From assembly GCA_964419835.1 (NCBI GenBank), contig CAYQPT010000001.1:10367-67897 (forward strand): a DNA stretch of 57,531 bases, given 5' to 3'. Source of the stretch: an uncultured Candidatus Saccharibacteria bacterium. GTDB lineage: Bacteria > Patescibacteriota > UBA1384 > XYA2-FULL-43-10 > 1-14-0-10-43-13. The notes under the pieces are model-generated. The model did not search any database. It saw nothing but the letters and a program-made list of their open reading frames with translations, and was not told where the DNA came from. The translations under genes were made by a program, and so were the position numbers. Below are positions 1 to 57,531 of the stretch, in pieces. The first letter of the stretch is position 1; the number at the start of each line of letters is the position of its first letter.

Positions 1-1343
1 AAGTATCCTTGTATATCACTTTGTCTGCCGAATCTCTTCAAGAGCTCAACAAAACGATAAAGCTCTTAGACACTGTTTTAGCAACAAGGCTCTTCTATAC
101 CAAGCCGGCCATTTTTCAGCAGATTGAAGGACTGCAATCAGTACTTCCTAGATGCGACAATCAGCTGGCCCAAAAGAGAAACCTGGATAGCTCAAGCGCT
201 GCCCTAACTTTCCCTTTCATTTCATCCGAATTAGTTCATGAATCCGGCGTTCTTTACGGTATCAACCGATCAAACAGCTCATTGGTTATTCTCGATAGAT
301 TTTCTCTCCCTAATGCTAACAGTATACTCTTTGCTCAATTGGGCTCTGGCAAAAGCTATACGGCCAAGGTCGAAGTTCTAAGGCACTTAATGCAAGGCAC
401 GAAAGTTATTGTTATCGACCCGGAACGAGAGTACAAAAGATTAGCTGAGTCAGTCGGTGGAACCAACATCAAGCTTTCTGTCCATTCGAGAGAAAAGATT
501 AACCCTTTTGATTTAGAAGTTAATGCTTTTTCCGAGGAGGAGGGTTTTGCCGACCATGTCCAATCCTTGACTGAAATCATCTCGCTTATGGCTGAAGGAC
601 TTTCCGCTGAAGAGAAATCAGTCGTTGATAAAGCGATCATTAAAACATACCAAAAGGCTGGTTGGACTCAGAAAAATTCAGTCAAAAAGAAAAGCACCAG
701 AACCTACCCCAAGCTTTTTGATCTTTATGCAACACTTCGGACAATGAAACAAGTTAAGCTCTGCAGAAGACTTGAAAAGTATACGACCGGCTCCTTATCT
801 AAAGTATTTGATACCCAAACGAACATTGAATTGGATAATAGGCTAGTAGTTTTTGATACCAAAGATTTGCCCGAGTCTCTAAGACAGATAATGCACTTAG
901 TTATTGCTCAATTCGTTCAGAATCAAGTTAAATCCGACCCCTGCAAAAGAATTCTTGTAATTGATGAGGCATGGCTTCTCTTGGAGCATGAAGAAAGCGC
1001 CAGGTTTGTGGCAAGTTTGGTAAGAAGGGCTAGAAAATATTACCTTGGGGTTTCAATCATATCTCAGCAGGCTACTGATTTTCTGGGTAATGTGTATGGA
1101 CGGGCAATTGCTTCGCAAAGTTCGCTCCGAATCTTAATGCGGCAAGATACCACCACTATTAAAGGAGTCTCGTCCGAATTTCACTTAAGTGAATATGAAC
1201 AGAGATTCTTGCTTACTTGTGAGCGAGGCGAAGCTTTAATTATTGCCGATCAGCATCATGTGGCTGTGAAAGTTACCGCTTCAGAAAAAGAACATCCGCT
1301 CATTACCACAGACCCAACAGAAGTTATCAAAAAAAGTAAATGA
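1..1343 (+). CDS. VirB4/TraC/TrbE-like type IV secretion or conjugation ATPase, C-terminal part (5' end outside window)
   Basis: Frame is open from the window edge. Walker A LGSGKSYTAK, Walker B RILVIDEAW. ATGA start/stop overlap with the next gene. Confidence 0.75.
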   Translation, partial: VSLYITLSAESLQELNKTIKLLDTVLATRLFYTKPAIFQQIEGLQSVLPRCDNQLAQKRNLDSSSAALTFPFISSELVHESGVLYGINRSNSSLVILDRFSLPNANSILFAQLGSGKSYTAKVEVLRHLMQGTKVIVIDPEREYKRLAESVGGTNIKLSVHSREKINPFDLEVNAFSEEEGFADHVQSLTEIISLMAEGLSAEEKSVVDKAIIKTYQKAGWTQKNSVKKKSTRTYPKLFDLYATLRTMKQVKLCRRLEKYTTGSLSKVFDTQTNIELDNRLVVFDTKDLPESLRQIMHLVIAQFVQNQVKSDPCKRILVIDEAWLLLEHEESARFVASLVRRARKYYLGVSIISQQATDFLGNVYGRAIASQSSLRILMRQDTTTIKGVSSEFHLSEYEQRFLLTCERGEALIIADQHHVAVKVTASEKEHPLITTDPTEVIKKSK

Positions 1344-1957
1344 ATCCGCAAACGCTCAAATTAATAGTGACTGCTTTTTCAATGAAGAAAGAAATAAAAC
1401 TTTTCCTTTGGACTATCACTATTGTTTGTCTTCTTCCTGTCTTTACAGTAATTATCCTAACCCAAGCGGGTTTTAACTTTGTTTCCGATGTCTTGGCAAA
1501 TATTAATCCGATAACCTCTTTAGTTGAAATTCACGATCCAGCAGATGGAAGTGTGATTGATGTTATCGAAGAACCAAGAATATGGCCTATTGCCGGCAAT
1601 GTCTCATTAGAATTCGGGCAACTCTCGCCCTATCAGTTATTTCATACCGGAATCGATATTGCAGGAGAAACCGGCGATTCTGTTGGTGTTTTTATGAAAG
1701 GCAAAGTTATTTATGCCGGAGAAACAAGTACTGGTTTTGGCAAGCATGTAAAAATAGATCACGGGCATCATATGGTAACTATTTATGCTCATTTGGATTC
1801 TATTGCCGTCGCGGAAGGCCAAGAAGTAGAAATGGGCACTGTGGTTGGCTCTAGAGGAAATACTGGCTGGTCAACAGGCCCGCACCTTCACTTTCAGATA
1901 AATGTTTTTGGGATTCCGGTTAATCCGAGGGTGTTTTTGACTGGAAATCCAAGTTAG
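1340..1957 (+). CDS. M23 (LytM-type) metallopeptidase with N-terminal TM helix
   Basis: HTGIDIAGETGD and GNTGWSTGPHLHFQI zinc-binding motifs. Hydrophobic N-terminus. Coupled to the upstream ATPase. Confidence 0.85.
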   Translation: MNPQTLKLIVTAFSMKKEIKLFLWTITIVCLLPVFTVIILTQAGFNFVSDVLANINPITSLVEIHDPADGSVIDVIEEPRIWPIAGNVSLEFGQLSPYQLFHTGIDIAGETGDSVGVFMKGKVIYAGETSTGFGKHVKIDHGHHMVTIYAHLDSIAVAEGQEVEMGTVVGSRGNTGWSTGPHLHFQINVFGIPVNPRVFLTGNPS

Positions 1958-2147
1958 TCATAAAAAGTAATACGCAATAATAGGTCTTGCTTGCCGTTCT
2001 TAATCTTTTCTTAATGTTGATTTGGTACACTTAGTAATAAAACTATTCTTCGCATTAATTAAGGATTTAAAATCTGGTCTTTTTCTTTATTAACCATGCG
2101 CAAAGTGCTATGCTAGAGAAGGAAATTATTAATGATTAAGGGAAAAA

Positions 2148-3908
2148 ATGGCAACACTCTTCAAGACAACCGATTATGAAATCAAAACCTTAATTGATGA
2201 TGTTGACCATGGAGACTTAGCCCTCCCTGATATACAGCGCCCTTTCGTCTGGACTGATACTAAGATTAGAGATTTGTTTGATTCTCTTCTAAAGGGGTAC
2301 CCTATTGGCTACCTTCTTTTTTGGGAAAATTATCACAATGAAAGTAGTCGAGTGATCGGTACTTTGAATGGAAATGACTACCAATCAGTTCGGTTAATCA
2401 TTGACGGACAACAGCGCTTAACTGCTTTATATGCCGTTATTAAAGGGAAGATAATTATCGATAAGGATTTTCAGAAACGCAGAGTAAAAATTGGGTTTAA
2501 TCCTTTAAAAGCAAAATTTGTTGTTGCTGACGCATCGACTGAAAGAAATAATGAATTTATACCTGATATCTCTCAAATTTGGGAAAACAATGCTCTTCAG
2601 ATTTACAAAAACTATATTGATCGTTTAAAAACCAAAAAAGAAATTTCCGATGAAGAGGAGAACCTAATTTTCAATAATATTAATGCTTTATTTAATATTG
2701 AAAAATATAAAATTGTTGCTCTAGAAATGCCAGCAGATCTTGATGAGGAAGTTATGGCTGATATCTTTGTTCGAATCAATAATCAAGGAACTAAACTTTC
2801 TCAGTCTGACTTTGTAATGACGCTTCTGTCTGTTTATTGGCAAGAAGGTAGATCGATGCTTGAACAATTCAGCCACGAGACAATAGATCCGAATGTCGCT
2901 AAAAATGATTACTCTGCTTTTAACCATATTATGAAACCAGCGCCGGAAGACCTTCTTCGTGTTGCTGTGGGTTATAGTTTTAAACGTGGAAAGATGAAAG
3001 ATGTCTACTTGTTACTACGCGGAAAAGATTTCGAAACAAAAGAATTTAGTACTCAGTTGAGGGATGAGCGTTTTAATATGCTCAAAGAAAGCGTGAACAA
3101 AACTTTAGATAATACAAATTGGCACTCTTTTGTTAAATCTATTGGTTCGTCTGGATATGTTACTGAAAATTTAATTTCTTCAAAAAATGCCGCATTATTC
3201 AGCTATATTTTTTATCTGATCGGCAAATACGAATACAGCCTGGATTCGGCAAAGCTCCAAAGGCTCATTGCTAAGTGGTTCGTCTTTACTTCAATTTCAC
3301 TCCGCTATTCCTCGTCAGCAGAGACTGCTTTGGAAGCCGACTTAGCTAGACTTAGAACTATTAAAACAGCCGAACAATTTCATGAGCTACTTGAGAAAAT
3401 CATGGGGGAAATCACAACTAATGATTTTTGGAACATTACTTTCCCGAGCCAATTTGAAACTTCTTCGGCTTCGAGTCCTCACCTTAATGCTTACTATGCA
3501 AGTCTAATTAAGCTTAATGCACCTGTGCTATTCTCAAATAAACGGGTGTCAGACCTTATCGCTTCAGGAGTTAATCCACGTAAGAAATTTCTTGAAGGCC
3601 ATCATATCTTTCCTAAAGAGTTCTTGATAAGGGAGTATGGTTTTGATGCTAACAAGGACAAAGTGATTATTAATCAAATCGCTAATTTTACTTATCTAGA
3701 ATTTGAGGATAACATCAAAATAAGTGATGATGATCCCAAAATTTATTATGAGTACATGAAAGATCGCTTTGACCAGGATGAATTTAGGTCCATGCTCTCG
3801 ATACATGCAATTCCCGATAATTTTTACGCTTTAAAGTATGATGATTTCTTGAAACAGCGTAGATATTTGATGGCTCAAGTAATTAAAAAAGCATTTAATC
3901 AACTATAA
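2148..3908 (+). CDS. DUF262 (ParB-like) plus C-terminal His-Me-finger/DUF1524-like protein, GmrSD-like type IV restriction candidate
   Basis: N-terminal DIQRPFVW and IIDGQQRLTAL motifs. C-terminal EGHHIFPKEF. First gene of a long co-directional array. Confidence 0.7.
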   Translation: MATLFKTTDYEIKTLIDDVDHGDLALPDIQRPFVWTDTKIRDLFDSLLKGYPIGYLLFWENYHNESSRVIGTLNGNDYQSVRLIIDGQQRLTALYAVIKGKIIIDKDFQKRRVKIGFNPLKAKFVVADASTERNNEFIPDISQIWENNALQIYKNYIDRLKTKKEISDEEENLIFNNINALFNIEKYKIVALEMPADLDEEVMADIFVRINNQGTKLSQSDFVMTLLSVYWQEGRSMLEQFSHETIDPNVAKNDYSAFNHIMKPAPEDLLRVAVGYSFKRGKMKDVYLLLRGKDFETKEFSTQLRDERFNMLKESVNKTLDNTNWHSFVKSIGSSGYVTENLISSKNAALFSYIFYLIGKYEYSLDSAKLQRLIAKWFVFTSISLRYSSSAETALEADLARLRTIKTAEQFHELLEKIMGEITTNDFWNITFPSQFETSSASSPHLNAYYASLIKLNAPVLFSNKRVSDLIASGVNPRKKFLEGHHIFPKEFLIREYGFDANKDKVIINQIANFTYLEFEDNIKISDDDPKIYYEYMKDRFDQDEFRSMLSIHAIPDNFYALKYDDFLKQRRYLMAQVIKKAFNQL

Positions 3909-6541
3909 TGAACATCGATCAAATCGAAGCAAAATTAAAGCAGTTGGCTAGTAGTTTCTCAAAAGACGAGTTCATTTTTGATTTATTATTAGCATATGAG
4001 ATTCCCAAGGCAACTGTTACTTTGTTGAAAAAGGGTCAACATAATCTTTCAAAACAATCCGGAAGGATAATTTTAAAGCGAAAGTTGTTTTTTCAAGAAG
4101 TTGAAGACGCCGATCTCCATGAAACTATTGATTCTTTGCAAAAAGATAATTCAACTATGCGCCATACACCAAGATTTTTAATTGTCACCGATTATAGAAC
4201 ACTTCTTGCTGTTGATATGAAAACTAACGAACACCTTGATATTCCTCTTGCAAATATCTCTAAGCATTATGATTTTTTTCTTCCTTGGGCCGGCATAGAA
4301 AAACATCGCAATTCGAGTGAAAATCCAGCAGACAGAAAAGCTGCTGAAAAAATGGCCAAGCTTTATGATGAGATTATGACCGATAACACAATCGCAGACC
4401 CTGCTAGACTGCATGATCTAAACGTTTTTCTTACAAGACTATTATTTTGTTTGTTTGCAGAAGATACCAAGATTTTTCCTGATAAACTATTTACCGATTC
4501 TGTTGCTTCCCATACCCAAGAGAACGGCAGCGATTTATCCAAATATCTCGAAAGACTTTTTGACGCCTTAAACACTGAGGACCGATCGGAATACCCATTT
4601 TATTTACAACGATTTCCATATGTGAACGGTGGCTTGTTTTCAAAGAAACACTGGATTCCAGAATTTACTGCTAGATCAAGAAAAATTATTGTTGAGTGTG
4701 GCCAACTTGATTGGTCAAAAATAAATCCTGATATATTTGGCTCTATGATGCAGGCAGTGACTCATCCCGGTATAAGAGGCAGCCTAGGAATGCATTATAC
4801 ATCTGTGCCTAATATAATGAAGGTTATAAATCCTTTATTTCTGGATGAACTCAAAGAAGAATTAGAAAACTCAAGGGGTAATAAAAGGAAGCTCCTTGAA
4901 CTTTTGAATAGAATTTCGAAAATTAAATTTTTTGATCCTGCCTGTGGTTCAGGGAACTTCTTAATTATTACTTATAAAGAATTAAGGAGATTAGAAGTCG
5001 AAATCATCAAAGAGCTAGGAATATTTGCTTTTCCTGGTGTAAGTATGTCTCAGTTTTATGGTATTGAGATCGATGATTTTGCCCATGAGATTGCTCGGCT
5101 TTCCCTGTATTTAGCTGAGCATCAAATGAACATAGAATTTGAGCAGGAATTTGGGAAACCAAACCCAACCTTACCTCTAAAGATAGGGGGAAATATTGTT
5201 TGTGCTAATGCTACAAGGATTAACTGGAAAGATGTTTGCACTCCATGTAGCGGGGATGAGATATATGTACTAGGTAATCCTCCCTATCTAGGTTCACGTA
5301 ATCAAGATATGGAGCAGAAAAACGACATGAAAGAAGTATTCAAAGTTGGCTACAAAAGTCTTGATTATATTTCTTGTTGGTTCTTTCTTGGTGCAAAGTT
5401 CATATCCAATATAAATGCCAAGATGGCGTTTGTTTCAACTAACTCTATAACCCAGGGAGAGCAGGTTTCATTACTCTGGCCCAAAATACTAAATGATTAT
5501 AATGTCGAAATTTCATTTGCATATCAGTCATTTAAATGGACAAATAGTGCAAAGCGAAATGCAGGCGTAACTGTTGTAATAATTGGAATGCGTACTATCT
5601 CGAAAGAAGTTAAAAAAATATTTAACGATAATATGTATACAATAGTAGATAATATTAATCCCTATTTAACTGCTGGAGATGGAGTTATTGTATTTTCACG
5701 TTCAAAACCATTTATAGATATGCCAAAAATGAATTTTGGGAATATGCCTGCTGACGATGGCCTTTTGCTTTTTGACCAAAAGGAAAAAGATACATTTATA
5801 AAACAAGAGTCTGGCTCTCAAGAGTTATTCCGGAGACTTATTTCTGCTGATCAATTTTTGAATGGAAAAGATAGGTGGTGTTTGTGGCTTAAAAACTATG
5901 AGATCAATAAGTTGCTTTATATGCCACTGGTGGCAGAAAGAATTAACAAATTACGAAAAATTAGGCAAGACTCAGCACGCCCACAACTAGCGAGAATCCC
6001 TCACTTGTTTGCACAGATAACTCAGCCAGATAATATGAGTTTTATTTTGATTCCACGTCATTCTTCAGAGAATAGAGACTATATACCGATCGGTTTTTTT
6101 GATTCTTCAAATATCTCACATGATAGTTGCTTAATCATAGCTGGAGCGGAAGTTTATTTGTTTGGTTTGTTAACATCCAGGATGCATATGGTTTGGGTTC
6201 GTGCCATTGGTGGGAGATTAAAAACAGATTATCGCTATTCCGCAGCTCTTTGTTACAACACATTCCCATTTATAAGACTTACTTCCAAACAAAAGGAAGA
6301 AATAAATGGATATGTATATAGTATATTAGAAGAACGAGAAAGACACAGTGAAAAAACGCTCGCCGAAATGTATGACCCCAAAAAAATGCCTGCTAGTTTA
6401 AAGGAAGCCCATCATCGCTTAGATTTAGCAATCGAAAGGTGCTATCGTTTGAGACCTTTTTCAAGTGATGAAGAACGACTAGAATTTCTCTTTAAACTAT
6501 ATAAACAAATGATTGAAGAAGAAAATATAAATAATAGGTAA
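3908..6541 (+). CDS. MmeI-family type IIL/IIG restriction-modification enzyme (gamma-class N6-adenine methyltransferase with N-terminal PD-(D/E)XK)
   Basis: Motif I FFDPACGSGNFL, motif IV GNPPYLG. N-terminal IVTD-x8-DMK nuclease-like motif. C-terminal FSSDEERLEFLFKLY tail typical of MmeI/PglX-like proteins. 877 aa. Confidence 0.75.
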   Translation: MNIDQIEAKLKQLASSFSKDEFIFDLLLAYEIPKATVTLLKKGQHNLSKQSGRIILKRKLFFQEVEDADLHETIDSLQKDNSTMRHTPRFLIVTDYRTLLAVDMKTNEHLDIPLANISKHYDFFLPWAGIEKHRNSSENPADRKAAEKMAKLYDEIMTDNTIADPARLHDLNVFLTRLLFCLFAEDTKIFPDKLFTDSVASHTQENGSDLSKYLERLFDALNTEDRSEYPFYLQRFPYVNGGLFSKKHWIPEFTARSRKIIVECGQLDWSKINPDIFGSMMQAVTHPGIRGSLGMHYTSVPNIMKVINPLFLDELKEELENSRGNKRKLLELLNRISKIKFFDPACGSGNFLIITYKELRRLEVEIIKELGIFAFPGVSMSQFYGIEIDDFAHEIARLSLYLAEHQMNIEFEQEFGKPNPTLPLKIGGNIVCANATRINWKDVCTPCSGDEIYVLGNPPYLGSRNQDMEQKNDMKEVFKVGYKSLDYISCWFFLGAKFISNINAKMAFVSTNSITQGEQVSLLWPKILNDYNVEISFAYQSFKWTNSAKRNAGVTVVIIGMRTISKEVKKIFNDNMYTIVDNINPYLTAGDGVIVFSRSKPFIDMPKMNFGNMPADDGLLLFDQKEKDTFIKQESGSQELFRRLISADQFLNGKDRWCLWLKNYEINKLLYMPLVAERINKLRKIRQDSARPQLARIPHLFAQITQPDNMSFILIPRHSSENRDYIPIGFFDSSNISHDSCLIIAGAEVYLFGLLTSRMHMVWVRAIGGRLKTDYRYSAALCYNTFPFIRLTSKQKEEINGYVYSILEERERHSEKTLAEMYDPKKMPASLKEAHHRLDLAIERCYRLRPFSSDEERLEFLFKLYKQMIEEENINNR

Positions 6542-6546
6542 TTATT

Positions 6547-8475
6547 ATGCCAAATATCGTAAATGTAACCTACGCTCAAACTAAAAATAGTACAAAGACC
6601 AATGAATTTGGTATGCGAGATATGCAGGAAAAAGCATATGCTGCTCGAGATTCTCAGTATTTACTGCTTAAGGCACCGCCTGCTTCTGGCAAATCCCGCG
6701 CACTGATGTTTATAGCTCTGGATAAATTAAAGAATCAAGGAATCAGCAAAGTAATAGTAGCTGTACCTGAAAAATCCATAGGTGGATCTTTCGGACAAAC
6801 AGATTTAAAATCCCATGGGTTTTTTGCCGATTGGCAGCCTAGCCCTCGCTATAATCTGTGTACTGCGGGCGGTGAAAGAAGTAAGGTTCAAGCCTTCCTA
6901 AAATTCATGGACGATACAAACGAAAAGATCTTGATTTGTACTCATTCTACTCTCAGATTTGCGTTTGAACAGATTGATGAATCTAAATTTAATGATACCT
7001 TATTAGCAATCGATGAATTTCATCATGTTTCAGCAGATAAAGAAAACAACCGATTGGGTCATTTGCTCCATTCTGTAATGAGGAAATCAAATGCTCACGT
7101 TGTTGCAATGACCGGATCATATTTTCGTGGCGATACAATCCCAGTTCTTTTGCCAGAAGATGAATACATGTTTACAAAGGTAAGCTACAACTACTATGAG
7201 CAACTAAATGGATATACTTATTTGAAATCATTGGGGATTGGTTATCATTTCTATCAAGGTCGCTATACCTCTGCAATTTCCGAAGTCTTAGATACTGATA
7301 AGAAAACTATCCTTCATATCCCAAATGTTAACGCAGGTGAGTCAACCAAGGATAAATATAATGAAGTTGACACAATTCTGGACCAAATAGGGACAGTCGA
7401 ATATCAAGACCAAAAAACTGGTGTTATCTATTTAAAAAGACATGAGGATGGTAAAGAGATAAAAGTCGCAAACTTGGTTGATGATAATTCGAAAAATCGA
7501 GAGATTATCGTTGAATATTTAAGAAACATGACCAATGTTGATGACATGGATTTAATTATTGCACTTGGAATGGCAAAGGAAGGTTTTGATTGGCCATTCT
7601 GTGAGCATGCTCTAACAGTCGGATATAGAGGATCGTTGACAGAAGTAATTCAAATCATTGGTAGATGCACCAGAGATAGCGCTAATAAAGCTCATGCACA
7701 ATTCACCAATCTGATTGCTCAGCCGGATGCGGCAGATGATGAAGTCAAATTAGCTGTCAACAACATGTTGAAAGCTATCACATGCTCTTTATTAATGGAG
7801 CAGGTATTGGCCCCTAGTTTTAATTTTAAAACCAAAGTGCCGAGTGATGATACGACTGAACCTGGTGAAATTAGAATAAGAGGATTTAAAGAGCCTTCTT
7901 CAAAAAGGGTTAAAGATATCATTGAAACCGATTTAAATGACTTAAAAGCATCTATATTGCAGGATGACACGCTTGTAAAAGCTCTGCCCGGAAATGTCGA
8001 TCCAGAGATTATTAATAAAGTTATGATCCCTAAAATTATTCAAAAAAGGTATCCTGATTTGAACCCTCAGGAGCTAGAAGAAATCCGCCAATATGTGGTC
8101 GTTGATTCGGCAATCAAAAATAGCGAGATTAAAGAAGTCGGCGATAAAAGATTTATTCGCATGGCGGGAACATTTGTGAATATTGATGATCTAGATATAG
8201 ATTTAATTGACAGGATAAATCCTTTTCAAGAAGCCTTTGAAATCTTATCAAAATCAGTAACTCCCAAAACACTCAAGACCATTCAGGATACTATTGAATT
8301 AACTAGAATTCAAATGACCGAAGAAGAAGCCATTCTGCTCTGGCCCAAGATAAAAAGCTTTGTTAAAAATAGCGGTGGCAAAGAACCAAATACTGAAAGT
8401 TATGATCCTTTAGAAAAAAGGATGGCTGAAGCATTGGTTTATATTAGAAGCCAACGCAGAGCACATAATTTATAA
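6547..8475 (+). CDS. SF2 DEAD/DEAH (ResIII-type) helicase with long C-terminal extension
   Basis: Walker A APPASGKSRAL, DExH box AIDEFHH, motif III MTGS, motif VI QIIGRCTRD. Confidence 0.75.
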   Translation: MPNIVNVTYAQTKNSTKTNEFGMRDMQEKAYAARDSQYLLLKAPPASGKSRALMFIALDKLKNQGISKVIVAVPEKSIGGSFGQTDLKSHGFFADWQPSPRYNLCTAGGERSKVQAFLKFMDDTNEKILICTHSTLRFAFEQIDESKFNDTLLAIDEFHHVSADKENNRLGHLLHSVMRKSNAHVVAMTGSYFRGDTIPVLLPEDEYMFTKVSYNYYEQLNGYTYLKSLGIGYHFYQGRYTSAISEVLDTDKKTILHIPNVNAGESTKDKYNEVDTILDQIGTVEYQDQKTGVIYLKRHEDGKEIKVANLVDDNSKNREIIVEYLRNMTNVDDMDLIIALGMAKEGFDWPFCEHALTVGYRGSLTEVIQIIGRCTRDSANKAHAQFTNLIAQPDAADDEVKLAVNNMLKAITCSLLMEQVLAPSFNFKTKVPSDDTTEPGEIRIRGFKEPSSKRVKDIIETDLNDLKASILQDDTLVKALPGNVDPEIINKVMIPKIIQKRYPDLNPQELEEIRQYVVVDSAIKNSEIKEVGDKRFIRMAGTFVNIDDLDIDLIDRINPFQEAFEILSKSVTPKTLKTIQDTIELTRIQMTEEEAILLWPKIKSFVKNSGGKEPNTESYDPLEKRMAEALVYIRSQRRAHNL

Positions 8476-8477
8476 AT

Positions 8478-9653
8478 ATGAATAGAGAAGATTTAATAAA
8501 CTTAATAAACGATGATGATTTGGGGCTTCTAGCCATAAAACCCCAAAAAGATTCTTCCATTACCTCCGAAGAGCGTTTGGTGGCTTCTTTTCTAGAGATT
8601 AATAATTTTATTAATGAAAATGGAAGAGAGCCTAAGTCTGGTGGTGATTTACACGAACACCAACTCGCTTCACGATTAAAGTCTATCAGGGAAGATAAAG
8701 GTAAGTCAGGCACCCTATTGGACTATGATGAATACAATTTATTAAATGTGCAGAATAAAGAAATTGTTTCAATTAAGGATGTCTTTGAAGATGACGATTT
8801 TGGATTATTGGACAATATCGATAAAAGCCTTTTTGAGCTAAAAAATGTACCCAAGTTTAAAGAGAGAGAAAGTGCTGATTTTATAGCCCATCGCAAACCT
8901 TGTAAAAATTTCAAGGATTATGAGGAAATGTTCAAGCAGTGCCAGAAAGAACTGTCGACCGGAAAAAGAAAAATTCTCAAATTTAAAAGTGACCAGCAAA
9001 TCAAAGAAAAAAGCTTTTTCGTGCTTAACGGCATACTACTATTTATTGACGAGATTGGGGAAACTCATATAGATAGGTACGGCAAGATTGACGGAAGACA
9101 ACGATGCATTTTCGAGAACGGTACAGAATCAAGTATGCTCTTTCGCTCCTTGGTTAAAAGGCTATATGAGAATGGATATGGGATATCTGAAAGAATGGAT
9201 AATACAGACGAGTTGATACTGAAAAACTTTAATGTGATTACAGACGAAGACAAGCAGACCGGCTATATTTATATCCTGAAATCACTAAGTAGTAATCCAA
9301 GAATAAAATCGCTAGAAAACTTATATAAGATTGGATTTTCCACAACATCCATAGAGGACCGAATAAAAAATGCTACAGAGGAACCTACTTTTCTCTACGC
9401 GCCGGTTAGCATAGTAACAACTTTTGAGTGTTACAATTTAAATCCTCAAAAACTAGAACAGCTATTACATAATTTCTTTGGCACCTCATGCTTAAATATT
9501 GATATATTCGATGCAAATGGCAAAAGATTTGTTCCTAGAGAATGGTTTATCGCCCCACTAGATGTTATTGAACAAGCGATTAAATTAATAATCAATGGTG
9601 GAATTGTTAATTACAGGTATGATCAAGTGAAACAAGAAATAGGATTGAGGTAG
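8478..9653 (+). CDS. T5orf172/MUG113 (GIY-YIG-like) nuclease-domain protein
   Basis: GYIYILKS ... YKIGFSTTSIEDRIKN ... REWF pattern in the C-terminal half. 2-nt gap from the helicase gene. Confidence 0.6.
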   Translation: MNREDLINLINDDDLGLLAIKPQKDSSITSEERLVASFLEINNFINENGREPKSGGDLHEHQLASRLKSIREDKGKSGTLLDYDEYNLLNVQNKEIVSIKDVFEDDDFGLLDNIDKSLFELKNVPKFKERESADFIAHRKPCKNFKDYEEMFKQCQKELSTGKRKILKFKSDQQIKEKSFFVLNGILLFIDEIGETHIDRYGKIDGRQRCIFENGTESSMLFRSLVKRLYENGYGISERMDNTDELILKNFNVITDEDKQTGYIYILKSLSSNPRIKSLENLYKIGFSTTSIEDRIKNATEEPTFLYAPVSIVTTFECYNLNPQKLEQLLHNFFGTSCLNIDIFDANGKRFVPREWFIAPLDVIEQAIKLIINGGIVNYRYDQVKQEIGLR

Positions 9654-9662
9654 GATACTGAA

Positions 9663-9959
9663 ATGAATGAAATTTTAGCAGATGAAGAGCATTATTTCCC
9701 AAAGACTATAAATGAGGCAATAGAGGCAATCATGTGCCATGATTTTTCGGAAAGAGATATTGAGATTATTGAGGAATCCAGCAAAAAACAAATCGACAAG
9801 ATACTTCCCGATTTTGAGGACACAATAAGGATATACTGCGGATTTGACTCAGGCAATCAGAAATTATTGGAAGTATGTGGCGATAAAAATATGGATCCGC
9901 ATGATGCCTCACGGGTAATAATGCTTGCCCTTTGGGACTACTTCCATTTCACTCAATAA
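9663..9959 (+). CDS. hypothetical small protein (98 aa)
   Basis: ORF in a tight co-directional array. C-terminal motif DPHDASRVIMLALW. No family assigned. Confidence 0.4.
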   Translation: MNEILADEEHYFPKTINEAIEAIMCHDFSERDIEIIEESSKKQIDKILPDFEDTIRIYCGFDSGNQKLLEVCGDKNMDPHDASRVIMLALWDYFHFTQ

Positions 9960-9974
9960 TTATGAGAATTTCAC

Positions 9975-10379
9975 ATGAAAACCATTCGAATTTTAATTCT
10001 AGAAGATGACTTGAAGACGCTAGCCGTAATCATGGACAGCTTGTTTGTGCTTGAAGAAGAATTATTTGGTAAGACAGATTTTGCTGTAACCGTTTTTTCA
10101 GAATATTCGCAAGTCGAAGATTATTTGAATCAAATCGAAGGGCCAAATTTCGATATTATTCTTTTAGACAGGGATTGCAAATTATGCGGATCATTTCATG
10201 TCTTAAATTTTGAAAAATTTGGCAGAGATAAAATTATTTCCATATCGTCCACTCCTCAATGGAACGAAGAAGCAGAAGCTGCCGGTATAAAGCGAATTGT
10301 TCCAAAAAATTATTCCATCCTTGAAAATTTTAAGAACCTATTGATTGACGAAATAAAAACATTATTAAGAAATGTCTAA
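9975..10379 (+). CDS. stand-alone response-regulator receiver (REC/CheY-like) domain protein
   Basis: ILILEDD acidic pocket, ILLDRD putative phospho-acceptor Asp, ISISST, VPK Lys. No output domain and no kinase in the window. Confidence 0.6.
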   Translation: MKTIRILILEDDLKTLAVIMDSLFVLEEELFGKTDFAVTVFSEYSQVEDYLNQIEGPNFDIILLDRDCKLCGSFHVLNFEKFGRDKIISISSTPQWNEEAEAAGIKRIVPKNYSILENFKNLLIDEIKTLLRNV

Positions 10380-10382
10380 ATA

Positions 10383-11069
10383 ATGACAACCGAAGATTAT
10401 AATCTGGCCCAATTTCTATTTGATGTAGCAACTGCATTAATCGGTTTTTTATTGGGCGGCGGGGCAGGGCTAATTTTGGAATATAAGTTCAACATCATAC
10501 GAAATATCAACCAAAGATTTAATCAAGGAGAAAAAAATAATCTAATTACTGCCGCAGAGAACTCTACTGTAGAAAACCAATATTCCGGTGAAAGTTCTCT
10601 AGAACAAAGTAGTAATGGAGTTCAAGCAGTTGTTAAAGATTGTCCAGGTGCAAACATTAGCATAGGGACCAAAATCTCTACTTCCGACGATGCATTAGGC
10701 GACCCAGATTGTACCAATACATCTCAAGTAGTTGATCTAAGGGCAGAAGCAGATTTTTTACATTTAGAAATCAGTAAATTTTTTAGAAAGAACGGTCAAG
10801 AATACGATACCAAATACGATTATGGTGTTGCAGAAACTTACAAAAGCAAAAATCAAAATCGTCCTGCTGCAACTTTATATATTAGAGTATTTGGTCCCTT
10901 GATTGATCTATTGAATCAAACAAACAATATCAATTATGCAACTAGCCTAGATGGTGAGTTGAATAAATTAAGATCTTTAAGCATTGATGGTGCGAGCACT
11001 GAAAATCTAAATTCGATTATTGAGCGTATTGAAAAAATTCTTTACGAATTCTTTGGGGAGCTTCGATGA
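10383..11069 (+). CDS. hypothetical protein with one N-terminal TM helix
   Basis: ALIGFLLGGGAGLIL hydrophobic segment. 4-bp overlap with the next gene. Confidence 0.45.
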   Translation: MTTEDYNLAQFLFDVATALIGFLLGGGAGLILEYKFNIIRNINQRFNQGEKNNLITAAENSTVENQYSGESSLEQSSNGVQAVVKDCPGANISIGTKISTSDDALGDPDCTNTSQVVDLRAEADFLHLEISKFFRKNGQEYDTKYDYGVAETYKSKNQNRPAATLYIRVFGPLIDLLNQTNNINYATSLDGELNKLRSLSIDGASTENLNSIIERIEKILYEFFGELR

Positions 11070-14000
11070 ATCAAATTAAAATTCATAAAAAAATTGATTT
11101 GTTTCTCACATCCCCTTCTAAAGAAATCGATATTGCTGAATGGAAACATTTACTTTCTCAAAATTTCGATGCCAGAAACTATCTTTTCTTTAAAGCGGAT
11201 GAATGTTGGGTTGATTGGTTTTGGAAACATGGTTTTTTGGATGTAATAAAACAAAAGCCTGATGATTCTGGGCAAAATTTGTATAGAATGCCTGAGTTAT
11301 TTTATTTAGCTAGGATGGTTGATAAAGTTCCTTGCAAGGTCGTAAAAATACTTCTGAACATTCCGATTAATAAAGAGAACTTTAATCCTGAGGTTGTAGA
11401 TCAATTCTTGCGAATTTGCAGCGACCTACCGGCAAAAGAACTTGTTAAAATTATTCCTAAAATTTATTCAGAAAACTGGGTTAGATTATTCAATTCCAGA
11501 ATTTTTGAGTTTGAGTATCAGCAGATCTTCAACAAATTACTGGGCGATAAAGAATACAGTAGTATCTTACTGCTTTCTGATATTATTTTATCAATCAAGA
11601 CAAAGGAAGAATTAAGTAAAGAAAATGGGGAGACTAATTTTGAAAGCCCTTTTTATATAAACGATCTTTCATATACAAACGTCTTTCAGAGCTTGATATC
11701 TGTTGGTGATGAATGGGTTGAAAAAACAATTGAACTGGTTCTGGATAAGATGAAAGAAATAGTACTACTTGGCAAAAAGACAGAAGAGGGATCTTGCTTT
11801 AAAATAGAAGATTTATTTTATCTTTATAACCTAGATTTTTTTACTGCCGAGATCACAAGAGGCCATTCAACTTATCGGGAAAGCATGTATGAATTATCGG
11901 CAGTAATTAGCAAACTGACTGTAAGGTTGATTAATCTAAATAAAGATAATAAAGAAAAACTGGAAGATATTTATGATAAATTTATTCGGCCTCTACCTGA
12001 TAGCAGATTAGTCTGGCATTTACGCTTGTATATTATGAGCCTGGCCCCTGAGGCCTACAAGGATATAATTTATAGTGCTATTTTTAGATTATTTGAGACT
12101 GACGATTATTCTGAGATTACTTCAGGTGCCGAGTATAAGAAATTACTTCAAAAGGCCTTTTATGTTTTATCTGAAGAGGAACGAAATGAATACGCAGAAG
12201 ATGTGATCAGCTATTTTTTAGACGCAATAAAAAAAGAAGCCGATAAAGATAAAAGTTATGCAGAGCTTAGAGGGTCTGAAATATTATCAATTATTTCGAA
12301 ATTCATTGATTTACAGATCGTTAAAAAAGCAAAAAAAGCTGGCTTTAAGATCAATTTAAAGGTCAAGCCAAGACCAAGTATCGGACCGGTTATTAGCGGA
12401 TCCGTTGTTGATCAATCACCTGTTGATCAAGAGGCGCTAAACAAATTAACAATAGAAGAAATTTGCAAAAATCTTAAAGAAGAATGGTCTCCTGAGAGTC
12501 TTGTAGAAAAATTTAAAACTGACGACTTTTTTAATCGTAGAAATGCGGAAGGCCTAGCAAGAGCAATACAGGAAAACATTAAAGGAAGATTGCTGGAATA
12601 TGTAGATAACTCAGTTCTATTTTTTGATCCTGAAAAGATTGACCTCCACTACACTTATTCATTTGTTCGAGGCATCCAAGACATGATCAAGAATAACCGA
12701 GACTCGATCGCAAAAACAGATTGGAATAATTTTTTTGAATTCTGTTTCATTGTAATTGATTACTGCAAGAAAGAAGAATTTACTAAAGAACAACGTGAAA
12801 GAGAAGTACATCATGGTTGGCTAGCCGGTTGGGACGCAGTTCACACTGGAATCGTCGATACGATTCAAGAGTTGATTAAGGATGAGGGTGATAAATATTC
12901 GGGTTTCTTTGATCGATATCGTTATCAATATTTAAGCATTATAGAGTTTATGCTTGGATATCCGGACCCAGAACCAAAGGACGAAGAAATAGAAACTGCT
13001 TCCTCAACTACTAAATCGCCAGGTGACAAGAATGCATATATACAGGATCCTTTTATGATGGCAATCAACTCTGTACGAGGCAGGGCTTTCGAAGCCTTGG
13101 TTTCATTTTCTTACCAAGATGGAAAGAAGTATGCCAAAAAAGATGCAATCAAAATTTCAGAGGATGTTAAACAAATATATGAAAATACATTGTTACAGGA
13201 AAAAACCCGGGCAATAAGATTTATGTTTGGTCGCTATATCCCCTCATTTTACTATCGAGATAAAGATTGGATTTATAAATTATTGCCAGAAATATTTCCG
13301 AGTGATTCAGAAAAAAAGTATCTCTACATTTCTGCATGGGAAGGATATCTTTCAAATAATTTATACACTGAAATTTTCTTCGATCAGTTATTCGAGCAAT
13401 TGTATGAAAGAGGCCTGGATATTGAAGATTCTTCATTGCCATCCCAAAAGCATTTTAAAGATCCTGACGAAGGATTGGCCGTGCATCTTGCATTGGCATA
13501 CATATTTTTTAAGGATTTTGATCAAAATCAGAAATTATTTAAAAAGTTTTGGTCTAAAGATATTCCTAAGCAGCATGCTGACTTCATAAACTTTATCGGC
13601 AGGTCATTTATTTCAGGCAATAATTCAGGAATGGACAAGCACCTAAGCGAAGAGAGGTGGCCTAGGGAAAGAATAAAAGAATTATGGGATTGGATGCTCG
13701 ATAATTATTTTAATGAGGATATTTTTATCCAGTTTGGTTTCTGGGTTAATTTAGAAAAAGAGATATTTGATGTAGTTTGGCTTGCTAAGCGAGTAAGAAA
13801 AACATTGGAAAAAACCGGTGGTGTTTTGGAATGGGAGCATGGCCTTTCTAAATCTATTTCATGCATTGCAAAAGAGGTGCCAGAAGAAGCTCTGAAAATT
13901 ATAAAACTATTCCTTTTAGAAAATATAGTGCGTCAAAAAAATGGTAATCGTTTCCCGTTGGAAGACGAATGGTTTGAAGCGCTAAAGGCAATCTATCAGC

Positions 14001-14131
14001 ATACTGATAATGCGACTAAAACTGATATTTACCAGCTTATTAATAATTTGATTCTTGAGGGTGGAAGTTCTTTTTGGAAATTCGAGGAGATAGTTAAGGA
14101 AGGTATCGACGATGCAAATATCAAAATCTGA
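11066..14131 (+). CDS. large hypothetical protein (1021 aa), probably alpha-helical repeat
   Basis: Uninterrupted 3-kb ORF, overlapped at both ends by neighbours. No catalytic motif recognised. Confidence 0.6.
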   Translation: MNQIKIHKKIDLFLTSPSKEIDIAEWKHLLSQNFDARNYLFFKADECWVDWFWKHGFLDVIKQKPDDSGQNLYRMPELFYLARMVDKVPCKVVKILLNIPINKENFNPEVVDQFLRICSDLPAKELVKIIPKIYSENWVRLFNSRIFEFEYQQIFNKLLGDKEYSSILLLSDIILSIKTKEELSKENGETNFESPFYINDLSYTNVFQSLISVGDEWVEKTIELVLDKMKEIVLLGKKTEEGSCFKIEDLFYLYNLDFFTAEITRGHSTYRESMYELSAVISKLTVRLINLNKDNKEKLEDIYDKFIRPLPDSRLVWHLRLYIMSLAPEAYKDIIYSAIFRLFETDDYSEITSGAEYKKLLQKAFYVLSEEERNEYAEDVISYFLDAIKKEADKDKSYAELRGSEILSIISKFIDLQIVKKAKKAGFKINLKVKPRPSIGPVISGSVVDQSPVDQEALNKLTIEEICKNLKEEWSPESLVEKFKTDDFFNRRNAEGLARAIQENIKGRLLEYVDNSVLFFDPEKIDLHYTYSFVRGIQDMIKNNRDSIAKTDWNNFFEFCFIVIDYCKKEEFTKEQREREVHHGWLAGWDAVHTGIVDTIQELIKDEGDKYSGFFDRYRYQYLSIIEFMLGYPDPEPKDEEIETASSTTKSPGDKNAYIQDPFMMAINSVRGRAFEALVSFSYQDGKKYAKKDAIKISEDVKQIYENTLLQEKTRAIRFMFGRYIPSFYYRDKDWIYKLLPEIFPSDSEKKYLYISAWEGYLSNNLYTEIFFDQLFEQLYERGLDIEDSSLPSQKHFKDPDEGLAVHLALAYIFFKDFDQNQKLFKKFWSKDIPKQHADFINFIGRSFISGNNSGMDKHLSEERWPRERIKELWDWMLDNYFNEDIFIQFGFWVNLEKEIFDVVWLAKRVRKTLEKTGGVLEWEHGLSKSISCIAKEVPEEALKIIKLFLLENIVRQKNGNRFPLEDEWFEALKAIYQHTDNATKTDIYQLINNLILEGGSSFWKFEEIVKEGIDDANIKI

Positions 14132-15587
14132 TTACATGCTGTTTTTGCGACATCCTGCTTGGTTGTGGTTGAAAAAGCACGACAAAGACAAACTGCCACC
14201 TATTGATGAAGACACTCAGGCAATCTTTGATGCTGGTTTTTTGTTTGAATCATATGCAGAGCAGTTGTTCCCAGATGCGGTCAAGCTTGGATTCGATGGC
14301 TACCGAGAGTATTTGAGCCTGACTCGAAGAACTAAAGAAGCGATTGAGAGCGGAGTAAAGACTATTATTCAGGCACGATTCGAGGCTGGCGAAATTACCT
14401 GCATTTGCGATGTGATCGTTAAGGCAGCCGATAATACTTTTGATCTTTACGAAATCAAGTCAAGCACAAGCGCAAAGCCGGAACATGAGCCCGATTTAGC
14501 ATTTCAAAAAGAGGTTTTAGAACAGTGCGGTTACAACATTAGCAAAGTCTTTGTCGTTCATTGTGATAGTGATTATGTTAGAAACGGCGAAGTCAAAGCA
14601 GGTGAGCTTTGCAAAATATGCGAAGTTACCGATCGAGTCAATGAGCTGAAAGATTTTACAAAGGAAAATATTAAAAAAGCGCTCGAATGTGTAAGCAAAA
14701 AAGAATGCCCCGATATTTCGCCTTGCCACACCAAGCTTGGTGCTTTTGGGGACTGGCTTTCGATCTACAAGACACTGGCGAATGTTGATGAATATAGCAT
14801 TTACCATTTATGTTCACCTGGCGCTCAAAAGATTGGTGATCTTGAGTCACTAGGGATTAAGCGGCTTTGCGACATTCCAGACAATTTTCATCTAAACGAA
14901 AAACAACTGCGACAAGTAACTGCAACCAAAACGGGAGAGGTCTTAGCCGACAAGAGCCGAATCAAAGAATTTTTAGAAAAGCTCGAGTTTCCACTATATT
15001 TTCTTGATTACGAAACTCTTTCAAGTGTAGTGCCATATTTCGATGGACTTGGGCCATATAAGCAATTGCCGTTCCAATATTCTTTGCATGTTCTGGAGTC
15101 TCCTGAGAGCGAATTGAAGCATTTCGAATATTTACATGATGCTAACTCTAATCCAGTCCGACCGCTTACCGAAGCACTGAAATCACAGATAGGAACAGAG
15201 GGTACTGTGCTAGTCTGGTTTGAAGGCTTTGAGAAAACCTGCAACGAACTGATGGGTAAAATATTACCGGAGTATGAGGAATTTTACAAAAGAGTAAACG
15301 ATCGAGTTGTTGATTTGATGCGCCCTTTTGCAGATGGCGCTTATGTTCATAAAGATTTTTTCGGCAGTGCCTCAATCAAAAAAGTTTTGCCTGTATTAAT
15401 TCCAGAGTTATCATACAAAGACCTTGATATACATGCTGGTGGAGCCGCACAAAGATTGTGGATGGAGGCGGTGCTTGACTGTAAACGAGAAGCCGAAAAA
15501 GATAAAATTTTAAAGGATCTTCTCAAATATTGTGAACTTGATACTCTCGCCATGGTTCGGATTTATCAATTTTTAACTGACCTATAA
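14112..15587 (+). CDS. DUF2779 protein (RecB/Cas4-like PD-(D/E)XK N-domain plus RNase-H-like exonuclease C-domain)
   Basis: N-terminal ISKSDYMLFLRHPAWLWL signature, DLYEIKSST nuclease motif, YFLDYETL ... PFQYSLH exonuclease-like motif. Confidence 0.6.
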   Translation: MQISKSDYMLFLRHPAWLWLKKHDKDKLPPIDEDTQAIFDAGFLFESYAEQLFPDAVKLGFDGYREYLSLTRRTKEAIESGVKTIIQARFEAGEITCICDVIVKAADNTFDLYEIKSSTSAKPEHEPDLAFQKEVLEQCGYNISKVFVVHCDSDYVRNGEVKAGELCKICEVTDRVNELKDFTKENIKKALECVSKKECPDISPCHTKLGAFGDWLSIYKTLANVDEYSIYHLCSPGAQKIGDLESLGIKRLCDIPDNFHLNEKQLRQVTATKTGEVLADKSRIKEFLEKLEFPLYFLDYETLSSVVPYFDGLGPYKQLPFQYSLHVLESPESELKHFEYLHDANSNPVRPLTEALKSQIGTEGTVLVWFEGFEKTCNELMGKILPEYEEFYKRVNDRVVDLMRPFADGAYVHKDFFGSASIKKVLPVLIPELSYKDLDIHAGGAAQRLWMEAVLDCKREAEKDKILKDLLKYCELDTLAMVRIYQFLTDL

Positions 15588-15588
15588 G

Positions 15589-16581
15589 ATGAAAGCACTA
15601 TTAGCATTTATCGTTCTACTTATCGGACTTCTCATATTTACCTATTATTGGGTGAATACTACTCGTTTCAATGGGATGGTACCGGCAACATTCTTTAGGA
15701 GTAAACCGAGGAGAGTGTCTTTGGTTGTGTTTTTCGTAATCTGTACTCTCTATTCTGCCTATTTATTTCAAATTGCCGATTGGGGCTATGGCTTTACGAT
15801 TATGCTGATCTTTTTTTACATTCTAGGCTATTTTATTATTGCTGAAGGAATCAGACAGAACACCATGATTGAAAAGGTTTTTAGATCATATCACGCTTTT
15901 TCTTTACCCGATGTTGGATTCAAGAAAAAAGACCTTTTGCCAAATACTGCCGGATTTGCGATGGAGTGGATGGGTTATTCAAAACAGACGGTTGAAAAGG
16001 CAATGGAATATATAAAAGGCGAAATCAAAGATAACAAGATTAACGATGTTTTCGATATACCCTCGGCGATTGCGACTTACTTTAACGCTTTGGTGAATTC
16101 GAAAGATCCTAAAAATTTCGAGAAAGTAGTATTTACAAGAGAACGACTAGAGCGTATTTATAACCGAATTTATAAGGGCATAGATGACCGGAGCAAATTA
16201 AGGAAAATGTATGACGACTTTGTCATAGTCGTTGACCGAAATTTTAAAAGTTTCTCCCTTTTCTCTTTGCAGCAGCCCAATTTCGCTAACGAAGAAGTTG
16301 AGCTTAGAGAGCACGCGATGTACACAAAAGGAAAGAATAAAGAGCCAGAACACAAGATACTCGCAATGTTTACAGGAGTGCCTGGTAATTTAGCCTACAA
16401 ATTCGGCTGGGTTAATTCTCTTGAGGAATACATGATCTTGGCCAATCTGGAATTTGCAAGACGAAATCCTGGTCATTATTTGTCAAAGAAGATTCGGAAA
16501 AAGTATAAATTTACCGATCAAGAAATCCAAGATTTTGCCGAGGGGGCAGAACTACCCAAGGGCTTGAGATTCGACCTATAA
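15589..16581 (+). CDS. hypothetical membrane protein (about 3 N-terminal TM helices)
   Basis: Hydrophobic N-terminus. Starts 1 nt after the upstream stop. Confidence 0.5.
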   Translation: MKALLAFIVLLIGLLIFTYYWVNTTRFNGMVPATFFRSKPRRVSLVVFFVICTLYSAYLFQIADWGYGFTIMLIFFYILGYFIIAEGIRQNTMIEKVFRSYHAFSLPDVGFKKKDLLPNTAGFAMEWMGYSKQTVEKAMEYIKGEIKDNKINDVFDIPSAIATYFNALVNSKDPKNFEKVVFTRERLERIYNRIYKGIDDRSKLRKMYDDFVIVVDRNFKSFSLFSLQQPNFANEEVELREHAMYTKGKNKEPEHKILAMFTGVPGNLAYKFGWVNSLEEYMILANLEFARRNPGHYLSKKIRKKYKFTDQEIQDFAEGAELPKGLRFDL

Positions 16582-16596
16582 GCCCTCTATCAATTA

Positions 16597-17691
16597 ATGT
16601 TTTATAGTATTAGTTATTTCCATATATATTTGGTATACTATAGCCAAATGAAAGACCAAAAAAGGAAAATTAAAGAACATATTGAGGTTGTCAAATCTTG
16701 GAGATATTATCGCTATCTTTTTTGGTGTTCGATCCTATTTATAATGTTTTTGTTTTCTGCTGGTTCAATCCTTGCCTACAATAAAATTTTTGTACCAAAA
16801 GTAAGTACCGAGGAGCAAAAGGATGATTTAAAAAAGCAAGAAGAGTTGAGCATTGAACCGATTGCACAAGAAAGCCAAACTCCGACTCCAACAGATGTAA
16901 TCGATTCTCAGACAAATGCAAATTCTAATCCGACCATTGCAAAGAATAGTTCTGTATCTTCAACAACTACTCCGAGCGAACCAATTAAACCATCGGCTTG
17001 CTTCAATTATTCTAGCTCAGATGTATTCGGTGCAGACGTCTATTACTTTGGAAGACCAATTGTTCTGGATGCTGGTTGCACCCAAGACGCTAAAGAATAT
17101 TTATGGTATTTCAATGACAAACTGTTATCTGGTCTAGGACAAAAAATGACAACGAGCTTTAAAGCTTGGACTAGAGTTAATGAATCCGATGTAGTTGAAG
17201 GAAGAATCAAACTCATTGTAAATGGCAATAACGGACTTACAAATAGCACAGAAAGAGTTATTAAGCTAAAAACTGTTCCAAGAACAGAGATTTGCTTTAC
17301 TCCGACTGGGGCGCAAAAACACAATATAGCCTTTAATGAGAATGTAGTTTTCTCTATGTCTTGCACCAAAGAAAATTCTGAGAACCCGGTCACAAAGTAT
17401 TATTGGGAATTCAGGGATGGTACATCTGATAATCCAATAAGATTAGAGGGGAAAGAAGTATCTCACGCTTTTACTAAATTTGCTAATAGTTTCTCGGGGG
17501 GCAACTCGGGCGATGACTTCTATAAAGGTTTCTCCGTATCTGCTGGAATAGAATTGAAAATGGGAGGCGGTGGAAACGCTACGGATTTTTATTTTCCCAA
17601 ACAAAGCGATCCCGTGGTGCTGAACCTGCTGAATTACATGAGAAACAACCACAAGGATATTGATCAAGCGATTGTAGACCTCAATCTTTAA
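16597..17691 (+). CDS. membrane-anchored secreted protein with S/T-rich linker and two PKD-like repeats
   Basis: TM segment, then repeats ending in YLWYFND and YYWEFRDGT (PKD-like WxFGDG pattern). Start may be the ATG at 16648 (MKDQKRK). Confidence 0.55.
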   Translation: MFYSISYFHIYLVYYSQMKDQKRKIKEHIEVVKSWRYYRYLFWCSILFIMFLFSAGSILAYNKIFVPKVSTEEQKDDLKKQEELSIEPIAQESQTPTPTDVIDSQTNANSNPTIAKNSSVSSTTTPSEPIKPSACFNYSSSDVFGADVYYFGRPIVLDAGCTQDAKEYLWYFNDKLLSGLGQKMTTSFKAWTRVNESDVVEGRIKLIVNGNNGLTNSTERVIKLKTVPRTEICFTPTGAQKHNIAFNENVVFSMSCTKENSENPVTKYYWEFRDGTSDNPIRLEGKEVSHAFTKFANSFSGGNSGDDFYKGFSVSAGIELKMGGGGNATDFYFPKQSDPVVLNLLNYMRNNHKDIDQAIVDLNL

Positions 17692-17797
17692 TTTTAATAA
17701 TCTCCAAGCTTGTCAGTAATATAAATACGAACTCCATATTAATTCGATTTTTGTCCTTTTTCTTTTGATCTTTTTACTGTTAAGATAAGTATTGCTC

Positions 17798-17968
17798 ATG
17801 AAATACAAAGTTTGCGATAAATGCGGTGAAATTGTAACAAAAACCGGCTTCATTTCGAGTTCGCCAATAACGAAAGAATCCGGCCGTTTTGCTAAATGTA
17901 ATAATAGAGCGTGTGCTAAATATTTTCCTCAACATCAATACGAAAAGTTGAGCGATAAAGAGTTTTAA
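17798..17968 (+). CDS. possible 56-aa zinc-ribbon protein (below the ORF-track cutoff)
   Basis: ATG..TAA ORF: MKYKVCDKCGEIV...KCNNRACAKYF, with a CxxC plus CxxxC pair. Fills an otherwise empty 270-bp gap. Confidence 0.3.
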   Translation: MKYKVCDKCGEIVTKTGFISSSPITKESGRFAKCNNRACAKYFPQHQYEKLSDKEF

Positions 17969-18651
17969 ATATTATCCTTTTCTTGATATAGCCGCTCCCA
18001 TTCCACATTGGGAACATTAAGACGACACATTGCCTCATCAATATTCTTGCGCAAGTTATCGTGTAATTTGATGGCATTTACTCTTTTGCCTCTTTTTCTT
18101 TTATCGGCATAGACTAAAAGATCGTCAATACATTTTTCTAACGACGCCTGAAAGCCCTCCTCGTACCACAAATTCCTAGTCAAATACTGCACAACCTGTC
18201 CAAGCTGATCTTTTGTTAGTTCAACGCCATAATGCAGTTGAAATAGCTTCCCAGTTTTTTCTTCAACAACTTGATTATAAGGAATACGAGTATGTGTCAC
18301 CATAATTGCCCGCATTTCCTTTGAAATTCTCTCTTTCTCTTTATAGGCAGTCATGACGAGTAAGCTTCTAGCTTCATCGTACGCTTCAGAAACTGGAATA
18401 TCTATTCCCCTAACCTCTTTAAGCAATTCTTTAAATTCTATTGCCATTTCTTCGGTAATGCGCCTAGGCGAGGCTGGCCCTTTGTCGTGAGTGATCCACC
18501 AATCAAGCTCTTTGATAAAATTCACCATTTTTACCAGTTCGGGCTTTGGTATGATAATATCATACTTATCTTTCATCATCTTCTTGGTTTGCTCAAGCTC
18601 TTCATCTGTTGGTTCAGAAATTTCAGGAGTATTTTTCTTGTTTTTAATCAT
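17965..18651 (-). CDS. hypothetical protein (228 aa), downstream partner of the PLD-like gene
   Basis: ORF 20 nt downstream of 18672-19385 on the same strand. No motif recognised. Confidence 0.5.
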   Translation of the reverse strand: MIKNKKNTPEISEPTDEELEQTKKMMKDKYDIIIPKPELVKMVNFIKELDWWITHDKGPASPRRITEEMAIEFKELLKEVRGIDIPVSEAYDEARSLLVMTAYKEKERISKEMRAIMVTHTRIPYNQVVEEKTGKLFQLHYGVELTKDQLGQVVQYLTRNLWYEEGFQASLEKCIDDLLVYADKRKRGKRVNAIKLHDNLRKNIDEAMCRLNVPNVEWERLYQEKDNI

Positions 18652-18671
18652 AATATTTCCTAGGGCGATTT

Positions 18672-19385
18672 TTATTTATTTAATATATCTATGCTCTTTA
18701 GTAATAATATCATAACTCGTGAAGCAGCCAATAGCCACCAAATTATCAACGGAATTGAAAGACCTAGTAAAAATACACGCAATTTCTGCTTAGAATTCCA
18801 CTGTGATTTATCAATCAAGTTATGACACAGTTTTTCGTATTTCAGCTTATAATCTTCTGCAAGCTTCTTACCCAATCCCAGATATTTGATGATTTCCAGT
18901 GCCGAGTCCTCGTATGGAATTCTTCTCATCATTTCCCTGCTTGTCCGTTGAGAAAGAATGTTTAGACTCCCTTCCCAGAGGATCTTGCGGTCAATTATCG
19001 CAACTTTCTCATGGATATGTCCTTCAAGATAAAAAATGCTCGCTCCGGCTTCCTCGTACTCTCGCAAGGCGCATGTAATTTCACCTCTCATCAGTAAATC
19101 GTGCTCCTCAAGCGGACGGGTAAAAATAAAGACATTGACGTTTCTTCTTTTGAGCTTTTCCATTGTTTTTTTAAAAAAATCTGACCTGAACTTAGATATG
19201 AATGGGCTGTATATGATTACTTCTTGTTTTGCTTCTAGCATATCTTTCACAAAGGCATGATAAAAGGTCTTTTCGTTGAATAATAGACTGGTTGGCGACT
19301 CATCTTCTTCCTCTAATTGCCCGGAATCGATTATTGCTTGCCTTCGTTTTAAATACGTTTTGAATGATGGTGTTTGTGCTAACAT
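18672..19385 (-). CDS. single-HKD phospholipase D/Nuc-family nuclease-like protein with C-terminal TM helix (paralogue of 44828-45568)
   Basis: Full HxK(x)4D(x)6GSxN signature HEKVAIIDRKILWEGSLN. C-terminal LLGLSIPLIIWWLLA segment. Confidence 0.7.
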   Translation of the reverse strand: MLAQTPSFKTYLKRRQAIIDSGQLEEEDESPTSLLFNEKTFYHAFVKDMLEAKQEVIIYSPFISKFRSDFFKKTMEKLKRRNVNVFIFTRPLEEHDLLMRGEITCALREYEEAGASIFYLEGHIHEKVAIIDRKILWEGSLNILSQRTSREMMRRIPYEDSALEIIKYLGLGKKLAEDYKLKYEKLCHNLIDKSQWNSKQKLRVFLLGLSIPLIIWWLLAASRVMILLLKSIDILNK

Positions 19386-19438
19386 ATTTCTCCCTAAGAT
19401 ATGGTTATTTATCGATAATTTTGCTATGCTGTTCGTGT

Positions 19439-19651
19439 ATGATTAATGACGAAAATAAATTGAAAAAGCTCGGCAATATGTTCAAAGAAGCCAGAGAAAA
19501 AGCGCATCTGAAACAATCGGATGTTGCTACTGCTGCTGGTGTGAACGCCAATTATTACGCTCAGATCGAACGTGGTGAAATTAATCTGTCGTACGACAAA
19601 TTGCAAAGCATAGCAAAAGCCCTCAATATCAAATCTATTGATGTTTCGTAG
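19439..19651 (+). CDS. XRE-family helix-turn-helix regulator (70 aa)
   Basis: LKQSDVATAAGVNANYYAQIERGE HTH_3 pattern. Divergent from the PLD gene. Start taken at the internal ATG (MINDENK) rather than the ORF-track start. Confidence 0.75.
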   Translation: MINDENKLKKLGNMFKEAREKAHLKQSDVATAAGVNANYYAQIERGEINLSYDKLQSIAKALNIKSIDVS

Positions 19652-21266
19652 AGTCATTGTTCTCCTCTTTTTGAGTTCTATATATTTCTCTAAGTACCGG
19701 CTCCCAACCAAGAATAGTGTCGAAAAAAGTGTTCCATAATTTTTCGACACATGTCCACCACATTGTATTTAACTTTTCGGAAGCCGCCTCGCGCGGGCTG
19801 AAAGCCCGCGCTTCGGCTGGCAAATTGTAGAGTAAAGTATATTCTTTTGGGAAATTTATTGAGAGCTTTTTGTTGAGGATTTGGCGGTTCGACCCGATGG
19901 TTTTTAGAAAATTTTTCATTGCATGAAAATTTTCTTGTAACACGAGATTTCCTGCTTGGTTGGCCTCAATAATCCAGTTTTTCAAGAGTTCGACCCAATG
20001 ATTTCCTTTTCGCTCAAAATCTGCTAATTTTTCTTGCAAATCTTTCTTTTGCTCAACTAACTTGTTTTTCTTTTCATGGTATTCGGAGAGTTCAAATACT
20101 TCTTCAAGGTAGGCGTCAGTTAGACGATCTATTTTTGTATTTAAGGACTCAACTTTATCTTTCAGATTTTGAGCGAAAATTCCTGACGAGTTGTTTTGTT
20201 CATTTTCCCATTCTTCAACTTTAGCTAAATACTTTTCTTTCCACTCGTCAGGTAAAGAAACTTTTTGACAATAGGTTTTTATTTGCTCTTTCAATTCTTG
20301 TTCTGGCAAAAACTTATGTTGGTCACACTTTTTTACTTTGCTCTTTTTAGTACAGCGATAATACACATATTCTCGTCCGCTTGGCTTTCGTTTCTTTTCG
20401 GCGGTCATCATATATCCGCAATCTCCACAGCGAGCAAAGCCGTAAAAAAGTGGATTCTTTTTGATTAAGTTTTTGCGGGGCTTGCCATTGTCATGCAGAG
20501 CAGCTTGAATTTTGTCAAAAAGTTTCTTGGAAATCATTGACTTGTGAGAACCTTGAACCAATTCACCTTTGTAGTAAAACATTCCGTAATAGAAAGGATT
20601 TTGCAATATATGTCCGATAGTTGAAAGGTGAATTGGTTTATTGTCCTTGCCAACCAAGCCAAGAGAAAACATTTTGCTTTGTATTTTAGATAAGGTGAAA
20701 TTTCCGGTTGCAAAACTCACAAGGCATTCTTTCATTTTGGCGAAAGTCCTTTTATCTGGCTCAATAGTTCGCAATCTCGGTTCGTTAATGTATCCGAGAG
20801 GTGCCTTGTGAGGAAATTCACCTCTTCTTATCTTTTGCCTATTTCCCCGCAAAATGTTTTCTCTTAAATTGTCGGTGTAATATTTGGCTTGCCCAAAGGC
20901 AACGCTTAACATAAATTTACCTTGGGGAGTAGTATCAAACCAGAAGGTCGGAAATTTTAGCGAAGTAATTTTGCCAGTATCAACAAAATAAATTACTTTA
21001 CCGCCATCTATTGAGTTTCTAGCTAACCGATCAGGGTTCCATGCTAAAATTCCCGAAGCGTTGCCTTTTTCTATTTCAGAAAGCATTTGATTAAATATTG
21101 GTCGGCCCGGCTCCTTCGCCGTTCGACTTTCGAAAAATTCTTTAATCACAAAAAGTGAGTTTTGTTTGGCATAATCTCGGAGTTCTTGGAGCTGGGCCTC
21201 AATAGACAAAATTTGTCGTTCTTCCTCCTCTGACGACTTCCTACAATAGATGAAATATTTGATCAT
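19635..21266 (-). CDS. large serine recombinase (resolvase/invertase N-domain, recombinase domain, zinc ribbon, coiled coil)
   Basis: YCRKSSEEEERQILSIEAQ catalytic-Ser region, NPDRLARN, CGDCGY...YYRC zinc ribbon. GGAGGG RBS upstream. The 3' end lies inside IR1. Confidence 0.85.
   Translation of the reverse strand: MIKYFIYCRKSSEEEERQILSIEAQLQELRDYAKQNSLFVIKEFFESRTAKEPGRPIFNQMLSEIEKGNASGILAWNPDRLARNSIDGGKVIYFVDTGKITSLKFPTFWFDTTPQGKFMLSVAFGQAKYYTDNLRENILRGNRQKIRRGEFPHKAPLGYINEPRLRTIEPDKRTFAKMKECLVSFATGNFTLSKIQSKMFSLGLVGKDNKPIHLSTIGHILQNPFYYGMFYYKGELVQGSHKSMISKKLFDKIQAALHDNGKPRKNLIKKNPLFYGFARCGDCGYMMTAEKKRKPSGREYVYYRCTKKSKVKKCDQHKFLPEQELKEQIKTYCQKVSLPDEWKEKYLAKVEEWENEQNNSSGIFAQNLKDKVESLNTKIDRLTDAYLEEVFELSEYHEKKNKLVEQKKDLQEKLADFERKGNHWVELLKNWIIEANQAGNLVLQENFHAMKNFLKTIGSNRQILNKKLSINFPKEYTLLYNLPAEARAFSPREAASEKLNTMWWTCVEKLWNTFFDTILGWEPVLREIYRTQKEENNDSTKHQ
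19755..19890. repeat. IR1 left arm (136 bp)
   Basis: Exact reverse complement of 21482-21617 by hand alignment. Contains the hairpin GCGCGGGCT-GAA-AGCCCGCGC. Lies within the recombinase 3' coding region. Confidence 0.95.
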
Positions 21267-21481
21267 TTTCCCTCCTTTGAGAACAAATTTTTCTATCTAT
21301 ATTATACCAAACAGTTACCGAACAACAAATGCTTTCTGAAATTTCCGCCTTTGGCGGAATTACACCGACAATTTAAATCTCTTGTTGCGTTCGCAAAGCG
21401 AACAAAAAACCATCGGGTCAAAATATGAAATAGTATATACTAGCTCATCATACTATTTCATACTTTCTGTGTTTTACACAG

Positions 21482-21617
21482 GAACCGCCAAATCCTCAAC
21501 AAAAAGCTCTCAATAAATTTCCCAAAAGAATATACTTTACTCTACAATTTGCCAGCCGAAGCGCGGGCTTTCAGCCCGCGCGAGGCGGCTTCCGAAAAGT
21601 TAAATACAATGTGGTGG
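21482..21617. repeat. IR1 right arm (136 bp)
   Basis: Exact reverse complement of 19755-19890. Overlaps the IR2 left arm by 6 bp (TGGTGG). Confidence 0.95.
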
Positions 21618-21805
21618 TGTTTGCTGGAAGAAGCTCGGAAAAATTTTGAGCAAAATATTGAATAATATTTAAATGTTGCCTCACTCGCGGAGTTTACCCC
21701 GTACCCGATGCGGGGCTCGCTCGGCTGTTTTGTGCGGTCGCTGGAGGGGTTTGGGGAGGAAAGCGACCGCACATTTGGGATAGAAAATGCAGGACAAAAA
21801 GGAGG
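21612..21805. repeat. IR2 left arm (194 bp)
   Basis: Reverse complement of 24239-24432 with one mismatch (near 21794). Contains an 11-bp stem (21731-21741 / 21763-21773) with a G-rich loop. Confidence 0.95.
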
Positions 21806-21867
21806 GTATCGATCATTAGCCTGTTTTGTACCGATTAGTAATAATAATTTCTCGACTGAATTGGAAC

Positions 21868-21897
21868 TAAAAAAACTTCCGGTTGGAAGTTTTTTTA
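21868..21897. terminator. bidirectional intrinsic terminator-like hairpin
   Basis: A-run, then AAACTTCC-GGTT-GGAAGTTT, then T-run. Lies just downstream of the minus-strand gene ending at 21925. Confidence 0.7.
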
Positions 21898-21924
21898 GTT
21901 AGCGCTTTTAGTCACTAGATTGAA

Positions 21925-22296
21925 TTACGGTTTAAACGGCGCTTCTACGATTCCCTTAGCCTCTTCGATGCCTTTTTTGATTGCCTCACCGGTTGCTTCT
22001 TCTCCGCCTTTCACAACCTTGCCTAGAGCTTTCTCGGCTTTTGTCGCTACTTCACCGATAGCTTCCTCTGTGTTTTTCCCAGATTCTTCCAATGCCTTGA
22101 CCGCACCGACATAAACATCTTTCACTCCTTCAGTTATATCAATAACGCCCTCTTTTCCAAGTTCTACTATCGCTCCAAAAATTTCTCCAACATCTTCCGT
22201 TCCTTCTTTCAAGATACTAGTTACGGTCGAAGCCAAAGACTCCGTAACCTCTCCCGTTCCTTCGATTGTGTTTTTGAGCAATTCTTTAATTGCCAT
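21925..22296 (-). CDS. hypothetical E/G/K-rich repetitive small protein (123 aa)
   Basis: Start moved to MAIKELLK, which has an AAGGAGAAG RBS. Low-complexity helical repeats. Confidence 0.55.
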   Translation of the reverse strand: MAIKELLKNTIEGTGEVTESLASTVTSILKEGTEDVGEIFGAIVELGKEGVIDITEGVKDVYVGAVKALEESGKNTEEAIGEVATKAEKALGKVVKGGEEATGEAIKKGIEEAKGIVEAPFKP

Positions 22297-22384
22297 GAAC
22301 TTCTCCTTTCTTTTACTTATAAATTTTGTTAACCACACAATAATTATAGCTAAAATCAATTAAAATTGATTTTTGTTGCTTGTG

Positions 22385-23329
22385 CTAATCTCCGACATAA
22401 TTAAAATATTCGCCAGCTCCAATTTCCGCGAAGACAAACAGAACGTAGAAGACAAGCAGTAGTAGGGCGTCTTTTTTATTTAACGGCTTTTCTGTTCTCA
22501 TTAAGTAAAAAAGAAAAACCGCTGCCACAACCATAAAGAAACCGGTTATGTAAACAATTCTTGGATTAAATGAAAAGGGGCTGATTAATGCCACAATGCC
22601 AACAACAATGGCGGCGTCCGTAAGAACATTTCCTAAAATATCGCCGATCGCTAAGCCCTCATTATCTTCTCGAACTGCTCTGATAGACAAAAAGAGTTCC
22701 GGCAGAGTGGTACCCAAAGCAATAAAGAACATACCCGTAAAGATTGGATTGATATCGAGTTTGCGGGTCGCAGCGATGGCATTCTGAACGGTAAAATCGG
22801 ACGCAAGTAGTAAAACCGCCAAACTAATCAAAAAGAGGACGAAATATTTTACAGAAAATTGGCGGCGGCCCAGAACGCTTTTTGTCGGTTCCCGATTAAG
22901 CATCGAGCGGAAGAAGTAAACGCCGGCAATTATTAGAATAATTCCATCAATTCGCGAATAATTTCCGTTTAGTCCGAGCAGGATTGGTATGGAAAGTATT
23001 AGTATATAAAGCAAATCATGTTTGACAATTTTACCGCTTGCTTTGAAATTGTGTCCTCCAAAAATAATAACGAGTCCGAAAATAAGGGTTAAATCGGCGA
23101 CATTGGAGCCAAAGAGCGTACCTAACCCCAAGGAGGGTACGCCGTCTATTGCTGAAGTAACGCTGATAAAGGTTTCCGGAAGAGCGCAAATTACCGCAAT
23201 AAGCAGAAATCCGATCATATAACCGGAAATTTTTAATCCTTGAGCCAGCTTATACGCATATCGGACGGCGTAACCGGCGCTTTTGGTAACAACTACAAGT
23301 GAGATTACCGACAATACTATATTATACAA
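22385..23329 (-). CDS. CaCA-family sodium/calcium exchanger membrane protein (YrbG-like)
   Basis: Two alpha-repeat regions (GTLFGSNVADLTLIFG and GDILGNVLTDAAIVVG). About 10 TM helices. Confidence 0.7.
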   Translation of the reverse strand: MYNIVLSVISLVVVTKSAGYAVRYAYKLAQGLKISGYMIGFLLIAVICALPETFISVTSAIDGVPSLGLGTLFGSNVADLTLIFGLVIIFGGHNFKASGKIVKHDLLYILILSIPILLGLNGNYSRIDGIILIIAGVYFFRSMLNREPTKSVLGRRQFSVKYFVLFLISLAVLLLASDFTVQNAIAATRKLDINPIFTGMFFIALGTTLPELFLSIRAVREDNEGLAIGDILGNVLTDAAIVVGIVALISPFSFNPRIVYITGFFMVVAAVFLFYLMRTEKPLNKKDALLLLVFYVLFVFAEIGAGEYFNYVGD

Positions 23330-23352
23330 AACAACCTCCTATTCTTTTCTGC

Positions 23353-24015
23353 CTATTTAAAAGTGTCTATTTTTAAAGGCGCTCTATCCAAAGCATCCCG
23401 AACTAAAAACTCGAATATATTCTTCTTGTTTTTTCTTATAGCGGTTAAAATAAATGCGCTTATGACACCGAAAAAAGATATGATTACAAAAAGAACATTA
23501 AACCCCAACCTATCGGCGATAACTGCGCCAATAGCGGCACTTGAAGCCGTCGCTATTCCTACTCCCACGTCTTCAAGCGACCATTCAAATCCAATGATTT
23601 TCTTGTCGATATGATTAGTAAAAATTATACGCCAGGCGGGAACGGCCATAGAGTTAGCAAGACCACTGATGCCTTGTAAAAGATAAATATGCCACGGCTC
23701 CGATGATATTGTGTAAAACAATGGAATGACCGCCATCAAAAAAGTCCCCGCTATCATAAAGGAATATTCATCCAATTCGCCTTTTATTTTATCTAATAAC
23801 CGACTAATCGGTATCGCCATTATAACTCTAGTAATCCAATAGCATGCCGTAGCATAGCCGATAACTTCAATTCTGTTATCGATGTTTTTTAAAATGAAAA
23901 CAGCAAATATTGGCGATAACAAACCGACAGCAAAAAACAAGAAGAAATCGGAGGCAACCAATAGGCGTATGGTTTTATTTACAAATTTGTTATGGTTGTT
24001 GTTTGTTTGAATCAT
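23353..24015 (-). CDS. half-size MFS-like membrane protein (about 6 TM)
   Basis: Hydrophobic profile only. 220 aa is half of a canonical MFS protein. Confidence 0.45.
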   Translation of the reverse strand: MIQTNNNHNKFVNKTIRLLVASDFFLFFAVGLLSPIFAVFILKNIDNRIEVIGYATACYWITRVIMAIPISRLLDKIKGELDEYSFMIAGTFLMAVIPLFYTISSEPWHIYLLQGISGLANSMAVPAWRIIFTNHIDKKIIGFEWSLEDVGVGIATASSAAIGAVIADRLGFNVLFVIISFFGVISAFILTAIRKNKKNIFEFLVRDALDRAPLKIDTFK

Positions 24016-24030
24016 ATTGGCAGGCTACTT

Positions 24031-24064
24031 TTAAAAAACAACCGGTTCTTTTTGACCGGTTGTT
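24031..24064 (-). promoter_or_regulatory. terminator/attenuator-like hairpin directly upstream of the MFS-like gene
   Basis: 10-bp stem AACAACCGGT/ACCGGTTGTT, followed on the minus strand by TTTTTT. Only about 16 nt from the start codon at 24015. Confidence 0.35.
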
Positions 24065-24238
24065 TATTTGCTCTAATTGCGTTTATACTGCAAAACAACC
24101 GATCAAGCGATGGTTGTTACTGCGATCTTTTGTGTGATATGCCCTAGTACCATATTTATAGTGTATCAAAATTTAATATTAAAGCAAGACAATTGATTGG
24201 TGCAATTCAGTATCAATCTAATATTCTTCTCGTTCTAT

Positions 24239-24432
24239 CCTCCTTTTTGCCCTGCATTTTCTATCCCAAATGTGCGGTCGCTTTCCTCCCCAAACCCCTC
24301 CAGCGACCGCACAAAACAGCCGAGCGAGCCCCGCATCGGGTACGGGGTAAACTCCGCGAGTGAGGCAACATTTAAATATTATTCAATATTTTGCTCAAAA
24401 TTTTTCCGAGCTTCTTCCAGCAAACACCACCA
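24239..24432. repeat. IR2 right arm (194 bp)
   Basis: Reverse complement of 21612-21805 with one mismatch. Confidence 0.95.
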
Positions 24433-24476
24433 TATAAAAATAGAGCAACTTCATGTTGGTCTATTTTTATATGAAG

Positions 24477-24655
24477 AAGAGTGGGAGTTGCACCGAGAAA
24501 GGGGTCGGGAAAACTGGGTTTCCCGCTAGAGGAAGATACTAGAAACCGTGGGTTTCTAGAGCGAGCCCGCTATAGCATAGCGGAGTGCGAGTAGTTCTAA
24601 TATCCGCTTGGGTCCACCAATAAAACCCCACTCTTTGAAGTAGGGATTTTATTTA
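24477..24655 (+). ncRNA. candidate structured ncRNA of unknown class
   Basis: Closing stem AAGAGTGGG/CCCACTCTT encloses three perfect hairpins: CGGGAAA..TTTCCCG, CTAGAAACC-GTG-GGTTTCTAG and CCGCTAT-AGC-ATAGCGG. It ends in a terminator-like stem plus T-rich run. No ORF of coding quality. More GC-rich than its surroundings. Confidence 0.3.
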
Positions 24656-24693
24656 TGTTTCAGCATTATATTTGCAATCAGCCCTTATATATT

Positions 24694-27438
24694 TTATCTC
24701 CCCACCACTCCCTTTACCCTATCCCACAAGTTTCCAAAGAAACGGAAGAACTTGTTGGTTTGTTTTTGAGTTGTAGTAGTCTTTGTAACTGTAGAAGTGC
24801 TAGGGATTGCTGTCTCTTGTGTATTGGTATTGGCATTCTGGCTTAAAGTATCAATAGAGCCAGATGTATTGGTACTGGAACTGGTGTCAATGCTGGAAGA
24901 TGCTGATCCGGATATCTCTGCGGGACTGCCTGGCACAGGAGGCAAGGATGATTCAGATCCGGTGCTTGCAGTGTTGCCGGTATTGGTATTTGATGCCTCT
25001 GATGCAGGTGTAGTAGCAGGTGTTTCTGTGACGGCTTCTGTGGTTGTGCTTTCAGTAGGAGTGAGTTGTGACGCACTACTGGATTGAGTAACACCCTCTG
25101 TAGGAGTTGCATTAGCATTTACTATTACTTTGTATGAAAGAGTAATGGTATCTCCTGTTACTGTTGCTGGTACCATAGTTGAGAAGTTCCAGGTTGGAAT
25201 GTTGTTGGCTAGTGTATATGTATCACCACCTGCAGCAGTATGATCATCTATGTCTGTCAGTTGTGTTGCAGTGCCAGCACCTATCTTTATGGTGGCAGAA
25301 TTTTCTTTGTAGCTGGTTTGAGACAGAATGGGATCGGTTACTATTAGATTATGTATTGCATTGGGAGATACATTCTTCATTGTTAGAGTGACAGTAACAG
25401 TATCACCGGGAGCAACGGTTGGATTGTCGACTGATTTTGTGAGGGAGAGTTCTTTGTCTACCGTTGGATCGTAGAAAGTGGCGACATCAACAAGGTTCAA
25501 GTTATCTGTTAGGTAGATGGTTCCATTGCGAACGGCTACTTGATGAGTGCTGTACCCAAGCGCTGAAAGAAAAGTAGGTGCCGCAGTCATTTCGTTGATC
25601 TTAAAAACATTAACACCTGTTCTGGGGCTATTCCCATTGTTGCCTGCAACAAACACATAGCCACCGTAAACTTGGACTCCTGCTGCAAGGCCGCTGGTAG
25701 GCGCTGTCCTAATCAAGGATGGCTGAGAAGGTGCTGAAACATTAACCTGACTCAGACCGGAATGGGCATTTGCAACCCAAGCCGTACTTCCGGCCAAATC
25801 CACATCGATACCACCGCCTGTGCCGTTATACAGTGGAAGATCTACACGGCCAAGATAAGCTGGATGATCCGGATCAGATATGTTTAGTGTAACAAGTCCA
25901 TTCGTTCCGTCAGCTACAGCCGCAAGTGCGCCCTCAACATCGACGGAGCATGCTGTTCCGTCTGTATCATACACACTGCGCTGAATCGGATTAAGCGGGT
26001 CGGACACATCAACAATAACTATCCCTGCTGCCCCGCAAGCAACATATGCGTGGCTACCAACAACATTGAGATGATTGCAAGTGCCCGGAAGATTGATGGT
26101 TTTTACTGCGGCTGGCAGGATTGGGTCAATGACTTTTAGTATCCCTGTTGATCCATCGGTTATGAAAGCGTACTCTTTCCCCCCGATTGCCGAGGCGGCC
26201 ACTGAATAGGGCGTAACCCCTACAATACTAGACACATATTGTGGCAACTGGCCGCGGGTGTTTGAAATAGAATAGATGCTTAGGCGACCACTTGAAGCAG
26301 TATATAGATAGTTGTCTGTCACAGCAACATCGTACACTCCATAAATTTGAGGAAAGCCGTTGTTAGAATCCTTCGGAAACTGATCCAGTGAGACATGCCC
26401 AAGCCACGCGGGGTTCATATTGGTTGTGCCGGCCGGGTTGTTGTAAGAAACCGGAGGTGTTGAGTATTCTGTGTAAGCGCCGTTCCTGAGTCGTCTTGCC
26501 CGGTATTGGCAGTTCTCATTACTGTAGCAGGAGTCTGTGTATGAAGTGGTGGCTTGGGAAAGACTGGCAATCTCTTTCCAACCAAAGCTGCTGACTTGTT
26601 TCTCCAATGAGGTAGTATGAGCCATTGAGGTTGGATTTGTAATAGTTATGGTATTGGTGGCAGTTGTGGTGCCAGAGTTTGCGGTAGAGATAGAGAGCGT
26701 GGGAACATCTAATGTGTAGGTGACCGTATTGGAATCCACTTTGACCGATGAAGGAGAAATGGTAACGACAACAACAGCAAAGGTGTATGATTGGTCGCAG
26801 GTTAAAGGAGATGAATTGACAGTGGTAATATCTTTTTGTCTTGTGCCTACTCCGGCGCCGACATAGTTACCAGTATCGGAATATGTGCCGTCACTGTTTT
26901 TGAGAAAGATTTTGGTTTGCATATCAGAAGGATGATTATCTGTCCATGAGACAGTAATAGCACAAGTTGAAGCTGAGGCCGTGGCGACTACATTTGTAGG
27001 GATCTGAGAGGAGAAGAATCCTGAGTTGGTTTGGGCGGAGTATTCTCCTGCGCTATTCTTGGCCTTTACTCCAAAGTAGTAAGTGGAAGTGGAGACAAGA
27101 GATCCTATTTGATAAGAAGTGGTAGTCGCAGAAACATTGGTGACTTCAACATATGCGCCACTGTCTTGTCTTTTATAAATGTAAAATTTATCCACACCAG
27201 TGGTATTGGCTGTCCAAGTGACAAGAGCAGTAGTGGCATCAACTCTGGATGCGTTGACACCGGTGGGAGCAGCCGGAGCAGCAGCAAAAGCAGTCTGTGG
27301 CAAGAAGCTAAAAAGCAGAGCTATTGTAAGAAGCTTGGCAGTTAGCTTGGTTGTGGATAATTTGAATAGCTTACATGGTTTTAATGTAAACCGTGTTGCT
27401 AGTTTCATCCTGATCGTTGATATTACTTTTGATTTCAT
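24694..27438 (-). CDS. secreted surface protein: FN3 repeats, LVIVD-repeat beta-propeller, DUF11-like domain, S/T-rich tail
   Basis: Signal peptide ...PQTAFA. FN3-like WT...Y repeats. GIVIVDVSDPLNP LVIVD motifs. LSLTKSVD...GDTVTVTLTMKN. RBS CCGGAGGG. Confidence 0.8.
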   Translation of the reverse strand: MKSKVISTIRMKLATRFTLKPCKLFKLSTTKLTAKLLTIALLFSFLPQTAFAAAPAAPTGVNASRVDATTALVTWTANTTGVDKFYIYKRQDSGAYVEVTNVSATTTSYQIGSLVSTSTYYFGVKAKNSAGEYSAQTNSGFFSSQIPTNVVATASASTCAITVSWTDNHPSDMQTKIFLKNSDGTYSDTGNYVGAGVGTRQKDITTVNSSPLTCDQSYTFAVVVVTISPSSVKVDSNTVTYTLDVPTLSISTANSGTTTATNTITITNPTSMAHTTSLEKQVSSFGWKEIASLSQATTSYTDSCYSNENCQYRARRLRNGAYTEYSTPPVSYNNPAGTTNMNPAWLGHVSLDQFPKDSNNGFPQIYGVYDVAVTDNYLYTASSGRLSIYSISNTRGQLPQYVSSIVGVTPYSVAASAIGGKEYAFITDGSTGILKVIDPILPAAVKTINLPGTCNHLNVVGSHAYVACGAAGIVIVDVSDPLNPIQRSVYDTDGTACSVDVEGALAAVADGTNGLVTLNISDPDHPAYLGRVDLPLYNGTGGGIDVDLAGSTAWVANAHSGLSQVNVSAPSQPSLIRTAPTSGLAAGVQVYGGYVFVAGNNGNSPRTGVNVFKINEMTAAPTFLSALGYSTHQVAVRNGTIYLTDNLNLVDVATFYDPTVDKELSLTKSVDNPTVAPGDTVTVTLTMKNVSPNAIHNLIVTDPILSQTSYKENSATIKIGAGTATQLTDIDDHTAAGGDTYTLANNIPTWNFSTMVPATVTGDTITLSYKVIVNANATPTEGVTQSSSASQLTPTESTTTEAVTETPATTPASEASNTNTGNTASTGSESSLPPVPGSPAEISGSASSSIDTSSSTNTSGSIDTLSQNANTNTQETAIPSTSTVTKTTTTQKQTNKFFRFFGNLWDRVKGVVGR
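25441..26409. repeat. 969-bp block 100% identical to 29161-30129 (direct repeat, offset 3720)
   Basis: Line-by-line comparison is identical. Flanks are homologous but clearly diverged. Confidence 0.95.
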
Positions 27439-27474
27439 TGTACCCTCCGGTTTAGTTTTTAAGTTTTATAGATA

Positions 27475-28431
27475 TTAATTTTCCAAGATCTTAAACCCTT
27501 CACCAATAGCATCGCAAAGAAAATCTTCCAATAAAGACTGATCGTTTTCAGTTTGAGCTTTATTTAAATATCGTAAATAAAGAATTTTTTTATCTTGTTT
27601 AATTACTGCCGGTGGCAAATTTTTTCGCAAAACCATTGCTCCTATAATGAGCCGTCCAATTCGGCCATTGCCATCAACAAAGGGGTGAATTTTTTCGAAT
27701 CTGGCATGAATCCCTGCCACATGGGCTACTGTATCAGCACGTTTTTTATTGATATCGAAAACTAACTTTTCCATTAGTTCCGGAACTTTTAAATAATTGG
27801 CAGTTGGCACATTGGCACCAACAATTCTAACTCCATACTTACGATAGTTTCCAGCATCAATATTAATACTGTTTAAAAGAATGCTGTGTAATTTCAAAAT
27901 TAACTCTTCGCTGATTATTTTGGATTTTTTAAGATAATTAAAAAGATAAACCAAAGCTGTCTGATGATTTTTTGCTTCTAATTGTTCAACCATGGGCTTA
28001 TTGGCAATAGAGGCCCCTTCAAAAAGAATAGCGGCCGTCTCTCCCTCGGACAAAGAACTGCCTTCAATATTATTGGTATGATAAGTTAATTCAAGTAAAA
28101 ATTGATCAAATACCTTTTTATTATTTATGATTGCAGTAATAACATCACCATATTTTTTTGCCTTAGCAAAAATAATTTGCTTTTTAACAACTAATTCGCT
28201 CGAAGGAATTTTCTTTGTACCGCTAATGGTTAAGTATAAATCGTTGATTGCGGATAAAATTTTTTGTCGAGGAATAGATTTGTTATTTATAATACTATTT
28301 AAAGCGACAAAAGAAATGCCGATTTTAGCAGCTATTTCCGTTTGAGTCATATTGGATATTTTTTGAATTATTTTTAATTTATCGCTTGTATCCATATTTT
28401 TAATTTTATATAACTTTATAAAGTTTGTCAA
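27475..28431 (-). CDS. Fic-family protein with N-terminal HTH
   Basis: Fic motif HPFVDGNGRIGR. N-terminal MTQTEIAAKIGISFVALNSI HTH. Confidence 0.85.
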   Translation of the reverse strand: MTNFIKLYKIKNMDTSDKLKIIQKISNMTQTEIAAKIGISFVALNSIINNKSIPRQKILSAINDLYLTISGTKKIPSSELVVKKQIIFAKAKKYGDVITAIINNKKVFDQFLLELTYHTNNIEGSSLSEGETAAILFEGASIANKPMVEQLEAKNHQTALVYLFNYLKKSKIISEELILKLHSILLNSINIDAGNYRKYGVRIVGANVPTANYLKVPELMEKLVFDINKKRADTVAHVAGIHARFEKIHPFVDGNGRIGRLIIGAMVLRKNLPPAVIKQDKKILYLRYLNKAQTENDQSLLEDFLCDAIGEGFKILEN

Positions 28432-28467
28432 TATTAATATATTATTATAAAGTTTGTAGATATTAAA

Positions 28468-30837
28468 TTACCTCTTAACCACTCCTTTAACCTTCTTCCA
28501 CAGGTCTCCGAAGAAGCGAATGATGGGGTTCTGTTTCTTTTGGCTTGTGTCAGAAGCAACAGATGTAGAAGTAGATGAGGAAGTGGTAGATGGTTGGACG
28601 GTAGTTTCTTTAGTAGTGATATTGGAGGTTGAGGATACTCCTTCAGGCGTATTGGTGTTAGTTGGTTCAGTGGAGGTTGTAGCAGTAGATGGGTTGGCAG
28701 CAGGAACATCTACCGGTGTTGGGACAGGTGGCTCTGTGGAGGCATTAGGAGTAGCAGTTGGGGTAGCAGCTGGTGTTTCTACTGTGGTTTTAGAGGAGGT
28801 ATCGGTTGGTATTGTGACAGGTGGATTATTGAATGTTCCTCCTGCTCCGGCATTGACCGTTACTTGATAGGTTAGTGTAATGGTGTCTCCGGCTACTGCC
28901 GCAGGTACCATTGTTCCAAAGTTCCAGGTTGGAATACCATTGTCTAATGTATATGCATCATCACCTGAATCTTCAGTGACAGGAGTAGCAGTACCGTCTC
29001 CAATCTTGATGGTGGCATGATCGGGTAGGTAGCTAGTGTTGGCTAATACTGGATCAGTTACCACTAGATTATGCATGGCATTGGGAGATACATTCTTCAT
29101 TGTTAATGTAACAGTAACAGTGTCTCCCGATACCACCTCTGTTTTGTCTACTGACTTGGTGAGGGAGAGTTCTTTGTCTACCGTTGGATCGTAGAAAGTG
29201 GCGACATCAACAAGGTTCAAGTTATCTGTTAGGTAGATGGTTCCATTGCGAACGGCTACTTGATGAGTGCTGTACCCAAGCGCTGAAAGAAAAGTAGGTG
29301 CCGCAGTCATTTCGTTGATCTTAAAAACATTAACACCTGTTCTGGGGCTATTCCCATTGTTGCCTGCAACAAACACATAGCCACCGTAAACTTGGACTCC
29401 TGCTGCAAGGCCGCTGGTAGGCGCTGTCCTAATCAAGGATGGCTGAGAAGGTGCTGAAACATTAACCTGACTCAGACCGGAATGGGCATTTGCAACCCAA
29501 GCCGTACTTCCGGCCAAATCCACATCGATACCACCGCCTGTGCCGTTATACAGTGGAAGATCTACACGGCCAAGATAAGCTGGATGATCCGGATCAGATA
29601 TGTTTAGTGTAACAAGTCCATTCGTTCCGTCAGCTACAGCCGCAAGTGCGCCCTCAACATCGACGGAGCATGCTGTTCCGTCTGTATCATACACACTGCG
29701 CTGAATCGGATTAAGCGGGTCGGACACATCAACAATAACTATCCCTGCTGCCCCGCAAGCAACATATGCGTGGCTACCAACAACATTGAGATGATTGCAA
29801 GTGCCCGGAAGATTGATGGTTTTTACTGCGGCTGGCAGGATTGGGTCAATGACTTTTAGTATCCCTGTTGATCCATCGGTTATGAAAGCGTACTCTTTCC
29901 CCCCGATTGCCGAGGCGGCCACTGAATAGGGCGTAACCCCTACAATACTAGACACATATTGTGGCAACTGGCCGCGGGTGTTTGAAATAGAATAGATGCT
30001 TAGGCGACCACTTGAAGCAGTATATAGATAGTTGTCTGTCACAGCAACATCGTACACTCCATAAATTTGAGGAAAGCCGTTGTTAGAATCCTTCGGAAAC
30101 TGATCCAGTGAGACATGCCCAAGCCACGCCGGATTAAGAGGAACTTGGAGCGCCGGATTATTGTACTCCACAATGTTTGAATAATCTGAGTAAGTCTTGG
30201 TTGGGGTGCTGATGACGGATCGGGCTTGGTATTGGCAATTTTCGTCTGGATAGCAGGTGGAAGGAAAGGAGACAATGCCGTTTGCTCCTTTGGGAAGATA
30301 TGCCAACTCTTGCCAGTCTAAGTACTGGGTTTTCTTTTCTAGCGAGACATAATCATTTAGGAAAGTGGTGCTGGTAATACGTATAGTTTGGTTATTCTCA
30401 GCTAAGGCAATGGTGGGAGGAGTCATGGCAAAAGTAATAGTATTGTCGGCATCAACTTTATTGGACGTTCCTTGCAAGTTGTAAGATGAAACAGCAAATA
30501 GGTAAGAGTGGCTAGAATCACAAACAAGAGGAACTGCAGGTGAACCAATAGAATCTATGGAGATGTTTCTGATACCGGTACTAAAAAACATTCCGGAGGT
30601 TTTAAAAGTATCTGTGTAGGATCCATCTTGGTTTTTGAGATAGAACTTAAATCCCCACTCATCCATCGAGTTATCCATCCACGAAACTGTAATCGAACAA
30701 GAAGAAGTTGAAGCATTCGAGTGAACATTTGTCGGAGCAGCAGGTCCGGCTGCTTTGACTGGAGAAACTGAGAAGATGTTTAAACTAATTGCCAGTCCAA
30801 GCAGGATTGTTAGGAATTTTGATTGTTTTGATTTCAT
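28468..30837 (-). CDS. secreted surface protein, paralogue of 24694-27438 (FN3, LVIVD propeller, DUF11-like, S/T/P-rich tail)
   Basis: Start set at MKSKQSK by analogy with the paralogue (RBS CCGGAGGGCACAATG). About 330 aa are identical to the paralogue. Confidence 0.8.
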   Translation of the reverse strand: MKSKQSKFLTILLGLAISLNIFSVSPVKAAGPAAPTNVHSNASTSSCSITVSWMDNSMDEWGFKFYLKNQDGSYTDTFKTSGMFFSTGIRNISIDSIGSPAVPLVCDSSHSYLFAVSSYNLQGTSNKVDADNTITFAMTPPTIALAENNQTIRITSTTFLNDYVSLEKKTQYLDWQELAYLPKGANGIVSFPSTCYPDENCQYQARSVISTPTKTYSDYSNIVEYNNPALQVPLNPAWLGHVSLDQFPKDSNNGFPQIYGVYDVAVTDNYLYTASSGRLSIYSISNTRGQLPQYVSSIVGVTPYSVAASAIGGKEYAFITDGSTGILKVIDPILPAAVKTINLPGTCNHLNVVGSHAYVACGAAGIVIVDVSDPLNPIQRSVYDTDGTACSVDVEGALAAVADGTNGLVTLNISDPDHPAYLGRVDLPLYNGTGGGIDVDLAGSTAWVANAHSGLSQVNVSAPSQPSLIRTAPTSGLAAGVQVYGGYVFVAGNNGNSPRTGVNVFKINEMTAAPTFLSALGYSTHQVAVRNGTIYLTDNLNLVDVATFYDPTVDKELSLTKSVDKTEVVSGDTVTVTLTMKNVSPNAMHNLVVTDPVLANTSYLPDHATIKIGDGTATPVTEDSGDDAYTLDNGIPTWNFGTMVPAAVAGDTITLTYQVTVNAGAGGTFNNPPVTIPTDTSSKTTVETPAATPTATPNASTEPPVPTPVDVPAANPSTATTSTEPTNTNTPEGVSSTSNITTKETTVQPSTTSSSTSTSVASDTSQKKQNPIIRFFGDLWKKVKGVVKR
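29161..30129. repeat. second copy of the 969-bp identical block
   Basis: See 25441-26409. Confidence 0.95.
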
Positions 30838-30926
30838 TGTGCCCTCCGGCTTTGACAAGATAATAGTTAAATTGCCAAATTGCTAAATTGTTGGATAGCT
30901 GGATAGTTAAATTATTGAATAGTCTG

Positions 30927-30989
30927 AACGGCTCAATGTTCACCCCGTGAAATGTGAAGACTATTTCACTCTTGGGGGATTGAGCCGTT
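30927..30989. promoter_or_regulatory. 63-nt nested imperfect hairpin between two minus-strand genes
   Basis: Outer 11-bp stem AACGGCTCAAT/ATTGAGCCGTT, middle CCCC/GGGG, inner GTGAAAT/ATTTCAC. No T-run on either strand. Confidence 0.35.
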
Positions 30990-31003
30990 AAAGTATTTAC
31001 GAT

Positions 31004-31600
31004 TTAATTTGTGGAAGCCCATTTGCAGATGGTGTAGGTGCAAGACAGATTGTCTCCGTCTGTTCCGCCATCGACGGAAACAAAGATTGCATTGGCGCCG
31101 GTGTTTCTGTCGGCATCAACAGCCGGATAGTAGTAGCTGTAACCGTTCGCTCCGCCTGCGAGACTTGGATATTTCTCTGCGTTTAGGCGAGCTTTGGCAG
31201 TCGGGTCTGCAATATTGGTTGTGTTACAAACAGGTTGAGTCCCGTTGTTCATGGCTGTGATACGGGCGGCATTGGCAGGAGTATCGTAGTCTTCAGGTGT
31301 AACAAAGACTGAGCCGCCTGATGTGCGGCAATCCTGGGCAACTGACAGAACATGATCCATTTGGGTTTTGACAGCTACTTTGGGATCGACCGGGTTAGTA
31401 ATGTCTAGAGTGATAGCGTTACTGTCAACACTCACAACCGTACCTGTACTGTCATTGTACGAGACAGAAGCGGCGTTGGTCAGATTGTTGACCGTGTCGG
31501 CTTTAAAGCCGTGTTTAATCATTAAAAATGCACCTCCGGCGAGTAAGAGTACAAGAAGAGATGATGCCGCAATTAGACGGATCTTGGTTTGCTTGAACAT
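31004..31600 (-). CDS. hypothetical secreted/anchored protein
   Basis: Start set at MFKQTKIRL (GGAGG RBS). N-terminal hydrophobic anchor. Confidence 0.55.
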   Translation of the reverse strand: MFKQTKIRLIAASSLLVLLLAGGAFLMIKHGFKADTVNNLTNAASVSYNDSTGTVVSVDSNAITLDITNPVDPKVAVKTQMDHVLSVAQDCRTSGGSVFVTPEDYDTPANAARITAMNNGTQPVCNTTNIADPTAKARLNAEKYPSLAGGANGYSYYYPAVDADRNTGANAIFVSVDGGTDGDNLSCTYTICKWASTN

Positions 31601-31778
31601 AGAGACCTCCATTAAGTTAATCTTTGTTATTTATAGTATATAACGGGATAAATTAAAAAGCAAAATCTAAAAACAACTTGCTATATATGAGAGATGAAAA
31701 ATCAGAAAGTTTTCCACAGGATAATATTCCCATTTTTTGTCCTCTGGTTTTATGTTATGCTCTAAAAAAAGGAATAAA

Positions 31779-32675
31779 ATGATCAATATTATCACAGATG
31801 CATTGATTGATTCACTCAAAATGGTTCCCCTTTTACTTTTAATTTATATTGCAATTGAGTTTATTGAATACAATTACGGTAAAAAGTTGAACGAAAAGGT
31901 TAAAAAAGCAGGAAATGCCGGTCCGGCAATCGGCTCTTTAGTGGGAGCCGTGCCTCAATGCGGTTTTTCCGTTATTTCCTCAGCTCTCTACTCTCAGAAG
32001 CTGATAACCATCGGCACATTGCTTGCCGTTTACATCTCCACCTCAGATGAAGCAATCCCCATAATCCTATCCCAACCCGACAAGATTAATATTATATTAC
32101 CGCTCATTATAACAAAAGTTGCTTTGGCGTTGGTCATCGGTTATATAGTTGATCTTATTTTTCGTAAATCGAATAAAAAAATATTAAGTCACATTGAAAG
32201 ATTTGACCGCGATGAATGCCACCATGGTCATGAAGTTGATGAAGTTGCCTGTTGCGGACACGAACTCTCCAACAAGCCAAACATTAGAGAAATGTTTCTA
32301 CATCCCTTTATTCATACAGCCAAGGTTTTTATTTTTATTTTTGCTGTTTCACTGTTAATTAATTACGCTTTTTTTAAACTCGGAGAAGAAAACCTATCAA
32401 AGCTTTTTTTAAGTAATTCTATCCTTCAGCCGTTCATCGCTGCGCTTGTTGGCCTGATACCAAATTGCGCTGCTTCCGTCGCAATTACAGAACTTTACCT
32501 AAAAGGTGCAATTGGATACGGCTCCGCTATTGCCGGTCTCTCTGCCGGCGCCGGACTCGGACTTTTGGTCCTGTTTAAGGAGAACAAAAATTTAAAAAAT
32601 ACACTGACAATTCTTGGTCTGCTTTTGTTTTTCAGTATACTTGCAGGAGTCCTGATCCAATATTTTTATTACTAA
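31779..32675 (+). CDS. putative 10-TM metal exporter (ArsP_2-like) with Cys/His-rich loop
   Basis: GAVPQCGFSV and LIPNCAASV paired motifs. CHHGHEVDEVACCGHE loop. Start set at MINIITDAL. Confidence 0.5.
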   Translation: MINIITDALIDSLKMVPLLLLIYIAIEFIEYNYGKKLNEKVKKAGNAGPAIGSLVGAVPQCGFSVISSALYSQKLITIGTLLAVYISTSDEAIPIILSQPDKINIILPLIITKVALALVIGYIVDLIFRKSNKKILSHIERFDRDECHHGHEVDEVACCGHELSNKPNIREMFLHPFIHTAKVFIFIFAVSLLINYAFFKLGEENLSKLFLSNSILQPFIAALVGLIPNCAASVAITELYLKGAIGYGSAIAGLSAGAGLGLLVLFKENKNLKNTLTILGLLLFFSILAGVLIQYFYY

Positions 32676-32688
32676 TAGCAACTATTGA

Positions 32689-33360
32689 TTATGCACCTAT
32701 CCGAAAAGGATTGAAGTCTGTTTTAGTATCGAAGTAGTCCTCTTGTTCTTTTTTCTTCAGCTTATTTACAATCAAATACGTCAATGGAGTGAATAGCACT
32801 TCAACGGCCGTCTTGAAGATGTAATTGAATACTATAAGATCAAATAATAATTCTCCCGAAACGATGCCCGCAAAGGCAATTGTAACAAATATTAAACTGT
32901 CTAAAAGCTCGCCAACTAAAGTTGAGCCAATTGTTCTACTCCAGAGCCATTTCCCTTTGGTTAAAGTTTTCATTTTTGCAAGGATAAAGGAATTGGAAAA
33001 TTCACCGACAAAATAAGCAATCAAACTCGCCAAAACAATCCTTGGAGTTTGGCCCAATATCTTCATATAGGCGTCTTGGTTTTCCCAGCCGGTTGCAGAA
33101 GGCAGGAAGCCGACTAGACCGAAAACCAAAGACATTAAAATACAGCTTAAAAACCCTAGCCAGATTACTTTGCGCGATCTTTTATAGCCATATACCTCCG
33201 TCAAAATATCACCAAAGATATAGGTAAGTGGAAAAAGGAGCGTACCCCCATCCAACGACATGAAACCTACCTTGGCAATTTTTGTTGAGGCAATGTTTGA
33301 AATGAGCAATGCCGCCACAAAAAAGACGGTAATAATATCGAGATACTTAAAATTCTTCAT
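32689..33360 (-). CDS. yhhQ: queuosine-precursor transporter (YhhQ/DUF165, VUT family)
   Basis: FPLTYIFGDILTEVYGY motif, about 6 TM, 223 aa. Confidence 0.7.
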   Translation of the reverse strand: MKNFKYLDIITVFFVAALLISNIASTKIAKVGFMSLDGGTLLFPLTYIFGDILTEVYGYKRSRKVIWLGFLSCILMSLVFGLVGFLPSATGWENQDAYMKILGQTPRIVLASLIAYFVGEFSNSFILAKMKTLTKGKWLWSRTIGSTLVGELLDSLIFVTIAFAGIVSGELLFDLIVFNYIFKTAVEVLFTPLTYLIVNKLKKKEQEDYFDTKTDFNPFRIGA

Positions 33361-33451
33361 TAGAGAAATGTACCAGAAATCGGAAATAAATTAAAGCGCC
33401 TTTTTACCGACGAAAAGAATATTGGTTTCATTAAGCACGAATTTTTATTAA

Positions 33452-34693
33452 CTAAGATCCGTTTTTGACACTAAAAGGAAAAGGTTTTCCGCCGTATATT
33501 TGGAATTTTTGCGCATTTGCTTCGGATTTGGTTGCGAATGGGTATCCGCCAATATTAATCTCTTTTTTATTGCCACTGGCATCAACGACATAAACTCTTC
33601 TAATCGGACTGGGACTTATGGCACTAAAAGTTAAAAAGTAGCGGTTAAATGTAGTTTTCTTTTTAGTAAGCGAGCTGGTCTTAACCTGAGGAATGTTCAC
33701 CACGCCAAACACAAACTTCGCGGAACCTTCAGAGTTTGCCGTAATCTCCACTTCGCTTGTTTTTAAATCACTACCACTGGATCCCCCACAGCCACCCTTC
33801 GTGCACTCTTTATACAGAACCATAAGCTTGACCGGTCCTTTTGAGCTCTGACCACTAACTGCATCTTTGAGTTGAAGTGTCAGGACTTTGGTCATATTAA
33901 TTACTTCTGGCGGAAGGATTTCGGAAAAAGTCATTTTTTCTTTTGTTGTTTGTTTTGTATTCACCGTCACCGGTTTTTTCTTGACCATGCTGGTTACTTT
34001 TTTCACAGCAGACTTTGCTTTCTGTGCAGTTGTTTGCTTGGGTGGATCCTTTACTGCCATGTTGGGAAGATTGGTTAAAGTATCGGTAATTACAACCGAG
34101 TTTAACATTCCTATTGTGAACTTGTTATATCTGCCGTCTTCAGGTATCTTCTTTAGCATCTTTGGGAAAAGATATCTCTGTCTGGAAAATTTTCCATTCG
34201 CATAATCAATATAAACTTTCTTAACGGGCTGATTGTTGGCACATACAAAATAAACATCAGTTTTTCTGGCAATGGTCACAACTGAACCGACACTTTTAAT
34301 CGTGGCCTTACATACATCCATCTCCCAATAAACATCACCATATAAGTTCGTTGATGCTGTCATCTTTCCAATTATGTTCAACTTTGATCCGTCTCCACTT
34401 GCAGAGAAATGGACATCCTTCCCAGCTATTCCGACCGAACTTTTATTATATTTAATTGTTACTTTAAGCGCAGCTTTTTTGCCGGTATTAGTTATAGTCG
34501 CGTTGGCTGCACCTCCCGGCGCGGTAATAATGCTTGAAGCTGAAAATTTTGCTGTAGCAATGTAAGTCGAGGCGGCAATTGCCAAGCAGATGCCCAAGGC
34601 AACACTTAGTGATTTGCGGTTATTAAGAAACTTTAAAAGAGAACTTTTTGTTTTCTTTGCTCTTTGGCTTTTTTTACTCATTTTTCCCCTCAA
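33452..34693 (-). CDS. hypothetical secreted protein
   Basis: Basic N-terminus plus TM/signal anchor. Lys-rich linker. Confidence 0.55.
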   Translation of the reverse strand: MRGKMSKKSQRAKKTKSSLLKFLNNRKSLSVALGICLAIAASTYIATAKFSASSIITAPGGAANATITNTGKKAALKVTIKYNKSSVGIAGKDVHFSASGDGSKLNIIGKMTASTNLYGDVYWEMDVCKATIKSVGSVVTIARKTDVYFVCANNQPVKKVYIDYANGKFSRQRYLFPKMLKKIPEDGRYNKFTIGMLNSVVITDTLTNLPNMAVKDPPKQTTAQKAKSAVKKVTSMVKKKPVTVNTKQTTKEKMTFSEILPPEVINMTKVLTLQLKDAVSGQSSKGPVKLMVLYKECTKGGCGGSSGSDLKTSEVEITANSEGSAKFVFGVVNIPQVKTSSLTKKKTTFNRYFLTFSAISPSPIRRVYVVDASGNKKEINIGGYPFATKSEANAQKFQIYGGKPFPFSVKNGS

Positions 34694-34707
34694 TCATATT
34701 ATTTTTG

Positions 34708-35949
34708 TTATTTTCCTAATACTTTGGCCAACCAAGAACTTACCTTCTTCATTAAGTCATTTGAATTTGAAGTCGACTTTATGCTCGTTGAACTATTGCT
34801 CGAAGGGGTGTTTGTGGTCTTTTTTGAATCTACGCTGTTGGTAGTAGACGCCGGAGCAACAGAACTATTACCAGTCTTTAATGATGGATTTTTAGCTAGA
34901 TATTTTCGGATATTATCATCTAGTAAATTTAGCTGCCCCTTAAAGTAACTCTCGGCCTGAAAATCCTGGCTCCCTTTAAATGGATAGGTCAGATATATAT
35001 GAGCGATTATTTTACGATTTTTTTTCGTACTATCCGTATATTTCCACACAAAAATCTTTTTAACAAACATTGGAGAGCTATCTTTGGTATATTTCAGATA
35101 GTAATAGTAGGGGACTTTCTTATTTCCACTAGGAGCTTTGCTGAAATTGACTTCAATTTTCGAATAAGGAAGACGCCATTCCGTGTTTACAACCTTGTTC
35201 TTTTTTGGATCTTTTATTGTGCCAACCACAGTCATCCCCAAATCGGCCGACTGAGTATCTATACTATAACTAGTGTTGCCTATGTTGCTTATCTGTGATG
35301 GATTAAGCAGCGGACTGTCAGTTGAGTTTGGTTTGGAAGAGGCAGCACTCGGTGATTTTGGCTCCTTAAAGGTAAAAGAGCCGCTTTTACCGCTCACATT
35401 AATAAAACTTTTGTATTGGTCAGGTGTGAATCCCTTAGAAAAAAGAGAATTTTTGATCACCTTATCAGGGAATCCATCAACCTTTATGACTAGGTCTCCA
35501 ACAAAAATAGCGCTGCCATTCCCAAGGAAAAACTTGGTTGAATTGTTAACAGTCGCCAAACAGTAGGGGACTCGGAGTTCTATCTTTCCTCTTGAATCAG
35601 TAAGTCCTTCTGCAATAACACCACTGCCACTTGCTTGGCTTGTGCTCAAATTCTTCACATAGGTTGTACTCACAGAGACACTTTTACCAACTGATGGCTT
35701 GCCGTCACTTGTTAAAACTTCTATTTCATAAGCCCGTTGTGAAAGGCCAGTATGCAAACCAGTCGTAGGATTAGTGTCTTGTGAGTATGTTCCGAGAGTA
35801 CATTCGGTTGGACCGGCAAGTGCATCATCTGCAGACAAACGCGCAAATAAAGCCCAGACGATTATAAAAACTATTATTATGAATAAAACAATTGATCCAA
35901 ATATAAATTTTGGATTCGACAATACGGTCTTTCTGCCTCCCTTTTTCAT
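34708..35949 (-). CDS. hypothetical secreted protein with S/T-rich tail and basic aromatic C-terminus
   Basis: N-terminal TM anchor. C-terminus is ...SNSNDLMKKVSSWLAKVLGK. Confidence 0.55.
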   Translation of the reverse strand: MKKGGRKTVLSNPKFIFGSIVLFIIIVFIIVWALFARLSADDALAGPTECTLGTYSQDTNPTTGLHTGLSQRAYEIEVLTSDGKPSVGKSVSVSTTYVKNLSTSQASGSGVIAEGLTDSRGKIELRVPYCLATVNNSTKFFLGNGSAIFVGDLVIKVDGFPDKVIKNSLFSKGFTPDQYKSFINVSGKSGSFTFKEPKSPSAASSKPNSTDSPLLNPSQISNIGNTSYSIDTQSADLGMTVVGTIKDPKKNKVVNTEWRLPYSKIEVNFSKAPSGNKKVPYYYYLKYTKDSSPMFVKKIFVWKYTDSTKKNRKIIAHIYLTYPFKGSQDFQAESYFKGQLNLLDDNIRKYLAKNPSLKTGNSSVAPASTTNSVDSKKTTNTPSSNSSTSIKSTSNSNDLMKKVSSWLAKVLGK

Positions 35950-36089
35950 TTCTTCCCTCCGTTTTAGATCTAGAAAAACTTGGCAAGACGATTCCGCTCA
36001 AAAAACATTTGCCAATACAGGTTTATTGTACCACTTTCTAGCCAATTATGTAAATTTATGGTAGATTAAATTGTTGATAACTGAAATAA

Positions 36090-37088
36090 ATGAAACATAT
36101 TCCTGTATTAAAAAAAGAAATCATAGAGCAGTTTGGATACCTTAAAAACAAAGGTGGTTATTTTGTTGACGGGACGCTGGGAGCGGGAGGACACTCGCTT
36201 GCTATCGCAAGCAGAATTAAGAATAAAGCCATGCCTACCGGCAGGCAGGAATTAAGAATTAAGCTCATAGGCATTGATAAAGACGAAATGGCTCTCGATA
36301 TTGCAAAAGAGAGAATAGAAAAAGCCGACCTAAAAAACAATTTTATTTTTGTGCATGATGATTTTAAAAACATCAAACACATTTTGGAAGAGAAGATCCC
36401 TCGATTCCGCTCGGGACGACCTTGTCGAATTAACGGCGCGCTTATCGACTTAGGTGTTTCTTCTATGCAGCTCGACGACAAAGAAAGAGGGTTCTCTTTT
36501 TCTGACCTTGAAGTAAAACTGGATATGCGCATGGACCGGACTCAGGAACTTGGTGCTTTCGATGTCGTTAATTATTATCAAGCCGAAAAATTAGAAAAAA
36601 TATTTAGAGAATATGGGGAAGAAAAATTTTACAAATATATTACAAGAAATATTTGCAGAGCCAGAAAAGAAGCGCCGATTGAAAAAGTAAGTGAGCTTCT
36701 GGCCATTCTAGAGAAATCTATTCCACCAAAGGTGATCGCTACAAGCAAGAAACATTTCGCAACTAATGTCTTCCGCGCACTTCGGATTGAGGTAAATCAA
36801 GAATTAACTGGACTTGATAAGGCGCTGATGGATTTTATTGATATTTTAGATACCGGAGCAAGATTAGCGGTCATTTCTTTTCACTCAACAGAGGACCGCA
36901 TTGTAAAGGAAACGTTTAGAAAAGCCGAGAAACCGTGCGTATGTCCCCCACTTGCACCGGTTTGTGCCTGTGGCAAAAAACCACTTGTTAAAATAATTAC
37001 CAAAAAGCCGATTGTTGCCAGCGAAGAAGAATTAAAAGAAAACCCACGGTCTCGAAGTGCAAAGTTGAGAGTGGTTGAGAAACTTTAG
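36090..37088 (+). CDS. rsmH: 16S rRNA (cytosine1402-N4)-methyltransferase RsmH
   Basis: HIPVL, DGTLGAGGHS, DLGVSSMQLD, SFHSTEDRIVK, NPRSRSAKLR. Confidence 0.9.
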   Translation: MKHIPVLKKEIIEQFGYLKNKGGYFVDGTLGAGGHSLAIASRIKNKAMPTGRQELRIKLIGIDKDEMALDIAKERIEKADLKNNFIFVHDDFKNIKHILEEKIPRFRSGRPCRINGALIDLGVSSMQLDDKERGFSFSDLEVKLDMRMDRTQELGAFDVVNYYQAEKLEKIFREYGEEKFYKYITRNICRARKEAPIEKVSELLAILEKSIPPKVIATSKKHFATNVFRALRIEVNQELTGLDKALMDFIDILDTGARLAVISFHSTEDRIVKETFRKAEKPCVCPPLAPVCACGKKPLVKIITKKPIVASEEELKENPRSRSAKLRVVEKL

Positions 37089-37232
37089 TAAATGACAAAA
37101 TCCTAATGTCTAATTTCAAATAAAAATCCAAAATCCAAATTATCCAAATTTTGACATTAAAATAATTTGGCATTTTATTAGAAATTAGGACTTAGAAATT
37201 AGAAATTATTTTGCGACGAGGTGATGAAATAA

Positions 37233-37790
37233 ATGAGCATAAATAATAAAAAACCGACATTACTCTTGCACTCATGTTGTGCTCCTTGTTCCACTTCCGT
37301 TTTCGAGCAGTTAAAAGAAGATTTTGAAGTGACGATTTTTTGGTTCAACCCAAACATCTATCCTCAGCCAGAATATGGCAAAAGATTAGTTGAAGTGGAA
37401 AGATACGCTAAAATAGTGAGCGCAAAAGTAATTAATGTCGAAAACTACAAAGATGAATCTTATTCATGGAATCAGCTAGTCAAAAACTATGTAAATGAGC
37501 CAGAAGGCGGAAAACGATGTGAACTATGTATTAAATATCGCCTTTTAAACACAGCCAAATATGCCAAGGAAAATGGTTTTGACTATTTTGCCACCACTCT
37601 TACAGTTTCGCCGCACAAAAATACTAAAACAATTAATGAGGTTGGCAAAGAAATTGGGGCAAAAATGGATATTGCCTTTTTTGATAAAGATTTCAAAAAA
37701 AATGACGGATATAAGCGTTCTATTGAAATATGTAAAAAGTTTAATATCTACAGACAAAGTTATTGTGGCTGTGAATTTAGTATAAATTGA
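37233..37790 (+). CDS. queH: epoxyqueuosine reductase QueH (DUF208)
   Basis: LLLHSCCAPCS N-terminal motif and C-terminal YCGCEFS. Confidence 0.8.
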   Translation: MSINNKKPTLLLHSCCAPCSTSVFEQLKEDFEVTIFWFNPNIYPQPEYGKRLVEVERYAKIVSAKVINVENYKDESYSWNQLVKNYVNEPEGGKRCELCIKYRLLNTAKYAKENGFDYFATTLTVSPHKNTKTINEVGKEIGAKMDIAFFDKDFKKNDGYKRSIEICKKFNIYRQSYCGCEFSIN

Positions 37791-37794
37791 ATGA

Positions 37795-38247
37795 TTATTT
37801 TGAGTGCTCTTTAATCTTCTGGTCTATTTCCCTCTCAATATCTCTTTTTTTAAGTTTTTCTCTTTTTTCATACTTTTTCATACCCTTTCCAATTCCTAGT
37901 TCAAGTTTTGCCTTGCCGCGCGTTAAATACATTTTTATCGGAATTAGCGAAAACCCTTGTTCAGCGGTCTTACCGATCAGCTTATCGATCTGAGCTTTGT
38001 GCATAAGTAGTTTCCGTGTCCTCTGTCTGTCGCCCGATGTAACATTAAAATTTGCGCCCAACCAAAAAACCTCGCCATTGATGATTTTTGCATAAGAACC
38101 CGTCATATCAATCCTGTTAGCCCGGATTGTCTTGATCTCGTCGCCGGTTAAAACAATGCCAGTCTCTACAGAATCAACAATCTCGTAATCAAAGCGGGCT
38201 TTTTTATTATAGAACTCTTTTTTTACTAATGGCTTTTTATTGTTCAT
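37795..38247 (-). CDS. smpB: SsrA-binding protein SmpB
   Basis: NKKARFDYEI, GDEIKTIR, KLLMHK motifs. 150 aa. Confidence 0.9.
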   Translation of the reverse strand: MNNKKPLVKKEFYNKKARFDYEIVDSVETGIVLTGDEIKTIRANRIDMTGSYAKIINGEVFWLGANFNVTSGDRQRTRKLLMHKAQIDKLIGKTAEQGFSLIPIKMYLTRGKAKLELGIGKGMKKYEKREKLKKRDIEREIDQKIKEHSK

Positions 38248-39247
38248 TCTTGCTAAAAGTTTCTCTTACGGTGGGCCATTCTCTAATTATTACTGAAATT
38301 GATGCGGCAATGGGGACGGCAATTATAGCCCCGACAATTCCCATAAGTTTGCCCCCTGTTAAGATCGCCAGAATTATTACGACTGGCGAAAGACCAACCG
38401 CTTTCTGCATCACCTTGGGGACAATGAACGAATTTTCGAGCTGCTGAACAACAATATAAAGAATCGCCACAAAAAGCGCTTGAATAGGGGAGCTGCCGAG
38501 TGTTACCAGGACTGCAATTAATCCCGAGACTAGAGGACCAATTGTGGGAATGATTTCCAAAACACCGGACAATAAAGCCAACGTTAGGGCATAAGGAGCT
38601 CCTATGATATATAAACCGATTAAATCAATAATGCCAATAATCAAGCCCAGAAGCATCTGTCCCCTAAACCAATCGCCCACTTTTTGCGAAATTTTTCTCA
38701 CTAAAGCCATGACACTGTTTTGCTGGTCTGGCGCAATTACTGATTTAACAAATAGAGACATGCTATCCTTCGCCAAAAGAAGATAAACGGTCATCACAAT
38801 GGCTGCAAAAAATGCTACTACCCCGCCAAAAATTCCAGCCGTAACAGAGACAAATCCGCCGGTAATACTACCGATGTTTTTTAAAACCGTATTCAAACTC
38901 TCTTCGAGATTTGGCAAATGCTCTCTAACAATTTGATATTTAGTTAAGAGATCTGGAATGTTCTGGACCAACTGTTTTGTTTGCTCGACAACTGGGGGAA
39001 TGATAAGAGAAATTACACCTACCAAAATTATGACAGCGATTAGAATTAGTGCCAGAACTGAAGGAATGCGACCAATTTTTTTGCTCCACTTGTTCACAAT
39101 TGGACGAAACGAAGCAGTCAGAATCAAGACAATGAAAAAAAGCGCAATGATTTCTCTGACCATAAACAAAAGGTAGAACATAACACCAACCATTATTATT
39201 TTTACAATGGTCCAGAAAGGCACATCTAATTTAATTGACTGATTCAT
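38237..39247 (-). CDS. AI-2E family transporter (PerM/UPF0118)
   Basis: About 8 TM and the characteristic C-terminal GGKLMGIVGAIIAVPIAA region. Confidence 0.75.
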   Translation of the reverse strand: MNQSIKLDVPFWTIVKIIMVGVMFYLLFMVREIIALFFIVLILTASFRPIVNKWSKKIGRIPSVLALILIAVIILVGVISLIIPPVVEQTKQLVQNIPDLLTKYQIVREHLPNLEESLNTVLKNIGSITGGFVSVTAGIFGGVVAFFAAIVMTVYLLLAKDSMSLFVKSVIAPDQQNSVMALVRKISQKVGDWFRGQMLLGLIIGIIDLIGLYIIGAPYALTLALLSGVLEIIPTIGPLVSGLIAVLVTLGSSPIQALFVAILYIVVQQLENSFIVPKVMQKAVGLSPVVIILAILTGGKLMGIVGAIIAVPIAASISVIIREWPTVRETFSKNEQ

Positions 39248-39263
39248 TTTTCTCCTTTTTTGT

Positions 39264-39908
39264 TTAGTCCTTTACAATTCGCGAGTAATTTAATTGTACA
39301 GGTGTTCCGGCGGGAATTTCAATAGATTCTATCCCTCGTACTGTCATTTTAATATCTTTAGAAGAGATTTGATCAATGATTCCACCTTTTCGTTCAATTG
39401 CTGACTTCAATAAACTGCTGTTACCTAAAACATTTACTTCATACTTGCTCATACCACTAAATTGGCCCATATCCGTATTTAGTACAAGACGTCTGTTATT
39501 AATCGAGATCACTTCGGCACCAATATTTTTTATCGCATTCACTAAATCAACCACTTGTGCTGTGTTTAACTTTCCATCAACGGTAATTGTGACGCCCTGT
39601 CCGGTCTTTGACTTAACCGCGTTGATGATGTTAAAGCGATCTGAATCGGCCAAATATTGATCATATTTTGTCTTATTCGATTGTGCCCCATCTTTATATA
39701 ATTCCAAGCTTGCCGTTAAATCTTTAACTTCTCTACGCAAATCAGCATTTGTTTTTGTGAGCTGGGAAACTTCCAGCGCAAGCACAGCATTATTTTCCGG
39801 CTGAATTACCTTTTTGTATTCCTTCACTGAAATAAGCTGGGAAACAATAAAAATTCCCAAAAATAAACAAATAATTGAAAGGATTATGTAATCCAGTTTC
39901 TTAAGCAT
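39264..39908 (-). CDS. DUF881 domain protein
   Basis: N-terminal TM, coiled coil, GQGVTITV...GAEVISINNRR. Confidence 0.7.
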   Translation of the reverse strand: MLKKLDYIILSIICLFLGIFIVSQLISVKEYKKVIQPENNAVLALEVSQLTKTNADLRREVKDLTASLELYKDGAQSNKTKYDQYLADSDRFNIINAVKSKTGQGVTITVDGKLNTAQVVDLVNAIKNIGAEVISINNRRLVLNTDMGQFSGMSKYEVNVLGNSSLLKSAIERKGGIIDQISSKDIKMTVRGIESIEIPAGTPVQLNYSRIVKD

Positions 39909-40642
39909 TAGTTTGCCTCCGTTTTCACATCAAAACTTCCATCGAAAACAGGTACGGTAATGTCATTATTTTTTTCAGTATTGAAGACGAGGCCAGATGC
40001 TCTTCTCTGGTAGAGATTTTCTAAGTTAGTCGGATTAGTGATTCTACTAAATAGCGTGTCTTGCTGTCCGATTGCTTCAATTCTGAAAGGAGTGGAAATG
40101 CGGACATCGTTCACCATAATGGTATTAACTATACAATCAATCGCCGTATTAATAACGACACGCTGGCCGTTAATTGAGATGGCTTCCGCTCCTGATCCCC
40201 AAAGCAGATTGACGATATCCCTCAAATCTCCAGCATGGACAATAGAGTCCTCAGAAGGAGTAATATTCTTACTGTCATCTAAAGTAATAATAATGCCTCG
40301 ACCGTTTAATTTTGTTAGTCCTGCTTTAGATTTGCTGATACTCAAAGATGATATTTCACTTTTTGACAAAGTCGTATCTTCTGATTCATTTTGCACTTTT
40401 TCTATGCCTGCCTGAAGACTTTTTATCTCCTGCTTGAGTTGACTCTGATCGGTATAAAGAGACTCTCTGGTTTCCTTCAAGCTGGCATAGGGGGCCGCTG
40501 GATCCGTTACACGAGTAGGAGGAGTTTTCCACTGAGCCGCGATCAAAAGTCCAAATACAATAGAAAATAAGGTTAGGATTAACCTAAGTGCAACATTTTT
40601 GCCTTTTTCAATTTTTTCTTTTGAAATATTTGGTCGTTTCAT
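39908..40642 (-). CDS. DUF881 domain protein
   Basis: N-terminal TM, coiled coil, GRGIIITL...GAEAISINGQR. 1-nt overlap with its paralogue. Confidence 0.7.
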   Translation of the reverse strand: MKRPNISKEKIEKGKNVALRLILTLFSIVFGLLIAAQWKTPPTRVTDPAAPYASLKETRESLYTDQSQLKQEIKSLQAGIEKVQNESEDTTLSKSEISSLSISKSKAGLTKLNGRGIIITLDDSKNITPSEDSIVHAGDLRDIVNLLWGSGAEAISINGQRVVINTAIDCIVNTIMVNDVRISTPFRIEAIGQQDTLFSRITNPTNLENLYQRRASGLVFNTEKNNDITVPVFDGSFDVKTEAN

Positions 40643-40726
40643 TTGTTTGTTTAAGTTGATAATGTTATCGCTGAACTGGTATTAAAAAATTTGTTGGCTT
40701 GCCATGAGCGAACAAAGTGAGTCGAA

Positions 40727-40802
40727 TGGTACCCCCAGTAGGAGTTGCACCTACGACCTTTCCCTTAGGACGGGACTGCTCTATCTACTGAGCTATGGGG
40801 GC
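40727..40802 (-). tRNA. tRNA-Arg (anticodon CCU), CCA encoded, non-canonical D and T loops
   Basis: Hand fold of GCCCCCATAGCTCAGTAGATAGAGCAGTCCCGTCCTAAGGGAAAGGTCGTAGGTGCAACTCCTACTGGGGGTACCA. 7-bp acceptor stem (G1-U72 wobble), anticodon loop GUCCUAA, T loop UGCAACU, D loop without GG. Confidence 0.75.
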
Positions 40803-40946
40803 AAAAATATCCACTGCCTGTCAGCCGAAGCTTCTGCGAAGGCGGAAGCTACGTTGGCGCACCTACGCTAGATTTTAGCACAATTTTACGATATATTAAA
40901 TATCACAGCGGGGTGTAGATTAATGCGCGTCCCTCACCTTTTGCAT

Positions 40947-41022
40947 CGGGGACTGGCCTAATTGGTAAGGCGCACGATTCGGGTTCGTGAGACTCCGGAT
41001 TCGAGTTCCGGGTCCCCGACCA
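40947..41022 (+). tRNA. tRNA-Pro (anticodon CGG), CCA encoded
   Basis: Hand fold of CGGGGACTGGCCTAATTGGTAAGGCGCACGATTCGGGTTCGTGAGACTCCGGATTCGAGTTCCGGGTCCCCGACCA. C1-G72 and A73 typical of bacterial tRNA-Pro. Canonical TTCGAGT T loop. Confidence 0.9.
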
Positions 41023-41034
41023 AAAGGTGAGGGA

Positions 41035-41220
41035 AGGTCCGCGGTTTCCGTCAAAGGCGAGATCTCGCCCGAAAGGCAGACAAATCCCTGCCTGCCGGCA
41101 GGCTATGAGTCCTGACGAGGGCAGGCGCGCACCCCGACCATCCTTCGCTCCTCTGGAGCTACAGATGGCATAGCCACCTAATTCTCGATCTCAACTGATA
41201 TTCAGATTGCGATCGCCAAA
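41035..41220. ncRNA. GC-rich structured region of unknown function (candidate ncRNA) immediately 3' of tRNA-Pro
   Basis: No ORF. GC far above surroundings. Perfect palindromes GGCGAGATCTCGCC and CCTGCCGGCAGG. Repeated GGCAG(G)/CCTGCC elements allow alternative pairings. Confidence 0.3.
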
Positions 41221-41253
41221 GAAAAAAGCCCCTTCATACACGGGACTTTTTTT
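41221..41253 (-). terminator. intrinsic terminator downstream of the HU gene
   Basis: Minus strand: AGTCCC-loop-GGGGCT followed by TTTTTTC. The plus strand also ends in a T-run. Confidence 0.7.
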
Positions 41254-41269
41254 ATATGTTCAAATCTGA

Positions 41270-41542
41270 TTATTTAACTTTACTACGAAGATTTCTCGAT
41301 GGTTTAAATCTAGGCATTTTGGTTGCAGAGATTTTAATTGGATCTCCGGTTCGAGGATTGACGCCAGCACGGGCTTTTCTTTTACCAACATCAAATGTGC
41401 CAAAACCGGTTAGGGTAACTTTGCTTCCCTTGGCTATTTCGATAGAAACCAAGTCAAGCATTGTTTGAACTCCGGCTTCGGCTTCTCTTCGGGAAAGACC
41501 GGTTTTTCTAGCTACTTCATTAATAAGTTCGTTTTTATTCAT
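41270..41542 (-). CDS. hup: HU-family DNA-binding protein
   Basis: MNKNELI...GFGTF...R.GRNP.TG pattern. 90 aa. AAAGGAG RBS 6 nt upstream of this ATG, so the ORF-track TTG extension was rejected. Confidence 0.9.
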   Translation of the reverse strand: MNKNELINEVARKTGLSRREAEAGVQTMLDLVSIEIAKGSKVTLTGFGTFDVGKRKARAGVNPRTGDPIKISATKMPRFKPSRNLRSKVK

Positions 41543-41569
41543 TACATCTCCTTTCAAGAGCAGGTTTTT

Positions 41570-42370
41570 TTAAACCTTTAACAATTTACTAATTCTGGTT
41601 ATTTTAATCGCCTTTTTAGTCTTTTTTTGGACTTCAATCAACACAGCGTTAAAGATGCTATCCCCACTTGCTACTATATGCGAAAGGGGTGTCTGTGTCA
41701 AGAATTTTTCAATAATGATATCCTTTTTAACACCTAGGACTGAATTTTCTGGTCCACTCATCCCGACATCGGAAATAAATGCAGTGCCACGAGGCAGAAT
41801 TCTCTCATCCGCAGTCTGGACATGGGTATGTGTTCCAAGTACTGCAGAAACCATCCCTTCGAGGTAATACCCAAGGGCCATCTTTTCACTGGTCGCCTCA
41901 GCATGAAAATCCACTACGATTATCCTGTTTTTAAAATTCTCAACTATATTTTTACCTATTGTGAACGGATCTTCAATGTCATCTTTCATAAAAACACGCC
42001 CCTGCAGATTGATTATTACCAGTTTCTCTCCAGAAATCTCCAATTCCGCAAATCCCCTGCCCGGCAGTGACTCGGGGAAATTAGCAGGGCGGACAACCTT
42101 TACCCTCTTGTCATTTAAACAGGGAATAAAGTCGGCATTATTCCAAATATGGTTTCCCGATGTGAAATAGTCTACACCGGCATCAATCATTTCCTGATAT
42201 TTTCCATATGTCATGCCCTTGCCTGACGCCAGATTTTCACCGTTTGCAATGACAAAATCGACGGCTTCTTTCTTCTTAAGAAGGGGAATAAAATGAGCCA
42301 CTGCTCGACGGCCGGGCTTGCCTACAATATCCCCGATAAAAAGGATTTTTATAGATTTTTCATTTGCCAT
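41570..42370 (-). CDS. ymdB: YmdB-family (TIGR00282) metallophosphoesterase
   Basis: KILFIGDIVGKPGR, GENLASGKG, DFHAEATSEK, GTHTHVQTAD motifs. Downstream of rny, as in Firmicutes. Confidence 0.85.
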   Translation of the reverse strand: MANEKSIKILFIGDIVGKPGRRAVAHFIPLLKKKEAVDFVIANGENLASGKGMTYGKYQEMIDAGVDYFTSGNHIWNNADFIPCLNDKRVKVVRPANFPESLPGRGFAELEISGEKLVIINLQGRVFMKDDIEDPFTIGKNIVENFKNRIIVVDFHAEATSEKMALGYYLEGMVSAVLGTHTHVQTADERILPRGTAFISDVGMSGPENSVLGVKKDIIIEKFLTQTPLSHIVASGDSIFNAVLIEVQKKTKKAIKITRISKLLKV

Positions 42371-42470
42371 TGATCATTTCTCATTTATTTGCCATTGATC
42401 ATTTTATAATTGAAAATTAAATGAAAAATGGAAACTGATAATTGATAAATTTAAATTTTTAGCAAAAAAT

Positions 42471-43994
42471 TTATTTCGCGTACTCTACTGCTCTTGTTTC
42501 CCTTATTACATGAACCTTAACCTGACCCGGATATTGGACCTCTTCCTCAATTTTCTTTGCGATTTCCTTGGACATTTTTTCCGCAGTCAAGTCATCTATC
42601 TCTTCCGGTTTTACAAATATACGGACTTCCCGTCCCGCCTGAATGGCATATGACTTATCTACGCCAGTAAATGAGTTAGAAACCCGCTCGAGCTCTTGAA
42701 GCCGTTTGATATGAAGATCTAAAGATTCGCGCCTTGCGCCCGGTCTTGCAGAAGAGATTGCATCAGCGACTTGAATGATCGCCGCCTCAACCGTTTCTAT
42801 TTCAACATCTTCATGGTGAGCTTCAATGGCATGAATTAATTCCTTTGAAAGCTTGAACTTTCGCGCAATGTCAGCCGAGATTACGGCGTGAGAACCAGGA
42901 ACCTCATGATCGACAGCTTTTCCTAGGTCATGAAGCAATCCTGCGCGCTTAACCAAAGCTGTATCTGCTCCAATTTCCTCGGAGATCAAAGCACCTAAAC
43001 GAGCAACTTCGATTGCATGCTGTAGCTGGTTTTGACCAAAAGAAGTTCTAAACTTTAGCCGTCCCAAGACTTTCAATATCTCCGGTGGCAAACCCGTTAC
43101 GCCAACTTCATATGCCGCCTCTTCGCCCGACTTCTTAACATCGGCCGAAACAATCTTCTTTGCTTTTTCAAAAGCGTCTTCAATTCTGGCTGGGTTAATT
43201 CGGCCATCTGTAACTAACTCTGCCAAAGTAACCTTGGCAACTTGTTTTCGGATTGGGTCAAATGTGGAAATAACTACAGCTTCGGGAGTATCGTCAATAA
43301 TTAAATCTACACCGGTTAGCTTCTCAAATGACTGGATATTTCTACCTTCACGACCAATGATTCTACCTTTCATCTCGTCCGATGGAATGTCGACAGTACA
43401 GATAGTTGATTCGGCAGCCGTCTCAGCAGCCACTCTCTGCATTGCCGTAACAACCACCTTTCTAGCCGCCACATCGGCATTTTCCTTAACATAAACGTCT
43501 ACTTCTTTGATCTTCTTAACCAATTCTTCTTTGCCTTCTTTTTCAATCAAATCAAACAATACCTTTTTCGCCTCATCCTTGGTCATTTTGGCAATTCGCT
43601 CCAAACTGTCTTCCTGCTTCTTTCGCAGATCGCGCAATACCTGTTTGGTTTCTTCAATCTGTTTTTCCTTGGAGGTAATTTCCTTGTGTGATTTATCGAT
43701 CTCAGCGAACCTTGAATCAATAGTTAGCTCTCTTCTTCTTAAATCCTGTTCTGTTCTTTCTAAGTATCTTGATTTTTCGTCATAGGATCTCTTAGCACTA
43801 TCCTTCTCTTTCATCGCTTCATCCTTGGCCTGCAGTAAAATTTCTTTCTTTTCAGTTTCTGCCTCAGAAATTATCTTTTCCGACTTTGATTTGGCGTTTG
43901 CAATTTTTCTGCTTGTCGTAATGTTAAACAGAATGAATGCCAAAATTCCGCCGGACAAAAGCCCTGCGAAAACCGCGAGAATAATGTTAATCAT
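42471..43994 (-). CDS. rny: ribonuclease Y
   Basis: N-terminal TM, coiled coil, KH domain (GRIIGREGRNI), HD domain (LLHDLGK). Confidence 0.92.
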   Translation of the reverse strand: MINIILAVFAGLLSGGILAFILFNITTSRKIANAKSKSEKIISEAETEKKEILLQAKDEAMKEKDSAKRSYDEKSRYLERTEQDLRRRELTIDSRFAEIDKSHKEITSKEKQIEETKQVLRDLRKKQEDSLERIAKMTKDEAKKVLFDLIEKEGKEELVKKIKEVDVYVKENADVAARKVVVTAMQRVAAETAAESTICTVDIPSDEMKGRIIGREGRNIQSFEKLTGVDLIIDDTPEAVVISTFDPIRKQVAKVTLAELVTDGRINPARIEDAFEKAKKIVSADVKKSGEEAAYEVGVTGLPPEILKVLGRLKFRTSFGQNQLQHAIEVARLGALISEEIGADTALVKRAGLLHDLGKAVDHEVPGSHAVISADIARKFKLSKELIHAIEAHHEDVEIETVEAAIIQVADAISSARPGARRESLDLHIKRLQELERVSNSFTGVDKSYAIQAGREVRIFVKPEEIDDLTAEKMSKEIAKKIEEEVQYPGQVKVHVIRETRAVEYAK

Positions 43995-44273
43995 GCGTTC
44001 CTTTCATTTTCCCGATCAGTCAAAATAAACAGGTTCTATCTGTTTTTATAGGTCTGGAGCGTATATTTTCTGATGCTCATCGTCATTTTGATTGATATAT
44101 GGGAAATATTTTTAAATTAATAATAACAATTCCAGTATAACTTTTTCAAAGATAAAAGTAAACTTTATTTCACGATGCTTTGATATATTTTGGTAGACTG
44201 AATGAATCTTATTTCGAACACCTTGTGGACTGGCTAAACCAGTTAATGCTCGCGTATCAAACCGATCAAGAGA

Positions 44274-44489
44274 CTAAATCTTGATCTCTTTTAGTTTTAG
44301 TATCTTTTTGACTTTTTGTACCTTTTCAATCGACGGATTAACTTCATCCCGTTCCATCTGGGCATAGAAATTAGTACTGATGCCTGCCGCCTCAGTAACT
44401 TCCTGTTGAGTCAAGTGCAGCTTTTCCCTGGCTTGTCTTAGCTGTTCCCCAACACTTTTATTCGGTTTTGTAGAATTATCGGCTGTCAT
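44274..44489 (-). CDS. XRE-family HTH regulator (71 aa), paralogue of 19439-19651
   Basis: LTQQEVTEAAGISTNFYAQMERDE. Confidence 0.75.
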   Translation of the reverse strand: MTADNSTKPNKSVGEQLRQAREKLHLTQQEVTEAAGISTNFYAQMERDEVNPSIEKVQKVKKILKLKEIKI

Positions 44490-44546
44490 GGCATTATTCT
44501 ATCAAAAAATAGCCTAAAAGACCAGTGTAAGGTTAATCTACAATAG

Positions 44547-44765
44547 TTATTCAGGGTTTTTGGGTCCGCCAGTTTCAAGAGTGGACAAAAGCCGTTTTAG
44601 CCAATTCTCTTTCCCGATTTCATCAATCATTCTGGAATTTGCTTTAATCCAAGTTTCCTTTGAAACTGCCGGCTTATGATCCATGCAGAGCCCCGAATAA
44701 ATATTGATTGCATAAAACGGATTGGCAAACATTTCTTCCATTTCTTTTTCGGTCATTGTTCTCAC
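44547..44765 (-). CDS. hypothetical small protein (72 aa)
   Basis: ORF upstream of, and co-directional with, the XRE gene. No motif recognised. Confidence 0.4.
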   Translation of the reverse strand: MRTMTEKEMEEMFANPFYAINIYSGLCMDHKPAVSKETWIKANSRMIDEIGKENWLKRLLSTLETGGPKNPE

Positions 44766-44827
44766 TTTCTACTTGTTACAAGTCGAGTATAACACAAAAA
44801 ATAATAGATTATAACCAAAGGAGAACT

Positions 44828-45568
44828 ATGTATAAAAACCCATCGTTCAAAGATTACTTAAAGCGCCGAGACGCAATTATTCAAGCCGAAAAATCGAAAG
44901 AGCCGAAAAAAGTAAAAATTATCCCCTCCTTATATAATGAAAAGACTTTTTATCGCTCATTTATCAAAGATATGCTTAATGCTGATAAAGAGGTCATCAT
45001 CTATTCGCCGTTTATATCAAAATTCAGATCGGACTTTTTCAACAAGACAATGAAAAAGCTAAGACGGAGAAACATTGATGTCTTTATATTTACTAGACCA
45101 ATCGAAGAGCATGAGTACTTTATGCAAAGTGAAATAAAATGTGCCTTAAGTGACTATGAAGAGATGGGAGCCACAATCTTTTATCTTCCCGGGTCGATAC
45201 ATGAAAAAGTAGCGATTATTGACCGCAAAATCCTTTGGGAAGGGAGCTTGAATATCCTTTCACAGAGAACCAGTCGGGAGATGATGAGACGGACTTTCGA
45301 CGAGAAGAAAGCTAAGGAGGTAATGACCTATCTTGGCACAAATAGAAAGCTTGCCGAAGGTTACAAGGATAAATACGAGAGAATGTACCGAAGTTTGGTA
45401 GCTAATCAAAAGGAAGATCGCAGACTGAAAATCAAGTTTTTCTTTACCGGAATAATCGTGCCAATATTTGGCTGGTGGCTCATTCTCAATATTAAGGTCG
45501 TGATGCTAAGTTTGAAATGGATTAGATTGATAATAAATATAATCAAACAGTTTACCTGGCTATCGTAA
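44828..45568 (+). CDS. single-HKD PLD/Nuc-family nuclease-like protein with C-terminal TM (paralogue of 18672-19385)
   Basis: HEKVAIIDRKILWEGSLNILSQRTSREMMRR is identical to the paralogue. Start set at MYKNPSF (GGAG RBS). Confidence 0.7.
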   Translation: MYKNPSFKDYLKRRDAIIQAEKSKEPKKVKIIPSLYNEKTFYRSFIKDMLNADKEVIIYSPFISKFRSDFFNKTMKKLRRRNIDVFIFTRPIEEHEYFMQSEIKCALSDYEEMGATIFYLPGSIHEKVAIIDRKILWEGSLNILSQRTSREMMRRTFDEKKAKEVMTYLGTNRKLAEGYKDKYERMYRSLVANQKEDRRLKIKFFFTGIIVPIFGWWLILNIKVVMLSLKWIRLIINIIKQFTWLS

Positions 45569-45629
45569 GCGCAAAGAAATTTATTAGGGCATGTCACGTC
45601 AAAGATGTCAACAGTATTGTTTTGGCAAT

Positions 45630-45658
45630 TTGCAAAATGCCCTATTTTATGGTATTAT
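45630..45658 (+). promoter_or_regulatory. sigma70-like promoter upstream of the CBASS-like operon
   Basis: TTGCAA, 17-nt spacer, TATTAT. Confidence 0.5.
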
Positions 45659-45715
45659 TATTTAATAAGGGGAAGAAAGACAATTCAATAAAAGAGGAGG
45701 TGGAACGATATTTGT

Positions 45716-47014
45716 TTGGCCGAAAGGCTAGAAGTTAAACAACTTGGAGAGGAACAAGCTCGTTTAGTAAGAAACTACGCCAATTGGCAACACATATCGT
45801 ATTGCTTTCCGGCGTGGTTTTTTAAAACAGCACTAAAAAAGGATGGGAAAATGGCTAAGCTAAACCAGGTTACAAGATACATAAAAAAGGATACTGAAAT
45901 TGAGTTATGGGCTCGTGCATCTGGGCGTTGTGAATTCAAGAATTGCAACCGGCTACTTTATAAATCGCCTGTTACTCAAGAGAGTGTGAATATAGCGGAT
46001 AAAGCTCATATCTACTCTTTTTCCGAAAAAGGTCCTCGGGGGTGGGGATTTTTCCGATACGCATTGCGTAAAATTAATGATTCCTCAAATCTTATGCTGG
46101 TATGTCATGGTTGTCATAAAACTATTGATAAGACAAATGGGGTCGATTACCCTGCCGAACTATTACAAAAATGGAAAGCGGATCACGAGATCAGAATAAG
46201 AGCCGTCACAGGCATTAGCCCTGACAGAAAATCCAATGTCATTTTTTACGGGGCCAAGATTGGAGAACAAGATTCACCCTTAGACTTCAATACATGCGCG
46301 ACAGCAATGTTCGGCAAGGAGCGGTTCCCTGAAGATGATCGCCCCGTTATTCTTTCAACTAAGTATGAACATGAGGATAACCAAGTAAATTATTGGAAAA
46401 CCGAAGCAGACCATTTGAGAGCATCTTTTGATAAACTAATCGGAAGAATAACTAATGATGGGCGTGACCGCAAGCACTTTTCTTTGTTCGGACTTGCGCC
46501 TCAACCTCTGCTAATATTATTCGGAACTTTATTCACAGACATAGCGGGAGTCGACGTTTACCAACTCCATCGAGAACCACAAACCTGGGAGTGGTTAGAT
46601 AAACAAGACTGCGATAAATTTATTATCACTGAGCCGACTGATTTTAAACATCCTCCCGTGCTGGTAATTTCCTTGAGCGATAAAATCGGGTTTGAAAGAA
46701 TTACTTCGGTTCTGGGAGCTGACATCTGCGTTTGGGAGTTATCGATAAATGACTGCAATAACGATTTTCTGAAATCAGAAGCCCAACTTTCCGAGTTCAG
46801 AAAAATAATGAGAAAATTGATGGTATCAATAAAGACCAGGCATGGCCAGTCAACGCCGCTGAGCATTTTTCCGGCGATGCCTCTTGCATGTGCCATTGAA
46901 TTGGGTCGCATTAGAATGCCGAGAGCTGAAATGCCATGGATTATATACGATCAAAATAATAAAGAAAAAAAATTTATAAAAGCAATTAATATCCCGGTGG
47001 TGAAAAATGACTAA
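45716..47014 (+). CDS. cap5: HNH endonuclease fused to a probable SAVED sensor domain (Cap5-like CBASS effector)
   Basis: LWARASGRCEFKNCN ... DKAHIYSF ... LMLVCHGCHKTID HNH pattern, followed by a 250-aa C-domain. 8-bp overlap with the CD-NTase gene. TTG start at 45716 follows AGGAGG; the alternative ATG is at 45851. Confidence 0.6.
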   Translation: MAERLEVKQLGEEQARLVRNYANWQHISYCFPAWFFKTALKKDGKMAKLNQVTRYIKKDTEIELWARASGRCEFKNCNRLLYKSPVTQESVNIADKAHIYSFSEKGPRGWGFFRYALRKINDSSNLMLVCHGCHKTIDKTNGVDYPAELLQKWKADHEIRIRAVTGISPDRKSNVIFYGAKIGEQDSPLDFNTCATAMFGKERFPEDDRPVILSTKYEHEDNQVNYWKTEADHLRASFDKLIGRITNDGRDRKHFSLFGLAPQPLLILFGTLFTDIAGVDVYQLHREPQTWEWLDKQDCDKFIITEPTDFKHPPVLVISLSDKIGFERITSVLGADICVWELSINDCNNDFLKSEAQLSEFRKIMRKLMVSIKTRHGQSTPLSIFPAMPLACAIELGRIRMPRAEMPWIIYDQNNKEKKFIKAINIPVVKND

Positions 47015-48212
47015 TCCATCAGCAAACAATCTATTGGAAGTGCTACTGGAGAAGCTGGAGCTTCCCGAATCTGCGTATGAACAAGCAAAATCTCGGTATG
47101 ACGACCTGGGTAAATGGTTATGTCGAGATGAGTCTTCTTGTAACTCTAACGACCCGCATGTATTTCCCCAAGGATCTTTTAGATTAGGAACGGCTATAAT
47201 GCCACTAAACGAAAAAGAGCCTTATGATCTGGATTTGGCTTGCGAGTTATCCAAGCATATTACTAAAAGTTCTCATACTCAACAATCTGTAAAAAAACTG
47301 ATCGGTGATGAAGTCGAGGCATACCGTAAAGCAAGGGCGATAAAAGCAGATAAAGAAGAAAAACATCGGTGTTGGCGACTTGAATACGCCGACAGTATTA
47401 GTTTTCATATGGATATTGTGCCTTGTGTCCCCGAAATTAAATCGAAGCGACTTGCGATGTATGAGGCTATGGTAAAGGCGGGAGAAAATGCCGACTTCGC
47501 TACTGCTCTTTCGGATCTTACAGTGGCAATTACCGATAATCGTCATCGTGATTACAACCGTATATCTGACGATTGGGAAGTGAGTAACCCCGAAGGGTAC
47601 GCTAAATGGTTCGAATCGCGAATGAAATTATCCGAAAAGTTCATCCGGGGGAGAGAAGCGACTCTAAAAGCGGCAACGATTGACGAAATTCCTTCTTATC
47701 GTTGGAAAAGCCCTTTGCAGCTGGCTGTTCAATTGTTAAAACGCCATAGAGATCAGATGTTCGAGGATAATTCAGACGTAAAACCGATCTCGATAATTAT
47801 TACTACACTTGCCGCCAAAGCTTACCAAGGAGAAACGGATCTGGTTTCGGCACTGAATACAATACTCACCGGTATTGAGAATCTGGTTAATGACGATAAA
47901 CCGAGAATTCCCAATCCGGTAAATCCGGAAGAAGATTTCGCTGACAGATGGGAGAGGTCTGAATGCAGAGATCTGAACCTCGAAAGAAATTTTAAGCTTT
48001 GGGTAAATCAGGCCCGAAGAGATTTCGATACTTTACTGAAATCGGAAAGTCTTCCCTCTATCACCAACTGTCTGGGCAAATCATTTGCCTTTAACATTGG
48101 CATCGATACTCTTAGTAGGAAACTGGGAACATCAAACTATTCTACATCTGCGTCTTCACCCAAAGAATATAATATTACTCAGCAGACAAGCCCTTGGAGA
48201 ACGGAGGAGTAA
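47007..48212 (+). CDS. cGAS/DncV-like nucleotidyltransferase (CD-NTase, SMODS family)
   Basis: QGSFRLGTA (GS motif), YDLDL (catalytic DxD), HMDIVP (third acidic residue). 401 aa. Confidence 0.65.
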   Translation: MTNPSANNLLEVLLEKLELPESAYEQAKSRYDDLGKWLCRDESSCNSNDPHVFPQGSFRLGTAIMPLNEKEPYDLDLACELSKHITKSSHTQQSVKKLIGDEVEAYRKARAIKADKEEKHRCWRLEYADSISFHMDIVPCVPEIKSKRLAMYEAMVKAGENADFATALSDLTVAITDNRHRDYNRISDDWEVSNPEGYAKWFESRMKLSEKFIRGREATLKAATIDEIPSYRWKSPLQLAVQLLKRHRDQMFEDNSDVKPISIIITTLAAKAYQGETDLVSALNTILTGIENLVNDDKPRIPNPVNPEEDFADRWERSECRDLNLERNFKLWVNQARRDFDTLLKSESLPSITNCLGKSFAFNIGIDTLSRKLGTSNYSTSASSPKEYNITQQTSPWRTEE

Positions 48213-48893
48213 GTGTTGGACGATAGGTTGCAAGAGATGGAAGAGTTCTTAAGAGAACAGCCAGGAATGTCTATCGCTCCCTCTCGTAATCAGGCGATAA
48301 CATTAAATGGCAAGTTCTCTTTTTCCGCTTCACCCGAAGGATTTTCCAGAATCGAGGATCATTATAATATAGAGATTGAAATACCACACAATTTCCCATC
48401 CGATATTCCAATTGTCAGAGGCCTCGATGATAAAGTAAAAGATGGGGGCAACAATCACCTAAATGAAGTACTCGTCTTATGCTTAGGGTCTCCTTTGAAA
48501 CTGAAGATGATAATATCCGAAGATCCTACCTTTCAAGGATTTATTGAAAATTGTTTGCTTCCGTATTTATATGGAGTGTCTTACAAAAAGTTGCACGGAG
48601 AATTTCCTTTCGGTGAACTAAGACACGGGCCGAAGGGGGTCATTGATGAATACCAGGTTCTTCTGGGCCTATCAAGCCCCGATCAAGTCTTAATGGCCAT
48701 CAAACAGCTCGGGATGCGCGATAGAGTCGCCAATAAGGAACCCTGCCCTTGTAAATGCGGACACAGGCTCGGCAAATGCGATTTCCGCAATAAGCTCAAT
48801 AAAATGCGTCAATTCGGAAGCAGGGCTTGGTTTCGGTCGAATGCGACAGGTCTGTCAATATCCGATAAGGATTATAAGAAGCTGAAGGCTTAA
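48213..48893 (+). CDS. prokaryotic E2/UBC-like protein (Cap2-short-like) with C-terminal SEC-C-type zinc knuckle
   Basis: YNIEIEIPHNFPSDIPIV ... NHLNEVLVLCLGSP (E2-like flap plus Cys). C-terminal CPCKCGHRLGKC. Starts 1 nt after the CD-NTase stop (GTG). Confidence 0.5.
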   Translation: MLDDRLQEMEEFLREQPGMSIAPSRNQAITLNGKFSFSASPEGFSRIEDHYNIEIEIPHNFPSDIPIVRGLDDKVKDGGNNHLNEVLVLCLGSPLKLKMIISEDPTFQGFIENCLLPYLYGVSYKKLHGEFPFGELRHGPKGVIDEYQVLLGLSSPDQVLMAIKQLGMRDRVANKEPCPCKCGHRLGKCDFRNKLNKMRQFGSRAWFRSNATGLSISDKDYKKLKA

Positions 48894-48923
48894 TTTTTTT
48901 AAGACTATGATAAAATATTTATA

Positions 48924-49247
48924 ATGAAAGAGCTACCTCAACTAAACAAATTGGAACTAACACAATGGAAGGAAAAGATATTAGGAGAAAGAAGCAATAA
49001 GTTTCCTGACGCTTTTTTCTTGGAACAGTTATTCGACGAGCGTTCGGTCTTATCCAAAGCCAGTATGCTATCCGAAAGAATCGAAGGGCTAATTAGAAAA
49101 ATGCCTCCAGCTAAGACCTCTAATGAGATGAAGGCAATGTGGCCTAAGATTCTATCTTATCTGCAAGACGAGGGATATATAGACGAAAAGCTATACGAAG
49201 AAGAAACCGAGAAGTGCAGCCAGCTGATTATAGGTCGAGATTACTAG
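48924..49247 (+). CDS. hypothetical small protein (107 aa)
   Basis: ORF only. Confidence 0.4.
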   Translation: MKELPQLNKLELTQWKEKILGERSNKFPDAFFLEQLFDERSVLSKASMLSERIEGLIRKMPPAKTSNEMKAMWPKILSYLQDEGYIDEKLYEEETEKCSQLIIGRDY

Positions 49248-49455
49248 CCTTGAGATTGCAAATTAACCTCACTGCCCATTGACTTTTGAGCTATAATATG
49301 ATATTATATTAAACGATACTTTGACAACTTGCTTCCTTGGAGCCTCCTTGGTTATCTTTTCTTAAGATAATTAAAGAGGTTTCAAGGACGACCCATTCTG
49401 TGAAAACAAGAATGGGCGAGCTGGCGAGCATTATACGCAAAGGAGGGTGATAGCT

Positions 49456-50121
49456 GTGGAACAGACTACACCTCGTAGCGCAACAAGAGGACAACTCAGA
49501 GAACTGAAGAAGCAATTGTGTGAAGCAGTCGATGAGTTGGGACTGACCTTCGAGCAAGGCAAGGTCCTGCTCAGCAAGGGCGGTGCATTCAAGGGCAAGA
49601 TCAAGGACGACGCCAGACAGCTTCTGTCTTCAGATCTGCTTGAGTTCGTCGCGACAGCGACGCTCGACCCTATCGATCGCTTCTCGGTGGCAGAAGTCAT
49701 CAAGAACGGCAAGATTGGCGACGTTAAGTTCTGGTTCGGCAGCAACTTCCAGCGCGTTTTCGGCTCGCTGGAAGAGACGGACATTCCCGCCACGACGCTG
49801 AAGTTCCATCGGCTCAAGAATGGCTCGGTTGACGGTCCGATCCTGGAAGATCTCGGTGGCGCAAAGCAGATCAAGGCTTTCGTCGCCTACATCTTCTCGC
49901 TCTGCTGCCGCCAGGGACAGGGTCAGGAAGGCGTCTTGCTTACCAACGGGTATGCGAACATCTTCTACATCCCTGACCCCAACGATCCCGAGACTTACTG
50001 GGCGGTCAGCTGCAGCTGGAATTCCTCGTACGGCCGGTGGTACGTCGGAGCCGATCCGGTTACGTATCTGGACAAGTGGCGCGCTGGCCGCCAGGTCGTC
50101 TCCTGCGATTCTGGTTCTTAG
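49456..50121 (+). CDS. DGR variable (target) protein, C-terminal CLec/DUF1566-like variable region
   Basis: VR occupies the last 39 codons. The GTG at 49456 sits 8 nt after AGGAGG (the ORF-track start 49447 overlaps the RBS). Markedly GC-rich. Confidence 0.8.
   Translation: MEQTTPRSATRGQLRELKKQLCEAVDELGLTFEQGKVLLSKGGAFKGKIKDDARQLLSSDLLEFVATATLDPIDRFSVAEVIKNGKIGDVKFWFGSNFQRVFGSLEETDIPATTLKFHRLKNGSVDGPILEDLGGAKQIKAFVAYIFSLCCRQGQGQEGVLLTNGYANIFYIPDPNDPETYWAVSCSWNSSYGRWYVGADPVTYLDKWRAGRQVVSCDSGS
49995..50111 (+). repeat. DGR variable repeat (VR)
   Basis: 117 bp aligned to TR at constant offset 475. 15 of 16 mismatches fall at TR adenines. Confidence 0.9.
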
Positions 50122-50164
50122 TTACTCTGGTCTTTGACCTGAGAACTTTGAACCTTTGTCTCTT

Positions 50165-50179
50165 CCGCCCGAAGGGCGG
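50165..50179 (+). promoter_or_regulatory. GC hairpin downstream of VR (DGR target-recognition hairpin candidate)
   Basis: CCGCCC-GAA-GGGCGG. Confidence 0.5.
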
Positions 50180-50469
50180 TCGATATATCCCGGGGCTTCT
50201 CGATACTCTCAAAAAGAGTGTTGGGAAGTCCTTTTCTTTATGTTAAAATAGCAAAGGTATCGCGAAGTGCAACGGCTACGGCTTTTGCCCGCGATCCTTT
50301 GTCTTTATATTCCCTGAGTTGCTTCGGGTACGCCTTAAGTAAGAGTGGTTATAAAGATTAAAAACAATGAAATGAATCGGTGCTGACCGTTAAGAGACTT
50401 TGAGGTCTCAAATAAAATACAGCTCTAAGAGAGATCAAGGGGCAGTGATTATGGATGGCGGGCAGTACA

Positions 50470-50586
50470 TTACTGGGCGGTCAACTGCAACTGGAATTCC
50501 TCGAACGGCAAGTGGAACGTCGAAGCCAATCCGGTTACGAATCTGAACAAGTGGAACGCTGACAACCAGGTCGTCTCCTGCGACTC
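50470..50586 (+). repeat. DGR template repeat (TR)
   Basis: Rich in AAC/AAT codons. Encodes YWAVNCNWNSSNGKWNVEANPVTNLNKWNADNQVVSCD in the VR frame. Confidence 0.9.
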
Positions 50587-50986
50587 ATTTCTTTTCTTCC
50601 GTTTTTACGGAAGTTTTTGTTATGAGGCCTTTCCGCCAGCCGCCGATCATTCTGTCGATCTCTTCTATTTCCTGGCCCATGACAATAAATTGCTTGGATG
50701 GGATAAGCTTTAACTCCCAACTAAGCTGAATAAAAAATCTCAGTGAATCGACAGTTAATAAAGATTGTCCAAGTAGAGATATCTTTACCTCAATCGGTGA
50801 AAATGAGGCCTTTTGCAAAATATCTAATAGATCAGTGAATAGAAAATCGACTTTCTGGCCCAACCCAAAGCGTTCGCTTTTTGGCAAATTTCGTTCTATA
50901 ATAATCCAGCGCTTGTACGCGCTTTTTAGATGCTCAATAACAGGTGGGAAATTTGATTTAGTTTGTTGGTTAGGAATATTGCTCAT
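50585..50986 (-). CDS. avd: Avd-like four-helix-bundle accessory protein (opposite strand to TR and RT)
   Basis: 133 aa. ...LPKSERFGLGQKVD...SLLTVDSLR...L...EEIDRMIGGWRK pattern typical of Avd/23S-IVS proteins. Confidence 0.65.
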   Translation of the reverse strand: MSNIPNQQTKSNFPPVIEHLKSAYKRWIIIERNLPKSERFGLGQKVDFLFTDLLDILQKASFSPIEVKISLLGQSLLTVDSLRFFIQLSWELKLIPSKQFIVMGQEIEEIDRMIGGWRKGLITKTSVKTEEKK

Positions 50987-52069
<1,083 letters not shown>

Positions 52070-52126
52070 TCAATCAAATTAATAGTTCAGTATACCGAAG
52101 TCTCGGCGTAATGGTCAAAAAAGCTT

Positions 52127-53320
52127 TTACTCAAATCGTAAAACATCAAGCGAATTTACCTTGGCCGCTCGCTTGGCTGGATATAGTCCGGTTAAGAACC
52201 CTATTAGCAGGGATATGATAACGATGGCAATTATAAAACTCGTTGGAGAATAGAAAACTGTAACTGCCTCGCCGCCCATGCTTCTGGCGTAATGATTTAA
52301 GACAAGATTAACAACTTCGCCGACTCCGATTCCCAACAGCAGTCCCAACATGCCGCCGGCAAATCCCAGCATTATCGATTCGGTGAGAAAAACTTTGTTT
52401 ATGTCCTTTTTTCTCATGCCGAGCATTTTCATTAGGGCTATCTCTTTGATTCTCTCAAGAAGCGAAATCGTTAAAGTGTTGAACATCCCCAAAATCGCTA
52501 CGATCAAAGTTACTAATCCAAATGCGGCCAAAATGGCTCTAAAAATACCGAAGACCGAATTTATCTGAGAAACGGTATCACCGACATATTGGGTCTTTAG
52601 GCCCATATTTTCAATTTGCTTTCTGATTTCAGGAACGACGTTTTTATTAGCAACCTCTATTTTGAATTGGCTGTAACTGCTAACTCCAAGCTTACGAAGA
52701 TTGTCGTAATCAGCATATACTTTTGGAGACGAGTCATCATTGATTATCCCGACCACTTTAAACTCCTGATCTGGTACCTCTAAATTATCTGTATTGCCGA
52801 TTAAGTCCTTCGGAACCACGAGATCAAAGTTTGCGTTTTGATCTAAAATATCTGTTTTGTTATTCGAGTTCCAGAAATTTAAAAAGGCGGAATTGACAAG
52901 GACTTCGCCGGCTTTTCCGGAAAGATTGTTTCCTTTGTATATTTTTATACCTGACTTATCCAAAAAGCCATTGCTGACACCATAAAATGAGACATCCATT
53001 GATTTATCGTTAATCTTTGCCTTAGCTCCTATTGAAGCCATGCTGTAAATTTCTTTTACGTTTCCCAACTCTTTTATACTTGAAGCGGTTGAGTCGGTCA
53101 AAGTTATGATTTCTGAATTGCCGGTGCCGACATCGATCAACGAAAAGGCATCGCCATTGGTAACTTCATTTGTAACTAGCCGTTCGATTCCAAAGGCAAA
53201 AGAAACCAGAAAGACAATAGCGGAGACACCAATTATTACACCGAGCAAAGTCAATATCGCTCTCAAACGATGGAGTTTGAGATTTCTAAAAGCAAATTTC
53301 AAAACAAACATTCTATCCAT
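52127..53320 (-). CDS. ABC transporter permease, FtsX/MacB-like
   Basis: N-terminal TM, large periplasmic loop, three C-terminal TM helices. Overlaps the ATPase gene by 8 bp. Confidence 0.8.
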   Translation of the reverse strand: MDRMFVLKFAFRNLKLHRLRAILTLLGVIIGVSAIVFLVSFAFGIERLVTNEVTNGDAFSLIDVGTGNSEIITLTDSTASSIKELGNVKEIYSMASIGAKAKINDKSMDVSFYGVSNGFLDKSGIKIYKGNNLSGKAGEVLVNSAFLNFWNSNNKTDILDQNANFDLVVPKDLIGNTDNLEVPDQEFKVVGIINDDSSPKVYADYDNLRKLGVSSYSQFKIEVANKNVVPEIRKQIENMGLKTQYVGDTVSQINSVFGIFRAILAAFGLVTLIVAILGMFNTLTISLLERIKEIALMKMLGMRKKDINKVFLTESIMLGFAGGMLGLLLGIGVGEVVNLVLNHYARSMGGEAVTVFYSPTSFIIAIVIISLLIGFLTGLYPAKRAAKVNSLDVLRFE

Positions 53321-54035
53321 GGCTTACCTCTTTTATGATGTTTCCGTCCTTCATTTCAATTCGTTTTGTTCCCATATCCCAATACGCCTGATTGTGAGTA
53401 ACCAAAAGAATCGTCTTTTTATACTGAATATTTAACGTGTGAAATAGAGACATTATCTCATCGGACGAGGTGCTATCAAGATTGCCGGTCGGTTCATCAG
53501 CAATTATTATATGTGGATTGGAAATTAAAGCTCGGGCGAAACCGATTTTCTGCTGTTCTCCTCCTGACAGCTGAGAAGGATTTTGGGTCGCCAATTTATC
53601 AATCTTTAACTCTCTAAGCAGGTCCATTGCCTTTTCTACTGCTTTTTTAGCTCTTGCCCCCTCGATAATCAAAGGCATGGCTACATTTTCAACTACATTT
53701 AGTGACTTTATCCAGTATGCCATTTGGTAGATAATGCCCATTTTCTTCGATCTGAAAATCCCTCTTTCATCTTCAGTCATATTAAAAATATTTCTGTCTC
53801 TCACAATCACAGTACCACTAGTCGGTTCATCTGCTCCGGCAATGATATTTAATAGTGTTGATTTGCCGCAGCCGGATGGTCCAAATATGACCAGAAAATC
53901 CTGGCTTTTAATATCCAAATTAATATTGGATAACGCTTGAATTTTTCTTTTACCCAAATCAAAAACCTTACTTACATTTTCCGTAGTAATCACACTTTGA
54001 TGATGCGGTATGTTAATAATATTATCAGGTTCCAT
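53313..54035 (-). CDS. ABC transporter ATP-binding protein (MacB/LolD-type)
   Basis: GPSGCGKSTLLN, LSGGEQQKIGFARAL, IIIADEPTGNLD. Confidence 0.9.
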   Translation of the reverse strand: MEPDNIINIPHHQSVITTENVSKVFDLGKRKIQALSNINLDIKSQDFLVIFGPSGCGKSTLLNIIAGADEPTSGTVIVRDRNIFNMTEDERGIFRSKKMGIIYQMAYWIKSLNVVENVAMPLIIEGARAKKAVEKAMDLLRELKIDKLATQNPSQLSGGEQQKIGFARALISNPHIIIADEPTGNLDSTSSDEIMSLFHTLNIQYKKTILLVTHNQAYWDMGTKRIEMKDGNIIKEVSHG

Positions 54036-54044
54036 TTTGTTCCT

Positions 54045-57000
54045 TTACTTTATCCATTTGCCCATCCACCCGAAGATATTCTGCATAGTGTTTAGGATGA
54101 TCTGTAAAGCCGATTTAGACACTTCGCCTGAAATCACCGTATTGTCTCCGCTTCTGGACATATTGCCTGCCCTGTCTGACGTTAAAATTCTAAGGTGATA
54201 AGGTTTTCCCGGGTCCAGGTCTGAAATGATGACCAAATGGCGATTCGTGAATGTTTCATCGAGAGTGGTTTTTCTAGTATACTCTTCGCCGGAAAGTCCG
54301 GTATCGTATTCAATCTGAGAATTAGCTGGCTCATCGGTTTTCCATGAAATCGCCACTTGCGCCTTATCGGTTGAATTTCCTATATTGGATGCTTCGATAA
54401 TAATATCGGAAATCCTAGGAGGCCTTGTATCAACCGGAGTGTCGAACGTTACCTTATCTGATTCGGCAATATTACCGAATTGATCTCTGCCTGAGGCATA
54501 AACCGTGTATTTGCTCTGATCGGCAAGATCGGAGATAGTAATTTCGTGATCGGTTATTAAATCAGATGTCGATTGCTCGTGGAAATTTACCCCATCGGTT
54601 GAGAATTTAACGATCGAACTAGTCGGCACATTCGTCTGCCAGGTGATTTTTAAGGTTGTTGAGGGCGCTTCTTTGTCTGGCTGGATACCAAATTTCGAGA
54701 TCGCCGGCATTGGCAAGGTGCTGAAAGAATTTTCAGATCGCAGTTCATTGCCATCAGCGTCATCGCCGACAACTCTAAAGTAATACATCTGTCCCGGTTT
54801 TAAGCTGGAAAGAGCGATGCTGTGATTTGTGGTGGCGCTGGTTGAATCTTCGCTAATAACGCTTCCAAAATCAGCTGTCTCGCCATAATACAGGGTAAAG
54901 TTGGCAATCGCTGTACTCTTGAAATTCACAATTGCCGATTGCTGCGTGATATTGGAAATATTTAAGTCATATACGCTTGGTGTATTGGCGGTAGTAAATT
55001 TGATCTCGTCGCCGGTTAAAGTGTTACCGTCAATATCGGTGGAGCGAATACTGTAAACATAGTCGCGTTGCGAGCGCAATCCTACTACTGTAACTTCATG
55101 GTCGGTCGTTTGCTCTGTTTGCCCCTGTTCGGAAACAAAGGTATTGCCTTCTTTGATTTGCACAAAAGAACTGCAAGCGCGATCAGTTGCCCAGCGCACG
55201 ACCAAAGAAGTCGGCTTAACTTCAATTGTCGGCCCGCTTACCAATTTTGGTGCTGTGGTAAATCTTCCGGTTGGTGTGACTGAAACTGTGCTTGAGTTTG
55301 CCGAGGAATTGCCTATACTATCCTTTGCTTTGGTGTAGTAATAATATGCTTTGGATTCCAAACCGCCGTCAGCATAAATTGTGCTGGTAGTTGAGCCGAT
55401 TTTTGAAAAACTTGACCCATCAAGAGAGCGATATACATCATAGCCGGCAAAACCGGTGCCTTTATCAGTTGGCTCCGTCCATTTGACTGCAACAGCGTAA
55501 TCTTTAGTATCACGATCAGAGATATCATAGGCCTGAATTCCGCCAGGAATCCCTGGTGCTACAACGTTGGCGGTAAAGTTGACTTTAGCGCATCCATCCA
55601 CTACCGGATTGCCGGAGATGTTATTGCAGCTGCCGAAATCGTAATTGCCGGCGTTATCTTTGGCGACGATATAAAAGGTATTTTCTTGTTGTGTGGCATA
55701 TGGGCCGGAAGCAAGTGAAGTGTCGGTTGTGTAGCTGGAGTTTCCGGCTGTCGGAATAGCGTTTATTGAATAATAATAACCGGCGATTTCACCCGGAGGC
55801 GCAGTCCAGGAAAAGGCAAAAGCATTTGATGTTGAACTGGTCGGAGTAACTGTCAGGTCTCTTGGCGCCGACGGAGCTGAATTGTTGAAATAGAAATTCG
55901 TTCTAACTGATGAACTGGTATTGCCGGCATTATCGATTGCTTGCAGATCAAAAGTGTTAATGCTTTGAGTGGCGATATCAGATAGTGATATATCCGGCGT
56001 TGTGGCATCCCCTGTGACATTATGCCAGCTAGCTTCACCATTTATCTTGTATTGGTATTTAGCCAAGCCCGATCCGCCGGTATCCGAAGCGGCAGAAGCC
56101 CCGCTAATCGGCCAGGAAAAAGTAAAGGTGTTCGTTCGGCTGTAACCGGAAGGAGAAACCGAAACATAAGTCGGCGCGGTTGGAGCGGCGCTCTCATATT
56201 TATAAGTAAATAAAGTAACGGGATCCGAAATGTTTCCAGATGTATCTTTTGTTTTTATTCTAAGATAATATGTACCATAGCTGGTTCCGAGATCGGTTGA
56301 AGTAAAATCAAGGTTCGTCTGATAATTTGACGGATCGGCTGAATTGTTCTGGCCGAAATAAACATAATATCCTGCCACACCTGATGGAGTAATGCCGTTG
56401 GCGTTATCGCTTGGCGTTGACCATGAAAAATACGGAGCATGGAAATTATACCAAGTATCTGTTGAGAGGATTGTTCCGCCGGAGACATTTCTGACCGTTA
56501 CGCTGCTTGGATTGTCCGGTGGCAAAAGATCAGGATTGTATCCTGGTGCCGATACGCCGGAAAAATTAATCCAGCCCAAATCATTACTCCAGGCATAACC
56601 GGAAAAGTTGCCGGAAGCGATAACAACATTAGAACCATTAGGACTAGCGTTAAAATCGACATATGTTCCGTTTAAAAACTTTGCTTTACCGGAAAGGTGT
56701 CCGTTGACATCGGCTACTACCGGCCCTTGTGGATTGTCTGCATTGCTTCCAAAATCTATCCAGCCCAAGTCATCACTCCAGGCATAACCCGACATTTGTC
56801 TGGTGTAGTTGTCAATCGTTACATTGGTATGGTTAGTGACTGAATCGAAGTAGATATTATGGCCGGTGTTCACCACAGTCGCGGTGCTTGAAGCCAAAAT
56901 TGGTACCGTGCTGCCGGTTGCGTGTGTTTGTGTCGGAGAAGCCGTAGATAGAAGCGCAATCATTGCTCCCGCAAAAATACCAAGAACCGAAAAATGCACA

Positions 57001-57146
57001 TGCCGATGATACGGATGCAAGTGCCACCTATAGTACCACTTAAATTTCATTCTAAGCTTATTGTGCAAAGGTGAAAAATGCCGAGACAATGTCCGGGTGC
57101 TTTTGTGGATTTTCCCTAATTCTTTTTCAATATCGCTTGACATCAT
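54045..57146 (-). CDS. large secreted protein with multiple FN3/PAP-N-like repeats
   Basis: N-terminal TM/signal region. Repeated ...W..P....GY.VYRS... and ...V.W.T.....S.V.Y... modules. C-terminus is ...NIFGWMGKWIK. Confidence 0.7.
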   Translation of the reverse strand: MMSSDIEKELGKIHKSTRTLSRHFSPLHNKLRMKFKWYYRWHLHPYHRHVHFSVLGIFAGAMIALLSTASPTQTHATGSTVPILASSTATVVNTGHNIYFDSVTNHTNVTIDNYTRQMSGYAWSDDLGWIDFGSNADNPQGPVVADVNGHLSGKAKFLNGTYVDFNASPNGSNVVIASGNFSGYAWSNDLGWINFSGVSAPGYNPDLLPPDNPSSVTVRNVSGGTILSTDTWYNFHAPYFSWSTPSDNANGITPSGVAGYYVYFGQNNSADPSNYQTNLDFTSTDLGTSYGTYYLRIKTKDTSGNISDPVTLFTYKYESAAPTAPTYVSVSPSGYSRTNTFTFSWPISGASAASDTGGSGLAKYQYKINGEASWHNVTGDATTPDISLSDIATQSINTFDLQAIDNAGNTSSSVRTNFYFNNSAPSAPRDLTVTPTSSTSNAFAFSWTAPPGEIAGYYYSINAIPTAGNSSYTTDTSLASGPYATQQENTFYIVAKDNAGNYDFGSCNNISGNPVVDGCAKVNFTANVVAPGIPGGIQAYDISDRDTKDYAVAVKWTEPTDKGTGFAGYDVYRSLDGSSFSKIGSTTSTIYADGGLESKAYYYYTKAKDSIGNSSANSSTVSVTPTGRFTTAPKLVSGPTIEVKPTSLVVRWATDRACSSFVQIKEGNTFVSEQGQTEQTTDHEVTVVGLRSQRDYVYSIRSTDIDGNTLTGDEIKFTTANTPSVYDLNISNITQQSAIVNFKSTAIANFTLYYGETADFGSVISEDSTSATTNHSIALSSLKPGQMYYFRVVGDDADGNELRSENSFSTLPMPAISKFGIQPDKEAPSTTLKITWQTNVPTSSIVKFSTDGVNFHEQSTSDLITDHEITISDLADQSKYTVYASGRDQFGNIAESDKVTFDTPVDTRPPRISDIIIEASNIGNSTDKAQVAISWKTDEPANSQIEYDTGLSGEEYTRKTTLDETFTNRHLVIISDLDPGKPYHLRILTSDRAGNMSRSGDNTVISGEVSKSALQIILNTMQNIFGWMGKWIK

Positions 57147-57193
57147 TTACCTTCTTTTATTTTCACCATTTCCATCGATTACCTCGCATGTTA

Positions 57194-57531
57194 CTAGCTA
57201 GTTGACGCGCGTTCTTTCTCAAGTGAATTTAGAAATTTAATCAGCATTAAGTCGTCTATATAGTATTCTTTATCCTCCCCCATAACGCCTCCAAACTTTG
57301 CGTACATCTTCCTTGTTAGCCAATAACAATTCGCCCACCTGCAATGAGCAAGATAAGACGCTGCCACCTGTTTGCCTTGTTTGCGATTAGTTTTGGAAAG
57401 AATTTCCATTTTCCTTTTCCACTCGCCTGCAACCCGTTTCCTAATCAATACATAATCAGGCCTGACGATATACCCCACAAAATCAATCCCCGAAGCTATC
57501 GGCCTAATAAACTGTTTCTTCGGGTGAACCG
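57194..57531 (-). CDS. reverse transcriptase, C-terminal fragment (5' part outside window)
   Basis: The frame stays open to the window edge: ...VHPKKQFIRPIASGIDFVGYIVRPDYVLIRKRV... This parallels GIDLLGYVVLPYHTVLRTKTKRR of the DGR RT. SYLAHCRWANCYWL resembles SYTGLLDHCNAYNL. Confidence 0.6.
   Translation of the reverse strand, partial: VHPKKQFIRPIASGIDFVGYIVRPDYVLIRKRVAGEWKRKMEILSKTNRKQGKQVAASYLAHCRWANCYWLTRKMYAKFGGVMGEDKEYYIDDLMLIKFLNSLEKERASTS

Follow-up and report, generated by a model that had tools for sequence, protein, structure and literature searches.

A probable integrative element of Patescibacteria with its attachment site inside a large serine recombinase gene and an inverted spare copy

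Large serine recombinase (LSR) elements, such as those of phiC31, Bxb1 and A118, TnpX and TndX, and SCCmec CcrAB, recombine attP with attB at a very short common core, yielding attL and attR. In canonical LSR biology, one attP suffices. Serine chemistry also drives the Hin, Gin and Cin inversion systems, whose small (~190 aa) invertases carry a C-terminal HTH and act on 26–34-bp sites, two per segment, with a Fis enhancer; these systems are immobile and lack attP/attB logic. The 2-micron plasmid (FLP/FRT) and pSM19035 (beta/six) are replicons, circles with two long inverted repeats, two unique segments, a recombination site within the repeat and two isomers. [quoted passage not shown] Mobile elements of CPR/Patescibacteria are poorly known. 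Sites within an integrase gene occur in the SSV-type suicidal tyrosine integrases (SSV1, pTN3, pT26-2), for which gene integrity has been proposed as a directionality control, and a 2021 review described self-disrupting recombinases as exclusive to archaea (PMC8371274).

Here we analyse a locus at 19755–24432 of a 57,531-nucleotide stretch of DNA (the window). Its recombinase has the Resolvase, Recombinase and zinc ribbon set of known LSR elements and would follow the same attachment logic. Unlike in those elements, the putative attP lies in the recombinase's own coding end, so that integration would rewrite the C-terminus, a second, inverted attP is constant, and the family targets the CCA end of a tRNA-Ala or tmRNA gene. 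As in SSV-type systems, the recombination site lies in the enzyme's own gene and would be altered on integration; however, those are archaeal tyrosine recombinases whose genes are cut into two large pieces, whereas here a serine recombinase of Patescibacteria/CPR assemblies would have just its last 15–21 codons swapped, with an inverted spare 3′ end retained in the element. With Hin-type systems the locus shares a recombinase gene within its own invertible segment (as for hin), crossover sites at the outer repeat ends and a shared inner half-site, but the enzyme is a 543-aa LSR, and there are three sites with 124–450-bp repeats (136- and 194-bp arms in the window). The 2-micron and pSM19035 geometry is matched without a conserved replicon in copies that are usually chromosomal, and the enzyme is a serine recombinase whereas FLP is a tyrosine recombinase. 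The family resembles tRNA and tmRNA islands in 3′-end insertion and in small accessory or defence cargo, but here the overlap comprises the CCA-proximal bases only, and the window copy adjoins no tRNA.

Abutting inverted repeats in the window

Direct sequence comparison bore out the repeat geometry that a sequence-only reading of this DNA had claimed. Positions 19755–19890 are the exact reverse complement of 21482–21617 (IR1, 136/136), and 21612–21805 match the reverse complement of 24239–24432 at 193/194 positions (IR2), the sole mismatch being A versus G at 21794. The two pairs overlap by the 6 bp TGGTGG (21612–21617), and on the outside both end in CCACCA (19755–19760 and 24427–24432). A repeat search recovered both pairs at slightly greater length, one of 200 nt (99%) and one of 166 nt (92%), with a runner-up of 37 nt at 70% within 18–26.5 kb, and whole-window self-BLAST gave no other long inverted repeat except a diverged inverted PLD-gene paralogue (72%, 360 bp). 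The exactness of IR1 and IR2 and the lack of any comparable repeat in the window exclude chance.

The gene content of the two segments, from open reading frames and Pfam, is also as previously claimed. Segment 1 carries the LSR gene alone (19635–21266, − strand), 543 aa as assembled, with Resolvase (PF00239, E 1.3e-19), Recombinase (PF07508) and Zn_ribbon_recom (PF13408) domains; an invertase-type C-terminal HTH is absent by Pfam. The nearest solved chains by sequence are the catalytic domains of conjugative-transposon recombinases and TnpX. A poor AlphaFold2 model (mean pLDDT 60.6) of the homologue P0010 contains long helices at 340–387 and 393–420, where a coiled coil is expected. Segment 2 (21806–24238, − strand) carries the cargo, comprising a 144-aa E/G/K-rich protein (21925–22359), a CaCA exchanger with a Na_Ca_ex domain (22385–23329) and a 220-aa six-helix MFS protein (23353–24015).

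The core TGGTGG corresponds to codons Trp503–Trp504 of the LSR, placing the site inside the recombinase's own 3′ end. At site A (core 19755–19760, − strand), the p1 arm (IR1 left arm, 19761–19890, − strand) encodes LSR residues ~460–502 and holds a GC-rich hairpin (19791–19811); arm and core both lie within the coding sequence. Codons 1–504 are conserved in the family, and codons 505–543 form a foreign 39-codon tail from the outer flank x (19635–19754, − strand), a B′-type half-site with a hairpin at 19717–19750, making A an attR-type p1-core-x junction. The region upstream of the LSR, still in segment 1 (21267–21481, − strand), contains hairpins and an extended −10-like TGGTATAAT (reverse complement of 21301–21309), read by eye and conserved in a relative (L165); a promoter scan of this region gave nothing above chance.

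Site B with both arms spans 21482–21805. Its p1 arm (IR1 right arm, 21482–21611, + strand) is an untranslated inverted copy of the LSR 3′ end, and its core (21612–21617, + strand), common to IR1 and IR2, is the centre of an intact inverted attP. The p2 arm (IR2 left arm, 21618–21805, + strand) holds native tail codons CLLEEARKNFEQNIE (21618–21662) and a stop (21663–21665), followed by 140 bp with a conserved stem–loop (21727–21767). Repeat comparison places the second p2 arm (IR2 right arm) at 24239–24426 (− strand), next to the core of site C (24427–24432, − strand), an attL-type y-core-p2 junction. Outer flank y (24433–24471), a B-type half-site, forms an AT-rich hairpin with a 12-bp stem, TATAAAAATAGA...TCTATTTTTATA, seen as a self-match in self-BLAST.

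ARAGORN and Rfam searches found no tRNA, tmRNA or Rfam match at 19400–24800, and the window element sits at a non-tRNA site. Flank x is homologous to the flank in one relative (L001) and, over ~25 nt, in L165, and over 24 codons its conservation in the LSR frame is weakly coding-like (pS 0.67, pN 0.33). Positions 19783–14157 of the window recur at 100% identity in an independent Logan contig (L166, SRR8925824), which carries the p1-core-x junction at A. The predicted empty site of the window element reads ...CGACACATGT-CCACCA-TATAAAAATAG....

Attachment sites and recombinase tails among relatives

The same layout occurs at more than 100 loci from CPR (Patescibacteria) assemblies, and we found no description of it. 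The LSR has over 5,000 homologues at 61–94% identity, labelled Berkelbacteria, Woesebacteria and many Parcubacteria groups among others; divergence between loci reaches ~35–40% of amino acids. Alignment to the window LSR ends at residue ~505, at WW, and beyond WW the tails of 120 homologues differ. They fall into three classes: a native tail (WWC[LV]L..[AV]RT.FEQNP), antisense tRNA or tmRNA sequence, and quick stops. The native tail, WWCLLEEARKNFEQNIE followed by a stop, is intact in 54 of 56 distinct B copies of relatives, and pN/pS across it is 0.37 in the LSR frame, whereas the two remaining frames give 0.62 and 1.41. Judged from these substitution patterns, the native tail is shown to be under protein-level selection.

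Among the 124 loci with a complete LSR 3′ end, ARAGORN placed an antisense tRNA or tmRNA ending exactly at the WW codons in 102. The flank at A in relatives is the antisense 3′ CCA end of this gene, mostly tRNA-Ala (39/50 in the genome set) and less often another tRNA, with tmRNA at seven loci; the A-site tails are meaningless antisense-tRNA sequence that often stops at once. Insertion at a tRNA or tmRNA 3′ end holds for the family, in many lineages, and fails for the window copy. The sites compare as p1-core-p2 for B, p1-core-t(m)RNA for A in those 102 loci and y-core-p2 for C. By this comparison, B is shown to be the intact parental attP, with A an attR and C an attL hybrid. The half-site bookkeeping of the sequence-only reading was correct, but its view of the middle site as a hybrid of the outer two had the relation reversed, since B copies carry the native tail. 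In the half-site consensus, the p2 and tRNA halves share GGA at +9 to +11, and GAAC is offset by 5 bp (+20 to +23 in p2 versus +15 to +18 in tRNA). This shift fits the model of Rutherford and Van Duyne, which is said to invoke a half-site motif shift between attP and attB arms.

An inverted B copy lies upstream of the LSR in at least 91 of the 101 related loci with enough upstream sequence, complete genomes included (L035, CP055308.1; L082, CP064994.1). IR1 in relatives measures 124, 133 or 136 bp, with a median arm identity of 99.2%. Against the refuting case of a fixed arrangement with decayed repeats in relatives, the arrangement is indeed shared, but the repeats, at 99–100% identity, have not decayed. 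At four loci (L013, L101, L109, L141) the B arm is only 71–84% identical to the LSR's own p1, so homology-driven flipping cannot be universal, and even there the tail frame in B is intact. Repeat search placed a far-end IR2 with a C site, 1.5–8 kb away, at 22 of 56 loci, and a motif search did so at 37 of 76.

Cargo is unrelated across relatives and includes restriction-modification systems, OLD-family nucleases/ATPases and transporters. It contains no conserved replication gene (Replic_Relax occurs in one locus only), and no RDF candidate was recognised among annotated cargo ORFs, RDFs having no common signature. The LSR element family is almost absent from a viral contig collection.

Orientation and a proposed cycle of integration and inversion

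By comparison of relatives, segments 1 and 2 (S1 and S2) are each shown to occur in both orientations. L018, whose cargo is homologous to that of the window (CaCA 46% and MFS 68% identical), has S2 in the opposite orientation with respect to the LSR, and S1 is flipped in L037 and L062, where tRNA-Ala in sense is followed by p1′ and then by an LSR pointing away. The LSR faces the t(m)RNA in ~66 loci versus two flipped, so flipping is rare, counter-selected or transient. A single circle-type contig (L084), distinct from the window, has an 8,026-bp period and two inverted 448-bp p1-core-p2 (attP) repeats. Native-tail contigs (L167–L172) end before the upstream core and can be assigned to neither the circle nor the flipped state.

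We infer that 19755–24432 is probably an integrated copy of a small LSR-driven integrative element with a self-located attP and an inverted spare; the earlier suggestion of an excisable element of 4.7 kb that contains an inverted junction comes near to this. The element attP would lie in the last LSR codons, with crossover in the second TGG of Trp-Trp, and a second complete attP would lie inverted ~250 bp upstream of the LSR start. The free form would be a circle divided by two inverted 260–450-bp p1-core-p2 copies into an LSR module (S1) and a cargo module (S2). Integration via the copy within the LSR gene would split that repeat, leaving the p1 half with the LSR at A (attR), the p2 half at the far end, C (attL), and B intact mid-element; a split repeat beside an intact B gives two inverted-repeat pairs abutting at the B core. 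The same event would swap the conserved native tail of 15–21 residues (the last 15 codons in the window) for target-encoded sequence.

Recombination across IR1, by the LSR or by homologous recombination, would then flip S1 and rebuild a full-length LSR co-directional with the tRNA, re-arming an enzyme truncated by integration, and the same arrangement would permit a cargo flip across IR2. We offer only tentatively, at somewhat below an even chance, the joint proposal that B serves as both spare 3′ end and attP and that both flips act in this way. Canonical LSRs are not known to act on attP paired with attR or attL. More doubtful is an RDF-free directionality in which integration would strip the conserved C-terminal helix, disarming an LSR that converges on the tRNA gene, until a rare inversion with the spare attP rebuilds the LSR and triggers excision. 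The CPR/Patescibacteria hosts of the element are naturally competent, and, by analogy with the folded attP of CTX phage, incoming ssDNA may, in a more exotic variant, fold so that the B strand pairs with the A and C arms into a duplex attP.

Competing explanations and implications

The locus might instead be a dedicated double inverton, in which the LSR inverts segments 1 and 2 in the manner of Hin, Gin and Cin to phase-vary both its C-terminus and the cargo, mobility being secondary or lost. In agreement with this, each repeat pair has its cores outermost and A and B share an inner half-site, like hixL/hixR; the conservation of flank x would suit an alternative tail, and the flipping of both segments raised by the sequence-only reading stood up in L018, L037 and L062. 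Its Hin-like double-inverton label is less apt. The family occupies differing tRNA and tmRNA genes with unrelated cargo, a circle-type contig exists, orientation is unbalanced, tails at A are junk, and the enzyme is an LSR lacking the invertase-type HTH; such an inverton is improbable. We also hold it unlikely that B is functionless, an old inverted duplicate of the attP region that survives because continuing gene conversion homogenises it. Fixed arm boundaries and near-identical arms are as expected from conversion, and a single attP would be enough for a canonical LSR; but a neutral 330-bp inverted duplication beside a promoter should often vanish, whereas 90% or more of loci retain B, over lineages between which LSR identity has fallen to ~61–65%, and B keeps its tail frame where the p1 arms have diverged.

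The L084 circle, with two long inverted repeats between two unique regions and a recombinase site in the repeat, would also match a 2-micron-like or pSM19035-like plasmid that uses repeats and recombinase for replication (copy-number amplification by fork reorientation) and integrates occasionally. A conserved replication gene is absent, the cargo is restriction-modification, defence or transporters, and the overwhelming majority of copies are chromosomal and adjoin a tRNA, making this very improbable. A foldback or chimeric join through the repeats is almost certainly not the explanation. IR2 foldbacks do exist in public data (a palindromic contig, L145, and a 2.1-kb perfect inverted repeat, L161), but the window is not one of them: its arms run into four different unique flanks, its two p2 copies differ by one base, its A junction was assembled independently, and the three-site layout recurs in more than 100 independent assemblies, including complete genomes.

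The mobile element family to which the probable integrative element belongs is very widespread and highly conserved among CPR/Patescibacteria, and ferries restriction-modification and other defence genes and transporters. Contigs stop 5–213 bp past site B, and the element architecture accounts for the frequent breaks of CPR assemblies beside tRNA-Ala or tmRNA genes and for the palindromic chimeric contigs that arise there. Developers of genome-engineering tools may be interested in LSRs whose short, defined target, the G-U-C-C-A-C-C-A end of tRNA-Ala, is universally conserved. The notion of an integrase rewriting its own gene would extend beyond the tyrosine recombinases of archaea to a serine recombinase of bacteria. 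The spare copy suggests a new directionality control, which, if true, would make the system a bacterial serine counterpart of the archaeal suicidal integrases with a built-in reset.

Inverted repeats and recombination sites of the window copy

The element at window 19755–24432 is organised by two abutting pairs of inverted repeats, IR1 and IR2. As proposed in the sequence-only reading, the IR1 arm at 19755–19890 is the perfect reverse complement of 21482–21617 (136/136), and direct comparison of the IR2 arms at 21612–21805 and 24239–24432 gives 193/194 matches, the sole difference being an A/G at 21794. The TGGTGG hexamer at 21612–21617 is indeed common to both pairs, and the outer arms end in CCACCA. 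Because the runner-up inverted repeat found near the element in a repeat search is only 37 nt long at 70% identity, and self-comparison of the whole window reveals none comparable elsewhere, a chance origin of IR1 and IR2 is excluded.

The 543-aa open reading frame at 19635–21266 encodes the large serine recombinase (LSR), with Resolvase, Recombinase and Zn_ribbon_recom domains and its sense on the minus strand. The left arm of IR1 lies inside this gene, a point absent from the sequence-only reading, and the core TGGTGG encodes W503–W504. We define p1 as the 130 bp preceding the core at the middle site and p2 as the 188 bp following it. Site A is p1-core-x in the LSR sense, x being the outer flank, and reads on as TCVEKLWNTFFD... 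over 39 codons; the middle site B is p1-core-p2 on the plus strand and reads on as CLLEEARKNFEQNIE, followed by a stop; and site C is y-core-p2 in the LSR sense, y being the opposite flank. Segment S1 comprises the LSR and ~215 bp of upstream sequence, and segment S2 carries three genes, for an E/G/K-rich protein, a CaCA exchanger and a six-helix MFS protein. No second LSR and no further att-like copies occur within the window, and a scan for promoters and terminators gave no excess over shuffled expectation.

Homologues of the LSR number more than 5,000. The best 120 are 64–94% identical, and their alignments to the window protein mostly stop at residue ~505, the WW. Three kinds of tail follow: a conserved WWC[LV]L..[AV]RT.FEQNP.., the form that B encodes; sequences such as WWTRGDSNPRPP.C..GALP, in which a tRNA 3′ end is translated from its antisense strand; and a stop directly after WW. 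Since the conserved homologue tail is the one found at B, this site is the intact parental attP, spanning the end of the recombinase gene, with A and C the recombinant sites. The earlier interpretation was therefore right about the geometry and wrong about the roles, having taken the middle site for a hybrid of the two outer ones.

Further structure is found in and beside the arms. The p2 arms hold a stem–loop (21727–21767 and 24277–24317; GTGCGGTCGCT-(GGAGGGGTTTGGGGAGGAA)-AGCGACCGCAC) with a G-rich loop and no Rfam match, which is 100% kept in L001, a locus with a 94% identical LSR, in surroundings only ~80% identical. Within 21402–21481, the p1 arm at B is adjoined by a 64-nt palindrome-rich insert, also present in L165 (LSR 89% identical). 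Past this insert lie 15 nt, AAAAACCATCGGGTC, that come from the part of the LSR coding sequence just before p1, so the inverted 3′-end copy at B was once longer and has since been interrupted.

A family of elements at tRNA and tmRNA genes

Among 164 related loci retrieved from species-representative genomes and metagenomes, ARAGORN places an antisense tRNA or tmRNA gene at site A in 102 of the 124 with a complete LSR 3′ end. The last bases of these genes (...GTCCACCA) are the reverse complement of the WW codons. The target is tRNA-Ala in 39/50 of the genome set, the others being Val, Ile, Ser, Glu or Gly, and tmRNA, whose acceptor end is tRNA-Ala-like, in seven loci. In the site consensus, both the p2 and the tRNA halves have GGA at +9 to +11, and GAAC lies at +20 to +23 in p2 versus +15 to +18 in the tRNA, where it belongs to the T-loop. 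For serine integrases, the Rutherford/Van Duyne structural model reportedly places a conserved motif 5 bp further outward in attP than in attB half-sites, and the 5-bp GAAC shift would be its counterpart here. As C sites frequently keep just the second TGG (...TTA TGG TGT...), the crossover falls within it, and the tRNA gene receives an encoded CCA from the element.

Of the 101 loci whose upstream sequence is long enough, at least 91 have the LSR 3′ end repeated in inverted orientation upstream of the gene; the copy stops exactly at the core, and the median distance between its core and the LSR start codon is 254 bp. The native tail is encoded past the B core in 54 of 56 distinct sequences and, with a pN/pS of 0.37 in the LSR frame versus 0.62 and 1.41 in the other frames, is under protein-level purifying selection. 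The IR1 arms have a median identity of 99.2%, and the LSRs differ by up to ~35–40% between loci; the arms evolve in concert. A second repeat pair begins at the B core and extends outward for 72–388 bp (most 137–369 bp, 98–100% identical). Its partner C-type site lies 1.5–8 kb away in 22/56 loci by repeat search and in 37/76 by motif, including the complete genomes CP055308.1 (L035, repeat search) and CP064994.1 (L082, motif). Members of this family have an attP that overlaps their own recombinase gene and a second attP, conserved in inverted orientation. Full-text literature searches found no description of the family or of its geometry, and the window copy is best read as an integrated representative of a CPR LSR-element family that is widespread and apparently undescribed.

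IR1 arms are 124, 133 or 136 bp long across loci, classes that arise from a variable low-complexity stretch in p1. In the window this stretch forms a GC-rich hairpin (19791–19811 and 21561–21581; GCGCGGGCT-GAA/TTC-AGCCCGCGC, extendable to ~17 bp), which after integration is positioned ~35–55 nt downstream of the tRNA CCA end. It encodes the low-complexity peptide AEARAFSPREAAS, and because peptide sequence and length vary among homologues, the constraint may be on a DNA or RNA hairpin. In a separate locus, L055 (352–4211), a tRNA-Ala gene and the tRNA-Val gene next to it are each occupied by a family member; the two elements are placed back to back, and each LSR converges on the tRNA at which its element sits.

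Proposed mechanism and possible role of the second attP

Integration through the LSR-internal attP would exchange the conserved tail for target sequence and leave the LSR converging on the tRNA gene. In an AlphaFold2 model of a native-tail homologue, the tail is the second half of helix 497–516, predicted at low confidence (pLDDT 60.6). The inverted attP kept in the element would carry a spare 3′ end, and recombination across IR1 would restore a full-length LSR, now co-directional with the tRNA. A 12,034-bp contig (L084, coverage 28) with a 3,955-bp terminal direct redundancy and a period of 8,026 bp has two inverted 448-bp p1-core-p2 copies between S1 and a 5.6-kb S2, which holds a DpnII-type restriction-modification system and a KAP NTPase; it contains no tRNA. 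Its layout is consistent with a circle that bears two attP sites in inverted orientation, and opening such a circle at the LSR-internal copy would yield exactly the geometry of the window, two pairs abutting at the intact copy.

The suggestion that the segments flip is supported by comparison, both orientations of S1 and of S2 occurring among relatives. The LSR faces the tRNA or tmRNA gene in ~66 loci versus two flipped ones, L037 and L062, which run from tRNA-Ala in sense through CCACCA, p1′ and the promoter region to an LSR directed away from the tRNA. Such rarity would fit a flipped state that is transient and ‘armed’, or one that is selected against. Cargo is divergent from the LSR in 12 of 14 elements examined and co-directional in the window and L060; in L018, at tRNA-Ala with a 71% identical LSR, homologues of the window CaCA (46%) and MFS (68%) proteins are inverted relative to the LSR. 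The flips could be made by RecA or by the LSR itself, which would need attP × attR and attP × attL reactions, both non-canonical. In four loci (L013, L101, L109, L141), the B copy comes from another LSR lineage than the resident gene, which indicates that modules are exchanged between elements. Because its p1 arm there is only 71–84% identical to that of the resident gene and the tail ORF is nevertheless intact, it would seem to be a site-specific role, and not homology alone, for which B is retained.

S1 with its 136-bp arms was also considered as an insertion sequence with terminal inverted repeats, a reading rejected because inverted serine-recombinase sites lead to inversion, not excision, and B is invariably flanked by the native tail. 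A phage integrase was rejected since the family is essentially absent from viral contigs, with three partial matches; conserved replication or transfer genes are likewise lacking in the elements, whose cargo in relatives is mainly restriction-modification genes and OLD-family ATPase-nucleases. The window element works as serine-integrase integrative elements do, and the nearest solved chains by sequence are transposon-type LSR catalytic domains, including that of TnpX. With hin it shares a recombinase gene inside its own invertible segment, but tests for the invertase family place it outside; its circular form is similar in layout to the 2-micron plasmid, without a replicon. An att site inside the recombinase gene recalls the ‘suicidal’ tyrosine integrases of SSV type, described as exclusive to archaea (2021 review, PMC8371274). 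The present enzyme, in contrast, is a serine recombinase, the tail alone is exchanged and a spare copy is retained.

Flanks, chromosomal setting and assembly

Neither ARAGORN nor Rfam (gathering threshold, and E ≤ 1 over 19400–24800) finds a tRNA, tmRNA or known RNA at the window sites, and a relaxed ARAGORN call inside p1 was dismissed as spurious. L003, with an LSR 94% identical to that of the window, sits at a tmRNA. Flank x could be a secondary site (pseudo-attB), an alternative tail or, in a tandem array, the P′ arm of an older element next to this one. The x-type tail (WWTCVEKLWNTFFD...) is homologous in L001 over ~100 nt, with a 1-nt frameshift there, and is held in common with L165 for ~25 nt. 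Between the window and L001, pS is 0.67 and pN 0.33 over 24 codons in the LSR frame, which weakly suggests coding constraint. The first 30 nt of x are 57% like p2, and the window has no second copy of x. Tandem arrays are absent from the 10-kb flanks of relatives, although L117, which stops 49 nt past its core, hints at the possibility.

The window copy lies in a chromosomal setting, as indicated by a defence island on the x side and by genes for LVIVD surface proteins, a Fic protein and RNase Y on the y side. The island (2148–19651) encodes GmrSD (2148–3908), an MmeI-family restriction-modification enzyme (3908–6541), a ResIII/DEAD helicase, a T5orf172/MUG113 protein, a DUF2779 protein, a PLD-family nuclease (18672–19385) and an XRE HTH protein (19364–19651). 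Most of its genes are on the strand opposite the LSR, the usual cargo orientation of the family, and it could be the cargo of an adjacent older element. The PLD-nuclease gene (18924–19283) has an inverted, diverged paralogue (72%) ~26 kb away at 44930–45289. Between site C and the 914-aa gene, a hairpin-rich 220-bp stretch (24472–24693) contains an extra CCACCA (24607–24612) and has no Rfam or ARAGORN match. The LVIVD/DUF11 surface proteins are two paralogues (24694–27438 and 28468–30858), 92% identical between 25115–26415 and 28850–30135, with a Fic/HTH gene (27475–28431) between them. Within S2, the six-helix ‘half-MFS’ (220–255 aa; 23353–24015, and 7829–8596 in L018, 68% identity) is conserved beside the CaCA exchanger in both elements, so that it is probably a short transporter subunit in its own right and not the product of a truncated gene.

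The window LSR and CaCA proteins have no exact match on record, and the sole hit to an exact look-up of the neighbouring PLD protein is a contig from SRR8925824 that is identical to the window. No metagenome relative above 79% identity was found, and the reconstructed attB (empty-site 38-mer TTTTTCGACACATGTCCACCATATAAAAATAGAGCAAC) is absent from 186/186 retrieved loci. The window A junction was recovered in a separate Logan contig; together with the same layout across the family, including complete genomes, this rules out a foldback artefact for the window. Two public contigs, L145 (1–7017) and L161, are palindromic (tRNA-Ile, tRNA-Ala, LSR, cargo, LSR, tRNA-Ala, tRNA-Ile) and are foldback assemblies arising through IR2 of this family. 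Many relatives’ contigs end 5–213 bp past the B core, as expected of an unresolved repeat. The architecture of these elements is a systematic source of breaks and chimeras beside tRNA-Ala and tmRNA genes in CPR assemblies.
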